A stretch of 64,000 bases of DNA. It comes from a virus. The translations under genes were made by a program, and so were the position numbers. The stretch covers positions 10,283-74,282 of IMG/VR virus record IMGVR_UViG_3300044655_000639. One strand, given 5' to 3'. This document shows, piece after piece, positions 1-64,000 of the stretch. Below the pieces are notes generated by a model. That model had not been told where the DNA came from. It searched no databases and worked only from the letters and a program-made list of their open reading frames with translations. The number at the start of each line of letters is the position of its first letter. The first letter of the stretch is position 1.

Positions 1-239
1 CCAATCTTATGGAAGATCATATCTAAGGATTCTCTCATGGCAGGAGTAAGTCTGCTGAAGTTGTTAGAGTGCTTAATGAAAGCATCTTTCAATGCCTGAG
101 TAAGTGCTGCATGACCTGAGAACTTACCATAACGGTTTCCTCTTTCTAGTAGAATATCTTCTACACCTATATACTGTTTTTCTAATGATGGTGACATTAC
201 TGCGTCTCCTCCTCCGTGATCTGAAAATGCTAATGACAT
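1..239 (-). CDS. Partial ORF (runs off the left edge), DUF6378-like protein
   Basis: Hand translation MSLAFSD...VEDILLERGNRYGKFSGHAALTQALK...RESLDMIFHKIG matches the LxERGxxYG...LDMIxHKI pattern of DUF6378. AAGGAG RBS; alternative start at 197. Confidence 0.6.
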   Translation of the reverse strand, partial: MSLAFSDHGGGDAVMSPSLEKQYIGVEDILLERGNRYGKFSGHAALTQALKDAFIKHSNNFSRLTPAMRESLDMIFHKI

Positions 240-241
240 AC

Positions 242-412
242 TTAATCTCCTTTAGGTAAGTCTGGTGCAGAGTCAATAATGACCTGCATAGCTTTAAAGT
301 ATATGCCTTTGTATTGTTCATTCAGTTTAGCAAGTGCTTCAGCTTTCACTGTAGCAGATGCTTCTGATGTAGCAATAGCATCATACTTCTTACTGTATTC
401 TTTTGGTGTCAT
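242..412 (-). CDS. Small hypothetical protein (56 aa)
   Basis: ATG overlaps the nrdB stop (ATGA); MTPKEYSKKYDAIA...PDLPKGD. Not in the ORF track. Confidence 0.55.
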   Translation of the reverse strand: MTPKEYSKKYDAIATSEASATVKAEALAKLNEQYKGIYFKAMQVIIDSAPDLPKGD

Positions 413-1434
413 ACACTACTCCATTTACTATAATCTATATCTTCCCAGTCACCATCTACGGCTTTGCTGTATGTTGTTACACGACCACTGAAGAAATCAG
501 TTAAGACAGTACCAACAACATCATCCATGTATGGTAATGGGTTGACAGTAGTATTATAGTTAGGTTTCATACCAAGTTCCTTTAAAGCAATATCAGCACG
601 ATACTGAATGTAACGCTTCAAGTCACTATTAGCAATGTGGGCATAATCAAAGTAATCTACCAGAGCTTCTTCATATGCTACCATCTCACGGATACCCTGA
701 TAGATATCATACTTCAACTCATCATCCCAAATATCAGGATTCTCAGCTATGAATGTACGGAACAAGTGGCAGTTACCAATGAAGTGCATATTCTCTTCAC
801 GAATACTATACTCTACTATGGTACAAAGACCAGGGTATTTCCCAGAGAACTGATACTTAAGGAGTGCTGCAAACTGTGCCATGAGAGAGATACCTTCAGC
901 ACCTCCAGCATAGATGGCAAGCATACGAGCTACATCTCTACGGAATACTTTATCGAGAGCAAGCTCTGATAAGTTCATAGCCTTGTATTCTTCGTACTTC
1001 TTGACCTTAGCTTTCTCAAGGTAATCAGCTTTAGAAGCCATAACAGGTATATCAAGGAAGTCCTGATAGATACTGTTAGGAAGCCCTATGGTCTCAGTGA
1101 ATAGAGAGTAGTTCTCAATGTGAGTAAACTCTCTAGCCATGAAGTTCGATAGCATAGCCTGTACCTCAATAGGTTTGAAGATACGAAGTAAGACTGCATA
1201 GCCATTCTCAACTGATACTTCCTGCTGAGTGAATAGTCTCATGGTACGAGTGATGTCATCCTTCTCTTTAGGAGAAGCTCTATCAAAGTCCTGAATGTCT
1301 TTAGCTAGTGATATGATATCAGCAGTCCAGTGAGCACGATCATGTTCTTTGTAATAATTCCAAAATTTAGGATAGCGAAAGCCTTTAGAAGACTTGAATG
1401 TGGGAATACCATTAATGTGAATGAGTGTACTCAT
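409..1434 (-). CDS. nrdB: Ribonucleotide reductase class Ia beta subunit
   Basis: W...DI start region, EFTHIENY (ExxH plus radical Tyr), EG...F, REENMH di-iron motifs, and C-terminal DFF..RVT.Y; adjacent to nrdA. Confidence 0.95.
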   Translation of the reverse strand: MSTLIHINGIPTFKSSKGFRYPKFWNYYKEHDRAHWTADIISLAKDIQDFDRASPKEKDDITRTMRLFTQQEVSVENGYAVLLRIFKPIEVQAMLSNFMAREFTHIENYSLFTETIGLPNSIYQDFLDIPVMASKADYLEKAKVKKYEEYKAMNLSELALDKVFRRDVARMLAIYAGGAEGISLMAQFAALLKYQFSGKYPGLCTIVEYSIREENMHFIGNCHLFRTFIAENPDIWDDELKYDIYQGIREMVAYEEALVDYFDYAHIANSDLKRYIQYRADIALKELGMKPNYNTTVNPLPYMDDVVGTVLTDFFSGRVTTYSKAVDGDWEDIDYSKWSSV

Positions 1435-1598
1435 AAGTATTCTCCTATACTAAAGTATAATTGGTTTAGGTCATGTGCAGACATAAACCATACATATGAA
1501 TCTATATCTGAATAATGCTCCATAGCATCTCCCATAGACTCAAACTCACCTAAATAAGATATCTTACAATCTTCAGTAAATGCATAGTATTTATTCAT
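1431..1598 (-). CDS. Small hypothetical protein (55 aa)
   Basis: Fills the nrdA-nrdB gap with ATGA-type overlaps at both ends; MNKYYAFTEDCK...FSIGEYL. Confidence 0.55.
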   Translation of the reverse strand: MNKYYAFTEDCKISYLGEFESMGDAMEHYSDIDSYVWFMSAHDLNQLYFSIGEYL

Positions 1599-3397
1599 GT
1601 ACAGCCTAAGCAGGTATCAGACATCATATCTATTTCCTTATGTTGTATTTGTTTACGTTCACCTGATGCAGTAGAAGCTGATACTCCTGCAGTAGAACGG
1701 ACGTAGTATAGTGACTTGATCTTCTTCCTCCAAGCAAGAATGTGAAGGTCTGAGATGAACTGTACAGATGATCCTGCTGGTATGAAGATGTTCAGTGACT
1801 GTCCCTGATCAATGAGAGCAGAACGATCTCCAGCAAACTCTAGCAGCCAACGCTGATCTAACTCAAAAGCAGTCTTGAATACATCCTTAATATTCTGTGG
1901 CATCCAATCTAGATGCTGTACAGAACCACTGTTCTTCTTAATGGAGTCCCACTGCTGAGATTCCCAAGCACTAGGATATCCTTCTCCTGCCTCATTAAAG
2001 AAGTCAGAGATATACTGTTCAAGATACTTATTCTTAATAGCAAAAGATCCCTGCTTAACCTTCTTAGTGAAAGCATTAGTGACCCAAGGCTCAATACCAG
2101 ATGAAGTAACACCACACAATGATGAGATACTCATGGTAGGAGCAATAGCAGTAACGTGAATGTTACGTTTCAATGTTCCATTACGATCAGACATAGGGCA
2201 CTTATGACCTCCTACATGTAAGCTAGCAATCTCATCATTATGATTATCAGCTGATTCCTTAATCATACTGAAGATCTTCATGTTAAGACCTTTAGCAATA
2301 GAGGATTCCCAAGGAATAAGCTTAGACTGTAGAAGTGAATGGAAGCCCATTACTCCAAGTCCGATACTTCTTTCGTCAATGGCTCCTGCTCTAGCTCGCT
2401 CGAATCCACTGAGATGCTCAGTACGGTTGATGAAGTCTTGAAGTACGTTGTCAAGATAATCAGAACAATCAGCAATGAACTGATCAAAACAATGTTGGTA
2501 CTCATCCCAATACTCAAGATTAATGCTACCAAGACAACAAACTCCACTATGGTTATCGTCAGTACGAAGCGTAATCTCAGTACAGAGGTTAGATGTTGTA
2601 ACTTTGATGTTTTCATTCTTATATTCCTCTGGTGCTAAGTCATTGACAGTATCAATGAATAGTAGATAAGGTTCTCCTGTAGTAATACGAGCCTCTAGGA
2701 TCTGAGACCATAGCTTACGAGCTGATACAGTACGAACTACTGCTCCAGTCTTTGGTGATAATAAATTCCAGTTGTAATCATTCAAGACACAATGCATGAA
2801 GTCATCAGAGATAACCACACCATGATGGAGATTAGGAGTTCTACGGCTACTGTCACCAGTCTCCTTACGGATATCAATGAACTCCTCAATCTCAGGATGT
2901 GAGATATCAAGGTATGTAGCTTCAGAAGCTCTACGAAGACCTCCCTGACTGATGGCAAGAGTACTACGGTCTGAGATACCTAAGAATGGTATGAGTCCAG
3001 AAGACTTTCCACCATGAGGTCCTACAGATTCATTGACTGAACGTACCTTAGACCAGTCAGTACCAATACCTCCACCATAAGCACCAAGGTTAAATGCTTC
3101 ATTATAGTTCTGGAAGATGGAGGGTTTATTGTCAGCAACACTCTTAGTGAAGCATGATATAGGAAGTCCTCTATCAGTACCAGCGTTAGATGAAATAGGC
3201 GTTGAACCATGCCACCAGTAATTTTTTAAATATATAGCCATACGATCAGCATGTTCTGTATCGTTGGCATAAGCATTGCTTACTCTATGTACCCATTGAT
3301 CATAATCTTCGTTGGGTAAAAAATAAGTTTCTTTATACAATGCTTTGGAAAAGTCAGGTAAGCCTGACCAACTTCTACTATGTAATAGCTGTAACAT
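1595..3397 (-). CDS. nrdA: Ribonucleotide reductase class Ia alpha subunit (no ATP-cone)
   Basis: STP..SNAG, PISCF, GGGIG, TSNLCTEI, CCLGSINL, APTMSIS, DQGQSLN, KSLYY motifs and C-terminal CxxC (CLGC). Confidence 0.96.
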   Translation of the reverse strand: MLQLLHSRSWSGLPDFSKALYKETYFLPNEDYDQWVHRVSNAYANDTEHADRMAIYLKNYWWHGSTPISSNAGTDRGLPISCFTKSVADNKPSIFQNYNEAFNLGAYGGGIGTDWSKVRSVNESVGPHGGKSSGLIPFLGISDRSTLAISQGGLRRASEATYLDISHPEIEEFIDIRKETGDSSRRTPNLHHGVVISDDFMHCVLNDYNWNLLSPKTGAVVRTVSARKLWSQILEARITTGEPYLLFIDTVNDLAPEEYKNENIKVTTSNLCTEITLRTDDNHSGVCCLGSINLEYWDEYQHCFDQFIADCSDYLDNVLQDFINRTEHLSGFERARAGAIDERSIGLGVMGFHSLLQSKLIPWESSIAKGLNMKIFSMIKESADNHNDEIASLHVGGHKCPMSDRNGTLKRNIHVTAIAPTMSISSLCGVTSSGIEPWVTNAFTKKVKQGSFAIKNKYLEQYISDFFNEAGEGYPSAWESQQWDSIKKNSGSVQHLDWMPQNIKDVFKTAFELDQRWLLEFAGDRSALIDQGQSLNIFIPAGSSVQFISDLHILAWRKKIKSLYYVRSTAGVSASTASGERKQIQHKEIDMMSDTCLGCT

Positions 3398-3863
3398 CTG
3401 TACACCTTTTTGAATGAATTTTTCTATGACAGTTGCTGCATACTAAGATACACTTATCTACTTCAGTCTTCCAACTTTCAAAAGGAGACATATCTATCTT
3501 CTTATGAATTCCAAACTCTTTAGTAGAAGGGTCTAGATGATGAAAGTCAAATGGTGCAAAGCACTCATCCTCATAGTTACAAATAGAGCAAGCTATCTTT
3601 CCACCTAAATGCTCTTTAATCTTTAGCACATTGGCTGAATAGTAGTTAGCTCTTCTATTCCTATTTGTCTCTCTCTCACGTTCTCTATACCCATCTTTTC
3701 CATTATTTCGTGTAGGAATAGTAGTATCTTTTTTACATTGCTTACACATAGGTCTAAATTTCTTTGATCCTGCTGTGTATCTACTGTATCTTATAAATGT
3801 GTCTAAGGCATCTGTATAACTATCTGACTCTTTACCACATCTATTACACTTTATATAGCACAT
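3378..3863 (-). CDS. HNH homing endonuclease
   Basis: CxxC zinc pairs and C-terminal CSIC...FDFHHLDP..K.F...E.DKCILVCSNCHRKIH; own TAGTATAAT -10 element at 3891-3899. Confidence 0.85.
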   Translation of the reverse strand: MCYIKCNRCGKESDSYTDALDTFIRYSRYTAGSKKFRPMCKQCKKDTTIPTRNNGKDGYRERERETNRNRRANYYSANVLKIKEHLGGKIACSICNYEDECFAPFDFHHLDPSTKEFGIHKKIDMSPFESWKTEVDKCILVCSNCHRKIHSKRCTDVTAIT

Positions 3864-3909
3864 ATGTATCCTTTAAAATTAAGATACTGTATTATACTAT
3901 AAAATGGTT

Positions 3910-3975
3910 TCATACACAATAGCTGGTGAAACCATTTAAAGCTGGTAATGAATTCCAGTCTCTACTCATCTGCAT
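3910..3975 (-). pseudogene. Remnant of the former nrdA 5' end (21-codon stub)
   Basis: MQMSRDWNSLPA resembles the current nrdA N-terminus (SRSWSGLPD); GAGGA RBS; lies just upstream of the HNH gene. Confidence 0.55.
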
Positions 3976-4258
3976 GTCCTCTACTGAATGATGGTCCAGT
4001 CTTGAATGGATCAGGACGAGGAACAGCTACTGAAGGTAATACTGGTGCTTCCATCTTCATAGCAACAAACATATTGGCAGGCTCTGCTACAGTAGTAATA
4101 GGATCTAGTGTTACCTCCATACGAGTACCAGCACCGAGGTCCCCACGACCAACAGTAAGCTTAGTACTAATATTGAAACGGTCAGTACTGAAGCCTTGCT
4201 CCTTGAGCCAAAGTAGTACAGCCTCATCGAATTCCTTTGTGTTAAGTGTGATAGTCAT
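3962..4258 (-). CDS. Conserved N4-like hypothetical protein
   Basis: MTITLNTKEFDEAV...TVGRG pattern recalls a small gene found near SSB in N4-like phages. Confidence 0.55.
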   Translation of the reverse strand: MTITLNTKEFDEAVLLWLKEQGFSTDRFNISTKLTVGRGDLGAGTRMEVTLDPITTVAEPANMFVAMKMEAPVLPSVAVPRPDPFKTGPSFSRGHADE

Positions 4259-4365
4259 AGTTATACTCCAATGTGACGTAATACTTTACGTTTAGTGATA
4301 CTAGCAATAATGCTAATGATGGTAGAGATAAGCACTCTCCATGCAAATTTAATAAAGAGAGCCAT

Positions 4366-4560
4366 TTAGACTCCTTCTACTAATACATAACCTTCTTCAA
4401 AAGAAGCTTTAGGAGACCAACTAGCATAGTCATGTGAGTATACTACATGATATCCAGGTTCATCTGTAAGAGACTCATCTCTTACTAGATTCAAAGCTTG
4501 TGCTTCAAAACGTGTCATAGGTTCAGCTGTAACAATTTTAGTACATTTATATGTTTTCAT
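4366..4560 (-). CDS. Conserved phage protein (KxYxxTKxVxAEPMT...GYxVxY..Y.SWSPK..FEE.Y family)
   Basis: Widespread small phage domain recognised from the motif; function unknown. Confidence 0.7.
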   Translation of the reverse strand: MKTYKCTKIVTAEPMTRFEAQALNLVRDESLTDEPGYHVVYSHDYASWSPKASFEEGYVLVEGV

Positions 4561-4731
4561 CTACTCTCCCTTGTCTGCTGCTAATAGCTCTGCTTTAGCT
4601 GCTGTAGCAATCTTTTTCATCTGATTGATGAGATCACGTAAACGCTTAGATGATGCCTTAGTAGGCTTAGAAGCATATAGTGATACTTCTGACTGATACT
4701 TCGATACGAGTGTGTTGAATTGTTCTAACAT
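4561..4731 (-). CDS. Small basic helical protein, Hc1/histone-H1-like (56 aa)
   Basis: MLEQFNTLVSKYQSEVSLYASKPTKASSKRLRDLINQMKKIATAAKAELLAADKGE; AAGGA RBS. Not in the ORF track. Confidence 0.5.
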   Translation of the reverse strand: MLEQFNTLVSKYQSEVSLYASKPTKASSKRLRDLINQMKKIATAAKAELLAADKGE

Positions 4732-4739
4732 GGTGATCC

Positions 4740-4916
4740 TTAGATTTGGTTGTGTTCTGCCCAGTAGGACAGCTCATCATATAAAGCTCTAGCAATAGTA
4801 GGATCAATGTCCTTCAATGCCTGGGCAACTAGGTGTGAATTCTCAAATGTAATAGTAGTAGCAATGATGCAAGGATCTACATCAAAAGCATCTATTGCTT
4901 CTGATACGAGTTCCAT
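4740..4916 (-). CDS. Small hypothetical protein (58 aa)
   Basis: ATG overlaps the SSB stop; MELVSEAIDAFDVD...AEHNQI. Confidence 0.5.
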   Translation of the reverse strand: MELVSEAIDAFDVDPCIIATTITFENSHLVAQALKDIDPTIARALYDELSYWAEHNQI

Positions 4917-5599
4917 TATTTCTTACCGAATGATGGTTTACCGAAAGATGCTTTAGGTGCTGCTTTGGTAGTAGATGCTGGAGCTGATCCAGAGTCACGT
5001 CCACCAGCAATCCATGCAGTTATAGCTTCTTCAGTTAGACCATCTTTGTATGTTACATTCTCAGCATAAGCCAAGTCTTTAGCAAGTTTGACACCAGCTT
5101 CTGTCTCATTGAGGATCTCTTCTGCTGAAGCACCAGAGTCTGTATAGAATGCTTTGATTACTTTCTTCTCAGAGATCTGTCCTGCTTTAGCGTAACCTTC
5201 TGGAACTACTGAGTATTCCATCTGTACACGCATCTTCAGTTCGATGTCCTGGAAGTCAGGAAGGATAGCTACTTCTTTCATAGCTCCTGCTTTACCGATA
5301 GGAAGCTCTGCTTCTTCTGGGTCACTGATGTCTTCAATTCCACAGACTACTGCTAGCTTGCTGAATAGACTTGCTTGGAAGTTAGGTGTACCATCGTTGT
5401 TATCAAGACGGATAGCACCATACATTACTTGAGCTGTACCATTGTTATCTACAAATAGATTGAGAGTACGAGCGCCTTTATCGTTGATATCAACGATGAT
5501 GTTCTTGAGTGTCACATCATAGATGCCTGACTTATTGATTGTGTTGCTACCGCCTTCGTTCTTAGCAGCTGCTGCTACGTCTACTTTAAAAAATGCCAT
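4916..5599 (-). CDS. ssb: N4-like single-stranded DNA-binding protein
   Basis: SGIYDVTLK..., G..tAEEI motif, and a basic/aromatic C-tail (SFGKPSFGKK) like N4 gp45; syntenic with AAA, exonuclease and primase genes. Confidence 0.75.
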   Translation of the reverse strand: MAFFKVDVAAAAKNEGGSNTINKSGIYDVTLKNIIVDINDKGARTLNLFVDNNGTAQVMYGAIRLDNNDGTPNFQASLFSKLAVVCGIEDISDPEEAELPIGKAGAMKEVAILPDFQDIELKMRVQMEYSVVPEGYAKAGQISEKKVIKAFYTDSGASAEEILNETEAGVKLAKDLAYAENVTYKDGLTEEAITAWIAGGRDSGSAPASTTKAAPKASFGKPSFGKK

Positions 5600-5657
5600 T
5601 GTATATTTCCTTATATGTTCTGAGTGGGTAACATCCCGTACTCTAAGATACTATGTA

Positions 5658-5852
5658 TCAACTATTTTTTAATACTTTTAAGCATACTGCTTTTGTGTCT
5701 AGATAAGTGGATGGTGTTCTTTGAACTTTATGAATAAGCTTACTAGCCTCTTTACACTCTTGTACAGTACTAAACTTTTCTAATAAGGTTTGTTCTGTAT
5801 CATAGGTGGATAGTCTAATAATCAAGAGCCATTCATACATTAAAATGACCAC
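5658..5852 (-). CDS. Hypothetical protein
   Basis: ORF in the operon; probable start at the second Met (MYEW). Confidence 0.5.
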   Translation of the reverse strand: MVILMYEWLLIIRLSTYDTEQTLLEKFSTVQECKEASKLIHKVQRTPSTYLDTKAVCLKVLKNS

Positions 5853-6610
5853 TCAGCTAGATCTGTCTGCTGCGATAAGAGAAGATCAATGTGAGCTTTA
5901 AGCGAGAAGTACTCTTCACCTTCTTTTAAGGACTTGCTTTTAGACGGGTCTACTGTGTTGGCTACATACATCTTATCTGGAAGATCAATGATAGCTGTAC
6001 GAGCTTGCTTGTCTTCACCTCTCATATATACTGCACGATGTTTCAGCTCAGAGACAAGAGTGATAGATTCATTGACCGTACTGTAAAAGCCACCTTTCTC
6101 AAGGAACTTACCAGATCCAAATGAGATATAGTTACCAGTGGTCTTACCATCAGCTTTCTCTTCAATAACATGATTGAGTAAGATGACAGAGATACCATTG
6201 AGTTCTAATGTTTCATGAATGAAGCTGGTAAGGATAGCCATCTCTTTAGTGACTTCAGCTCCCTGACTTCCATAGACGTTAGGCTTCTGTGAGGCTTTAT
6301 CAATGACATCCATGAAGATTTGAGATACTGAATCAATAGCAACAATCTCTGGATATGAACCAAAGCGTTCATTGAACAGTTCTAGTTTATCCATGATACC
6401 ATCAATGTGAGTCTTCTCCCCATCTACTGTGATGTTACCTCCAAAGCAGAGAGTCTTCATATCATAGAATGTATCTACAAGCATATGAGGTACTTTCAAT
6501 GAGAAAGACTTAGCATCTCTAGATACAACGAATGATTCTTTTCCTAGGGTACGTAGAAGGTCTGTCTTACCAGCTCCTGCTTTACCATTGATTAGTAATT
6601 TAACTGCCAT
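5840..6610 (-). CDS. AAA_24/Sak4-like ATPase (N4 gp44-like)
   Basis: Walker A GKAGAGKT and Walker B VAIDS; lies between exonuclease and SSB. Confidence 0.8.
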   Translation of the reverse strand: MAVKLLINGKAGAGKTDLLRTLGKESFVVSRDAKSFSLKVPHMLVDTFYDMKTLCFGGNITVDGEKTHIDGIMDKLELFNERFGSYPEIVAIDSVSQIFMDVIDKASQKPNVYGSQGAEVTKEMAILTSFIHETLELNGISVILLNHVIEEKADGKTTGNYISFGSGKFLEKGGFYSTVNESITLVSELKHRAVYMRGEDKQARTAIIDLPDKMYVANTVDPSKSKSLKEGEEYFSLKAHIDLLLSQQTDLAEWSF

Positions 6611-7412
6611 TAGTATTTTCCTTTAGTGACATAGATTTGAATATGATGTGTGTGAGTTCTGGGTAAGAACGGACTGCTATGATAGATTCAGCAATAAGCA
6701 TGATAGTATCCTCAATGAGCTTCCAATCATCTTCTGTGATGACTTCTGTTAATACTGTAACTCTAGGTGGTGTTAATTTACCACATTCCTTTCCTGTCTT
6801 TTCAGATATGTATCTTCCATCAATAGGACGGTTAACATATACAAGACGTATTCTGTTAATGGGGATGCCATTGTAGCGAAACATGAAAGCATACGCAAGA
6901 GCTTGGATCTTATAATCAAATGAGATCTTAGTAGGCTCAGTAGCACTGCTGTATGTCTTGTAGTCTATGATGGTATCACCTGTACGATTGTCACAAGTAC
7001 CACCAATGTAGATGTCATCAAAGATAGGACACCATAGAGATCGTTCTACTTCAGTAGGTTTATTGTGACGAATGTAGTCATTGATAAGAGTCATAGCCAT
7101 ATCAGGATAAGCATTACGGATAACGTCAAGCTGTATAGCATCTTCTGTGAGAGGTTGCTTCTTAGCAGTCTCAGTGATGTACTCTTCTACCATCTCACGA
7201 GTGAAAGGTTCTTTCTTTACGTAGGCTTCTGCTGCTGCATGCATACATGTTCCTAGTACTGTAGAAGTAGAAGCAGTGAATGACTTCTCTCCTAATACGT
7301 TGTCCTTATACCATACCGAAGGGTATGAAAAGAACTTGCCTATAGATGAAGGACTGATCTTGAAGGATGCTTCAGGAATGTCTAGCTTAGTGTATGTGAA
7401 AATGTCATGCAT
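6600..7412 (-). CDS. PD-(D/E)XK exonuclease
   Basis: ISPSSI...LGTCMH...GGTCD...IIDYKT...Q..AY motifs. Confidence 0.85.
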   Translation of the reverse strand: MHDIFTYTKLDIPEASFKISPSSIGKFFSYPSVWYKDNVLGEKSFTASTSTVLGTCMHAAAEAYVKKEPFTREMVEEYITETAKKQPLTEDAIQLDVIRNAYPDMAMTLINDYIRHNKPTEVERSLWCPIFDDIYIGGTCDNRTGDTIIDYKTYSSATEPTKISFDYKIQALAYAFMFRYNGIPINRIRLVYVNRPIDGRYISEKTGKECGKLTPPRVTVLTEVITEDDWKLIEDTIMLIAESIIAVRSYPELTHIIFKSMSLKENTNGS

Positions 7413-7939
7413 TATTCTCCTTTGTGTTTGGGTTGAATACGTGGATGTACAATACCCTTCTTTACAGTACCACCAAGATGGTAGATCATAGCAGTTACTG
7501 AAGCTTCTGTACGATCAGGAAATAGTTCTCTGATCATATCGAATGTACGATCAATACCATAATACTTCCCAGTCATAAATATACGATTGGTAAGCATTTC
7601 TTTGTCCCTAATACTCCATCTAACAGAAGTGTGTTCTTCTCTAGTAGTATCGGCAGGATAGTCATGTGTACGTATTACTTCTATAGCAGTATTGTATGCT
7701 TCAGTATGGTCGTCAGGTGGGCATACCCACTCAATGAAAACTTCCTTATCACCACACTTCTTACGTAGTTCTGTGAGTTCAGATACCATGCTATTACATT
7801 CTGTATTAATATCATGGTACTTCTTAGTAAGTGTATCTATCGCAGTATTCAATTCAGCAATACGTTCTTTGTATTCTGCAATGTCATCTCGCATATCCAT
7901 ATAGTGATGAGCTTCCTCGTCTACAAGTATAATCTTCAT
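7412..7939 (-). CDS. Hypothetical coiled-coil protein
   Basis: N-terminal heptad pattern; translationally coupled to neighbours. Confidence 0.6.
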   Translation of the reverse strand: MKIILVDEEAHHYMDMRDDIAEYKERIAELNTAIDTLTKKYHDINTECNSMVSELTELRKKCGDKEVFIEWVCPPDDHTEAYNTAIEVIRTHDYPADTTREEHTSVRWSIRDKEMLTNRIFMTGKYYGIDRTFDMIRELFPDRTEASVTAMIYHLGGTVKKGIVHPRIQPKHKGE

Positions 7940-8133
7940 TTGATTTCCTTTATTTTCATAATTGTTTCATCAATCCCGTACTCTTCTGCTACTCTATCAA
8001 ATTCTCTAAGACTGAAATCTCCAGCAGTACCACCATCATTAGCATGATACACTGTATACTCCAACTCACCATCTGAGTTCTCAAATCCTATGATGACTTT
8101 TTCATCATCATATGCTATATACGTTTTAGACAT
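7936..8133 (-). CDS. Hypothetical protein
   Basis: AAGGA RBS; in operon. Confidence 0.6.
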   Translation of the reverse strand: MSKTYIAYDDEKVIIGFENSDGELEYTVYHANDGGTAGDFSLREFDRVAEEYGIDETIMKIKEIK

Positions 8134-8142
8134 GGTATTCCT

Positions 8143-8577
8143 TTATTGTAAATTATCACGGTAGAATTTACCGAGAATGTTAATGTTGAGATACTTCTCA
8201 TCCTCAATAGCATTAAGACAGAAGAGAGCTTTACACTCCATATAGGTGAGTTCTCTTTTAGATATACAAAATGCTAATATTGTTTTCCGTAGTATAGTCT
8301 TCCCTTTAGTAAGGTCAGAAGATCCTTTGTATGATTTCCAGTTGTTCTCTTTACGCATAACATCAAACTGTACTCTCTTGCCTTTTATGTTACGACCAAT
8401 ACGATACAATGCTTCTGGTCTAACAACCCCTGACTTCAATGCTGGAAGATGAGTCTCAGAATAACATTGTTTTTTGCCAAGATACATAGTACCATCATCA
8501 TACTCTATCTGATAAATGAAACCATAAGTGTTCTCTGGTAGAGACTCTACAGGCTGATCCTCATATGTCCAAGTCAT
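8143..8577 (-). CDS. GIY-YIG superfamily (Seg-like) endonuclease
   Basis: GFIYQI...YLGKK...W.SY.GSS...E...L...Y.N.NI.G motifs. Confidence 0.75.
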   Translation of the reverse strand: MTWTYEDQPVESLPENTYGFIYQIEYDDGTMYLGKKQCYSETHLPALKSGVVRPEALYRIGRNIKGKRVQFDVMRKENNWKSYKGSSDLTKGKTILRKTILAFCISKRELTYMECKALFCLNAIEDEKYLNINILGKFYRDNLQ

Positions 8578-8867
8578 AATGGTGTGATCTGTGCTGTACG
8601 AGTCTCAAGCACTTCCTTCGTCTTAACTGATAGTACTAGTTCTCTCAGTAGCAGTCCATTATGAAATGAACGGAATACTAATACGTCTGTAAAGCCTCTG
8701 TACTCTGATAGTTCCTTACGAGTAACTGATCTAGTGCAGAGATGATGAGAGTTCTTAGAGGATGTGCCTACTAATACTTTCTCATGGTTGGTGTTCTTAG
8801 CACCATATGATTTAGAAGACTTATAGATACAAGCCTCTACATCAATCCAGATGGGATACTGTTGCAT
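8574..8867 (-). CDS. Hypothetical protein
   Basis: AAGGA RBS; coupled to neighbours. Confidence 0.6.
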   Translation of the reverse strand: MQQYPIWIDVEACIYKSSKSYGAKNTNHEKVLVGTSSKNSHHLCTRSVTRKELSEYRGFTDVLVFRSFHNGLLLRELVLSVKTKEVLETRTAQITPL

Positions 8868-8877
8868 TATCGTTCCT

Positions 8878-17386: not shown

Positions 17387-18832
17387 TTATTTGTTAATGT
17401 ATATAGCATTATTCAACTGCAGTCTACTTCTAGAACAAGCAACATAATATAAGCGTAACTCTTCCTCTTCTGAGTGAGAGCGTTCTGATGGTTTCATCTC
17501 AAGGATATCATCAAGATCAAAGTCATGAGCTATGGTCACTGAATCGAATGTCAAGCCCTTACTGCTGTGGCAGGTACTTAAGGTGATGAAGTGATCGTCA
17601 GGATGCTTCTCTGCCTGCTGAGCATGCTTGTATGCATCGTATATCTTAGATGCTCCATGCTTCATGATGGTTTGTGCTGCTGTCTTAATGTTACGGTCCT
17701 CTTCACCATGAAGCATAAGGATGTATGCAAGACAAGTACGATACTTCGATGGTAGAGTCTTAGATTTAAAGTAATGATCAACATCCTTCTGAATGTATTT
17801 TAGAGACTGATCATATATCTGAGAGTCTTTCTTCAAGTTCATCAGAGTAAGCATATTAGAGAATATCTCTTTAGCCTGTCTAGTGAGGTTGAATGGTGTA
17901 TGCTGAGCAGTAAGAGTAATCATGTATTCAATGAGACCACTGTTAGTACGAGAGATGATAGCTTCACTACGAATGGTAGTGTCAGAATGAGCTGTACCTT
18001 TGAATGCAATGGTATCATCAAGGTGACGATGAATGAAGTTCTCAATGCTACTAGCAATGGCTGTAGAGCAACGAAATGATTGAGATAGAGTCTTTGTCAC
18101 TCCAACATCAGCAAGAGCTTTAAAGCCATTAATGGTGTGATTAAAGCTATAGATATTCTGCAGTGGATCACCTACCATAATCTTCAGGTTAGCTGGAAGT
18201 AATAGAAATATCTCTAGGGTGACAGCATTAATGTCTCCTGCTTCATCCAACATGATGACATCAAATGGAATATCATAATGGATACAGCCTAAGTCTAGTA
18301 GCATATGATAAAGCTTCAGATAGAATGCGTGAGTACATGGCATAGTCTTATTGACCATAGCATTAAAATATCTGGAGATGATCTGCTGGTTAGCAGGTTC
18401 ATGCTCATCATAGTACTGCTGAAGAGTAGTGTACTTAGATAGACAGAATGCTTCAAGATGCTGAACTACTAATACCTTATCATCATAGTCTATCTTCTCA
18501 GTGATGTCACGATATGTGAATGATGCAACTTCTCTCTTCTTCCCCACATCACCCTCAAGGGAAAGTCCATGAGTGATAGTTGGAAGATATGCTAGAGAGT
18601 GTGTGGTCTTACACTGGACGTAAGGTGGAAACTTAGACTTGGACTCATCAGCAATCGACTTATTATAAGCCAAATATAATTGGGCACTATGTGGTAATGC
18701 TTCTGATACTTTAAGTAGTGTGTATGTTTTGGATGCCCCAGCCACAGCACTAATCTTGAGTACTGAACCTGTAGAAGCGTTAACTGCATAATCTATAATA
18801 GATTGTTGTTCATCAGTGAGAGTGTATGACAT
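17387..18832 (-). CDS. SF1 (UvrD/Rep-like) DNA helicase
   Basis: Q-motif LTDEQ, AGASKT, LDEAGD, VGDPLQNIY.F, LSQSFR, TCHSSKGLTFD and LYYVACSR motifs. Confidence 0.9.
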   Translation of the reverse strand: MSYTLTDEQQSIIDYAVNASTGSVLKISAVAGASKTYTLLKVSEALPHSAQLYLAYNKSIADESKSKFPPYVQCKTTHSLAYLPTITHGLSLEGDVGKKREVASFTYRDITEKIDYDDKVLVVQHLEAFCLSKYTTLQQYYDEHEPANQQIISRYFNAMVNKTMPCTHAFYLKLYHMLLDLGCIHYDIPFDVIMLDEAGDINAVTLEIFLLLPANLKIMVGDPLQNIYSFNHTINGFKALADVGVTKTLSQSFRCSTAIASSIENFIHRHLDDTIAFKGTAHSDTTIRSEAIISRTNSGLIEYMITLTAQHTPFNLTRQAKEIFSNMLTLMNLKKDSQIYDQSLKYIQKDVDHYFKSKTLPSKYRTCLAYILMLHGEEDRNIKTAAQTIMKHGASKIYDAYKHAQQAEKHPDDHFITLSTCHSSKGLTFDSVTIAHDFDLDDILEMKPSERSHSEEEELRLYYVACSRSRLQLNNAIYINK

Positions 18833-18896
18833 GAAGTTCCTTTATGGTAATCTGCATTAGATAATGCTATTAATAGAATTGTATAATGAAGATGAG

Positions 18897-18972
18897 TGGT
18901 GGGCAATTGGTGACTCGAACACCAATGACTCCTTTATGAGAGGAGGATATTAAACCTTTATATGAATCGCCC
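18897..18972 (-). tRNA. tRNA with CAT anticodon (Ile2 or elongator Met), CCA encoded
   Basis: Cloverleaf GGGCGAT-TC-ATAT/AAAGGTTTA/ATAT-C-CTCCT/CTCATAA/AGGAG-TCAT-TGGTG/TTCGAGT/CACCA-ATTGCCC-A-CCA; paired G1-C72 argues against an initiator tRNA. Confidence 0.9.
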
Positions 18973-19201
18973 AATAAGCCAGCTACGTGTGCGTGCAGGG
19001 ACGTAGCGTAGTGTAAGTAGTAGTAAAAAGTGTCCAAGCTAGCACTACCACTGATACAGAAGTTTATGAAAATAAACAGATGTACATCTTCCATTAGTAA
19101 TGTACGTGAGAGATAGTTCTACCTCAACTGCAATCCGTGAGTTCCTACACTCCGACTACTGTCACCCTCTGTAAGTAGGTATCTGGTGACATGTATTATA
19201 A

Positions 19202-19471
19202 TTATAGCAAAGAGATTTCATAGAGTTGATCTCGCAAGTCTTTGACAGCATTAGCTATCTTATTAACTCTAGTGTAGTCTCTATCAGAATAGGGTACTGC
19301 TTGTAATTGCCTTTGTAAGTGTATGGATAATTCAAGCTTAACTTCTAATGCTTCATCGTATGGTAAAAGATACCAGGCTGATGGGTCAGAACCATAAAGA
19401 TACTCTGATGTAGATGATGGACGATTTTCTGTTTTAGGGTTATGAAATTCTGATGAATAAATAGATGGCAT
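19202..19471 (-). CDS. Hypothetical protein
   Basis: AAGGA RBS; 89 aa ORF inside the tRNA region. Confidence 0.65.
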   Translation of the reverse strand: MPSIYSSEFHNPKTENRPSSTSEYLYGSDPSAWYLLPYDEALEVKLELSIHLQRQLQAVPYSDRDYTRVNKIANAVKDLRDQLYEISLL

Positions 19472-19488
19472 AATATTCCTTGTTCAGT

Positions 19489-19563
19489 GAAGACTGGTAG
19501 GGCTTGAACCTACAACTCAGCGCACCTACGCCCTGTATTCAGACCAATTGAACTACAGTCTTC
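19489..19563 (-). tRNA. tRNA-like element with an aberrant anticodon arm (pseudo-tRNA)
   Basis: 8-bp GAAGACTG/CAGTCTTC acceptor, D-arm GTTC-AATTGGTCT-GAAT, T-arm GTAGG-TTCAAGC-CCTAC; anticodon arm has a G-G mismatch and a non-7-nt loop; no CCA. Confidence 0.7.
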
Positions 19564-19831
19564 GTGTTATGGTGATATAGCGAATGACAGTGAACATTCC
19601 TATATCGTGACTAAATCTTTAGACTTATTTAAAAGTTTATCACTGTAAGTTTTTTGATAGCTAATACCTCGTGCTATCAGCGAGGATAACAGTTGCAATC
19701 TCAACCAATTGAGACCACTGCTATACGATTAAACACACATAGATTGGTTTGTGACAGTATCTTCTCCAGATGACTGTATAGAGTACACCAATACATGTAA
19801 AGATGTAATCAATACAACCATCCTAAGATGG

Positions 19832-20383
19832 CTATTCGTTAAATAGAAACTTCATATCCTCAGGTATACATTCATACATTGCTTCAGCTACTTCTCTGAT
19901 TTGGAAGTGTGCTGAAGATGCTCTACGAAGCTCTAGGAAGTTCTTTAAGCTTCTAGCGTTAAACATTACTGTCCAGTTGTATTGGAAGGCTTGTGGTAGC
20001 ATTAGAGATACAATCTCGTTGGATACTCCATCTTCAACAAAGCGTCTAATTTCATCTTGTAGATATGATAATACATTGTCTACTTCACTATTCCCAGTAG
20101 ACTCAAATACAATATCAGTCTTATTCAATGTGTACCTACTTGACTGGCAAGCATAAGAAGCCATACGATGACGAGTCATTTCAAGAAGCACTTTTGTACT
20201 AGCTGATATGTCAAATGTGAATGTAGCAAACTCCAATACACTAGAGTGCTTATGTTTTAATGCTACCTTAGTGATACGATTATCACGTTTAGTAGTATCA
20301 GTATAATCTCCTTTAGCATAGCAAAGTCCAATACTATGGTCTATGCCTTCTAGCCCTTGATGTGCAATTAATTTAACTTTCAT
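19832..20383 (-). CDS. thyX: FAD-dependent thymidylate synthase
   Basis: H.SVLEF, RHRMASYACQSSRY signature, LPQ, and NARSL.NF..LR....A.F.IR motifs; start refined to MKVKLI. Confidence 0.95.
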   Translation of the reverse strand: MKVKLIAHQGLEGIDHSIGLCYAKGDYTDTTKRDNRITKVALKHKHSSVLEFATFTFDISASTKVLLEMTRHRMASYACQSSRYTLNKTDIVFESTGNSEVDNVLSYLQDEIRRFVEDGVSNEIVSLMLPQAFQYNWTVMFNARSLKNFLELRRASSAHFQIREVAEAMYECIPEDMKFLFNE

Positions 20384-20426
20384 CTTATTCCCTTTTTTAA
20401 TATTTGTATAGCTATTGCTACGCATA

Positions 20427-20642
20427 TTATTGAAGCAGATAATAGTAGTATTGAGTAGGAGTCCATACTTCTTTTAGGTCTCTACGGTTATCTTCTCCAA
20501 CAAATCGTTTTCCATCTAATGTAAACATATCTACATCATTTCCAATAATGGCAACTACTGGGTATTCGCCACCTTTATTAGTACATAAAATACGTACTGG
20601 CTTACCATTACTGGTATACTGTTTGTTAATATCTATTGTCAT
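20427..20642 (-). CDS. Hypothetical protein
   Basis: T..G.PVRILCT....YPVVA pattern seen in small phage proteins. Confidence 0.65.
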   Translation of the reverse strand: MTIDINKQYTSNGKPVRILCTNKGGEYPVVAIIGNDVDMFTLDGKRFVGEDNRRDLKEVWTPTQYYYYLLQ

Positions 20643-21055
20643 TTACGCTCCCTTTTAGTTTCTAATACTTTGAACCATTTATTGGGTCGTCCGAAATAAG
20701 ACTCTGCTTCGAGTTCTGTCATGTATTTATTTGTAGGACAATAAAAGTCATCAGGAGTACGCAAATCAAGCCATAAGTATTCGTACACTGGCTCTGGTGG
20801 TTTGATACGATATTTTATAGCTGTCCCAAATGGGTAGTCTGTATACCACTTTCCTTCTAGCTCATATTGAAGTATTTTAGTCGTATCCTCAACCCATTCA
20901 TGGATTGCTTCAGAGTTTGAATGAGGATTAACCCCTCTTGGAATACATACATTTTGTGAGAAGAATTCATTGAATACTTCTGTAAGTATAGGTCTACGAT
21001 AATCCTCTGGATTAAATGTCCCAAATACTTTATCTTTCAATTTTTCTTTAGTCAT
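20639..21055 (-). CDS. Hypothetical protein
   Basis: Coupled ORF with a YRIKP motif. Confidence 0.65.
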   Translation of the reverse strand: MTKEKLKDKVFGTFNPEDYRRPILTEVFNEFFSQNVCIPRGVNPHSNSEAIHEWVEDTTKILQYELEGKWYTDYPFGTAIKYRIKPPEPVYEYLWLDLRTPDDFYCPTNKYMTELEAESYFGRPNKWFKVLETKRERK

Positions 21056-21387
21056 TATAATTCCTTTATAAAACTAGGTAGTTCACCTATTAACGGCTCA
21101 CAGTTGCTAGAGTTTAACCAATCTTCATCAATATGTTGTTGAGTTGCCTCTATAATGGTTGGAATTTTGTAGTCTAAAACTTGTGACCAAACCCATTCAC
21201 CAACTTTTGGTTTCCAAAGCTCACAGTGTTGTATATTAATATCATAGTTTCTAGTGTTGTCTATGGTGTCTCTAGTATACCAACCTTTTACACGAACAGT
21301 AGTAGTGCACCCTTTGTGTAGAGAGTCTATTTTTCCTATACCGAATACATTACTTCTAACCCAATCGCCTACTTTAAGTTCCATCAT
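21055..21387 (-). CDS. Hypothetical protein
   Basis: Coupled ORF; KVGDWV / WKPKVGEWVW internal motif. Confidence 0.65.
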   Translation of the reverse strand: MMELKVGDWVRSNVFGIGKIDSLHKGCTTTVRVKGWYTRDTIDNTRNYDINIQHCELWKPKVGEWVWSQVLDYKIPTIIEATQQHIDEDWLNSSNCEPLIGELPSFIKEL

Positions 21388-21967
21388 AAACTCCTATATA
21401 TTTTCATAACATCTTTAGCTTGTTTGTGCCCTAATTTACTATACCCTTTGTACCTCTTAATAGCTAAGAAATATGTACCATAGATATCAAGATAGTCTCT
21501 AAGAAGCTTAGCAGCATTCATGATATTACCTGAGTCATGGTAAGGATTGTATGGCAAGATAGAGCCACAAGTCATGTTGATACCACATAGACCTATTACG
21601 TTTGGTATGGCGTGTTTACGGTGCACAAATGAGCTTTCAGATGCTATCAGTGCACCTAGTACTTTGGGTCTAAATTATATGTCTCTGCTGCTTTGATGGT
21701 ATCTTTAGCTTGTTGTGGAGATGCTCCTAAAGTCTGAAGGGCTTCTGCTGTGGTTCTGTATGACTCAAGTTCTTTGTTGAGAGCATCTATCTCTCTGAAA
21801 GCCGCTGAGGCTTCTACTCTAGCTTGGTTGTCCATACTCAAGGACTGTTCTAAGACTCGTTCATGAGTGGATATGAGCATGCAGGATTGATTGCAGTATA
21901 CGAATGGTATTGCAATGATAGCAATAAGAATAGGAAGAATAATATCTTCATCAATGCTGATAGTCAT
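21384..21967 (-). CDS. Membrane-anchored lytic transglycosylase (SLT family) split by a -1 frameshift at about 21662
   Basis: Frame 0 (21967-21656) encodes a TM segment, coiled coil and AAETYNLDPK. The -1 frame continues VLGALIASESSF...IGLCGIN...NIMNAAKLL..Y...AIKRYKG, giving the SLT motifs I-III. Confidence 0.75.
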
Positions 21968-22224
21968 TGTGCCAACTTTGCTTCTGCTTGCTGTAGAGTA
22001 AGACCATCTTCCATCAATGACTGTACCATATAGCAATGTCCTATGATGATGTCAGAATCATCTTTCTCTTGCTGTAGCTGTTTGTTTTCCTCAAGCAATA
22101 GTCTGGCTTGAGCATTAGTAAGTACACTACTATACCACGCTATGATGGCCATAATGAAGAGACCTGATGACAACCATCTGTAGAAGGTACGAGAAGCTTT
22201 TAAGTGTTCATATGTTTCTCTCAT
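21964..22224 (-). CDS. Hypothetical membrane/coiled-coil protein
   Basis: One hydrophobic segment; coupled to neighbours. Confidence 0.6.
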   Translation of the reverse strand: MRETYEHLKASRTFYRWLSSGLFIMAIIAWYSSVLTNAQARLLLEENKQLQQEKDDSDIIIGHCYMVQSLMEDGLTLQQAEAKLAQ

Positions 22225-22439
22225 TGTAGGTCCTTATTTATTTGAGGTAGACGTTCTAATAGCACTAGACAATGAACAATACTCATCTCTAAGTGTGCTA
22301 TATCTTTGGTGTGTTCTATGGTTCTGTCGTGTGTAATTTCATACATATAGTTCTCTGCTACTTTAAGTGTAGCATATAGTTCTTCAATACAAGTTATGAT
22401 GACTCCTTTAAACATACATTCTGAAGTGTACTGGTGCAT
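22221..22439 (-). CDS. Hypothetical protein
   Basis: ORF in operon; start uncertain. Confidence 0.45.
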   Translation of the reverse strand: MHQYTSECMFKGVIITCIEELYATLKVAENYMYEITHDRTIEHTKDIAHLEMSIVHCLVLLERLPQINKDLQ

Positions 22440-22629
22440 CTAATGCACGTACTACAAGCTTAGCTGTAGCATTATTAAGCTCTCTATTACATTTAGTAAG
22501 AGCAACTCTTTGGTCTAGTATAGTACTACGTAATAGAAGCAAATCTGCTACTGATATACGTACTTCTTTTATACCCTCATAATGGATGGTATTAATACCT
22601 TGCAGTATGATGTCAAGCTCTGTTTTCAT
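22408..22629 (-). CDS. Hypothetical protein
   Basis: Coupled ORF. Confidence 0.6.
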   Translation of the reverse strand: MKTELDIILQGINTIHYEGIKEVRISVADLLLLRSTILDQRVALTKCNRELNNATAKLVVRALDAPVHFRMYV

Positions 22630-22859
22630 AAGTTATCCAATAGTTCTTGGAAGTCAACACCATAAAGATAGCACTGCTTTTTAAGATGTTTATATGTATT
22701 GATCCAATCATCTGATAGTTCTCGTTCTAGCTGAGATGCTGCAAAGTCAGGGTCTTGCATAGCTGCTTCATATGCTGCTTCTTCTTGGGCTTCTCTATAA
22801 TATTCCATACGAAGATCTTCTTCCCATTCTGCTCGTTCTTCTGTTGTCATAGACTTCAT
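22626..22859 (-). CDS. Hypothetical acidic protein
   Basis: AGGAG RBS. Confidence 0.65.
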   Translation of the reverse strand: MKSMTTEERAEWEEDLRMEYYREAQEEAAYEAAMQDPDFAASQLERELSDDWINTYKHLKKQCYLYGVDFQELLDNL

Positions 22860-22947
22860 ACTATACTCCTGTTATTAATGTTATGAAAAAAGTGGATATT
22901 TGAAAATATCCAGTGTTATTATTGGCACTATTTCAAAGTACTAATTT

Positions 22948-23181
22948 CTATGCAAAATCCTGTAGAAATTTAGGTGGAAATGCTAGCAAATATAATGACA
23001 TTAAAAACTGTGCAGTCATACCTACTATTAACATATCTCCACTACCATGAAAGAAATTCATGACTACTAATAACATACCTAAGTCTAGTATAAAATCTCC
23101 ATAGCGTTTATGTTCCCATTTCCATTTAAGAATGGCAAAGTCAAAGAAGACTATAAGTCCTATAACTATTAATTGTTCCAT
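22948..23181 (-). CDS. Small multi-TM membrane protein
   Basis: Three hydrophobic segments from MEQLIVIGL; start coupled to the upstream stop. Confidence 0.6.
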   Translation of the reverse strand: MEQLIVIGLIVFFDFAILKWKWEHKRYGDFILDLGMLLVVMNFFHGSGDMLIVGMTAQFLMSLYLLAFPPKFLQDFA

Positions 23182-23621
23182 TAGATCCTGTCTCTCCCAT
23201 GTCTGATAGCATGGCATGAATGACATACTGATACACACTGTTCTGTGGTAAATGTCATTGATTCTATACCATCATAATGTTCATGATGGACCTGTAGTGG
23301 AATGTCACAATCACTGCAATCTACACAGTGATATTTATCCCTCTTGAGTACCTGTTTACGAAGTGCTCTCCATTCTGGAGACTTCAAATATACTGCGTAT
23401 GCTGAGTAGTATTCAGGTGGAACCTTCTGTAGTGGTACATGTACATGATGATCTAAGTCAACTGTATATGGTGTGGTAGCACATGTACTTCTAACTGGAG
23501 ATTCTCCAAGTAATACTCTGATAAGCAGTAGAATTGGAATGAATAGTATTCCTGCTACTGTAGTGATAGCAAACCAGAAGAATGCTAATACTAATAGCAA
23601 TGCTTCCAGTAATACTGGCAT
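23181..23621 (-). CDS. HNH endonuclease with an N-terminal hydrophobic segment
   Basis: YLKSPEWRALRKQVLKRD...CVDC...LQVHH..Y...VCHSCH...H motif. Confidence 0.8.
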   Translation of the reverse strand: MPVLLEALLLVLAFFWFAITTVAGILFIPILLLIRVLLGESPVRSTCATTPYTVDLDHHVHVPLQKVPPEYYSAYAVYLKSPEWRALRKQVLKRDKYHCVDCSDCDIPLQVHHEHYDGIESMTFTTEQCVSVCHSCHAIRHGRDRI

Positions 23622-23851
23622 TATGCTGCTTTAGTGAATGTAGGACCAGAGTGCTTCTCAGCAATCTCCTCTACATCAACATGATGATCAGGTTCAATGT
23701 CAGGACCAGTGAACAGTCCGTGCTCAAACCCTGTTGATAAAGCCTCTGGCACTGCAGATATTTCTTCAACTACTGTCTTAAATGTAGATTCTGCTACAAC
23801 TGTAATGTCTTTAGTAATGCCACCTACTGTGGCTGCGATAAATGCTAACAT
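23621..23851 (-). CDS. Hypothetical protein
   Basis: AAGGA RBS. Confidence 0.6.
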   Translation of the reverse strand: MLAFIAATVGGITKDITVVAESTFKTVVEEISAVPEALSTGFEHGLFTGPDIEPDHHVDVEEIAEKHSGPTFTKAA

Positions 23852-24013
23852 GATGTATCCTTTTGCATTTGTTTAGCTTGATCCGTATCTGCTTCTGTAA
23901 CAGATACAACTACTCCATTGATAACATAATAATAATCCACGATATTCTCCTTATATGGTGACTCTATGGTACACCTAATACAATGCAGCTGAGGAGACTG
24001 CACTGGGTTAGAC

Positions 24014-24268
24014 TTACCAGCGTTTACCTACTTTAGCCTTTTCGGCTTTAGTATTCGCACTGTTCATAAGAGATGTATACTTATGTTCAAATAGAGCTTG
24101 CTGTAGCTCAACTTGGAGTTCTTCCGTCCACTGGTCTCCCAATGCTACTGATAGGACTGGTTCCCATTCCATCTGCCAACTACGTCTACCGTACTCATCT
24201 GCTTGCTTTGCAATAAGTGGATCAAGTCCACTAGGTCCCATATCAACTGCTAATTCACGAATATCCAT
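24014..24268 (-). CDS. Hypothetical early protein
   Basis: AAGGAG RBS. Confidence 0.65.
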   Translation of the reverse strand: MDIRELAVDMGPSGLDPLIAKQADEYGRRSWQMEWEPVLSVALGDQWTEELQVELQQALFEHKYTSLMNSANTKAEKAKVGKRW

Positions 24269-24507
24269 ATTATTCTCCTTTAGATTAATAGGCTTACACC
24301 TATCATTTCAAAGAACCGAGTGGATACGAGGGAAAAACAGGTAAGACCAATGGTCGTAAAATACCTGCTAAATTCCTTTCATAAAATGTATAACACACAC
24401 ACAAATCAATGTCTACTAGAACGGATATAATCCCTATGCTCAGCATTACCTGTTAGATTGTAGTAAGACATCATAATACCCTCTACAAAGAGAGAGTACT
24501 AGATATC

Positions 24508-26346
24508 TTAGTCTTCATAAGACAACGGCATACCTGCCATAATGTCATCTCTACTAAGACTACCTTTAGTGATACGAAACTGTAGTGATGGATCAATCTG
24601 AGTAAGAATATCATGAAGTAAATTCATGTCATTAACATCAGCCATAACAGCCTTAACAAGACTGAATAACTTCTCTTCATTACCTTCTTCAATACCATAT
24701 GAATCATGAATCATACTGATAGCAAAGTCAGCTCTACGGCATACTTCTCTAGCTATGAACGACTCTACAGAACGTACAATATTAGGAGCTAAACTTCTGT
24801 TATACTTAGTATTATTAGGAACTTTAGCTTCAATAGATACACTATGAGTCTTACCCATTTGAAGATCAGCATAGTATCCTTTATGTGTAACAGTCTCCAT
24901 TACATCATATGATACAACAAAGCCATCAGGCATTGTCCACTGATAGTGTGATTGGTTCTCATTGTTGAATCTATAGATAAGATTCATAAGCTTAAGTGCT
25001 GCAGGAGCAAGCTCTTCTAATGCAGTCATAATGAACTTATATAGACCAGCTTTAAGCTCTTCTGGAACTAAGTCTCTGATAGTATGTGTACCAGCATAAC
25101 GTACATCATCCTTGATAGTATCAGTATTATCCAATAGCTGTTTCTCCATACCACCATAGAATGCAATCATTACTAAGTGTTTAACTGTATCCTTAACAAA
25201 GATACTACTACCAGTATGCTCATTAAGTCTTCTAGCTAATTCAATACGTAAGTCTTCCAACTCAGTATCTGAGAGTCCTACTCTACTACCTGTCAATGGA
25301 TCACTACCAAGTAATGCATATACTTGTAGATTATTATTTCTACAGTCATACTTCTTAATACTGTTGCCATTGATTGTAAGCATACGCTTCTGAAATGAAT
25401 CACCTTGTGGATTAAGGTATGGACTACATGAATGCATACGTCCTGAACTATTCTCAAATGCATATGGCACATGGAATGTCTCATCTTGAAATCTATGAAT
25501 ATCTTCTACTAACTTGTTCCACTCTTTAGCCATGAATACACCATCTTTATCAAACCATTTGTCTTGTAATTTATACTCTTCTAATAAAGGAACTAGTTCT
25601 TCATTAGGTATAAGCTTAAATGGTACTGACTGTTGGTGATTCAATGCAGATAATGCTGCTTCACCTTGTGCTGTAAGACCACTAAGCATAGTCTTACCTG
25701 ATAAATACGTTCCTCCTTTATTCTCTGCAGTATGTGCTACTAATCTATAAGCTGCTCCTCCACTACGTACTGTAGAAGCTTTAAGATAGAGTCCTTCTTC
25801 TTGTAAGAATGCTTGTAGTTTAATACTAGGCTCAATGATATTATGTGTATGAGCTTTGTCTGTCTTAATGATCTTATTTTGTAGAAAACCAGTATCTTTA
25901 AGGAACTGAATAATGTTAGCTCCAAGTGTAGCTTTAGTGCTGTGACTAGCACGTACTCTACCTGTACTTAATGTTATTACTTTGTTACAAAGCTGTTGAC
26001 CTAGCTTGTAACCTGCAATCCTGTGTTCGAGGTAACTATGGCTGATTACAAGATCCTCAATGAGGATTGTAAACACTTTAGCCCACTGAATATTGTGTTG
26101 AGACAACAGCTCATGATGGTACTCTTTATGTTCTATCTCACTGTTATTAATAGCTATTAAGTACTCACTCCAATTACTGCCTAATGTCTCTGCATTAAGC
26201 TTAGAAACACTGTCTTTAATTGCTAGTCTAAGACCAGCTAAGCTATAACTAGCTTCGTATGACTGCTGCTTAGCAGCAACTGCTTGGATTTGTGCAAATG
26301 TAAGTGTTGATAATGTTTTCATAATATTCTCCTCAGAATAATACAC
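24508..26346 (-). CDS. Single-subunit DNA-dependent RNA polymerase (T7/N4 RNAPII family)
   Basis: SGRMH...LNPQGD (DxxGR motif), motif A YDCRNNNLQ, motif B KDTVKHLVMIAFYG, W.MPDGF.V, APNIV and motif C IHDSY. The start may be 26321 (MKTL). Confidence 0.85.
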   Translation of the reverse strand: MYYSEENIMKTLSTLTFAQIQAVAAKQQSYEASYSLAGLRLAIKDSVSKLNAETLGSNWSEYLIAINNSEIEHKEYHHELLSQHNIQWAKVFTILIEDLVISHSYLEHRIAGYKLGQQLCNKVITLSTGRVRASHSTKATLGANIIQFLKDTGFLQNKIIKTDKAHTHNIIEPSIKLQAFLQEEGLYLKASTVRSGGAAYRLVAHTAENKGGTYLSGKTMLSGLTAQGEAALSALNHQQSVPFKLIPNEELVPLLEEYKLQDKWFDKDGVFMAKEWNKLVEDIHRFQDETFHVPYAFENSSGRMHSCSPYLNPQGDSFQKRMLTINGNSIKKYDCRNNNLQVYALLGSDPLTGSRVGLSDTELEDLRIELARRLNEHTGSSIFVKDTVKHLVMIAFYGGMEKQLLDNTDTIKDDVRYAGTHTIRDLVPEELKAGLYKFIMTALEELAPAALKLMNLIYRFNNENQSHYQWTMPDGFVVSYDVMETVTHKGYYADLQMGKTHSVSIEAKVPNNTKYNRSLAPNIVRSVESFIAREVCRRADFAISMIHDSYGIEEGNEEKLFSLVKAVMADVNDMNLLHDILTQIDPSLQFRITKGSLSRDDIMAGMPLSYED

Positions 26347-26590
26347 TCTATGGTGTATGTTAATGTTATGGTTAGACTATTCACTGTAGATTATTCAGGA
26401 CTTATTGACATTGCCTACATGAGTACTCTATGGTACTCTCTCGTGCTTGCTCGTCTTGTACTTCTAGGTGCTGCCTATGGTGGCAATCCCTTTAATAGAG
26501 ATGTTCAAGATGAGACTCCTTGTATAAGATTAGTGGTTAACTATGTAACGCACCATCCTACCTACTAGTTAGAGTAGGTAGTGTGATATG

Positions 26591-26998
26591 TTATGCTCTA
26601 GCCTTAGCTTCTCTATTAGCTTTGAGTTGAGCTGCTCTGGCATCATTCTCCTTCTTGAGATCTGAACCTAATGATCCAAGTCCTATTGAAGTACACATTG
26701 ATTCATGATTAGTCTTAGCTACTTTAACTGCTCCTCCAAGCTTAGCTAGTCTCTCAGCGTCTTTCTCCCATTCATCTGCTAAAGCATCTCCTTGCTCAGC
26801 TAGCATAAGAGATGTCTTTACTCCCATTTGGTAGGCTACTGATGTTGTATCTCTAGCTGCTAAGAATGCATGGGTTGATACTGTCTTGGTAGTATTGGTC
26901 ATCTTAATAATCAAGGCTTTCTTCTGTCTTGACTCTAGGTATTTGAACACACCAAATGTGAATGCTGCTAATAATACGATGATGATAAGTGTAAACAT
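26591..26998 (-). CDS. Early membrane-anchored hypothetical protein
   Basis: AGGAG RBS before MFTLIIIVLL; N-terminal TM segment. Confidence 0.65.
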   Translation of the reverse strand: MFTLIIIVLLAAFTFGVFKYLESRQKKALIIKMTNTTKTVSTHAFLAARDTTSVAYQMGVKTSLMLAEQGDALADEWEKDAERLAKLGGAVKVAKTNHESMCTSIGLGSLGSDLKKENDARAAQLKANREAKARA

Positions 26999-27102
26999 GA
27001 TGAACTCCTGCCATATAGGACTTACTTGTATATACTCTATGGTATAGATTGTAGACGTTGGTATGAACATTATCAGTGACCATGTAAAAGAGCTAGGCTC
27101 TA

Positions 27103-27126
27103 TACTACCATCCGAAGATAGTAGTA
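27103..27126 (-). terminator. cUUCGg stem-loop
   Basis: TACTACTATC-TTCG-GATGGTAGTA directly after the 27132 ORF. Confidence 0.5.
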
Positions 27127-27131
27127 AGAAC

Positions 27132-27236
27132 TCAGTGCATTACTATTGAATAGCTCTTAGGAGTCATAATGAATCCAACAATAGTAAGGAGAAGTGTAGC
27201 ATTATCTACAAGTGTAGAGATGATGATGTGTGACAT
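27132..27236 (-). CDS. First early gene, small hydrophobic peptide (34 aa)
   Basis: AAAGGA RBS; MSHIIISTLVDNATLLLTIVGFIMTPKSYSIVMH. Confidence 0.45.
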   Translation of the reverse strand: MSHIIISTLVDNATLLLTIVGFIMTPKSYSIVMH

Positions 27237-27239
27237 GGT

Positions 27240-27660
27240 AGATCCTTTGTGTAGTACATAGCTCTATGACTATGATAGTGAAGAAAGAGGCTCCACTGGA
27301 TTATAGGGGCGGATACCCTCCAACTGAATATCCCTCCACCTATCTCTGCACCCTTACAAAATATTTTCAAAACTGTGTAATCCAAATCTTAATTATTTCT
27401 TAGTAGCAGAGTAGCGCATGAAGTGGAGAATAAGGAGGGATTGTTGTATATGTTGAAGTAGATGTTTGCTGTCACTGCTACTGCGTAGGGCTAAATAAAT
27501 CTAACCCCCCAGCGCAGTCGTTAACCATTCAGATTCCTGATCGTATCATAGATCGTTATGTATTGTCAAACATAACGCTATAGTGCTCTACTATGATATG
27601 AAATATACTATAATTTGCATAACAGTAATAACATATGGTATGATTCGGTAAAGATAAGGA
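27240..27660. other. Divergent non-coding region, probable genome terminus/terminal repeat junction
   Basis: Strand switch between early genes and terminase, which is where N4-type physical ends join in a circularised assembly. Confidence 0.5.
27615..27644 (+). promoter_or_regulatory. Sigma70-type late promoter
   Basis: TTGCAT-18 bp-TATGAT with an extended TG. Confidence 0.5.
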
Positions 27661-27666
27661 GTATTA

Positions 27667-28386
27667 ATGCCAATATCGCTAGAAGTACTAAGAGATAGTC
27701 TAGGTAAGAAGAAAGGTGCTCTAGTAAGCCAAGAGACTGTAGATGAGCTGAATAGGCTAGAGGAAGATCCTGACTATGGTGATGAGTTCACTGATGCTTA
27801 TAAGCAGTATTTCAATGTACTAGAGAAGAATAGTGCATGGTCTACTCCAAAGTATATGCATGCTTTAAAGTTCTTCTCACTGATGGAGTCTGATCATAGT
27901 GCAGTAGATGCTTATGTTAAGACATTCCCTGAGAGACTAGCTGCTAGACATGCTAGAGGTGAGACCAAAAAGGATATGGGAGGAGAAGCTAGTAGATATA
28001 ATGCTAGTGCTCTAGTCAATGAGATACGAAGAGTAGCAGGAATATCTGTAAAGTTAACTCATAGACATACTATGCTGAAAGCTATACAGGTTACTACTGA
28101 TCTTATGTTGGATAGGAATGTAAGTCCTGCTGTAAGACAGAAAGCTGCAGAGACATTGATCAGAGAACTAAGACCTGAAGAGGATAGTAATGTAGTGATC
28201 AAGGTAGGTATGACTGATGATATGAAGAATCAACAGGCTAAGCTGGTAGATCATATCGGTACCATAGCACTTAACCAGCAGAAGATGCTAGCAGCAGGTA
28301 TGAGGATAGAAGATATACAAAGACTGAATGTATCAGTGATCAGAGATGAAGAATACGAGGAAGCAGAATATGTTGAAGCTGACTAA
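27667..28386 (+). CDS. Terminase small subunit (N4 gp69-like)
   Basis: Y..A.KF...AY.KTFPER...ASRYN...VRQKAA..L pattern; directly upstream of terL. Confidence 0.75.
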   Translation: MPISLEVLRDSLGKKKGALVSQETVDELNRLEEDPDYGDEFTDAYKQYFNVLEKNSAWSTPKYMHALKFFSLMESDHSAVDAYVKTFPERLAARHARGETKKDMGGEASRYNASALVNEIRRVAGISVKLTHRHTMLKAIQVTTDLMLDRNVSPAVRQKAAETLIRELRPEEDSNVVIKVGMTDDMKNQQAKLVDHIGTIALNQQKMLAAGMRIEDIQRLNVSVIRDEEYEEAEYVEAD

Positions 28387-30145
28387 TCAAGCACAAGAGA
28401 GAATCAAAGAAGGTAAACCACTGACTGTAGATGACCTACTGAATAATGTAGACCTAAGATTCAATGGTTATATACCTAGTGCAGTAGCATTTGAATTCTT
28501 TAGCTTTATACGATTATGTTTAGGAGAAGAACCTGAGAATGCTAATCCTCTAGCACACTACTTCCTGATAGATACGATATTCCAGCAGGATAATGTAAAG
28601 TTCTATATGGAGCAAAGAGGTATAGACTATGAGAGTAACAAAGGTAGGACAGCTATCATGTGTACTCGTGAATTCAGTAAGTCTACTCTAATAGGAACGT
28701 ACCTACCACTGTTCATAGCATGGAGGGGGAATATTCCTGGATATGGCGATGTCAACTATGGTCTGTATATAGGGGATAGTATGCGTAATAACGTGAAGAC
28801 TACTATGAATACTATAGAGGTGGTATATCTGGAGAGTCTATGGTTACAGGATCAGTTTGAAGCATACAGGTTCACTGATGAAGTAATGGAGCTAGTACGT
28901 AAGCCTAGGACTAAGAAAGAGATAGCTGAATATGATAAAGCTATACAGATGGGTAAGAAGAAGGAACAAGTACCTGGTAGAAGTAAGCGTAAGTTTGCTA
29001 TGAAAGGCGTAGGGGCAATGACTGGGACAAGGGGAACTAGAAGTGGACTACAAAGACCACAGTTTGCTATATTCGATGACCTGGTTCCAAGTGAGGCAGA
29101 AGCTAATAGTGAAGCAGTACTAGGAAATATACAGTCTACTATTGATAGTGATGTACTACAAGCTCTACATGGTGCTGGTAGCTTTGCTATGATTATTGGT
29201 ACACCATACAATAAGAAAGATCCGGTATATCAGAGGATTGAAAGTGGAGCATGGGTTCCAGTAGTATTCCCAATCTGTAAGGAATTAAGAGTAGATCTAA
29301 CTGAAGAAGAGTTTGAAGGTGTGTGGGAAGATCGTCATAGCTATAAGAAAGTAATGAAGAGATACCTAGATGCTATCAAAGAGGATAAGCAGAGAGGTGT
29401 AATGCAGGAACTAATGCTACGTATCAGTAGTGAAGAGGATAGGTTAATTCCTGACAGCTATATGAACTGGTTCAGTAGAGCTGATATCACTGCAAAAGGT
29501 GGTGAATACAACTGGTACATGACTACAGACTTCACAACTACAGGAAAGAAAGGTAGTGACTTCAGTGGGATAGCAGTATGGGCTGTAAATAGTAATGAAG
29601 ACTGGCTACTGGTGGATCTAAGTCTGAAGAAACTGGATCTGAATGAGCAATATGAAGAGCTATTCAGACTGGTTAATAGGTATAAGAGATTCAATGGTAG
29701 TGTAACTGTAGGAATAGAGACAGATGGACAGCAGAAAGCCCATATATTTGCAGTACAGCAGATGATGGCTAAGAAGAATGAGTACTTTACTCTAGCAAGA
29801 CAGAAAGGTAAGACAGAATTCGGTATAAGTAGTGGTGGAATCAAGAAATTCAACAGGTTTCTAGCAGGTGCAGTACCTAAGTTCCAGAATGGTAAGATAT
29901 GGTTTGCTACTGAAATCAAGAAGACTGCTGATATGCAGGAATTACTACAGGAATTACAGTATACAACCTATGCTGGATTCGGTAGTGGTAGTGATGATGG
30001 TTGTGATCTTATTACTCAAATGAGTATGATGGAAATATACGCTCCAAGTGAAGGGAATGTTAATGAAAAGCATCCTAAAGATCATATGTGGTGGGAAGAA
30101 GAACAAGAAGATGATAATATATACCTAGGATCATACATAGTATGA
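28346..30145 (+). CDS. terL: Terminase large subunit (N4 gp68-like)
   Basis: R.F.KST, G..TG.RG, RP...IFDD, IGTP, and nuclease motifs TTDF..., GIE, DD..D. The likely start is about 28370 (MLKL). Confidence 0.92.
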   Translation: MKNTRKQNMLKLTNQAQERIKEGKPLTVDDLLNNVDLRFNGYIPSAVAFEFFSFIRLCLGEEPENANPLAHYFLIDTIFQQDNVKFYMEQRGIDYESNKGRTAIMCTREFSKSTLIGTYLPLFIAWRGNIPGYGDVNYGLYIGDSMRNNVKTTMNTIEVVYLESLWLQDQFEAYRFTDEVMELVRKPRTKKEIAEYDKAIQMGKKKEQVPGRSKRKFAMKGVGAMTGTRGTRSGLQRPQFAIFDDLVPSEAEANSEAVLGNIQSTIDSDVLQALHGAGSFAMIIGTPYNKKDPVYQRIESGAWVPVVFPICKELRVDLTEEEFEGVWEDRHSYKKVMKRYLDAIKEDKQRGVMQELMLRISSEEDRLIPDSYMNWFSRADITAKGGEYNWYMTTDFTTTGKKGSDFSGIAVWAVNSNEDWLLVDLSLKKLDLNEQYEELFRLVNRYKRFNGSVTVGIETDGQQKAHIFAVQQMMAKKNEYFTLARQKGKTEFGISSGGIKKFNRFLAGAVPKFQNGKIWFATEIKKTADMQELLQELQYTTYAGFGSGSDDGCDLITQMSMMEIYAPSEGNVNEKHPKDHMWWEEEQEDDNIYLGSYIV

Positions 30146-30151
30146 TATAAT
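30143..30151 (+). promoter_or_regulatory. Extended -10 late promoter
   Basis: TGATATAAT upstream of an AAGGAG RBS. Confidence 0.55.
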
Positions 30152-30175
30152 ATCGTAAATATAAAGGAGACTCCT

Positions 30176-30820
30176 ATGACTGTAGCTGATGTTATTGAAT
30201 ATGCAAAGTATGGGGAACTGGCACAGCTGGGTGTAGTAGCACAATTAAAAAGTAATGATCCTATAGAAGTAGTAGATGCAGAGAAACAAGTGTTAAGCTA
30301 TATCAACCTAGGACTGCTAGAACTGCATAAGAGATTCAATCTCAATACAAAAAGACTAGTAGTAACGATGGTCACAGGAACATCAACATATACAATAACA
30401 GCTACTGATTTCAATAAGGTACTAGAAGTATATGATTATACTGGTACTAAGCTTCTACTGAATGAGACTACTGATAGTGATAGTATTACAACTCCTACAT
30501 ATAATACGCTATCAGTACCTAATGCTGCAACAGGTGAAGATATCACGATTGTATATAATGCTTCTCCAACAACACTGGCATGGTCTACTCCTTTATCAGG
30601 TGTAACAGTACCACTTCCCCCAGTAATGTTAGAAGCCTTACTGCACTATATAGGGTATAGAGCACATGGAGCTATAAATGGTAATGTAGATGGTGAAAAC
30701 AATACGCACTATATGAGGTTTGAAGCTAGCTGTAAGAAGATGACAGATATTGGTATTGGTATCAGTATTGACACACCATTAGAGAATGGAACTCTATTAG
30801 AAGCAAAGGGATGGGTATAA
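30176..30820 (+). CDS. Virion adaptor/structural protein (N4 gp67-like)
   Basis: YGEL...INLGL..LHKRF.L...LEALL.YI.YR...FE..C...GWV pattern; synteny. Confidence 0.75.
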   Translation: MTVADVIEYAKYGELAQLGVVAQLKSNDPIEVVDAEKQVLSYINLGLLELHKRFNLNTKRLVVTMVTGTSTYTITATDFNKVLEVYDYTGTKLLLNETTDSDSITTPTYNTLSVPNAATGEDITIVYNASPTTLAWSTPLSGVTVPLPPVMLEALLHYIGYRAHGAINGNVDGENNTHYMRFEASCKKMTDIGIGISIDTPLENGTLLEAKGWV

Positions 30821-30821
30821 C

Positions 30822-33800
30822 ATGGCGAAACAATTACAACTACGCAGAGGGACAACTACTGAACATGCTACATTTACTGGTGCAGAAGCAGAAGTAACAG
30901 TAGATACTACAAAGGATACACTGGTAGTACATGATGGTGTGCTAGCTGGAGGATATCCTCTAGCAAAAGATAGTACAGTAGTGCATCTATCAGGTGCTGA
31001 AACTATTACTGGAGTAAAGACATTCAGTGCTCAACCAGTAGGTATCACAAAAGCTAGTGTAGGGCTAGGTAATGTAGCAAATACAGCACAAGTAACAGCA
31101 GTGACTGGTACAGCTCCTATAGTAAGTTCTGGAGGTACAACTCCTGCTATAAGTATGGCTGCAGCTACTGCGTCTGTTAATGGATATATGACAAGTACAT
31201 ATGCCAGTAAGCTAGATGGTATAGCTACAGGTGCTCAAGTTAATGTAGCTACTGATCTAACTGTAACAGCTGGTACAACATCAGGACCTACTATCAATAG
31301 CTCTACTGGATCGGATGTAGTGATACCGTCAGCAAGCGGTACAAATTCTGGTATAGTAACTACTGGAGCACAGACATTTGCTGGAGCTAAGACACTAACA
31401 TCACCAGTACTAGTGACACCTTCAATAGGAGTAGCCACTGGTACAAGCTTTAATAGTATTACAGCATTAGCAGATACTCTTCCACTAAATAATGGGACTG
31501 CTGCTATAGGTACAAGTACTAAAGTAGCAAGACAAGATCACGTACATGCTCTGCAGTCATATACTACTGGCGTGCAAGACTGGCGTGATACTGCTATGTC
31601 TAAAGCACAGTTCAATGCGCTTGCAGCGGAACGTAGAGCAAATCGGGCTGGAAGTGGGTTTGACAGTTTTGGGGCTAATTATTTTGCTGATAATATTCAA
31701 GGTATAAGAGCGTTATCAACCAATGTAAATTCATTCTTTTTAGGTAGTGATGTTTTAAACTCAGCGGGTAACATAAAAACTGTTATTAATGGGGTACAAC
31801 ATAAAATTTACGATGGAGTATCAAGTTATAAAGACCAAATTGTTTCCCTGCCATCGGCTCCAACAATCTACCAGTTCGGCACAACTCTAACCGCTGAACA
31901 AATCGCATCAGGGTGTATCACTCATGTTGATGCGAGTAATAGTGGATTGATTACGAATGGTAAGTTTGATAATACTGATACGAGTGGGTGGACTCCATAT
32001 CTGGGGGCTTCATTATCTATTGTATCAAATAAATTACGGGTAACTGCAACGACTACTGACGCAAACCCAAGGGCTACAGAAGCAATCCCTACGGTTATAG
32101 GTAAAAAGTACGTTATTGAGGCAGAGCAGTACAAAGGAACAAATGCGTCTACTTATATTGCTGTGTCTAATACTTCTAGTGGTACGTCTCCTTATGCAAT
32201 ACTAAATAGTACAGTAGACGGAAGGGTAACACTTGAGTTTACAGCTACCGCTACAACTTCGTACATTGGAGTATTCACTGTAGGCTCTATCATAGGTAAC
32301 TACTCAGAATTCGACAACATCGCAGTATTCCCATCAGATGCAATCTCACGTTCTGACTTGGTATTCCTTGAGTCATGGCATGAAGATGTATCAGAGAAAG
32401 ACTTTGTGTATCCATTAGGTAATGTCCAGTATCTCGGAACAACTGGAGATAGTGGCACACCCGTAGCTGGAGCATTTGCAGGGTTTGGTACTTATTCACT
32501 ATTTGGCAATTGGCAAGCATCAGGGGCTTTAGTCGGCAAAGGGTATGTATGGAGTACTCTATCCGATGCCAACAAGAAAGCTTTTCTAGCTAATCCTGAG
32601 AATAACTGCTACTTGGATGGGGATAAGGTTATTCAGGTTCGGTATCGTATGAGGGTTGTGCAAGGTTGGGGTGATAGTTGGGAAAATAATTGTGATGTAT
32701 CTGGCATAACACGATTGGCGTATGCGAGTGGTAATGCACGAGTTAAGCCAAAAGGCAAACAAGTATCAATCCTAAATGACCTAAATTCTTTTAGTGGTGA
32801 TAGAACAGCGTGGTATGTATCTTATGACCATACTGATGCTAAAGCTGACATACAAACTCAAATAGGAGCGTTTCAAAGTACGTTAGGGTCTACACTATTA
32901 GATAGCGTTGCGTCTTACGAAGGTAAATGTTACGCAATGCCCATAGCACTTGTCCACCGACGTAATCAAGGTGGGTACCATCCTGTTTATAATAGCAATG
33001 GTACATTGATGGCTAATGATACTACAGTTGATGCTCGTAGATATTGGCATCATAGCAATGCTTTTAAACCCACTTCAATATCAGATTGTTTTTTAACTGG
33101 TGTTGGTAGTAGTCTTATAGGGTTTCATTCACATAGTGGGACTATAGCTTCAACTTATCAAGGAAGACATGATGGCTTATTCTACGACCAAATACACGAA
33201 GGTGACATCATTGACCTTCGCAATTCTTCACAAAAAGTTGAAGATTATAATAGATTACTTAGTCGTGAGTTCAACAAATCGGTTGCAGGTACTACACGTG
33301 GGGCTGAGGGGGAGCGGGGTGTAACATACTCACTGGATACAACTGTAAGTTCTGTTTCATTCTTTGCTGGTACTACAAATGGATTGGGTACATATATAGT
33401 TATACCAACTCCTGTTTCTTTTCTAACTGTTGACACATATCAAGAAATAGTTAATGGGGTGGCAAAATACTTTGCAGTTATTAACGGTATTCCATACTAT
33501 CTTACAAGACGGGATAATGGTACTACACTTTATATCCAAAAAATACTTGGGGAAAAAACAAGTTTTACTGGCTCTATTTCAGCAGGTAATAGCGTACAAA
33601 TCTTGGTTGTAACTAAAACAACCCGCACCAAATCCAATACCATAACCCATACAGACATTATCGGTTCGCCTGCTAATTATCCTACAGCATGGAAGCAATC
33701 AGGCGTAAGCGGAACACCTCTAATCGTGGCTGAGGGTGGAACAAGTCTATTACCAACTGGAACTACTGGCTCAGATGGTTTAGCAGTGTATAAGCTATCA

Positions 33801-34688
33801 CGTAAAGCTAATGCTACACCTTTGCAAGTATTAAAATCTACAAATAGTGGTGCTACTTGGACGCTACTTATTAGTGCTACGCACTACACGTTTTCAACTA
33901 CTGGAAATTACATTGAATTTATCACTGGGCATAGACCCCTTGTAGCAGACTTGATTATGGTGACGTATCAGACTAAGACACAGATGGCATTACCTTCTGT
34001 AAATAGTGAAGTGTTGGCGGTAGGTATGGTGTTAGGGACTAACTCTTTAAGCAGGGCTCATATCACAAGCTCATTAATAGGAAAAATACCAGTATTTAGC
34101 CAAGATTCAAGTCAATACGCTCATCAGGTATCCAATTGGGTTACATCGCCCGTGTTAAGCGCAGCCAATGGGGTGATGCTAGGTGGTGGAAACACGGGAT
34201 ATAACCCGTTACACAATATCGTAACTCTTCCATCTAATACGGCACCTGCCGCTAAAGTATTCCCATACCTAACACGCTCAAATGGTAAAGCCTACTTAAA
34301 CTTAGTATTCAAAGAGATGAAGTTCGGTAGTTTTGTAGCTCCTACTGTGGACACTGGAGCTTCTATCTCACACGTACAATATGCAACTTATCAAGTCAGT
34401 ATTGCAGGGTGTCCGTTAGATGGCGAGATAGTGCAGTGGACAGCTACTACTGCTACGGCTGCTATCAACTGGGCTTTATACAATAAGAACGCAGATGGTT
34501 CACTCTATGTTATCTCTAGCGGTGCTGCTTATACAAACGCTAAGATGTTCGATGGCAACTCATGGGGTGATGATAGTAAGTTTAACATCGTAGATAACGT
34601 AAGCACCACTACAGACGATAACGGTGCTACTGTATTAATAGGGCAAAAACGTATCGAACTACCATACTTTATAGGCGCAGGAGAGTAA
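30822..34688 (+). CDS. Tail fibre/receptor-binding protein with Mtd-like N-terminus
   Basis: LQLRRGTT.EH..FTGA..EVTVDT....LVVHDG...GG.PLA N-terminal domain, Thr/Gly-rich shaft, and a CBM-like NGxF..GW module. Confidence 0.85.
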   Translation: MAKQLQLRRGTTTEHATFTGAEAEVTVDTTKDTLVVHDGVLAGGYPLAKDSTVVHLSGAETITGVKTFSAQPVGITKASVGLGNVANTAQVTAVTGTAPIVSSGGTTPAISMAAATASVNGYMTSTYASKLDGIATGAQVNVATDLTVTAGTTSGPTINSSTGSDVVIPSASGTNSGIVTTGAQTFAGAKTLTSPVLVTPSIGVATGTSFNSITALADTLPLNNGTAAIGTSTKVARQDHVHALQSYTTGVQDWRDTAMSKAQFNALAAERRANRAGSGFDSFGANYFADNIQGIRALSTNVNSFFLGSDVLNSAGNIKTVINGVQHKIYDGVSSYKDQIVSLPSAPTIYQFGTTLTAEQIASGCITHVDASNSGLITNGKFDNTDTSGWTPYLGASLSIVSNKLRVTATTTDANPRATEAIPTVIGKKYVIEAEQYKGTNASTYIAVSNTSSGTSPYAILNSTVDGRVTLEFTATATTSYIGVFTVGSIIGNYSEFDNIAVFPSDAISRSDLVFLESWHEDVSEKDFVYPLGNVQYLGTTGDSGTPVAGAFAGFGTYSLFGNWQASGALVGKGYVWSTLSDANKKAFLANPENNCYLDGDKVIQVRYRMRVVQGWGDSWENNCDVSGITRLAYASGNARVKPKGKQVSILNDLNSFSGDRTAWYVSYDHTDAKADIQTQIGAFQSTLGSTLLDSVASYEGKCYAMPIALVHRRNQGGYHPVYNSNGTLMANDTTVDARRYWHHSNAFKPTSISDCFLTGVGSSLIGFHSHSGTIASTYQGRHDGLFYDQIHEGDIIDLRNSSQKVEDYNRLLSREFNKSVAGTTRGAEGERGVTYSLDTTVSSVSFFAGTTNGLGTYIVIPTPVSFLTVDTYQEIVNGVAKYFAVINGIPYYLTRRDNGTTLYIQKILGEKTSFTGSISAGNSVQILVVTKTTRTKSNTITHTDIIGSPANYPTAWKQSGVSGTPLIVAEGGTSLLPTGTTGSDGLAVYKLSRKANATPLQVLKSTNSGATWTLLISATHYTFSTTGNYIEFITGHRPLVADLIMVTYQTKTQMALPSVNSEVLAVGMVLGTNSLSRAHITSSLIGKIPVFSQDSSQYAHQVSNWVTSPVLSAANGVMLGGGNTGYNPLHNIVTLPSNTAPAAKVFPYLTRSNGKAYLNLVFKEMKFGSFVAPTVDTGASISHVQYATYQVSIAGCPLDGEIVQWTATTATAAINWALYNKNADGSLYVISSGAAYTNAKMFDGNSWGDDSKFNIVDNVSTTTDDNGATVLIGQKRIELPYFIGAGE

Positions 34689-34689
34689 C

Positions 34690-35064
34690 ATGGATTTATT
34701 CAAAACAAACGGGCAACTAAAAGCTAGAGGGAAACTTCTAGCAGACTTGCAAGATGAGCGTACAGCGGCAGAGTATGAAATCTGGAAACAGACTAATGAT
34801 GAAACATTCATGGAAGATGTTATAGTTGGTCAAGATGAAGATGGCAACGACATTATAGAGTCACAGCAAGTCAATGTGTTTGAAGCTCCTATCGTAACTG
34901 AAGAGGAACTAGATGCTTATCTAAAGACACGTTACCGTGAGATGAGACAAGCGGAATATCCTAGTCCAACAGATTATCTCGATGCTATCGTCAAGGGCGA
35001 TACAGTAGCTCAAAAGGCTTATATTGACGCTTGTCTAGCAGTGAAAGTGAAGTATCCGAAATGA
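34690..35064 (+). CDS. Tail fibre assembly/chaperone protein
   Basis: YR..R..EYP...DYLDAIVK......YI..CLAVK.KYPK C-terminal motif directly after the fibre gene. Confidence 0.7.
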   Translation: MDLFKTNGQLKARGKLLADLQDERTAAEYEIWKQTNDETFMEDVIVGQDEDGNDIIESQQVNVFEAPIVTEEELDAYLKTRYREMRQAEYPSPTDYLDAIVKGDTVAQKAYIDACLAVKVKYPK

Positions 35065-35375
35065 AGATGATTATAGCTCTATTAATAACGCTATCTTTGA
35101 GTGCTGAGACGTTCTTTGAGCAAGAGGATAAACAAAAGCACATCATAGGTTCTATGGCTATCGGTGGAGTTGCTACTGGATTGGCAAGACATTACGGTTC
35201 TAATAAGTTTGAGGCTATTGCTATCGGTGTTGCTTCGGCTTTGTTAGTTGGTATCGCTAAAGAGGCTATTGATGGTAAAGGCTATGGCACTGAGGATGTA
35301 GGCGATGTGTATGCAGATACAATTGGAGCAGTTAGTGGTAGTTTATTATCTGCTCAATTCAATTGGAAGTTTTAA
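35061..35375 (+). CDS. YfiM-like exported/membrane protein
   Basis: Signal peptide, then DK.KH...S, G.AKE..D and D..AD..G motifs; start at the ATGA overlap. Confidence 0.7.
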   Translation: MKMIIALLITLSLSAETFFEQEDKQKHIIGSMAIGGVATGLARHYGSNKFEAIAIGVASALLVGIAKEAIDGKGYGTEDVGDVYADTIGAVSGSLLSAQFNWKF

Positions 35376-35438
35376 GTTTATGACGTATTCTAAGTTGCTT
35401 ATGAAGCTGCCTATAGTTCTTAGAAAATTTATTTATGG

Positions 35439-36128
35439 ATGGTTTATGTAATGTTAGATTACCTAAGACGTTTGTGGGCGAGATACAATCCTTTCGACAT
35501 CAAATGGTATATCCACGATATGTCTGAGCCTCTCCACGAATTTAGAAAAGCACTCGAAGAGATACGGCATGGGAATAATGTCACTATCGCATTATTAGAA
35601 AATGAACTAGCGGAAAAAGAGTTTATCCTACAGCAATTTGCCGATGTCATCCCTGACATGGTATGGCTCAAAGAGTATGATGATGAAGGTAGTGGTGGTA
35701 AATATGTGTATGCTAATCGTGCTATACGTGACCAATTACTGTTATGCCCTAACCCAATAGGCTCTACGGATATAGAACTGGCATTGAGAGCTAAGGAAAT
35801 CTATGGTGTTCATAATCACACGTTTGGTGAGAAGTGCAGTAATAGTGATTTGGCTACTATCGAGAACGATAAGCTCGGTCATAAGTCAAGCAGGTTTTTG
35901 GAGTCGGGGCTAGTAAAGGGCAAGATGATGTATCTGGAAGTGCATAAATCTGTTGTACGTACTGACAAGGGAAAAATCATCGGAGTGTGTGGAAGTGGCA
36001 GGATTATCACTGATTATATCGAAGCCGTTAAAGAGCTAGAGACTCTACAACAAGATGACATCAAGTGCTGTCTATCCATCAAGAAGCTAGTTGAAGTGTT
36101 TAAAAAATATGAATTCGAGGAGGAGTAA
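35439..36128 (+). CDS. Stand-alone PAS-domain protein
   Basis: D.IPDMVWLK...GKYVYAN.A...IG.TD.EL...HTFGE.C..SD...YLEVHK..V....G.IIGVCG.GR.ITD; no output domain. Confidence 0.85.
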   Translation: MVYVMLDYLRRLWARYNPFDIKWYIHDMSEPLHEFRKALEEIRHGNNVTIALLENELAEKEFILQQFADVIPDMVWLKEYDDEGSGGKYVYANRAIRDQLLLCPNPIGSTDIELALRAKEIYGVHNHTFGEKCSNSDLATIENDKLGHKSSRFLESGLVKGKMMYLEVHKSVVRTDKGKIIGVCGSGRIITDYIEAVKELETLQQDDIKCCLSIKKLVEVFKKYEFEEE

Positions 36129-36130
36129 GT

Positions 36131-36355
36131 ATGGCTGCTGAAACGTGGGAGGAGGTACGGTATCACGTCCTTGGACAACTTCCCGTCCTCAATAAAAAGA
36201 TTGATAGTCTTGAGACAAAGCTAGGAGTCGTAGAGACTAAGTTCGAGTCAGGGATGGCGGTGATAACCACTAAGATGGGGATGATAACTTTTATATCATC
36301 ATCAGTCGTATCTATCATCGTAGGACTTGCAGTACATTTTTTGGGAGGTAAGTAA
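36131..36355 (+). CDS. Holin/antiholin-like protein (coiled coil plus one C-terminal TM)
   Basis: Topology and position upstream of the endolysin. Confidence 0.5.
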   Translation: MAAETWEEVRYHVLGQLPVLNKKIDSLETKLGVVETKFESGMAVITTKMGMITFISSSVVSIIVGLAVHFLGGK

Positions 36356-36480
36356 TGCACAAAGTAGACAAGCTCTCTAGGGAGTTGGCAAGACTGATAC
36401 AAGAGAAGAAATACAAAGAGGCGAAAGCTATATACGAAGAACTAGGCGAAGTCCTAGAGACTTATCAATGGTGCTGTTAG
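36355..36480 (+). CDS. Small hypothetical protein (41 aa)
   Basis: GGAGG RBS and TAATG overlap; MHKVDKLSRELARLIQEKKYKEAKAIYEELGEVLETYQWCC. Confidence 0.55.
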   Translation: MHKVDKLSRELARLIQEKKYKEAKAIYEELGEVLETYQWCC

Positions 36481-36488
36481 GAGAATAG

Positions 36489-36941
36489 ATGATGCAAGGT
36501 TTTCATCCAAAGTTTACGTGGGAAGAGCTTATACGTACAAATCATAGTAGCTTACAAGCTCAAAATATCAAAGAGGCACTGAAGTATCAAAACGCTGGTA
36601 AGCGGTTATCAAAGCTGTTGGGAAGCATCAGAGAAGCGTATGGATTTCCTATCTCTATTACAAGTGGGTTTCGTTGTCCAGCTCTCAATAGGGCTGTTGG
36701 AAGTAAGGCTAAGACCTCATCACATATGAGGTTTGAAGCTGCTGATTGTATTCCCGTTGGTAAAGATTTCAAGCACTTCTTTAATTGGCTCAATGAACAT
36801 AGTATCGAGTTCCCTGATTTACGCAAAGCAATCATCGAACATCATAAGGGGTTGGTGCATATTGAGGTGAAGATGGATGCTGAGGAGCCTCAAGTATTTT
36901 ACACTACGAATGACAATGTGACGTTTAAGGCGGTGGCATGA
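36489..36941 (+). CDS. Endolysin, peptidase M15 family
   Basis: PI.ITSGFRC..LN.AVG....S.H....AAD...VHI motifs. Confidence 0.9.
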   Translation: MMQGFHPKFTWEELIRTNHSSLQAQNIKEALKYQNAGKRLSKLLGSIREAYGFPISITSGFRCPALNRAVGSKAKTSSHMRFEAADCIPVGKDFKHFFNWLNEHSIEFPDLRKAIIEHHKGLVHIEVKMDAEEPQVFYTTNDNVTFKAVA

Positions 36942-37159
36942 GTAAGTTACTAGAGCTTATTACAGACCCTAATGGGTCACTGTCCCATACGAAGATATGG
37001 AGCAATATTGGGATGGCTACATTGACAGCTACGTTTATCATCGGGACATACAGTCATGGTATCACTCCTGAGCTGATTGTGGCGTATGGTGGAATTGTAG
37101 TGTTCGGGCGTGCAACAAGCAAGTACTTGGATACTAAATCAGTATCTACGGGGGAATAG
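36938..37159 (+). CDS. Holin-like two-TM protein
   Basis: ELITD..G.LS.TK.W motif and two TM segments. Confidence 0.65.
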   Translation: MSKLLELITDPNGSLSHTKIWSNIGMATLTATFIIGTYSHGITPELIVAYGGIVVFGRATSKYLDTKSVSTGE

Positions 37160-37495
37160 ATGGTATGGATTACGTTTTTAAAGATGTACTGGAAATATGT
37201 TTTGGTTTTTGTGTGCTTCTCACTATTTTCTATCTCGCTAGTGGGGATGAGGATATCCAACACTGAGTTAAGAGCTGAGAGGGATATGTACTCTACAGCA
37301 CTAGAGTTCCAGAATGCTTCACTACTAAAGCATAAGAAAGAATATGATGAGAAGTTATCTAAACTGCCTAAAGAGATTGAAAAGATTACTGTTAGGTATA
37401 AAGTTATTTATCAAGGTATAGATGATTGGAAAGGAGATGATAATGCAACTGATTGTGAAAATGCTGATAACTACCTTCGTAGTTTTAACTATTAG
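37160..37495 (+). CDS. i-spanin (Rz-like)
   Basis: N-terminal TM plus coiled coil; overlaps the lipoprotein gene. Confidence 0.7.
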   Translation: MVWITFLKMYWKYVLVFVCFSLFSISLVGMRISNTELRAERDMYSTALEFQNASLLKHKKEYDEKLSKLPKEIEKITVRYKVIYQGIDDWKGDDNATDCENADNYLRSFNY

Positions 37496-37679
37496 TGGAT
37501 GTAGCCATAAGATACTATATGTGCCTAGTGAGTGTAATATCCCAGACTACTCAGAAGTGGTCTTAGATCTAACAGATAGAAATACAACTCTAGGAGAATC
37601 TAAGAGATGTACTATCAACTACACAAAACAAAAAGAAGCTAATGAGAAGATGGTGAAAGCCATAAAGCTTTGTCAATAA
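37443..37679 (+). CDS. o-spanin lipoprotein (Rz1-like)
   Basis: Lipobox ISGC; overlaps the i-spanin 3' end; exact start uncertain (37422-37461). Confidence 0.7.
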   Translation: MQLIVKMLITTFVVLTISGCSHKILYVPSECNIPDYSEVVLDLTDRNTTLGESKRCTINYTKQKEANEKMVKAIKLCQ

Positions 37680-37692
37680 AGTAGATAGAATA

Positions 37693-37721
37693 GTGACAAA
37701 TACCATAGATGATGGTATAAT
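37693..37721 (+). promoter_or_regulatory. Sigma70-type late promoter
   Basis: GTGACA-17 bp-TATAAT with an extended TG. Confidence 0.6.
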
Positions 37722-37751
37722 AACAACAATATCAATCAATAAGGCAGAATA

Positions 37752-37955
37752 ATGACAACAACATCTGGAAAACTCGTAATAATTGACCTAGGTATGTCAA
37801 CAGCACATTACCTATGGAATGGTGCTACACTTGAAGGTGTGGTAAAAGTATTCGTCTATAAAGGAACGTCTTTGACTATCACAGTTAAAGACAAATCAGT
37901 AATCCCAGTAGCAGAGATGAAACTCGCTGGTATCAAAGTAAAGGAAGTAAAATGA
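37752..37955 (+). CDS. Hypothetical protein
   Basis: First ORF after the promoter. Confidence 0.65.
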   Translation: MTTTSGKLVIIDLGMSTAHYLWNGATLEGVVKVFVYKGTSLTITVKDKSVIPVAEMKLAGIKVKEVK

Positions 37956-38173
37956 GTCAATTTGTAATGATAGCACCTGAGGGATATTCTATGCTAGATA
38001 GGCACTATATCAACTCTACAGAACTAAACACAGGGCTTTTTGTCAATGCACACATATACACTGTTATTGAAATCGCAACAGCATTGATGTTGGAGCGTGG
38101 TGATATGACACCTGAGCAAACACTAGCTGATATTCAGTTGGTAAATGATGAGATATGGGTTAAACTGGTATAA
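37952..38173 (+). CDS. Hypothetical protein
   Basis: Coupled ORF. Confidence 0.6.
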   Translation: MSQFVMIAPEGYSMLDRHYINSTELNTGLFVNAHIYTVIEIATALMLERGDMTPEQTLADIQLVNDEIWVKLV

Positions 38174-38177
38174 CTAG

Positions 38178-40781
38178 ATGGCAACTTTTACAGTCACTAC
38201 ATCACAGAATATTGACCAAATAGCTGGTAAGAATGGTGGCGATGTCTACAATATAAATGGAGGTACATTAACTATTGATGGGCACAGCAGGTTTGATTTA
38301 AATGCCTCTAATGCTTCAGCTACAGCTGCTACTTCATTAGGTACTATTACTATATCAGCAACACTTGGTGGAACTCTAAATATCGATGCAAGGAATGTAC
38401 GGCTGATTCCATTCAATAATGGGACTGGAACTGTCCCTGCTGCTGGAACAATCATCTCACAAGGCGGAGCAAGTGGTAAGCTCATGTGTGTGTATGGAGC
38501 TACTCCATCGGTCACTGCTCCACTCGCAACAGGTGCAGCTATGGTTGCATCAAGTTGGCTATTGATAAAACAGTGGAATGGCGTAGAGTTTAGTGCTGGT
38601 GCTTTAACTGGAATTAGTGCAGATGCAACTCAAAATAGTGTTGTAGGATGGATAGAAATATTCGGTGATGATGCCTCAACAATCAATGCTAACCGTTTGG
38701 GTTCAGTCAACATAACGGGTGAATGGTATAGACTTGGAGCTACAACAGGTGTGGCAAACCAAACAATGCAAGTACCTAATAACGGCACACTAAAGCATAT
38801 CGCTGGTGTATGGATTGAGAAGAACGCTGGAGCTAAAGACTATGAGTTTTACCTAAATGCTGGTATGCAAAACACAGTTGGGTCGGAAGAGTTTAGAGGT
38901 AAAGTGTGTTGGATAAGCAACACTGGATTGGTTCGGCTAGGACACAATGGAACAGCTAATATGGGGTATGTGCCTCCAGCAGGGCGTGAAGTTGTAATCC
39001 CAAATGTATTCTTGCAGTGTTGTTTGGCTACTGCTAGAAATGCAGAGGTTGTCCCTAATGCTACGATAGCTACACGATATGACTTCACTACAACTGGTGG
39101 AGGTGTTGTAAATATAGATAAGGCACAGATGGCATGGTATCCCTCTTTTGTTCAGGCGTATTCAGTACAGTTAAGCAATATTCAGGTAATAGAGTCACTA
39201 TACTGTTCAGAGCTTGCTTCTGAAGCCAATTGGATAAACATAGGGGTAGGACAAAAACCTACAACAAGTCTTAATGTATCCCCTTTGATATTAACCCTAT
39301 GTTTTTCAGGGGGTACTATAACAAATTATAAAGGGTCTAGGCTTAACCAAAGTGCGACAGGAATTTATACTGACACTCTGACGGATATCAGTGGGTTTGA
39401 TTTTATCAATCATAGTAATACACCATTGTCAACTAGAGGACACGCAACAACAGGGTCAATAAACGCTACAAGGGTAAACAACTGTAATTTTGTATCTCCT
39501 CAGATATTAGGGGGTAGAATACTTTTGACTTCGTGTACTAACGTCAACTTATCCAATATCGCTTATTCGGATAATGTAAGCGGTACAACATTCACAACAT
39601 ACGCTTCTAGCGTTGTGGATATTGCGTCAGGCTGTATCAATATCACTGTAGATGGTATCACTTTACCTGTTGCTAATAATCAGCCATACACACAGCTTGT
39701 AGGTATTCAAGCTGCTGGGTGTAGCAACATTAAAGTGCGTAACATAGGGACTCTATTATCACCTCTCAATCTCGGTAGCACCAATGCTTGTGGGTATGCT
39801 GTTACGCTAGCAGCAGGTGCAGCAGCAAATAACGTAAAAGTACAGAGAGTCTATGTAAGCAACACACGGACAGGTTTCTCATCGGGGGATAACTCCTCTA
39901 AAGATATTGTGTTTGAGAACTGCTTAGGGGACTATGCTGATACAGCTACAGGGCTAACGTCTTACTCATCACTCAACGCTACCCATAGAGCTATTGGTAA
40001 CAATTTTACCGCTGGTGCTGCTGCTTCCGTGTATGGCACACACTGGTTGGACGTTTTCAGTTCGGCAACCGCAGGAAGAGTTTTAGTGCTAATGAATGAG
40101 CCAAGCTCAACAACAGCAAGCCAAGCGATAGTTGCAAATGGTGCAAACTTCACCTCTGCTGGGGGTTTGTATATGCCTGTCATCGGTCACACTGCTACGT
40201 TTGAAATGCCATACTATGCACTAGGACATACAGGGTTTGCTAATAGTGCTTTGGTAATGTCGGGTGGTACAGCAACGAACTACGACTACAACTTTGCAAT
40301 TGATAAGAATGACGGTGCCGGATGGCCTGCTATGACTACTGCTAACTACACTGCAACGACTCTAGGAACTGCACTCAATGCAATAGGTGCTTTGGATGCG
40401 AGCAAAGGGTTCAAGCTACGATTGAAGATAACTACTATCACAACCAATACCACTGCTATAACCACAGTGTATCTTACGACAACATCAACGACTACAGCGC
40501 AAGGGTATCAATATCCGCTAGATACTATCGTAGCTACAATGACTGGTATGGTGACAGGTAGTGACATAGTGATTCTACCTCATGGTACAGAGACTGTTAG
40601 AGCCACAGCTGAAGACATCTCTGGGACAACATATGCTTATACGTATGAAACTCCTGAGAGTGTGGATATACGTGTATACAAAGAAGGATACTTCCCATTC
40701 AGTATAGAAAACTATATGTTGGGTTCAACAAACGCATCAGTACTAATAACTCAAGTACCTGATGTTTCATATCTAGCTTAA
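38178..40781 (+). CDS. Virion protein with a probable right-handed beta-helix (tailspike-like)
   Basis: Repeating xCxNIxVxNI-type rungs; Asn/Thr/Gly-rich; 867 aa. Confidence 0.6.
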   Translation: MATFTVTTSQNIDQIAGKNGGDVYNINGGTLTIDGHSRFDLNASNASATAATSLGTITISATLGGTLNIDARNVRLIPFNNGTGTVPAAGTIISQGGASGKLMCVYGATPSVTAPLATGAAMVASSWLLIKQWNGVEFSAGALTGISADATQNSVVGWIEIFGDDASTINANRLGSVNITGEWYRLGATTGVANQTMQVPNNGTLKHIAGVWIEKNAGAKDYEFYLNAGMQNTVGSEEFRGKVCWISNTGLVRLGHNGTANMGYVPPAGREVVIPNVFLQCCLATARNAEVVPNATIATRYDFTTTGGGVVNIDKAQMAWYPSFVQAYSVQLSNIQVIESLYCSELASEANWINIGVGQKPTTSLNVSPLILTLCFSGGTITNYKGSRLNQSATGIYTDTLTDISGFDFINHSNTPLSTRGHATTGSINATRVNNCNFVSPQILGGRILLTSCTNVNLSNIAYSDNVSGTTFTTYASSVVDIASGCINITVDGITLPVANNQPYTQLVGIQAAGCSNIKVRNIGTLLSPLNLGSTNACGYAVTLAAGAAANNVKVQRVYVSNTRTGFSSGDNSSKDIVFENCLGDYADTATGLTSYSSLNATHRAIGNNFTAGAAASVYGTHWLDVFSSATAGRVLVLMNEPSSTTASQAIVANGANFTSAGGLYMPVIGHTATFEMPYYALGHTGFANSALVMSGGTATNYDYNFAIDKNDGAGWPAMTTANYTATTLGTALNAIGALDASKGFKLRLKITTITTNTTAITTVYLTTTSTTTAQGYQYPLDTIVATMTGMVTGSDIVILPHGTETVRATAEDISGTTYAYTYETPESVDIRVYKEGYFPFSIENYMLGSTNASVLITQVPDVSYLA

Positions 40782-40790
40782 GGAGATAGC

Positions 40791-42143
40791 ATGGCAATGA
40801 TAACTGATCCAGATAATCTGGTCGTAGGTACAAACCTAACATTCAATACAGGAGCAAGAACATTTGACTTTGTTGTAGCAGGTGGACTGGTAGCAAAGGA
40901 TGGTGTAGATACTAATGCACTATGGAGTAAGCTTGTAGATCTATGGTCTACTGCAACATACAAGCCATTTCCATTCCCTATGAACAAGATTGATAATCGT
41001 TCAGGACAGTATGTGTTTGGTAGAGATCCAGGTGGTAACTACAATGGATGGAAACCAGGAAGTGATGCAACTCGTCAGATGCTACGTAATGGTGGATGGT
41101 CAGAGTACAGTAATGCTGGTGTACTGAATAGGCAGTACTTCGGTGCAGTTCTCCAAGGTGGAGTATCTAGCGGTGCACAGATGTACTTCCAGAAAACAAG
41201 TGGCGGACCAGCTATCAACTATACGTTTACAGACTTGCCTAATGAAGCGGTACAAGTGTTTGGAGATGCAAGTAATGGCAGCTTTGATAATCGTACATAC
41301 TTCAAGTCATTTGTTAGGGAATATGGGTATACCTATGATGATGCTTCTCTAACAGATATTTCTGAGACAGCTACTGGAGCATACAAGCTTCCATTTGGTA
41401 TTAACTCTAGTGCAGACTCTGATATTCAAGCTACCGATGGTGATGTGGCTACACTAGCTCCGTATACTGGTATCACAATCAAGTATGATACTGCTGTTAC
41501 AAACGTAAGTATTGGGGCTGGTAGTTATCCATTCAAGAAGCATATCACTCCTAACGGTGCAACCATCAAGCAGATCTATACAAAGATGCAGTATCAACTA
41601 CGTCAGAATAGTAATATCAATACTGGGGGTACAGGTGGTGTAGTGACTGGTAAGACTGCTGACCTAATCTGCTGGTTCGTAGGACCAACACTATATAGTA
41701 GAGCATTCTTTATACCAAGTCCTGCTGACCTCAATAGTGTAATCTTCATTGATGATAATGGAGTAGAGAGACAATTCCCATATGCATCAGCTGGGACACT
41801 GAACTTCAATGCTCCACTGACTGCAGGTGGTACAGGTGACTATACATTATATTACTCAACTACTCCAGGAGGTAATGACTATGGTGAAAGTACAGCAGTA
41901 GTAGTGAACGATAAAGATGGAGTACCCATCACAGGAACAATCACTGGTGCAAGTATTGCATTTACCTTTGACTATTCTAATAATACTCAAGGTGGATATG
42001 CAGGGGGTACAAATAGGAATGTGGTATTAGCATGGGGTAATCCAGGTTCAGCAAAACCAGGTATCAGTACTGGTACAATTACACAATCTAAAGGTATCAG
42101 TATTTCAGCAGTAGCAGAAAGTGATCCATCATACATTCAGTAA
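40791..42143 (+). CDS. Putative virion structural protein
   Basis: ITDPD.L...DGV...ALWS....W...Y....FPM...GGW.E motifs; beta-rich; late region. Confidence 0.6.
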   Translation: MAMITDPDNLVVGTNLTFNTGARTFDFVVAGGLVAKDGVDTNALWSKLVDLWSTATYKPFPFPMNKIDNRSGQYVFGRDPGGNYNGWKPGSDATRQMLRNGGWSEYSNAGVLNRQYFGAVLQGGVSSGAQMYFQKTSGGPAINYTFTDLPNEAVQVFGDASNGSFDNRTYFKSFVREYGYTYDDASLTDISETATGAYKLPFGINSSADSDIQATDGDVATLAPYTGITIKYDTAVTNVSIGAGSYPFKKHITPNGATIKQIYTKMQYQLRQNSNINTGGTGGVVTGKTADLICWFVGPTLYSRAFFIPSPADLNSVIFIDDNGVERQFPYASAGTLNFNAPLTAGGTGDYTLYYSTTPGGNDYGESTAVVVNDKDGVPITGTITGASIAFTFDYSNNTQGGYAGGTNRNVVLAWGNPGSAKPGISTGTITQSKGISISAVAESDPSYIQ

Positions 42144-42159
42144 ACTTTAAGGTTAAGTA

Positions 42160-43062
42160 GTGCATAATATTGGAAAAAGAGGTAACATGATAGAAAAAAT
42201 AAAATCATTAGCTACTGATTCCAAGTACACTACTTGGTACTGTAGTATTATAAATAATGCTATGGCACGCACAGATGATATTGAAGGAGAGCGGCATCAC
42301 GTGGTTCCACGAAGCATCTGGCCTGATGGCATTTTGCTTAAGGAAAACATAGTAAAGCTTACATATAAGGAGCATTATGTTTGCCATAAACTACTAGCAA
42401 GAATGCTGATAGATCCTGCACATACACGTAAGATGCGCTTTGCTCTATGGAGGCTAACACATAAGCGTGTCAATGATCAGATGTGTAATTCTAGAGATTA
42501 TGAATCTGCCAAAGTGCTTCACAAGCAAGCACTTGAAGAGCTATGGGCGCAGGATGGGTTTAGAGAAGATATGCTAAAAAGTCGTAAATGGTTTTACGAA
42601 AGTGAGGATCAAAAATCTGCTAATAGCAGACGAGCTAAAGAACGACTACAAAACCCAGAGTTTCGTGAAAAGTTTTTTAAAGCTGCCAATGAAGCAAATA
42701 AAATAATCAGAGATTCTGATCCTATAAAATGGGCACAACAATCTATGAGATCTGCAGAAGGAAAAGCTAATGCTAAAAAAACACAGCAAACTGATAGCCA
42801 TCGCAAAGCTTGTAGCGAACGAGAATTAAATAAATCCCCCGAGCAAAGATTAGCGCTGGCCAAGCAAGGCCAACAAGCTCTAGTCGACAAGCTCGGTGGA
42901 GAAGAGGCGTATCGTGAGTACTTGAGCAATAGGATTAAAGGACGTCGCAAGTACATTAATCCTAGCGATGGGTCAATACGCATACTTCGTGAAGCCGTTG
43001 ATGGGTATGTGTTGATGGCTGACTATAAGCTAACTGTAAGGAACCATTATGTTTATATTTGA
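42160..43062 (+). CDS. HNH homing endonuclease (Mob-like)
   Basis: WY..II..A..R...ERHHVVPRS...N.VKLT.KEH...H.LL motif with a basic helical tail; the likely start is about 42188. Confidence 0.85.
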   Translation: MHNIGKRGNMIEKIKSLATDSKYTTWYCSIINNAMARTDDIEGERHHVVPRSIWPDGILLKENIVKLTYKEHYVCHKLLARMLIDPAHTRKMRFALWRLTHKRVNDQMCNSRDYESAKVLHKQALEELWAQDGFREDMLKSRKWFYESEDQKSANSRRAKERLQNPEFREKFFKAANEANKIIRDSDPIKWAQQSMRSAEGKANAKKTQQTDSHRKACSERELNKSPEQRLALAKQGQQALVDKLGGEEAYREYLSNRIKGRRKYINPSDGSIRILREAVDGYVLMADYKLTVRNHYVYI

Positions 43063-43516
43063 CGGAGATGCAAAACGTATCTATATAGAGCCTACTGCAG
43101 TAAGTGGGGGAACAGTCATATTTACCCCACAAGAACTATGGAGTAGATACGTAGACTGGAGATCCCAAGGGGATAACTCTAAGTATCTCCCAGCTATGCG
43201 TACTGTTGATGCTATCATCAGTGGTGGACAACTACTAGGACCATATCTATTCATACGTAATGATCTGGGATGGAGAGGTGTTCCTCCTGTGACTGATGGT
43301 ATCAAGATAATCATCAATGGTTCACTATATGGTGAGTCACAGATACTGCCAGTGATGGAGAACATACCTAACCAAGAGACAGATCTAATTATCAATATGT
43401 CAGCATTGACGAATACTGTTAATACTGGAGGTGGTAGTTCCTTCACACTAGAGCAGATTGCAGATGCTGTAAGGAACAAGATGGTAGGGGATATATATGC
43501 AGCTAAGTTCATCTAA
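43049..43516 (+). CDS. Putative virion structural protein
   Basis: FDG..K.I...LWSR.VDW....N.KYLPA.R...F..N..GWR pattern. Confidence 0.6.
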   Translation: MFIFDGDAKRIYIEPTAVSGGTVIFTPQELWSRYVDWRSQGDNSKYLPAMRTVDAIISGGQLLGPYLFIRNDLGWRGVPPVTDGIKIIINGSLYGESQILPVMENIPNQETDLIINMSALTNTVNTGGGSSFTLEQIADAVRNKMVGDIYAAKFI

Positions 43517-43847
43517 AGGTATCCTGTATGATTTCACTTCTGCAATAGCAGGTACTGGTGGAGGTATAGACAATGCCACTGCTAACATCATAGAAGCCAA
43601 TACAGGTACTAGTATTCATGACTATGTAGGTCATACTGAAATGGAAGAACTGAATGAATTACCATACATAGTAAGAAAGTGGGAAGATGCAACTAAGTCA
43701 AATCTATTGTATACTATCACTATGACATTCATAGATGGACTACTGAGCACTGTGGTAGCACAGAATCATGTGAGTACTCTAACAAAGACAACAACTATAG
43801 TATGGGTGAATGGTAAATTCTTCTCATCTAGTTCAGTAATAGCATAG
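43497..43847 (+). CDS. Hypothetical protein
   Basis: Overlapping ORF in the late operon. Confidence 0.55.
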   Translation: MQLSSSKGILYDFTSAIAGTGGGIDNATANIIEANTGTSIHDYVGHTEMEELNELPYIVRKWEDATKSNLLYTITMTFIDGLLSTVVAQNHVSTLTKTTTIVWVNGKFFSSSSVIA

Positions 43848-43855
43848 GAGCGTAT

Positions 43856-44098
43856 ATGGTATCAACAGAAATAGTACTGGATAGATTTGCAGATTGGCTA
43901 CCACTGACATGCACAGGAACAGTAGTGTATATAGCTGAAGTAGTATCAGGGAACATACTGGTGAAGTTCGGTAGTGGTAGTACTGCTAAAGGCTTCACAA
44001 TGGTTCCAGGTGACACACTGAAAGCAGCAGAGACTGTATATGTTAAAGTAGTAAAAGATGCTGACTCATATCCTACAATACATGTAATCAAAGACTAA
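43856..44098 (+). CDS. Hypothetical small beta-rich protein
   Basis: AGGAG RBS. Confidence 0.6.
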   Translation: MVSTEIVLDRFADWLPLTCTGTVVYIAEVVSGNILVKFGSGSTAKGFTMVPGDTLKAAETVYVKVVKDADSYPTIHVIKD

Positions 44099-44189
44099 GG
44101 AGAACATATGGCTAAATCCTGTAAGACACCTAAACCTAAGAAGTGAGAATACTGTGCACCTCTAAGGGTGTATATCTATACTTATACTA

Positions 44190-44198
44190 TGGTATACT
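44190..44198 (+). promoter_or_regulatory. Extended -10 promoter for portal
   Basis: TGGTATACT following a hairpin at 44153-44174. Confidence 0.5.
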
Positions 44199-44225
44199 TT
44201 CAATAATATAAACTAAGGACTATAC

Positions 44226-46325
44226 ATGGCTGATGATATTGTAGAAGATGATGAAAAGAAGAGTAATCTAGTTAGCTGGAAGAATGCTCCTACTGTAGCT
44301 GACTTAGAAGCTGATCTAACTTCTGCAGAGTCAAGTCATGCTGAGCATGTAGCTAAAGTAGAAGAGTGGCTAAAGAATCTAGCAGCAGAACTGAAGATCA
44401 CCATACCTAAGGGTAGAAGTAAGGTACAACCTAAGCTGATCAGAACACAAGCTGAGTGGAGATATGCTGCACTAGAAGAACCATTCCTAAGTGCTAAGGA
44501 TATCTTTGAAGTAAGCCCTAGAACATGGGAAGATACTGAAGGTGCTGATGATAATGAGATCACACTGAACTATCAGTGGAATACTAAGATGGATAAAGTA
44601 GCATTCATCAATGAGTACGTAAGAAGTGCTGTAGACGAAGGTACTACTATCGTGCAGGTAGGATGGGAATTCCAAGAAGAAGAACGTATGGTAGAAGTGG
44701 ATGTAGAAGCTACTCCAGAACAACTACAGATGTATCTGATTACACAAGTACAGCAAGGTATGATGACAGAGGAAGAAGCTCAAGCAAGAATGCAGAGTGG
44801 AGAACCTATGGTGATAGGTACTAAGAAAGAGAAACGTATGGTTACTGTAAAGAACCATCCTAAGTACAGAATCTGTGAATATGATAAGGTAGTAATAGAT
44901 CCAACATGTGAAGGTGATCTAGATAAAGCTCAATTCATCATCATGCCATTCGAGACAAGCATGAGTGATCTCAAGAGAGATGGAACATATAAGAACCTAG
45001 ACAAGATCTTCGGTAAAGATGGTAAGGTAATCAGTGTAAGCTCAAGTGATGAAGAGTTCATCAGTTCACAGAAGAAGAATGTGAGTGGATTTGAATTCAA
45101 GGATAAAGCACGTAGAAAGCTGACAGCATACGAATACTATGGTTATTGGGATATCAATGATACAGGTATCACTACTCCTATCAAAGCAGTATGGGTAGGA
45201 TCTACTATGATCAAGCTAGAAGAACTGCCATACCCTGATAAGAAGCTACCATTCGTAGGTGTGCAGTACCTACCAGTACGTAAGAGTGTATATGGTGAAC
45301 CAGATGGTAGTCTACTGAATGACAAACAAGATATCATGGGTGCAGTAGCACGAGGTATGATAGATGTAATGGGTAGAAGTGCTAATGGTCAGGTAGGTAT
45401 GCAGAAAGGATTCCTAGATGTAACCAACCAGAAGAAGTTCGATAAAGGTGAACACTTCTTCTACAACCAAGGATTTGATCCTAGAACCTCAATCCATATG
45501 CAGACATTCCCAGAGATACCACAGAGTGCAATGCAAATGATACAACTACAGAATGCAGAAGCAGAGTCACTGACAGGTGTCAAGAGCTTCAGTCAAGGTA
45601 TCAGTGGAGCAAGTCTAGGTAATACTGCTGCAGGTGCTAGAGGTGCTCTAGATAGTGCAAGTAAGAGAGAGCTAGGAATCCTACGAAGACTATCAAAGGG
45701 TATAGAACAGATCGGTAGAAAGACCATAGCAATGAATGCAGTATGGCTAGAAGATGAAGAAGTGATTCGTATTACAAACAAAGAGTTTAGAACTGTAAAG
45801 AGAGATGACCTCAATGGAGACTTCGATCTACGACTATCTATCAGTACTGCAGAGAGTGACAATCAGAAAGCAGAGGAGCTAAGCTTCATGCTACAGACTA
45901 ATGCTGCAAGTATGGACCCAGAGCTAGCACGTATCATACAAGCTGAGATAGCTACTCTACGTAAGATGCCAGAACTAGCTAAGAAGATACTAGAGTTCCA
46001 ACCTCAACCAGATCCAATGCAACAGCAAATGCAGCAACTACAGTTACAACTACTACAAGCACAAGTAGCTAATGAGAGAGCTAAAGCTGGAGAGAATCAG
46101 GTGGATATAGAGTTGAAATCCTGGAAAGCTGAGACAGAGAGAGCTAAGTCTAGATCTCTCAATAGCAAGACAGATCTAGATGATCAAGTGTTCCTAGAAA
46201 AGGATGCTGGACTTGATCAACAGAAGATAATGGAACAAAAAGAGCATGACCGCTTAGCCTCTATGGATATTGAAGCATTTAAAGCTATGAATAGTAAAAC
46301 TCAAGCTAGTAAGAAAGGTCTCTGA
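44226..46325 (+). CDS. Portal protein (N4 gp59-like)
   Basis: W.NAP....L..DL, GRSKVQPKLIR.QAEWRY.AL.EPFL, YEY.G.WDI, GRSANGQ.G and ESLTGVKSF motifs typical of N4-like portals. Confidence 0.93.
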   Translation: MADDIVEDDEKKSNLVSWKNAPTVADLEADLTSAESSHAEHVAKVEEWLKNLAAELKITIPKGRSKVQPKLIRTQAEWRYAALEEPFLSAKDIFEVSPRTWEDTEGADDNEITLNYQWNTKMDKVAFINEYVRSAVDEGTTIVQVGWEFQEEERMVEVDVEATPEQLQMYLITQVQQGMMTEEEAQARMQSGEPMVIGTKKEKRMVTVKNHPKYRICEYDKVVIDPTCEGDLDKAQFIIMPFETSMSDLKRDGTYKNLDKIFGKDGKVISVSSSDEEFISSQKKNVSGFEFKDKARRKLTAYEYYGYWDINDTGITTPIKAVWVGSTMIKLEELPYPDKKLPFVGVQYLPVRKSVYGEPDGSLLNDKQDIMGAVARGMIDVMGRSANGQVGMQKGFLDVTNQKKFDKGEHFFYNQGFDPRTSIHMQTFPEIPQSAMQMIQLQNAEAESLTGVKSFSQGISGASLGNTAAGARGALDSASKRELGILRRLSKGIEQIGRKTIAMNAVWLEDEEVIRITNKEFRTVKRDDLNGDFDLRLSISTAESDNQKAEELSFMLQTNAASMDPELARIIQAEIATLRKMPELAKKILEFQPQPDPMQQQMQQLQLQLLQAQVANERAKAGENQVDIELKSWKAETERAKSRSLNSKTDLDDQVFLEKDAGLDQQKIMEQKEHDRLASMDIEAFKAMNSKTQASKKGL

Positions 46326-46327
46326 GT

Positions 46328-47173
46328 ATGAGCTATATAGTATATAAACACACCAATAATATTACAGGTAAGTCCTATGTAGGTCTGACTAAATACACAA
46401 TAGAGCATAGATGGTCTCAACATGTGTATGAAGCTATGAAAGGCAGACGTAACTATAAGTTCTATAATGCTATAACTAAGTATGGTACTGATGTATGGAC
46501 AAGTGATACGCTAGTGTATGATATAGAAACATTCGAGGAAGCTGCTATACATGAAAAGTACATGATAGCTTTATATGATTGTATAGATAATGGTTACAAT
46601 ATATCAGAAGGCGGTGAAGGTTGCACTATAAAGGCAGGTCCAAGTCACCCACTGTATGGTGTCAAGAAGAGTAAAGAACATGTTGATAAAAGTGTGAAAG
46701 GGACTAAAGAAGCTAAAGATAAATGGACAGAAGAAAGACGTATGCAGTATAGTGCTACATGTGTAGAAGTTCTCAGAAAGAGATGGGAGACTATAGAGTA
46801 CTCCTTCTACCATGAGGATTATGGTGTAGTAACAGGATTTGTATCTGATATAGCTAACAAGTACCAACTATACTCAGGGTATCTTAGATATGTAACAAAG
46901 GGCAAATCTAAACACTGCAATGGATGGTTTCTGTATACAGGTGATAACGGGGACTATACCAAAGATCCTATATACACTTTCACACATGAACTATATGGAA
47001 ATGAGACTTTAACCTTAAAAGATATGAGTATTAAGTATAATCTATCAAAAGGTAATCTATGCATGGTAGCCAAAGGACAGCGTAATCACACTGGAGGTTG
47101 GAGACTAGCAATGATGGATGCTAAGGCATTCGATGCTATGAACATGCCAAAAAAAGAAGGAGTAAAGAAATGA
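46328..47173 (+). CDS. GIY-YIG homing endonuclease with NUMOD-like repeats
   Basis: IVYK.TN.I.GKSYVG.T...RW..H...E...I......NGYN...GG motif, H.LYG.KKS.EH, and two K...HxxGW repeats. Confidence 0.88.
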   Translation: MSYIVYKHTNNITGKSYVGLTKYTIEHRWSQHVYEAMKGRRNYKFYNAITKYGTDVWTSDTLVYDIETFEEAAIHEKYMIALYDCIDNGYNISEGGEGCTIKAGPSHPLYGVKKSKEHVDKSVKGTKEAKDKWTEERRMQYSATCVEVLRKRWETIEYSFYHEDYGVVTGFVSDIANKYQLYSGYLRYVTKGKSKHCNGWFLYTGDNGDYTKDPIYTFTHELYGNETLTLKDMSIKYNLSKGNLCMVAKGQRNHTGGWRLAMMDAKAFDAMNMPKKEGVKK

Positions 47174-47592
47174 GTAACTACCTAATGGATATGAACACTA
47201 CAAGAGAGAACGTAGACAACAGAGCTATAGTGATCAAGGACTGGAACTATGGTCCTGTAAAGCTACAAGGTGATAACCTACAGTACTGGGACAAACTAGC
47301 AGGTATCTGGAAAGTAACACCACAAGTAGCAAAGAGACATCTATGTGCTAACTGTGAGTACTTCGATAATACTCCTGATATGATGAAGCAGATGATGAAT
47401 ATTCTACCTGACTCATATGATAAGGATGGAGGTATCAGAGGATACTGCCATAAGTTCGACTTCATAGCACAAGCAGTACGTAGCTGTCAAGCATGGGGAG
47501 AGAAAGACTACTATACTGATGAAGCAAAGATGAAACCTGCTAAGATGAATGGTCTAGGTGATGATGACTTCATGACTAAGATGAATAAGTAA
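47170..47592 (+). CDS. Cys-motif protein (HiPIP-like CxxC...C...CxxW pattern)
   Basis: CANCEYF...GYC...SCQAW. Confidence 0.6.
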   Translation: MSNYLMDMNTTRENVDNRAIVIKDWNYGPVKLQGDNLQYWDKLAGIWKVTPQVAKRHLCANCEYFDNTPDMMKQMMNILPDSYDKDGGIRGYCHKFDFIAQAVRSCQAWGEKDYYTDEAKMKPAKMNGLGDDDFMTKMNK

Positions 47593-47601
47593 GGAGTTAT
47601 C

Positions 47602-48213
47602 ATGCCTGAAATGAATATAGGAAAACATACTAGTAATGATAATGGAATACTGGATGTAGGATATTTCAACGCTAACCAAGAACTACTGAGAGAAAGTCTA
47701 CTGACTGATCCAAGTGGGGGGATGTATGTTGTAGATAAACTAAGTAATGCTGTACATGAAGGAAGAGCATTTGCTATTAATTCCAAAGGCACTATCACTG
47801 CAGGAAGTACTCTGCGGATGCATGGTAGAACAGGTGATAAAGAAGTACACTTCGATCACTTCCACGTAGCAACAAGTAAAGGATTCATAAGTCTAGCTCT
47901 ATATGAAGCTCCAACAGTGACAGTACTAGGAAGTGTAGTACCAGCACTCAATAGAAAGAGAAACTCTCTCATAGTACCTACAATGATTGTATATGGTGGA
48001 TCTACTATAACAGTGAATGGCACATTACTGGAGGAACATACTATCTATGATACAGGTGGTACTGGTAGTCATCTGACACAAGGTAGTGGTGGTATAGATG
48101 CTGACTGGATACTGAAACCTAACACTGACTACCAGTTCATGATCACAAATACTGACAGTACAAGTGTGAACTATACTGCTCGCTTCATATGGGCAGAGAG
48201 AGATCCTATTTGA
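47602..48213 (+). CDS. Hypothetical protein, possibly structural
   Basis: AAGGAG RBS; beta-rich; ILKPNT.Y motif. Confidence 0.65.
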   Translation: MPEMNIGKHTSNDNGILDVGYFNANQELLRESLLTDPSGGMYVVDKLSNAVHEGRAFAINSKGTITAGSTLRMHGRTGDKEVHFDHFHVATSKGFISLALYEAPTVTVLGSVVPALNRKRNSLIVPTMIVYGGSTITVNGTLLEEHTIYDTGGTGSHLTQGSGGIDADWILKPNTDYQFMITNTDSTSVNYTARFIWAERDPI

Positions 48214-48238
48214 CATTAAGCTAAGAATACGTTAAGAT
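48210..48238 (+). promoter_or_regulatory. Strong sigma70 promoter for the capsid operon
   Basis: TTGACA-17 bp-TAAGAT. Confidence 0.7.
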
Positions 48239-48313
48239 TTCAATACGACCTACAAGTGAAGTCGATAAAAGCTCTAAATCAGGTAATCTCGTAAGAGGAC
48301 ACAAAGGACATGT

Positions 48314-48646
48314 ATGACAACAGAGGAACTCGAACTAATCGAAGACTCAAACAAAGAAGCTAAGGAAGCTATAGCTTTAGGTGAAGCATTCAAAAGACTG
48401 CTTGAGAATGAAGACTACCAGAAGGTAATCTCTAATGGTTATATCAAGGACTATGCTAAAGAGTTAGGAATGGCTATTGCTATGAATACTGGAGCGTATG
48501 ATACTGATAAGATGATTGAAGACCTGAAGGGTATCAATGCATTCGTAGGCTATGGTTTCAAGGTTGCTAATGCACACATGGCTGCAGAACAAGATCTGAT
48601 AGAGAATGCTCGTTATGTTGCAGAAACTACAGAAGTAGAGGAGTAA
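48314..48646 (+). CDS. N4 gp58-like protein
   Basis: A...I..GEA..RL..N.D..KVI..GY pattern; synteny between portal and capsid genes. Confidence 0.7.
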   Translation: MTTEELELIEDSNKEAKEAIALGEAFKRLLENEDYQKVISNGYIKDYAKELGMAIAMNTGAYDTDKMIEDLKGINAFVGYGFKVANAHMAAEQDLIENARYVAETTEVEE

Positions 48647-48649
48647 CAG

Positions 48650-49714
48650 ATGAGTGTAAATCTAGATAATATGTCTGATGAAGACTTTGAAACACATATG
48701 AATAACCTTCCTAGAGAGGAAGAAGATGAAGCAGTCATTGAGGACACTGAGCCTACTGATACTGTAGAAGATGAGACTACTACTGGTGACGATCAGAGTG
48801 AAGAGGAAGAGTCTACAGAAGAAGAGGAAACAGAATCTCAAACTACTGATAGTGATGAAGAAGAGAACGATAGTACAGAAGACACAGAAGAGGATACTCA
48901 GGAAACCACGGAAATCGACTACAAAGCATTCTATGAGCAAGTAACAGCTGACTATAAAGCAAACAATAGAGTTATGCCTGGATTGAAAGATCCTGAAGAC
49001 TTTAGAAAAGCATTAGCTATGGCAAGTAACTATGCACTGAAGACTACTGCTATCAAACCTCATCTAGGTCGAATCAAGATGCTGAAAGATGTATCTGATG
49101 AAGAACTAAATGAGATGATGGACTTCAAGAATCGTAATCCTGAAGTTATCAAGAAAGCATTGAAAGATGCTGGTATTGACCCACTGGATATTGATGTTGA
49201 TGAGAAGGTAAGCTATCAGGCTAATGACTACAGAGTAAGCACTGCTGAAATAGAGTTTGAAGAGATCATTGATACTATCAAGGATACTCCTGAGTTTGCT
49301 AGGACAAGTGAAGTAGTGACTTCTGTATGGGACGAAGCTTCTAAGAAAGCTATGCTGGATAATCCACATCTGATCAAAGCATTGAATGAAGAGATGCAGA
49401 TGGGACGATATGATACCATCCAAGGTATGATTGATCAGCGTAAGCTATTAGGGAAGACTGGTGGAATGACTGATCTACAAATGTATCAAGAGATTGCTAC
49501 AGAGATGCAGAGAAGTCAAGTACAACAGTCTGCTAAAAAAGTAGAAGTAGTAGCACCTGTACAGAAAGTTGAAGACCCTGCTGTAAAAGAACAAAAGAAA
49601 CAAGCAGGGATAAGTACTAAGAAGACATCTAGTGCTGTGAAGAAGTATGACCCAACTAAGTTGAGTGATGAAGAATTCATGGAACTAGTAGCTTCTGGTG
49701 CTAAGTTTATCTAG
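48650..49714 (+). CDS. N4 gp57-like acidic protein (scaffold-type)
   Basis: MSDEDF, long acidic tract, DYKAFY.....KAN, GIDPLDID and LSDEEF motifs. Confidence 0.75.
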   Translation: MSVNLDNMSDEDFETHMNNLPREEEDEAVIEDTEPTDTVEDETTTGDDQSEEEESTEEEETESQTTDSDEEENDSTEDTEEDTQETTEIDYKAFYEQVTADYKANNRVMPGLKDPEDFRKALAMASNYALKTTAIKPHLGRIKMLKDVSDEELNEMMDFKNRNPEVIKKALKDAGIDPLDIDVDEKVSYQANDYRVSTAEIEFEEIIDTIKDTPEFARTSEVVTSVWDEASKKAMLDNPHLIKALNEEMQMGRYDTIQGMIDQRKLLGKTGGMTDLQMYQEIATEMQRSQVQQSAKKVEVVAPVQKVEDPAVKEQKKQAGISTKKTSSAVKKYDPTKLSDEEFMELVASGAKFI

Positions 49715-49722
49715 GAGATAAC

Positions 49723-51165
49723 ATGTTATATGGTAATGGCACAAATAGCTCTGTAGGAGCACAGTTTAATACATATGAGTACAAGCGTAAAGCTCTCATC
49801 GAGACAGCAAAAGCTGAGTACTTTTCACAATTAGGTGACTCTGAGAGTCTTACAAAGAACTACGGACAAAAGATCAAGAAGTATCACTACCTTCCATTAT
49901 TGGATGATCGTAATATCAATGACCAAGGTTTAGATGCAACTGGTGTATCTACTGCGAATGAGGTGACTATCACTATCACTACTGCAGATGGTGAAGATAT
50001 CTTAGCTGTTGGTAATGGTTCTAATGCTGCAACTGCGTTGACTGCTGCACAAGCACGAGCAATGGTAATCTTCAAGCAAGAGCTTGGTATTGATATTGCA
50101 AATGCATTGTATGATACGTATGCTGAAGCTGTAGCTGCTTATGTTAATGGTGCTTCATCTACTGTAGCTAATCGTGGTTCATTGGTTGTAGGTGCTGCAG
50201 TTAATGCATCTGGTAACTTATATGGTTCAAGCAAGAATCCTGGATATATCTCTGGTAAATTGCCTACGTTGTCTGAGTCTGGTGGGCGTGTTAACCGTGT
50301 TGGTTTCAAGCGTTTAGAGCTAGAAGGTTCTATTGCTAACTATGGTTTCTTCTATGAGTGGTCTAAAGACTCTATGGACTTTGATACTGATGAAGAGTTG
50401 TATACTCATATCAATCGTGAATCTGTACGTGGTGCTCGTGAGTTGTCAGAAGACATCATCCAAATGGACTTGCTAGCTGGTGCTGGTGTTATTCGTTATA
50501 CTGGTGATGCAACATCATTAGCAACAACTGGTTACAATGCTACTGCTTTGTTGAACTCTGTAGTAACTTATGATGACCTTGTTAAGCTTGGTGTAACTCT
50601 TGATGATAACCGTTGTTCTAAGGACACAACTGCTATTACAGGCTCTAAAGATACTGATGTATTGAATATCCCTGCAGCACGTTATATGTTCATTGGTTCT
50701 GAGTTGATTCCTACAATCATGCGTATGACTGATTATCACTCTGTGAAAGCATTTATCCCTATTGAGAAGTATGCTCAAATGAGTGCAAGTGGTAAGTACA
50801 CTAATGCATTGCATGGTGAGATTGGTGCAGTAGCTGGATTCCGTATCGTAGTTGTCCCTGAGATGATGGGTTATGTTGGTGCTGGTGAGAATGTTGGTGC
50901 AGACCTTTCATACCTTAATGATGGTGCTAAGTACAATGTATACCCAATGTTGGTTGTAGGTTCTGGTGCATTTGCTCATATCCGTTTCCAAGTATCTGGT
51001 GGTATGTCTGACAAGTTCAACATCATCGTACGTAAGCCTGGAACATTCGCTAATGCTGATGATCCATACGAGAAGATCGGATATAGCTCTATCCAATTCT
51101 GGCAAGGAACAATGATCCTTCGTCCTGAATGGTTGGCTAAGGTGCTCACGTTAGCTAAGGGGTAA
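49723..51165 (+). CDS. Major capsid protein (N4 gp56-like)
   Basis: KKYHYLPLLDDRNINDQG.DA.G, GNLYGSSK, LP.L.E.GGRVNRVGF.R, GEIG...FRIV.VPEM and DPY...G..SI motifs. Confidence 0.95.
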   Translation: MLYGNGTNSSVGAQFNTYEYKRKALIETAKAEYFSQLGDSESLTKNYGQKIKKYHYLPLLDDRNINDQGLDATGVSTANEVTITITTADGEDILAVGNGSNAATALTAAQARAMVIFKQELGIDIANALYDTYAEAVAAYVNGASSTVANRGSLVVGAAVNASGNLYGSSKNPGYISGKLPTLSESGGRVNRVGFKRLELEGSIANYGFFYEWSKDSMDFDTDEELYTHINRESVRGARELSEDIIQMDLLAGAGVIRYTGDATSLATTGYNATALLNSVVTYDDLVKLGVTLDDNRCSKDTTAITGSKDTDVLNIPAARYMFIGSELIPTIMRMTDYHSVKAFIPIEKYAQMSASGKYTNALHGEIGAVAGFRIVVVPEMMGYVGAGENVGADLSYLNDGAKYNVYPMLVVGSGAFAHIRFQVSGGMSDKFNIIVRKPGTFANADDPYEKIGYSSIQFWQGTMILRPEWLAKVLTLAKG

Positions 51166-51192
51166 ACCCTTGCTAAGCTTCTGGGCATAGGT

Positions 51193-51210
51193 GATTCTCT
51201 CAGGAGAGTC
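51193..51210 (+). terminator. Stem-loop after MCP
   Basis: GATTCTC-TCAG-GAGAGTC. Confidence 0.45.
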
Positions 51211-51265
51211 TAACACTAAGAGTGGTATCATCCACTCTATAATAAAAAGATAACAAGGAAATAAA

Positions 51266-51814
51266 ATGAGTGAAGAAACCAAAGTACCAACTCCTAGAGA
51301 GTTATTAAAAGAGAAAGCTGACTTGCTTGGAGTTGAGTATAAGAGTAATGTAACAGATGCAAAGCTGTTAGAGTTAATCGAAGCTAAGATGAAGCCTGTA
51401 AAAGCTGAAGTGGTAGTGGAGAAATCAGAGGAAGAGAAAATACAGGAGACTATTGCTGAGAGTCGTACTAAGCTGATGAAGCTACGTAGAGTGATCCTAA
51501 CATGTAATGATCCACAGATGAAAGAATGGGATACTACACCTATCCTGAGCGTAAGTAACTCTATCATCACACTACCTAAGATTGCAATTCCACTGAATGT
51601 AGAGTGGCATATCCCACAAGGGTACTATGATCTATTGAAGAGTCAAAGATGTGGTATTGATGTAAAAGGTAAAGATGGTAAAGGTCGTACAATCACAGTA
51701 CGTAAAGAGATTGCTAAGTACAATATCCAAGATCTACCTGATCTAACTATTGAAGAACTAGCTGAATTAAAGCAGATGCAGATTGCACGAGATGGTGTAG
51801 CAAAAGCTGAATAG
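51266..51814 (+). CDS. N4 gp55-like protein
   Basis: LK..A.LLG......KL, KL.RV...C.DP..KEW, WHIP and LP.LT.EEL.EL...Q motifs. Confidence 0.75.
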   Translation: MSEETKVPTPRELLKEKADLLGVEYKSNVTDAKLLELIEAKMKPVKAEVVVEKSEEEKIQETIAESRTKLMKLRRVILTCNDPQMKEWDTTPILSVSNSIITLPKIAIPLNVEWHIPQGYYDLLKSQRCGIDVKGKDGKGRTITVRKEIAKYNIQDLPDLTIEELAELKQMQIARDGVAKAE

Positions 51815-51820
51815 TATGAT

Positions 51821-51842
51821 GATGGTCTCTTAGGAGGCTATC
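51821..51842 (+). terminator. Stem-loop after the gp55-like gene
   Basis: GATGGTCTC-TTAG-GAGGCTATC. Confidence 0.45.
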
Positions 51843-51865
51843 TATGATATTATCAAGGAGAACAT

Positions 51866-52234
51866 ATGGCAGCAGTAACACAGTTTACAATCACTAAAGG
51901 TAATGAACTAGAGTTCTATATCATCATAAAAGAGAATGGTACAGTATCTCCTCTAGTACTAGATCCTGCTGATACATTCTCATATAGCCTAGTCAATAAG
52001 AAGCATGGTACTAAGGTAGTAGAAGATGTTCCTATGACTATAGTTGACGGACCAAATGGTAAGATCAAAGGAGTTATAACCGCTGAAGTAAGTGCTACTC
52101 TACCGCATAAGGTAGGTAGTGCTGAAGATGGGTATATCCCAAGAGCAAGTCTACGTCTAATAGTGAATGGAGATACTGCTGCTCAAGGTATGTTCGTAGC
52201 ATCTATCGAAGATGTATATGTTATAGTAGGATAA
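51866..52234 (+). CDS. Small Ig/BppU-N-like virion protein
   Basis: I.KG....F.......G...L...I.D...G.I pattern; precedes the large fibre gene. Confidence 0.5.
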   Translation: MAAVTQFTITKGNELEFYIIIKENGTVSPLVLDPADTFSYSLVNKKHGTKVVEDVPMTIVDGPNGKIKGVITAEVSATLPHKVGSAEDGYIPRASLRLIVNGDTAAQGMFVASIEDVYVIVG

Positions 52235-52237
52235 GTC

Positions 52238-55200
52238 ATGGATATTGAAGTAGAATCTCCAATAACAGTAGAAGCTGAAGTACAGACATATACACTAGTA
52301 TCTGATGATATCTATGTAAGAAGATATGGCACATCCAACATACCTCCATGGTATGCTAGTATGATAGAAAGTCTCATAGCTAACTCTGGAACGATAGCAA
52401 ATATGGATGATGTCATACAATATTTAAGTAGTCTAGAATCAGGATACAACACAAAGTTCTTCAACCTAGAGACAGTAGATTCTGAGACAAACGCACTGCT
52501 ATCAAGTCTGGTATCGACTACTGGAGGACATACGGCAGCAATAGCAAGTCTAGATATTACAAAGACTGATGCTGACAGTGCTCTAGCTATAGCTCAAGAT
52601 ACAGTAGCAGCATACTTCAATGATGGAAGTGCAGGAGCATTCTTTGATAGTAAGATATCAACATATGCAAGTAATGTGGAAGCTAATGCTAATAACATCT
52701 CAGTACTAGGTGCGACACTCAATGGAGTGTCTGCTAGAATTACTACTGTAGAAGATGTAACAATATCCCAAGGACTGGATATCCAAACTCTACTAGCATC
52801 TACAGATGGGAGTGTAGATACATACTACCAACCTGAAGCACCAACCACAGCTAATTATGGTGACTGGTGGATAGATACAGATTCTAATCCTATCAGAGCT
52901 TATAGATATGAAGATAGCAATGGATTGAATACTGGTACTCTAATATGGACTGATAGATCTACTGATGTAGTAGCAATGACATATATCAATGTATGGAAAG
53001 ACAATACAAGAATAGATAATATCATAGACGGTACTACAGTAATAAGTATTGACAATGCAAGGGTAGGGGATATAAACATAGCTGCATACGTAGCCTCTGA
53101 GATAGACAAAGAAGTTGTAGTATATAGTGGAAGCATTCCTCCTCGTATAAGTACAGAGCCAGGAGGGCTACATCCTGCTACTGCTAAAGCAAATGATATC
53201 TATATCCAAAAGACTACTGCTACAAGTGCAAGTGGTGTAGTAGTAGATGTAGTAAATACATATACATACAATGGATCAATATGGGTAGTGACAGGTACAA
53301 ATAATAATTTGACTGCACTAGCTGATATGGCTGATGGTAAGAGAACAATATACAGAGGAACAACTGCTCCAACAAGCCCTGATGTAAATGATATCTGGAT
53401 ACCAGAAACAGGTGTAGTAGGATACCTAGCAGGAGGACTCTACCAATGGACAGGTACTGTATGGTTGGAAACTACAAGGTACACTGATGATACAGCAGTA
53501 ACTGATTTTATCACTGATACATTCCTACCATTCAAAGACTTAGTAGATGCACAACTAGACAATCAGATAATATCATGGTTCAAAGAAGTACCTCCAACAC
53601 TAGCTAATGAGCCTGCTTCACTATGGACTACTACAGTACTAAAAGATGAGCATCTAGCAGATCTATACTATGATACTGTAAGTGGTATAGCGTATAGATT
53701 CAACAAGAGTGCTGCTGGTGTATACAGCTGGGGAGTGATCAGTGACTCAGGTATAGGAGCTGCACTACTAGCAGCCTCAAATGCACAGGATACTGCAGAT
53801 GGTAAGCGTAGAGTATTCATATCACAACCTACTGCCCCCTATGATATAGGAGATCTGTATGTACCATTAACTGATAATGGGATATACCTAATCAATGATA
53901 TATGGATATGTAAAGTGTCTAAAGCTGAAGGTACAGCATTCTCAGCTTCAGACTGGAAACTAGCATCAGCATATAATACACTCTCACAAGGAGTGACAGC
54001 CCTTACTGATACTGTAGGAAGCCTACAATCACTGGTAGATCATAAGATAGAAACATTCTACCAAGCAACAGAACCTCACCCAGCAGTAACACTATTGGTA
54101 ACAGACCCATTACTACCAACATATGAAACATACGTAAAAGACATATGGTATGATACAGCAGGTACTCATAAGACATACATCTATCTCAATGAAGATAACT
54201 CCCTACAAGTAGATGATAATGGTCTCATAACTACTGGCAGTCCAATAGTAATAAATCTTCTAACCATAACTGCACTAGTAAATGATGAGGAAGACCTACA
54301 TGGTACATTAGGACTTAACGGTGATTATGGTGACAGCATAAGATACTTCTGGGAAGAAGTAGCAGTACCAGATGATGTATTTGATAAGATAGATGGTAAG
54401 AAAACAATCTATGTAATACAACCAACATCATATGCTGTAAATGATATATGGATACCAAGTGTTGATGTATCAATAACAGGTACTGTATTCCTAAAAGACT
54501 CTGTATATATCTCTACAGCTAATAGTACTGTATTCGATAAAACGCACTGGAGAATAGCTACAAAGTATACTGATGATACACTGGCTGCAAGTGCATACGG
54601 TCTAGCTGATGGTAAGATCAGAACATGGTTTCAAGATGATGCACCTACTGCATTAGCTGTAGGATATGAGAAAGGTGATGGAGACTTCTGGGTAGATACT
54701 AATAATGGTAATCTAACTAAAGTGTGGAAGTGGGTAGGACTACCATACCCATCAGGAACAGGCAGTTGGGTAGACACTACAAGTACTGTAGCAAATCAAG
54801 CACTAGAATGGAGTGCTACTGCTAGTAAGCTAATAACAGGACCAGATGGTAGTATCACTGGATGGGAATTCTCAGATGGTAGCAACCAGGTAAGTGACTT
54901 CAAGATCAAAGCTACTAACTTCAGTGTAAGTGATGGAACTACAGGATATACACCATTCAGCATATCAGGTGGTAATATAGAACTGAATGGTACTGTAAAC
55001 ATAAACAAACTATCAAGTTCTATATTTATAGGGTCATATGCTTCAGCACCAAGTACTGTAAGTGTCCCGATGGGAGCTACAACATATACACTAAAGGATG
55101 GTGATACATATAGAAACTCCACCAATAATATAGTGTACTACAAGTCAGGAGCATCATGGTTATCCACTCAAGGGATAGCAGGCACTAATGCTAAGATAGT

Positions 55201-64000: not shown

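Follow-up and report, generated by a model that had tools for sequence, protein, structure and literature searches.

Organization of the proposed frameshift locus

The window analysed here, a 64,000-nucleotide stretch of a metagenome-assembled viral contig, carries on its minus strand an open reading frame (21967-21656) that encodes 103 amino acids and closes with the codons TAT AAT TTA GAC CCA AAG TAC TAG (...YNLDPKY, then the stop). The N-terminus of its product is acidic; beyond it come a predicted transmembrane helix, a long helix of coiled-coil-like character and the helix that opens an SLT domain. As a whole, the product is colinear with uninterrupted relatives over their N-terminal halves. 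The transmembrane segment, IILPILIAIIAIPFVY (residues 9-24; 21896-21943, minus strand), is predicted from its hydrophobic sequence; in the AF2 model of homologue P0003 it forms a portion of a single helix that runs without a break through residues 5-73. The −1 frame opens at 21674 and no earlier, its TAA stop at 21675-21677 being the upstream boundary of the region that permits a shift, and reads FRPKVLGALIASESSF... down to a TGA at 21386-21384. The overlap of the 0 and −1 frames amounts to six codons, and within it lies the heptamer C_CCA_AAG (21662-21668), which has the X_XXY_YYZ phase in the 0 frame. One codon past the heptamer comes the 0-frame TAG (21656-21658), whose G is also the first base of the stem of a downstream hairpin.

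After a slip, translation would continue from GTA (21662-21660) to 21384 for 92 amino acids (VLGALIASESSF...KIYRSL, then TGA), giving a fused product of 102 + 92 = 194 amino acids. The GAA codon of the predicted catalytic Glu (21636-21638; ES motif, IASESSF) is accessible in the −1 frame only. An initial annotation of this DNA had proposed a −1 frameshift here, and all of its features lie on the minus strand at the coordinates it gave; both lengths that it contrasted, 194 amino acids fused and 103 unshifted, are reproduced. It had also pointed out that the downstream GTG ORF (21626-21384, minus strand, 80 aa) by itself lacks the catalytic Glu, and this ORF indeed begins at 21626, past the Glu codon at 21638-21636. 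Upstream of 21626, the −1 frame of the window contains no ATG, GTG or TTG.

The phage is N4-like and of freshwater origin. The frameshifted gene is tightly packed between its neighbours on the minus strand: the TGA of an 86-aa ORF upstream (21964-22224) overlaps its ATG (ATGA), and the TGA of the −1-frame product overlaps in the same way the ATG of a 110-aa ORF downstream (21055-21387), which has an AGGAG ahead of it. The overlap with the upstream ORF suggests, from the sequence arrangement, translational coupling within a single operon. The gene stands among middle genes, with an RNAP gene (24508-26346), an HNH gene, ThyX, a helicase and a DNA polymerase around it. An endolysin of a lysis cassette would have holin and spanin neighbours, a place in the late module and the role of main muralytic enzyme, a profile that the frameshifted gene does not have; a separate endolysin candidate is found in the late region at 36489-36941 (phrog_894, 7e-22).

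Slippery heptamer and associated signals

The bare heptamer CCCAAAG occurs once in the window against 3.1 copies expected, and at least one copy was present in 97 of 100 shuffles. Considered in phase, the site at 21668-21662 is the sole V_VVA_AAG among the 58 ORFs of the window (55 kb). It is the phase and position of the heptamer that carry the weight, not its bare occurrence. X_XXA_AAG sites are the most shift-prone heptamers in E. coli, with V_VVA_AAG as the top three (PMC4066793).

A candidate stimulatory stem-loop (21620-21656, minus strand) follows the heptamer after a spacer of 5 nt. Its GC-rich closing stem has 7 bp, with GGUGCAC (GGTGCAC in the DNA, 21656-21650) pairing with GUGCACC (GTGCACC, 21626-21620), and encloses an inner stem. 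RNAfold gave −17.3 kcal/mol for this hairpin (z = −3.1), with 1 of 200 shuffles folding equally well; across the split loci described below the z-scores are individually modest, from −1.4 to −3.8. Roughly 10-13 nt upstream, a Shine-Dalgarno-like GAGG or GGAGG is found in five of six split loci (L002, L004, L009, L010 and L011), where its energy ranges from −6.8 to −10.2 kcal/mol; in the window it is weak (−2.9), and the uninterrupted L003 has one as well. A scan of 21450-21800 against Rfam returned only a sub-threshold miRNA match, on the opposite strand.

Sequence integrity at the junction

The window comes from a metagenome assembly and the junction holds two short homopolymers (CCC and AAA), which would fit a true genome one base longer, with an uninterrupted gene. 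A single-base deletion or assembly error had been named in the initial annotation as the alternative. DNA contigs from two other lake samples, assembled independently with word depths of 27 and 75, cover 21300-22100 gap-free and match it without an inserted or deleted letter. Two contigs from RNA libraries, X8 (21445-22100) and X12 (21348-21679), show no differences across the site; such contigs are no proof of transcription, and rare slipped transcripts could still exist alongside them. The same codon is split in five contigs from four other samples that have diverged at most synonymous sites, and nine close protein clusters drawn from JGI, ENA, NCBI and Logan terminate at the same residue. 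With these independent lake assemblies, RNA-library contigs and split relatives in agreement, we regard the error explanation as excluded for practical purposes and give it next to no probability.

Split and uninterrupted relatives

The initial annotation had asked whether relatives keep the split, the heptamer and the hairpin, and all three recur in five further contigs. In these contigs, which represent four diverged lineages (L002, L004, L009, L010 and L011), the break falls at the homologous codon, and every one requires a −1 shift. The in-phase heptamer is C_CCA_AAG in L002, L009, L010 and L011 and G_GGA_AAG in L004. Overall, an in-phase V_VVA_AAG is present in 6/6 split loci versus 0/3 of the uninterrupted loci whose junction DNA was read, where the junctions are CCA TTA (L008), TAT AAG (L003) and T_CCA_AAA (L006). 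In L009, L010 and L011 a −1-frame TGA stands immediately before CCC, so the shift is possible on the heptamer only. In none of the split loci is there an ATG, GTG or TTG in the −1 frame ahead of the catalytic Glu. Each of the five other split loci has its own, non-homologous hairpin beginning 5-7 nt past the heptamer, whereas structure at this spacing is weak or absent in the uninterrupted L003, L006 and L008.

The fused product aligns without gaps to uninterrupted relatives of 180-207 aa, and the initial annotation had taken an uninterrupted gene in relatives as a point against its reading. Such relatives do exist, at no more than 70% identity, and the reading stands despite them. Those whose DNA was read have no heptamer, and termination at this site is shared by all nine protein clusters with 78-95% identity to the 0-frame product. 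The protein search returned no uninterrupted form more than 69% identical to the −1-frame part of the window (P0001). Four of the nine closest clusters have Ala or Val (LDAKY, LDVKY) where the heptamer encodes Pro; conservation of the full tandem-slippage heptamer is therefore not strict at the sequence level, and these clusters could keep only the A_AAG tetramer. On the tree, split forms intermingle with uninterrupted ones, which forces at least three changes of state. This interleaving implies that the split is not required for enzyme function and may be a tolerated state.

Searches of 50,697 phage records with megablast and tblastn found no close relative among cultured phages. Scans with single proteins, of viral contigs with P0001, P0008, P0022 and P0061 and of genome contigs with P0070, yielded no confirmed relative. 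Four further candidates retrieved with a degenerate DNA junction pattern (L016-L019) were rejected as chance matches inside an unrelated gene.

Selection on the trans-frame part and the cassette

L009 and L010 are the closest pair of split relatives. Over the part homologous to the −1-frame continuation they gave dS 0.36 and dN 0.01 (dN/dS 0.04); for other pairs, whose dS is close to saturation, dN/dS was 0.14-0.41. All six split loci have an intact −1 ORF of 92-100 codons that keeps the catalytic Glu and further near-invariant residues. Judged by these substitution patterns, the −1-frame ORF is under strong purifying selection. Variation is also unevenly distributed along the L009-L010 pair, whose sequences differ at 72 positions in 577 nt; their longest identical run is 78 nt (P = 0.0008) and spans −19 to +58 around the heptamer, thereby including the Shine-Dalgarno-like GAGG, the heptamer and the hairpin.

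The fused product as a putative lytic transglycosylase

The initial annotation had assigned an SLT domain to the fused product. The assignment is upheld through family members, profile and fold, but it is undetectable on the two pieces of the window alone, which have no Pfam match and a single PHROG match, to phrog_13449 'transglycosylase' (E = 0.004). Among 27 aligned family members, 13 match Pfam SLT (PF01464), the best at 1.6e-7, and the family profile matches the solved SLT domain 9b45_a at 9.7e-8. In the alignment of these 27 sequences the Glu position is almost invariant, and it lines up with the ES of 9b45_a. For structure we used an AF2 model of homologue P0003 (65% identical; pLDDT 95.8), not of the fused protein of the window. 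The model has a goose-lysozyme-like all-alpha fold whose top PDB matches are all GH23/SLT (probability 1.0, with E-values of only 1e-3 to 0.1), and 17 viral SLT models match at E ≤ 1e-3. On alignment and homologue model, the −1-frame part is assigned as the catalytic portion of a divergent SLT/GH23 domain. The 194-aa product is thus a putative membrane-anchored lytic transglycosylase, its enzymatic activity being what we infer from family membership. The break lies inside the SLT domain, between the first helix and the catalytic helix, where there is no domain boundary.

A probable −1 frameshift and competing explanations

The absence of an indel, the five additional split contigs with heptamer and hairpin, and purifying selection support the −1 frameshift reading of the initial annotation. 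Comparison of the sequences makes it likely, in our judgement, that ribosomes undergo a genuine −1 frameshift at this locus, one that is of the classical bacterial type and has been maintained in evolution. In this phage and in at least four diverged relatives, the full-length enzyme can only be made by a −1 slip. Ribosomes translating the 0-frame ORF from 21967 would arrive at C_CCA_AAG and be paused by the stem-loop 5 nt downstream; a fraction would slip back by one base, with tRNA-Pro moving from CCA to CCC and tRNA-Lys from AAG to AAA, and would then read the −1 frame to 21384. Ribosomes that do not shift would terminate one codon on, releasing a 103-aa membrane stalk without the catalytic Glu, while those that shift would produce a lytic transglycosylase of the SLT/GH23 type, 194 aa long and anchored in the membrane, which matches the uninterrupted enzymes of related phages colinearly. 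Slippage on this heptamer in the host, and its efficiency, are what we infer from these signals; a host tRNA-Lys with a CUU anticodon would reduce slippage on AAG.

A lesion that killed the enzyme, with the downstream ORF as the remnant of a decaying pseudogene, would accord with the existence of uninterrupted relatives and with the second endolysin candidate of the phage at 36489-36941. The intact −1 ORF in every split locus, with its catalytic Glu and near-invariant residues, and the dN/dS of 0.04 between L009 and L010 argue against decay, which we consider most improbable. It is also highly unlikely that the product is completed by other means, either as two polypeptides through re-initiation in the −1 frame (a split enzyme) or through transcriptional slippage that adds a base. 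Re-initiation could draw on the ATGA overlaps that couple the genes of the operon tightly, and rare starts (CTG, ATA, ATT) do lie between the heptamer and the Glu in some loci, but these candidate starts are not conserved and L004 and L011 have none ahead of the Glu. Moreover, a fragment that lacks the first SLT helix and begins with the catalytic one appears structurally implausible on the model. As for transcriptional slippage, the RNA-library contigs lack an extra base, and runs of three C and three A are too short for polymerase slippage. Reassignment of TAG was considered and rejected, since readthrough meets a TGA two codons on in the window and a TAA two codons on in L002.

What the frameshift does is a separate question, on which two readings deserve weight. 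It may be a regulatory device and not a repair, setting a low ratio of active transglycosylase to dead stalk, an idea that we advance tentatively. Dosing of the enzyme by frameshifting, as the initial annotation had it, is plausible, and could take two forms. In one, the ratio would hold a peptidoglycan-cutting enzyme made from a middle gene at low dose; in the other, the common transmembrane segment and coiled-coil stalk would allow the inactive short protein to dilute or hold back the active one in an antiholin-like manner. Under regulation, the lineage would toggle repeatedly between fused and frameshift-dependent states by gain or loss of a single base. The competing possibility, which we likewise hold to be a minority prospect, is that loss of 1 nt from an ancestral ...CCA AAA G... 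happened to produce the shifty heptamer (a 'savior indel'), that a little slippage supplies sufficient enzyme and that the 103-aa product is useless, with nothing programmed except the offsetting of the lesion. Compensatory frameshifting of this kind is a recognised class in the literature (PMC5009743). The exact colinearity of the fused product with uninterrupted relatives, by which the split gene differs from the whole one in lacking a single base, fits such compensation, as do the interleaving of split and whole forms on the tree and the position of the break within the SLT domain and not at a domain boundary. The 0-frame stop, too, is in large part a side effect of the Leu-Gly codons (TTA/CTA GGN) that the −1 frame contains. 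Against a compensated lesion stand the persistence of the split in lineages with saturated synonymous sites, the acquisition of a separate hairpin by each lineage and the suppressed variation over the cassette, which together point to selection on frameshift efficiency and not to a recent lesion. These same three observations would suit long-term compensation too, and the sole difference between compensation and the regulatory reading is whether the short product matters.

Comparison with known systems

Well-supported programmed frameshifts of tailed phages are concentrated in tail-chaperone and capsid genes. In lambda G/GT and the tail genes of dsDNA phages a −1 shift likewise extends a protein, and the arrangement is kept despite sequence divergence; the lambda heptamer, G_GGA_AAG, is the same as that of relative L004. 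Lambda G/GT encodes a tail chaperone, whereas the gene described here encodes a putative muralytic enzyme among middle genes, so that gene family, module and function differ; here, in addition, a clear downstream hairpin accompanies every split locus. The orfA-orfB pairs of IS3/IS911 and IS1222 combine a heptamer or an A_AAG tetramer with a downstream structure and, as here, place the catalytic domain in the trans-frame product only, although these are transposases of mobile elements and not a phage cell-wall enzyme. For the LDAKY and LDVKY variants, provided that they keep A_AAG, a CGA_AAG-type site would serve as precedent.

E. coli dnaX (A_AAA_AAG) resembles the present locus in having an X_XXA_AAG site on the shift-prone tRNA-Lys, a stem-loop a few nucleotides downstream and two products with a common N-terminus (PMC5009743, alongside established knowledge). 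A Shine-Dalgarno-like element upstream is a further feature of dnaX; the window has only a weak one. Shifting in dnaX yields the shorter protein (gamma), whereas here it would yield the longer, catalytic one, and the genes are unrelated. For the more speculative dosing model, a functional analogy is offered by the lambda S105/S107 holin-antiholin pair, in which a translational choice yields from one gene two membrane proteins that share most of their sequence and could oppose each other; the choice there is between two starts and not between frames.

Among lytic transglycosylases, the SLT protein of Campylobacter phage CP81 (G0LWL1) matches over the full length, including the long N-terminal helix (E = 3e-6). 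The PRD1 P7 transglycosylase (P27380) has the same predicted fold, with an rmsd of 1.9 Å over 117 columns, and T7 gp16 is among the PDB matches along with GH23 enzymes. According to their records the CP81, P7 and gp16 genes are uninterrupted, in contrast to the split gene here. P7 and gp16 are virion proteins that act at entry, while the gene of the window lies between RNAP and replication genes and encodes a predicted membrane anchor.

The mechanism is that of canonical bacterial −1 frameshifting; it is the gene context that is new. Our full-text searches found no earlier report of a programmed frameshift in a muralytic gene (SLT, endolysin or lysozyme); a lactococcal lysin (Shearman 1994) is cited in the PRFect paper as a 'lysin with a frameshift'. 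The terms SLT, endolysin and lysozyme are absent from a 2016 review of recoding (PMC5009743). The comparative evidence is of the kind usually required for such a claim: the heptamers are of two sorts, each lineage has its own hairpin, the trans-frame part is under selection and variation is suppressed across the cassette. The coexistence of split and fused alleles in relatives provides a natural experiment on the gain and loss of frameshift dependence, and the compact cassette (~50 nt) lends itself to tests of frameshift efficiency beyond the model genes of E. coli. The locus also bears on annotation: in many freshwater phage contigs, gene callers report a ~100-aa and a 60-90-aa 'hypothetical protein' in place of one enzyme.

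Probable frameshift site in the SLT gene

The gene lies on the minus strand, where its 0-frame ORF starts with an ATG at 21967 and encodes 103 aa (C-terminus ...AAETYNLDPKY). The junction reads ...GCA GCA GAG ACA TAT AAT TTA GAC CCA AAG TAC TAG, with a C_CCA_AAG heptamer in X_XXY_YYZ phase at 21668-21662 and the 0-frame stop TAG at 21658-21656. A TAA at 21677-21675 sets the upstream limit of the open -1 frame, which then reads FRPKVLGALIASESSFVHRKHAIPNVIGLCGIN... and ends at a TGA at 21386-21384, so that the two frames overlap by only six codons, with the heptamer inside the overlap. The predicted catalytic Glu codon lies in the -1 frame at 21638-21636, and the earliest ATG, GTG or TTG of that frame is a GTG at 21626, past the Glu codon. 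Five nucleotides beyond the heptamer begins a GGUGCAC/GUGCACC stem (21656-21620), folding at -17.3 kcal/mol (z = -3.1 against shuffles). Among 58 ORFs in the window this C_CCA_AAG is the only in-phase V_VVA_AAG heptamer, and all four occurrences of AAAAAAG are out of phase. Every element of the initial annotation (ORFs, heptamer, stem-loop and -1-frame Glu) was thus recovered where it had been placed, and its arithmetic of 194 aa fused versus 103 aa unshifted is correct.

Such signals characterise canonical bacterial -1 programmed ribosomal frameshifting (PRF), as known from dnaX, IS911/IS3 and lambda G-GT. In E. coli no other heptamer class is as efficient as X_XXA_AAG; the three V_VVA_AAG members reach about 0.3% shifting when no stimulator is present and far more when one is (PMC4066793). 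Neither the 2016 recoding review (PMC5009743) nor full-text searches gave a description of frameshifting in the gene of an SLT protein, endolysin or lysozyme; one older lactococcal paper is cited elsewhere as reporting a lysin with a frameshift. What is new is the gene context, the mechanism itself being ordinary. Comparative support for a putative -1 PRF in the SLT gene is strong.

Split and uninterrupted relatives

A full HMMER scan with the -1-frame product as query gave 53 relatives. Many are 175-207 aa long and uninterrupted, with an N-terminal TM helix, a long helix and a continuous domain (e.g. P0003, ...AAELYNLDPKMLGALIASESSF...). The two pieces from the window align to these proteins end to end, with no gap, indicating that the fused product is the family's normal protein. 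About ten further matches are 85-95 aa long, with an N-terminus within four residues of the junction. Among relatives for which DNA was obtained, five more contigs break at the homologous codon, and each carries an in-phase heptamer and a hairpin. The 0-frame junctions are AAC CCA AAG CAT TAG in L002, GAC CCA AAG CAT TAG in L009 and L010, and GAC CCA AAG CAT TTG GGG CTC TAA in L011, all with C_CCA_AAG, and GTG GGA AAG TAG in L004, with G_GGA_AAG. All five require a -1 shift, and their -1 frames have no canonical start before the catalytic Glu. In L009, L010 and L011 a -1-frame TGA directly precedes the CCC, leaving the heptamer as the only possible shift site. Since pS between split lineages is 0.6-0.85, with synonymous sites near saturation, retention of the three synonymous choices of C_CCA_AAG in four lineages is not inertia.

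By the initial annotation, uninterrupted relatives would speak against frameshifting. Such relatives do exist, but those with junction DNA read lack a slippery heptamer there (L008, GAC CCA TTA; L003, TAT AAG GTC; L006, GAT CCA AAA); the more distant L012-L014 are uninterrupted too. Every split locus carries a stem-loop of its own that begins 5-7 nt past the heptamer (e.g. 9 bp in L009 and L010; 8 bp, ACUCGGAA/UUCCGAGU, in L004), and the paired segments are non-homologous between split lineages, whereas structure at this spacing in L003, L006 and L008 is weak or absent. Five of the six split loci (L002, L004, L009, L010 and L011) have an SD-like GAGG/GGAGG some 10-13 nt ahead of the heptamer, at a spacing like that of dnaX. 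In the window this element is weak, and uninterrupted L003 has it too; we do not rely on it as support.

The closest relatives of the 0-frame product are nine 90%-identity protein clusters (78-95% identical; JGI, ENA, NCBI and Logan; contigs up to 78.5 kb). All nine terminate at the same residue (...LDPKY, ...LDPKS, ...LNPKY, ...LDAKY or ...LDVKY), and a search of the protein database holding them found no uninterrupted form more than 69% identical to the window's -1-frame part (P0001), which together argue that the split is fixed in the window's clade. Four of the nine (P0057, P0059, P0060 and P0061) have LDAKY or LDVKY in place of LDPKY, altering the heptamer's P-site codon and retaining Lys, one further codon and the stop; the P-site half is therefore not strictly conserved. 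These variants would keep the A_AAG tetramer if their Ala or Val codons end in A, and slippage may then rely on A_AAG alone. CGA_AAG is reportedly a frameshifting precedent, as relayed by a citing paper. The A_AAG tetramer is shift-prone when the stimulator is strong (PMC4066793).

Alternative explanations for the split

Because the window derives from a 74,282-bp IMG/VR contig, sequence error was a real possibility to begin with, and the initial annotation had named it as the alternative. Twenty public runs hold the SLT-gene stretch. Contigs from two independent lake samples, X4 (word depth 27) and X7 (75), each carry 21300-22100 in one piece and differ from the window by two substitutions only, away from the heptamer, with no inserted or deleted letter. 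Contigs of two metatranscriptome libraries also cross the heptamer with zero differences, such RNA libraries not being proof of transcription. DNA and RNA-library contigs thus agree at 21662-21668 without an indel; the comparison reports majority sequence, rare variants lying beyond the contigs' reach, and that sequence is as given in the window. The split is not an artefact.

A real split could also reflect a pseudogene. In the closely related L009 and L010, the -1-frame part has a dS of 0.36 and a dN of 0.01 (dN/dS 0.04). The pair shows 72 differences in 577 nt, yet is identical throughout a single 78-nt island (-19 to +58 relative to the heptamer; permutation P = 0.0008) that includes the SD-like element, heptamer, spacer and hairpin. 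On both grounds we rejected the pseudogene reading, and the island is the signature of overlapping RNA-level constraint. Compensatory 'savior indel' frameshifting, as described in PMC5009743, may still account for the split, since the split form is the whole form minus one base and the state therefore looks labile. Split and whole forms intermingle in a tree built on the C-terminal domain, where well-supported branches force at least three state changes. The N-half of uninterrupted L008 is 70-74% identical to split L009 and L010, while its C-half is nearest to the window (70% against 62%), making the gene mosaic and suggesting recombination near the frameshift site.

Predicted protein

Evidence for an SLT domain is stronger at the family level than for the window's pieces, which have no Pfam SLT match and only a marginal PHROG transglycosylase match. 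PF01464 is matched by 13 of 27 aligned family members, and a search with the family profile hit the SLT domain of a solved tape-measure protein (9.7e-8), the ES motifs of the two lining up. In the AF2 model of P0003 (pLDDT 95.8) a single helix covers residues 5-73 and leads into a compact helical domain. The model's best PDB matches in Foldseek all belong to GH23 (a GH23 chitinase, LtgA, Slt70, g-type lysozymes, MltC/E/F and T7 gp16), at probability 1.0 but with modest E values, 1e-3 to 0.1. Among viral SLT models, 17 match at E <= 1e-3, the leading ones being full-length matches to SLT proteins of Campylobacter phages and to PRD1 P7. Because the junction separates the first SLT helix from the helix bearing the catalytic Glu, the 103-aa product cannot be catalytic. 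At the N-terminus, the window (21943-21967) and relatives (MTISIDEDIILP, MTLNIEEDLILP, MSIDDDIILP) share an acidic motif, I-[DE]-[DE]-D-[IL]-I-L-P, immediately before the TM helix; this terminus lacks the positive charge usual in a type II (N-in) anchor.

Genome setting

The genome is N4-like, with a 3,228-aa ORF of virion-RNA-polymerase size and class upstream of the window (106..9792 of L015, which holds the genome bases ahead of it) and a 612-aa single-subunit RNAP at 24508-26346 (phrog_414/2051). The SLT gene is among the middle genes and belongs to an operon coupled tightly through ATGA overlaps at both of its ends, flanked by genes for the single-subunit RNAP, an HNH nuclease, ThyX, helicase, DNA polymerase, primase and RNR. 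The late region has its own endolysin candidate, of 150 aa (36489-36941, plus strand; phrog_894, E = 7e-22), so the SLT enzyme probably does not play the main part in lysis. P0070, a 92-aa short form beginning at the junction, comes from a 176-kb contig of an NCBI MAG labelled Sulfuricurvum sp., and the best full-length structural matches (BFVD G0LWL1 and A0A410T7P4) are SLT proteins of Campylobacter phages; together these give a weak hint of Campylobacterota hosts. ARAGORN reports two minus-strand genes, a tRNA-Met and an odd tRNA-like one whose 'anticodon' has 2 nt (18897-18972 and 19487-19563), and no tRNA-Lys in the window. The 64-kb window also holds four homing or HNH/GIY-YIG endonuclease genes (3378-3863, 23181-23621, 42160-43062 and 46328-47173), the second of which encodes a long hydrophobic N-terminus.

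Follow-up and report, generated by a model that had tools for sequence, protein, structure and literature searches.

A stand-alone PAS protein and a tail-anchored membrane protein form a candidate lysis-regulation module in the lysis cassette of an uncultured N4-like lake phage

The locus described here belongs to an uncultured, N4-like phage from lake water. All coordinates refer to a stretch of 64,000 nucleotides of the viral record IMGVR_UViG_3300044655_000639 (record positions 10,283-74,282), hereafter called the window, in which the region 35439-37679 was studied. The portal protein encoded in the window is about 50% identical to the portals of Escherichia phage Pollock and of Salmonella N4-like phages. 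The region is a compact lysis cassette (Table 1), and the gene of a stand-alone PAS protein at its head lies on the same strand as the surrounding late structural and lysis genes. An earlier note on this DNA had listed reading frames for a 229-aa PAS protein, a holin-like protein, a 41-aa peptide ending in CC, an M15 endolysin, a second membrane protein and spanins, all of which are recovered at the positions given in the table.

Table 1. Genes and sequence features of the lysis region, in positions of the window.
Feature	Position	Strand	Basis or remark
YfiM-like small envelope protein	35031..35375	+	114 aa from TTG start; likelier start is ATG near 35061
Mobile block (most of the YfiM-like gene, PAS, TM74, pep41)	35094..36480	+	92% nucleotide identity to L002
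Stand-alone PAS protein, 229 aa	35439..36128	+	ORF, homologues, AF2, Foldseek
PAS core, residues 72-190 (PDMVW...GxGR..T.Y)	35652..36008	+	AF2 strands, Foldseek, invariant columns
Invariant NHTFGEKCSNSD motif (N126-D137), E-alpha/F-alpha region	35814..35849	+	Conservation in 119 phage-type sequences
Phage-specific C-terminal PAS tail	36009..36125	+	C210-C211 at 36066-36071; near-universal VFKKYEF and acidic end
GAGGAGGAG Shine-Dalgarno sequence for TM74	36117..36125	+	Final three Glu codons of the PAS gene, read from the sequence
TM74, tail-anchored 74-aa protein	36131..36355	+	ORF, topology, position 3' of the PAS gene
pep41, 41-aa helical hairpin, end ...QWCC	36355..36480	+	ORF, AF2, 9-locus alignment
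Peptidase M15 endolysin	36489..36941	+	PF08291 E 2e-16; phrog_894 endolysin E 7e-22
mem73, small membrane protein with two TM segments	36938..37159	+	phrog_1322 E 9e-18
i-spanin (N-terminal TM segment and coiled coil)	37160..37495	+	ORF, topology; homologue in L002
o-spanin lipoprotein, lipobox LTISGC	37422..37679	+	Overlaps the end of the i-spanin gene; homologue in L005

The YfiM-like gene lies upstream of the PAS gene and mostly inside a block that is shared with the L002 record, where its match reaches 2.3e-56. Its product matches the NCBIfam YfiM lipoprotein model partially and below cut-off (E 4e-7), as well as phrog_26616, annotated as 'lipoprotein' (E 7e-9). The endolysin scores 60.5 bits with Pfam Peptidase_M15_3, well above the cut-off of 23.2. 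In Pseudomonas phage Bise, the gene of a mem73 relative lies between an endolysin-like gene, its direct upstream neighbour, and the terminase genes; mem73 is a candidate second holin. The last two genes have the make-up of a two-component spanin system, with an N-terminal TM segment and a coil in the i-spanin and an overlapping gene for an o-spanin lipoprotein.

Three of these genes are translationally coupled, because the ribosome-binding site of TM74 lies in the last codons of the PAS gene and the TM74 and pep41 genes overlap. The PAS gene ends in GAG GAG GAG TAA (36117-36128) and so supplies the TM74 start codon (ATG, 36131) with a Shine-Dalgarno sequence at a distance of 5 nt, in agreement with the earlier note; the stop codon of TM74 and the start codon of pep41 are fused in TAATG. 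Scanning for sigma-70 promoters and terminators yields counts no higher than those in shuffled sequences. Contigs from RNA libraries (metatranscriptomes) cover the cassette, a coverage that does not amount to proof of transcription.

The PAS protein consists of an N-terminal helix with a W.(K/R)YNPFD motif, a long helix spanning residues 21-70, the PAS core and a helical tail at the C-terminus. A product of 225 aa would result from an alternative start at 35451; homologues start near 'LDYLRRLW'. With Pfam PAS_4 (PF08448) the protein scores 17.1 bits, against a gathering cut-off of 23.1. The PAS assignment is nevertheless secure at the level of sequence and structure prediction, because most of the 166 homologues carry PF08448 or PF00989 (32.8 bits in the close relative P0121), a PAS core is predicted by AF2, and the top Foldseek matches are PAS and short-LOV structures with a probability of 1.0. 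In the AF2 model (pLDDT 83.8) the core occupies residues 74-189, with five strands (74-80, 86-92, 151-159, 162-174, 180-189) and helices C-alpha to F-alpha, and is flanked by helices 2-16, 21-70, 191-201 and 212-223. Kinase, GGDEF and DNA-binding domains are absent from Pfam and NCBIfam matches, which confirms the earlier description of a PAS-only protein that lacks an output domain. The best structural matches, the short LOV proteins PpSB1-LOV and Mrub_1259 LOV, likewise have helices on both sides of the PAS core and lack an effector; short LOV proteins signal via their flanking helices and by dimerisation.

The earlier note had regarded HTFGExCxxSD as an insert into the PAS domain. This has to be corrected: since Campylobacterota sensors share the invariant motif, it is a signature of a PAS subfamily that is common to phage proteins and cellular sensors. 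Among 119 phage-type sequences, H127 is conserved in 98% and C133 in 99%, and the putative pocket residues H127, T128, F129, G130, C133, S136 and D137 are kept at 98-100% across deep divergence. The NHTFGEKCSNSD motif is thus named here as a candidate ligand, cofactor or redox site on grounds of conservation. A recognised cofactor motif was not found in the PAS family. A LOV photosensor was rejected: the flavin consensus known for such proteins (GXNCRFLQ type) is absent, the sequence at this place being HTFGEKCSNSD, and identity to the LOV matches is 15-19%. Residues 149-278 of ArcB align to the family with a probability of 80% (hhalign), but ArcB-like disulphide sensing was likewise discarded, as C180 of ArcB falls on A92 and C241 on Y165 and not on the family cysteines. 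A search of PDB sequences with the family profile returned no meaningful relative; a latrotoxin stretch that resembles HTFGE.C..SD scored an insignificant 11.7 bits.

The CC pair that had been noted in the tail corresponds to C210-C211. Of 113 sequences, 88 have two cysteines in the tail, and F221 reaches a conservation of 97%. C133 (99%) is followed in frequency by C210 (89%), C184 (82%) and C206 (82%); the per-locus table lists the tail pair and C184 as common, not universal. A four-cysteine metal or Fe-S site (C133, C184, C206, C210) is therefore not universal and is also uncorrelated with the presence of pep41, and it is kept as a candidate only.

About 45 aa at the N-terminus of TM74 form a cytoplasmic coiled-coil region, and one TM segment follows at the C-terminus (residues ~48-70). 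The TM74 family counts 33 members, none of them named and none with a Pfam match. The small size of TM74, its C-terminal TM segment and the position of its gene, two genes before that of an M15 endolysin, fit the setting of a holin; among the described holin families of Pfam and PHROG it has no match, and the relatives of its type (TM7x) show weak matches only, to phrog_1193 and phrog_689 (E 0.003-0.03). We regard TM74 as a candidate partner of the PAS protein and as a possible holin or regulator of a holin. XhlA-type proteins such as PBSX XhlA and SPP1 gp24.1 are encoded next to the holin and are needed for efficient lysis. Like TM74, XhlA is small, belongs to lysis cassettes and combines a coiled coil with one TM segment at the C-terminus; the likeness extends to the weak phrog_1193 matches of some TM7x proteins and to an XhlA cluster among the Atlas neighbours. 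Unlike TM74, however, XhlA comes from phages of Gram-positive hosts and has no PAS partner, and none of 23 TM7x members matches PF10779 (XhlA) at E <= 0.1. The peptide pep41 is predicted by AF2 (pLDDT 89.7) to form helices 2-16 and 20-40, and its C-terminal cysteine is invariant (...vLxTYxxxC; alignment A3, 9 loci).

The neighbourhood of the PAS gene is conserved. There are about 166 stand-alone PAS homologues, and in approximately 23 of 24 distinct loci from viruses and metagenomes the very next gene after PAS encodes a coiled-coil protein with a C-terminal TM segment. These TM7x partners measure 70-98 aa, with a gap of -17 to +20 nt to the PAS gene (about 23 loci); pep41 follows the pair in 9 of some 23 loci. 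An endolysin is encoded within three genes in at least 17 loci, and the nearby endolysins belong to at least five families (M15_3, M15_4, GH108, GH24 and, occupying the endolysin slot, a DUF5675 protein). Genes for spanins or for additional TM proteins are found alongside. In five loci (L005, L011, L012, L014, L096) the TM7x protein is the sole small TM protein beside the endolysin, and in L102, L005 and L014 the pair is located between holin candidate or spanins and endolysin. Two members of the clade have no TM partner, a paralogue in L005 and L110, which lies beside histidine-kinase-like proteins. Natural fusions of PAS and TM7x, of any length, are absent from the best 150 matches. The position of PAS-only homologues beside holin and endolysin genes, put forward in the earlier note as a matter for survey, is hence a consistent one.

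The loci are not fully independent, as many are deep N4-like relatives. N4-like portals, 30-47% identical to that of the window, occur in at least seven loci (L005, L006, L007, L008, L009, L014, L102), and part of the synteny may therefore be inherited and not independently selected; a blanket description of the loci as 'unrelated phage backbones' was dropped in view of these same seven. The records of L002, L003, L012 and L013, most of them incomplete, contain no portal match. Among 50,697 records of cultured phages, the PAS protein, TM74 and the cassette as a whole are unmatched by tblastn and megablast.

The block of PAS, TM74 and pep41 transfers as a unit between phages. Within 27000-46900 of the window, the block is the only part that matches the L002 record, whose flanks have no nucleotide similarity to the window and whose gene in the endolysin slot differs. 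High identity of the block combined with differing flanks and a differing endolysin-slot gene means that the unit moves as a cassette. Its right edge coincides exactly with the stop codon of pep41. Metatranscriptome contigs diverge from the window at 35100 and 36480, and the contig sequence beyond 36480 equals L002 7043-7072 with 1 mismatch; both arrangements of the block are present in one lake sample. Synteny and block transfer support the lysis role and the pairing of the PAS protein with a membrane protein that the earlier note had proposed, while its description of an insert does not stand.

In the phylogenetic tree, thirty stand-alone PAS proteins form one clade (SH-aLRT 100), nested in a clade (SH-aLRT 98) that includes sensor PAS domains of Campylobacterota. 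Their nearest relatives are the N-terminal PAS domains of GGDEF, EAL and kinase sensors from Campylobacterota, which share with the phage proteins 40-50% identity and the signature PDMxW...(W)HTFGExCxxSD...GxGRD(I/V)T. At the level of sequence comparison, this demonstrates that phages acquired this host sensor domain in a single event, from a signalling protein of Campylobacterota type. In contrast to those of the phages, the cellular domains are linked to enzymatic outputs and have neither the W.KYNPFD helix nor the long coil, the CxxxC...FKKYEF tail or C184. We infer that the hosts are lake Campylobacterota of redox clines, e.g. Sulfurimonas or Sulfuricurvum.

A distant counterpart exists in a cultured phage. 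The protein gp089 of Cellulophaga phage phi14:2 (KC821624 70355-70984) aligns to the PAS family with a probability of 93.6% (hhalign, E 2e-7). It has a PAS_4-type domain after a membrane anchor and coiled coil, and its gene overlaps the endolysin gene. Unlike in the window, N-terminal TM anchor, coil and PAS domain reside in one polypeptide, the HTFGExCxxSD motif and the Cys tail are absent, and the phage is a crAss-like phage of Bacteroidota in which gp089 is uncharacterised. The protein shows the same three elements in one chain. A literature search found no paper on phi14:2 gp089, and nothing relevant on PAS domains together with holin, endolysin, lysis cassette or antiholin.

Based on this dataset, we hypothesize that the PAS protein is a cytoplasmic sensor that acts on a holin or antiholin-like partner and constitutes, with TM74 and usually pep41, a lysis-regulation module, a reading to which we assign even chances. 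Judging from the conservation and gene order described above, the time at which the phage bursts its host probably depends on a signal inside the cell. The PAS protein would be cytoplasmic and probably dimeric via its long N-terminal helix, and its phage-specific flanking helices would probably dock on the cytoplasmic coiled-coil domain of TM74. TM74 would act either as holin or, in the manner of an antiholin, as modulator of another holin (mem73 in the window). A signal read in the conserved PAS pocket, with H127/C133 as candidate site and often C184 and the CxxxC tail, would alter the interaction of PAS protein and TM74, so that holes form earlier or later and the release of endolysin is shifted. 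The signal is probably redox-, metal- or small-ligand-based. Given its origin in a Campylobacterota-type signalling protein, the domain probably responds to the cue that the c-di-GMP and kinase sensors of the host also detect. More far-reaching is the idea that a PAS receptor taken from host redox or ligand sensors directly gates a tail-anchored holin with the assistance of pep41, as a portable cassette for any endolysin, so that bursting follows the metabolic or oxygen state of the host, and that together with the fused TM-coil-PAS proteins it represents a widespread family of sensor-gated lysis systems; this would be a class of lysis control not described before. We advance this extended version tentatively and rather lean against it.

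Other explanations have to be weighed. The obligatory pairing and translational coupling with TM74, the lack of an identifiable cofactor motif and the variable tail cysteines would suit a non-sensing adaptor or chaperone, i.e. a scaffold that keeps TM74 soluble or inactive or aids its insertion, with stoichiometry timing lysis in place of a signal. We judge this unlikely; a conservation of 98-100% of the pocket residues, found in bona fide cellular sensors as well, is hard to explain for a scaffold. The module might also exert a membrane function apart from lysis timing, such as superinfection exclusion, defence or counter-defence, or envelope stress, and merely travel beside lysis genes. Accessory genes are known to accumulate in lysis regions, the gene of a YfiM-like envelope protein moves with the block, and the PAS gene of L110 lies beside kinase-like proteins. 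The pair is, however, found inside cassettes and not at their edges in L102, L005 and L014, the TM7x protein is the sole holin candidate in several loci, and the gene of the cultured-phage analogue overlaps its endolysin gene, which makes such a function quite improbable in our view.

The close relationship to N-terminal PAS domains of Campylobacterota sensors, in identity (40-50%) as in tree placement, raises the question of a decoy, in line with the jamming of host PAS signalling that the earlier note had offered as its alternative. PAS domains commonly dimerise, and the phage protein might heterodimerise with host GGDEF/EAL or kinase sensors and perturb c-di-GMP or two-component signalling late in infection, its place among lysis genes being incidental. 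This would leave unexplained the invariant tail-anchored partner downstream, the phage-specific N- and C-terminal helices that are conserved in all members, and the co-transfer with TM74 and pep41 in a block that ends at the pep41 stop codon. Phage takeover genes are moreover usually early, whereas the PAS gene sits among late structural and lysis genes. We rate a decoy as very unlikely.

Lysis timing sets the burst size and fitness of a phage. Its regulation is known from holin-intrinsic clocks, from antiholin isoforms and from superinfection sensing in T-even phages and ICP1. We know of no studied phage that ties the moment of lysis to an intracellular signal. If the sensor reading is true, direct control of the hole-forming machinery by a cytoplasmic sensor of small molecules or redox state would add a new input layer for lysis, by which lytic phages of redox-cline bacteria could adjust the time of bursting to the physiology of the host. 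With three genes in ~1.1 kb, the module is compact, and it is naturally portable between endolysin types. Clear targets for mutation are H127, C133 and the two paired tail cysteines, and synthetic biology could use the module as a ligand-gated switch for lysis.

Two known phage systems invite comparison. In lysis inhibition (LIN) of T4, the holin T is controlled by the antiholins RI (periplasmic) and RIII (cytoplasmic), and superinfection is sensed from outside; LIN also occurs in ICP1. By analogy, the proposed module would resemble T4 LIN in that a small protein, soluble or anchored and encoded among the lysis genes, binds a single-TM holin and renders timing responsive to a signal, and would resemble RIII in acting on the cytoplasmic part of the holin. 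The LIN proteins are, however, unrelated to the PAS protein in sequence and fold, the predicted sensor here is a cytoplasmic PAS domain, and TM74, unlike the T4 membrane partner, exposes hardly anything to the periplasm, its large domain being cytoplasmic. VqmA_Phage of vibriophage VP882 (PDB 7dwm) is among the Foldseek matches (rank 15, E 5e-6). It is reportedly a quorum-sensing receptor of PAS domain and HTH that acts transcriptionally on the lysis-lysogeny switch. As a phage PAS receptor of host-sensor origin that links a chemical cue to host killing, it may serve as an analogue, but a VqmA-type receptor was rejected for the protein in the window, as Pfam and NCBIfam find no C-terminal HTH and the tail is only 39 aa long. 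In place of the DNA-binding output of VqmA_Phage, the PAS protein of the window is paired with a membrane protein gene in the lysis cassette of a lytic N4-like phage.

The window covers 64 kb out of the 74 kb of an IMG/VR virus record. The phage is N4-like, with a portal that shares about 50% identity with those of Escherichia phage Pollock and of N4-like phages from Salmonella. The phage is found in many lake-water metagenomes and has 39% GC; a Campylobacterota host, which we infer, fits both. Every gene from 27.6 kb on is carried by the + strand. In the lysis region (see table), the final codons of the PAS gene, GAGGAGGAG-TAA, form the Shine-Dalgarno sequence of the gene for the membrane protein TM74, whose stop overlaps the start of the short peptide gene pep41. 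Judged from sequence, these three genes (the module) are translationally coupled.

Genes of the lysis region and its 5' flank
Feature	Position	Strand	Family match
Tail fibre, 1288 aa	5' of lysis-region genes	+	
Small tail-fibre-associated protein	34690-35064	+	
YfiM-like envelope protein	35031-35375	+	
PAS protein, 229 aa	35439-36128	+	
TM74	36131-36355	+	
pep41	36355-36480	+	
M15 endolysin	36489-36941	+	PF08291, E 2e-16
mem73, small membrane protein	36938-37159	+	phrog_1322
i-spanin/o-spanin pair, overlapping	37160-37679	+	

The PAS protein scores slightly under the Pfam PAS thresholds. A set of 5.8 billion proteins contains 166 homologues of 200-260 aa (E <= 0.01), most of them with a PF08448 or PF00989 match, and an exhaustive HMMER scan returned 991 proteins at E <= 1e-3. 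The AF2 model, computed from a 28-sequence alignment (pLDDT 83.8), begins with a short helix (residues 2-16) and a second one of 50 residues (21-70); a canonical PAS core (74-189) follows, and two helices make up the C-terminus. Foldseek ranks short-LOV and other helix-flanked PAS proteins highest, and its matches include a phage VqmA receptor; no solved structure close in sequence to the family was found. The gene-by-gene description in the earlier note, including the ribosome binding site in the last PAS codons, was recovered item by item, and its statement that the PAS protein lacks an output domain agrees with Pfam and NCBIfam searches, which found no kinase, GGDEF or DNA-binding domain.

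Among 119 phage-type sequences, PDMxW, YxYAN, P106, G108, D111, NHTFGExCxNSD (H127 98%, C133 99%), ExG, LEVxK, GxGRxxTxY and F221 are 90-100% conserved. C184 occurs in 82%, and 88 of 113 sequences have two cysteines in the tail; both features are frequent, not universal, and do not correlate with the presence of pep41 in a per-locus comparison. The PAS domain of ArcB aligns distantly with the family (80% probability), but its redox cysteines fall at other positions. The C-termini of the PAS protein (...VFKKYEFEEE, 36009-36125) and of pep41 (...VLETYQWCC, 36355-36480) have a [VI][FL]x[KT]Y pattern in common; that they may compete for one docking site is pure speculation. Two unusual homologues were also seen: P0122 (4799 aa) contains 28 separate matches to PAS residues 160-206 and appears to be a repeat protein made of the last PAS strands, and P0164 (294 aa) has the first half of a phage-type PAS protein, up to the D-alpha helix, joined to a tail-fibre-like C-terminus, and is either a recombinant or an assembly chimera.

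The HTFGExCxxSD stretch, formerly described as an insert, is instead a hallmark of a PAS subfamily that includes cellular sensor domains. Domains of this subfamily serve as the sensor at the N-terminus of GGDEF, GGDEF-EAL and histidine-kinase proteins, with 40-50% identity over residues 55-205. With one representative genome per species, the close cellular relatives belong nearly all to Campylobacterota (Sulfurimonas, Sulfurovum, Sulfuricurvum, Campylobacterales MAGs). Profile coverage cleanly separates stand-alone proteins, which match along the entire profile, N-terminal coil and tail included, from cellular multidomain proteins, which match the core only. A maximum-likelihood tree computed for 127 PAS cores unites the 30 stand-alone proteins in one clade (SH-aLRT 100), nested in a clade at 98 whose remaining members are Campylobacterota sensors. 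The simplest reading of this tree would be that phages captured a host-type sensor domain once, and that the N-terminal W.KYNPFD helix, the long coil and the CxxxC...FKKYEF tail are phage-specific gains after capture.

The earlier note had raised the question of whether such PAS genes consistently adjoin lysis genes, and related loci were sought in viral, genome and metagenome collections, with ORFs called on them. A TM74 relative (TM7x) of 70-98 aa is encoded next after the PAS gene, with a gap between -17 and +20 nt, in about 23 distinct loci that include downstream sequence; in the alignment, its first 40-65 aa are polar and helical, and its single TM segment lies at the extreme C-terminus. 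Since TM7x proteins have no signal peptide, they should be tail-anchored, with most of the protein in the cytoplasm. In 9 loci a peptide of 41-44 aa comes next, with an LxTY motif and an invariant C-terminal Cys; pep41 is predicted to fold as a helical hairpin (pLDDT 89.7). An endolysin lies at most three genes away in at least 17 loci. Its family differs by locus: M15_3 in the window, L003, L005 and L014; M15_4 in L009, L011, L012 and L102; GH108 in L006, L007, L013 and L095; GH24 lysozyme in L090; and a DUF5675 protein in the endolysin slot of L002 and L004. Spanins and further multi-TM proteins are frequent neighbours, and in five loci (L005, L011, L012, L014, L096) TM7x is the sole small membrane protein next to the endolysin.

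The DUF5675 proteins (141 aa; L002:7083-7508 and L004:3391-3816; PF18925, E 8e-32 and 5e-35; phrog_1501, function unknown) directly follow the PAS-TM7x(-pep41) genes and may represent an unrecognised endolysin family. Small envelope proteins just 5' of the PAS gene (window 35031-35375, L006:5596-5850, L105:956-1201) have a DKxxH...KE..D motif in common.

Two exceptions were observed. L005 carries a second, divergent PAS paralogue (L005:595-1242) directly 3' of an i-spanin/o-spanin pair; it lacks the tail cysteines and precedes a coiled-coil ORF of 64 aa that has no TM segment. In L110:2540-5181, a member of the phage PAS clade lies between a membrane HATPase_c protein on its upstream side and, downstream, a protein that combines a TM segment with a HisKA-like region; a ClpP-like protease is nearby. 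The same combination occurs in P0121 (552 aa), in which a TM histidine-kinase-like ATPase is fused to a phage-type PAS domain with a Cys tail, suggesting a variant with the same sensor wired to kinase-like partners.

Portals of seven loci (L005-L009, L014, L102) are 30-47% identical to that of the window, suggesting that much of the family resides in deep-branching N4-like phages, and PAS-TM7x synteny may be partly inherited. We argue that the pairing is nevertheless selected, since it stays intact while the surrounding gene order and endolysin family change, since the L013 record (40 kb, 93% complete) has no N4-like portal, and since the L002 record matches the window in a single block. Within 19.9 kb around the cassette, this block (35094-36480, 92% nucleotide identity) comprises most of the YfiM-like gene, which is thus co-transferred, together with the module, its right edge falling exactly at the pep41 stop. 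Elsewhere in these 19.9 kb L002 is unrelated to the window, including the tail fibre and the endolysin slot (in L002, DUF5675 and a 593-aa protein). Contigs from one lake sample diverge from the window there too, at 35100 and 36480, and run on as L002-type sequence (1 mismatch in 30). The block match and these shared breakpoints indicate that the three or four genes move as a cassette, placeable before different endolysins.

TM74 has no Pfam or PHROG family, its profile matches only 33 unnamed metagenomic proteins, and tblastn gave no match in cultured phages. Weak matches of some relatives to 'hemolysin' (XhlA-like) and holin PHROGs, and an XhlA cluster among the language-model neighbours of TM74, are no more than leads; the TM74 family does not match the XhlA family PF10779 itself. 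The separate holin candidate is mem73, a relative of which, in Pseudomonas phage Bise, directly follows an endolysin-like gene, between a Mor gene and the terminase genes.

A literature search found no paper on a PAS-lysis module or on gp089 of the cultured Cellulophaga phage phi14:2. The latter, annotated 'PAS domain-containing protein', is a single chain with a TM anchor at its N-terminus, a coiled coil and a PAS domain, whereas the window divides these elements between two genes; the gp089 gene overlaps that of a glycoside-hydrolase endolysin, and the PAS domain of gp089 is remotely homologous to the window family (hhalign 93.6%, E 2e-7). Since gp089 joins the same three elements, it indirectly supports a PAS-coil-membrane complex in the window phage.

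Based on comparative genomics only, we hypothesize that phages have turned a captured host PAS sensor into a new, portable variant of lysis regulation. The PAS protein would be a cytoplasmic sensor, probably contacting the cytoplasmic coil of TM74 through its flanking helices; TM74 would be either the holin or a protein that modulates mem73. Changes in the PAS pocket, centred on the H127/C133 motif kept from host sensors and probably reading the same cue, would alter this contact and shift the time of hole formation. We consider this full reading about evenly balanced, and find it fairly probable that the module takes part in lysis at all. The coupling to lysis proposed in the earlier note is partly supported by the consistent vicinity of the PAS-TM7x pair to endolysins; its 'insert' does not stand.

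The pair itself could also be read as a tail-anchored protein with a non-sensing PAS scaffold or chaperone, which we regard as rather unlikely. A decoy role of the PAS protein towards host PAS sensors, whose subfamily it shares, seems improbable, and so, to much the same degree, does a membrane function of the module without relation to lysis.

The RNA-library runs X7 and X8 have contigs in which 160 nt beyond the o-spanin gene (37690-37851) are swapped for 30 other letters, and the best sigma-70-like site of the region (37693-37721, 11/12 matches) lies inside this stretch. Elsewhere in the window, a tRNA-like gene on the - strand (19487-19563; ARAGORN, anticodon undetermined, two letters 'ag') adjoins tRNA-Met (18897-18972).
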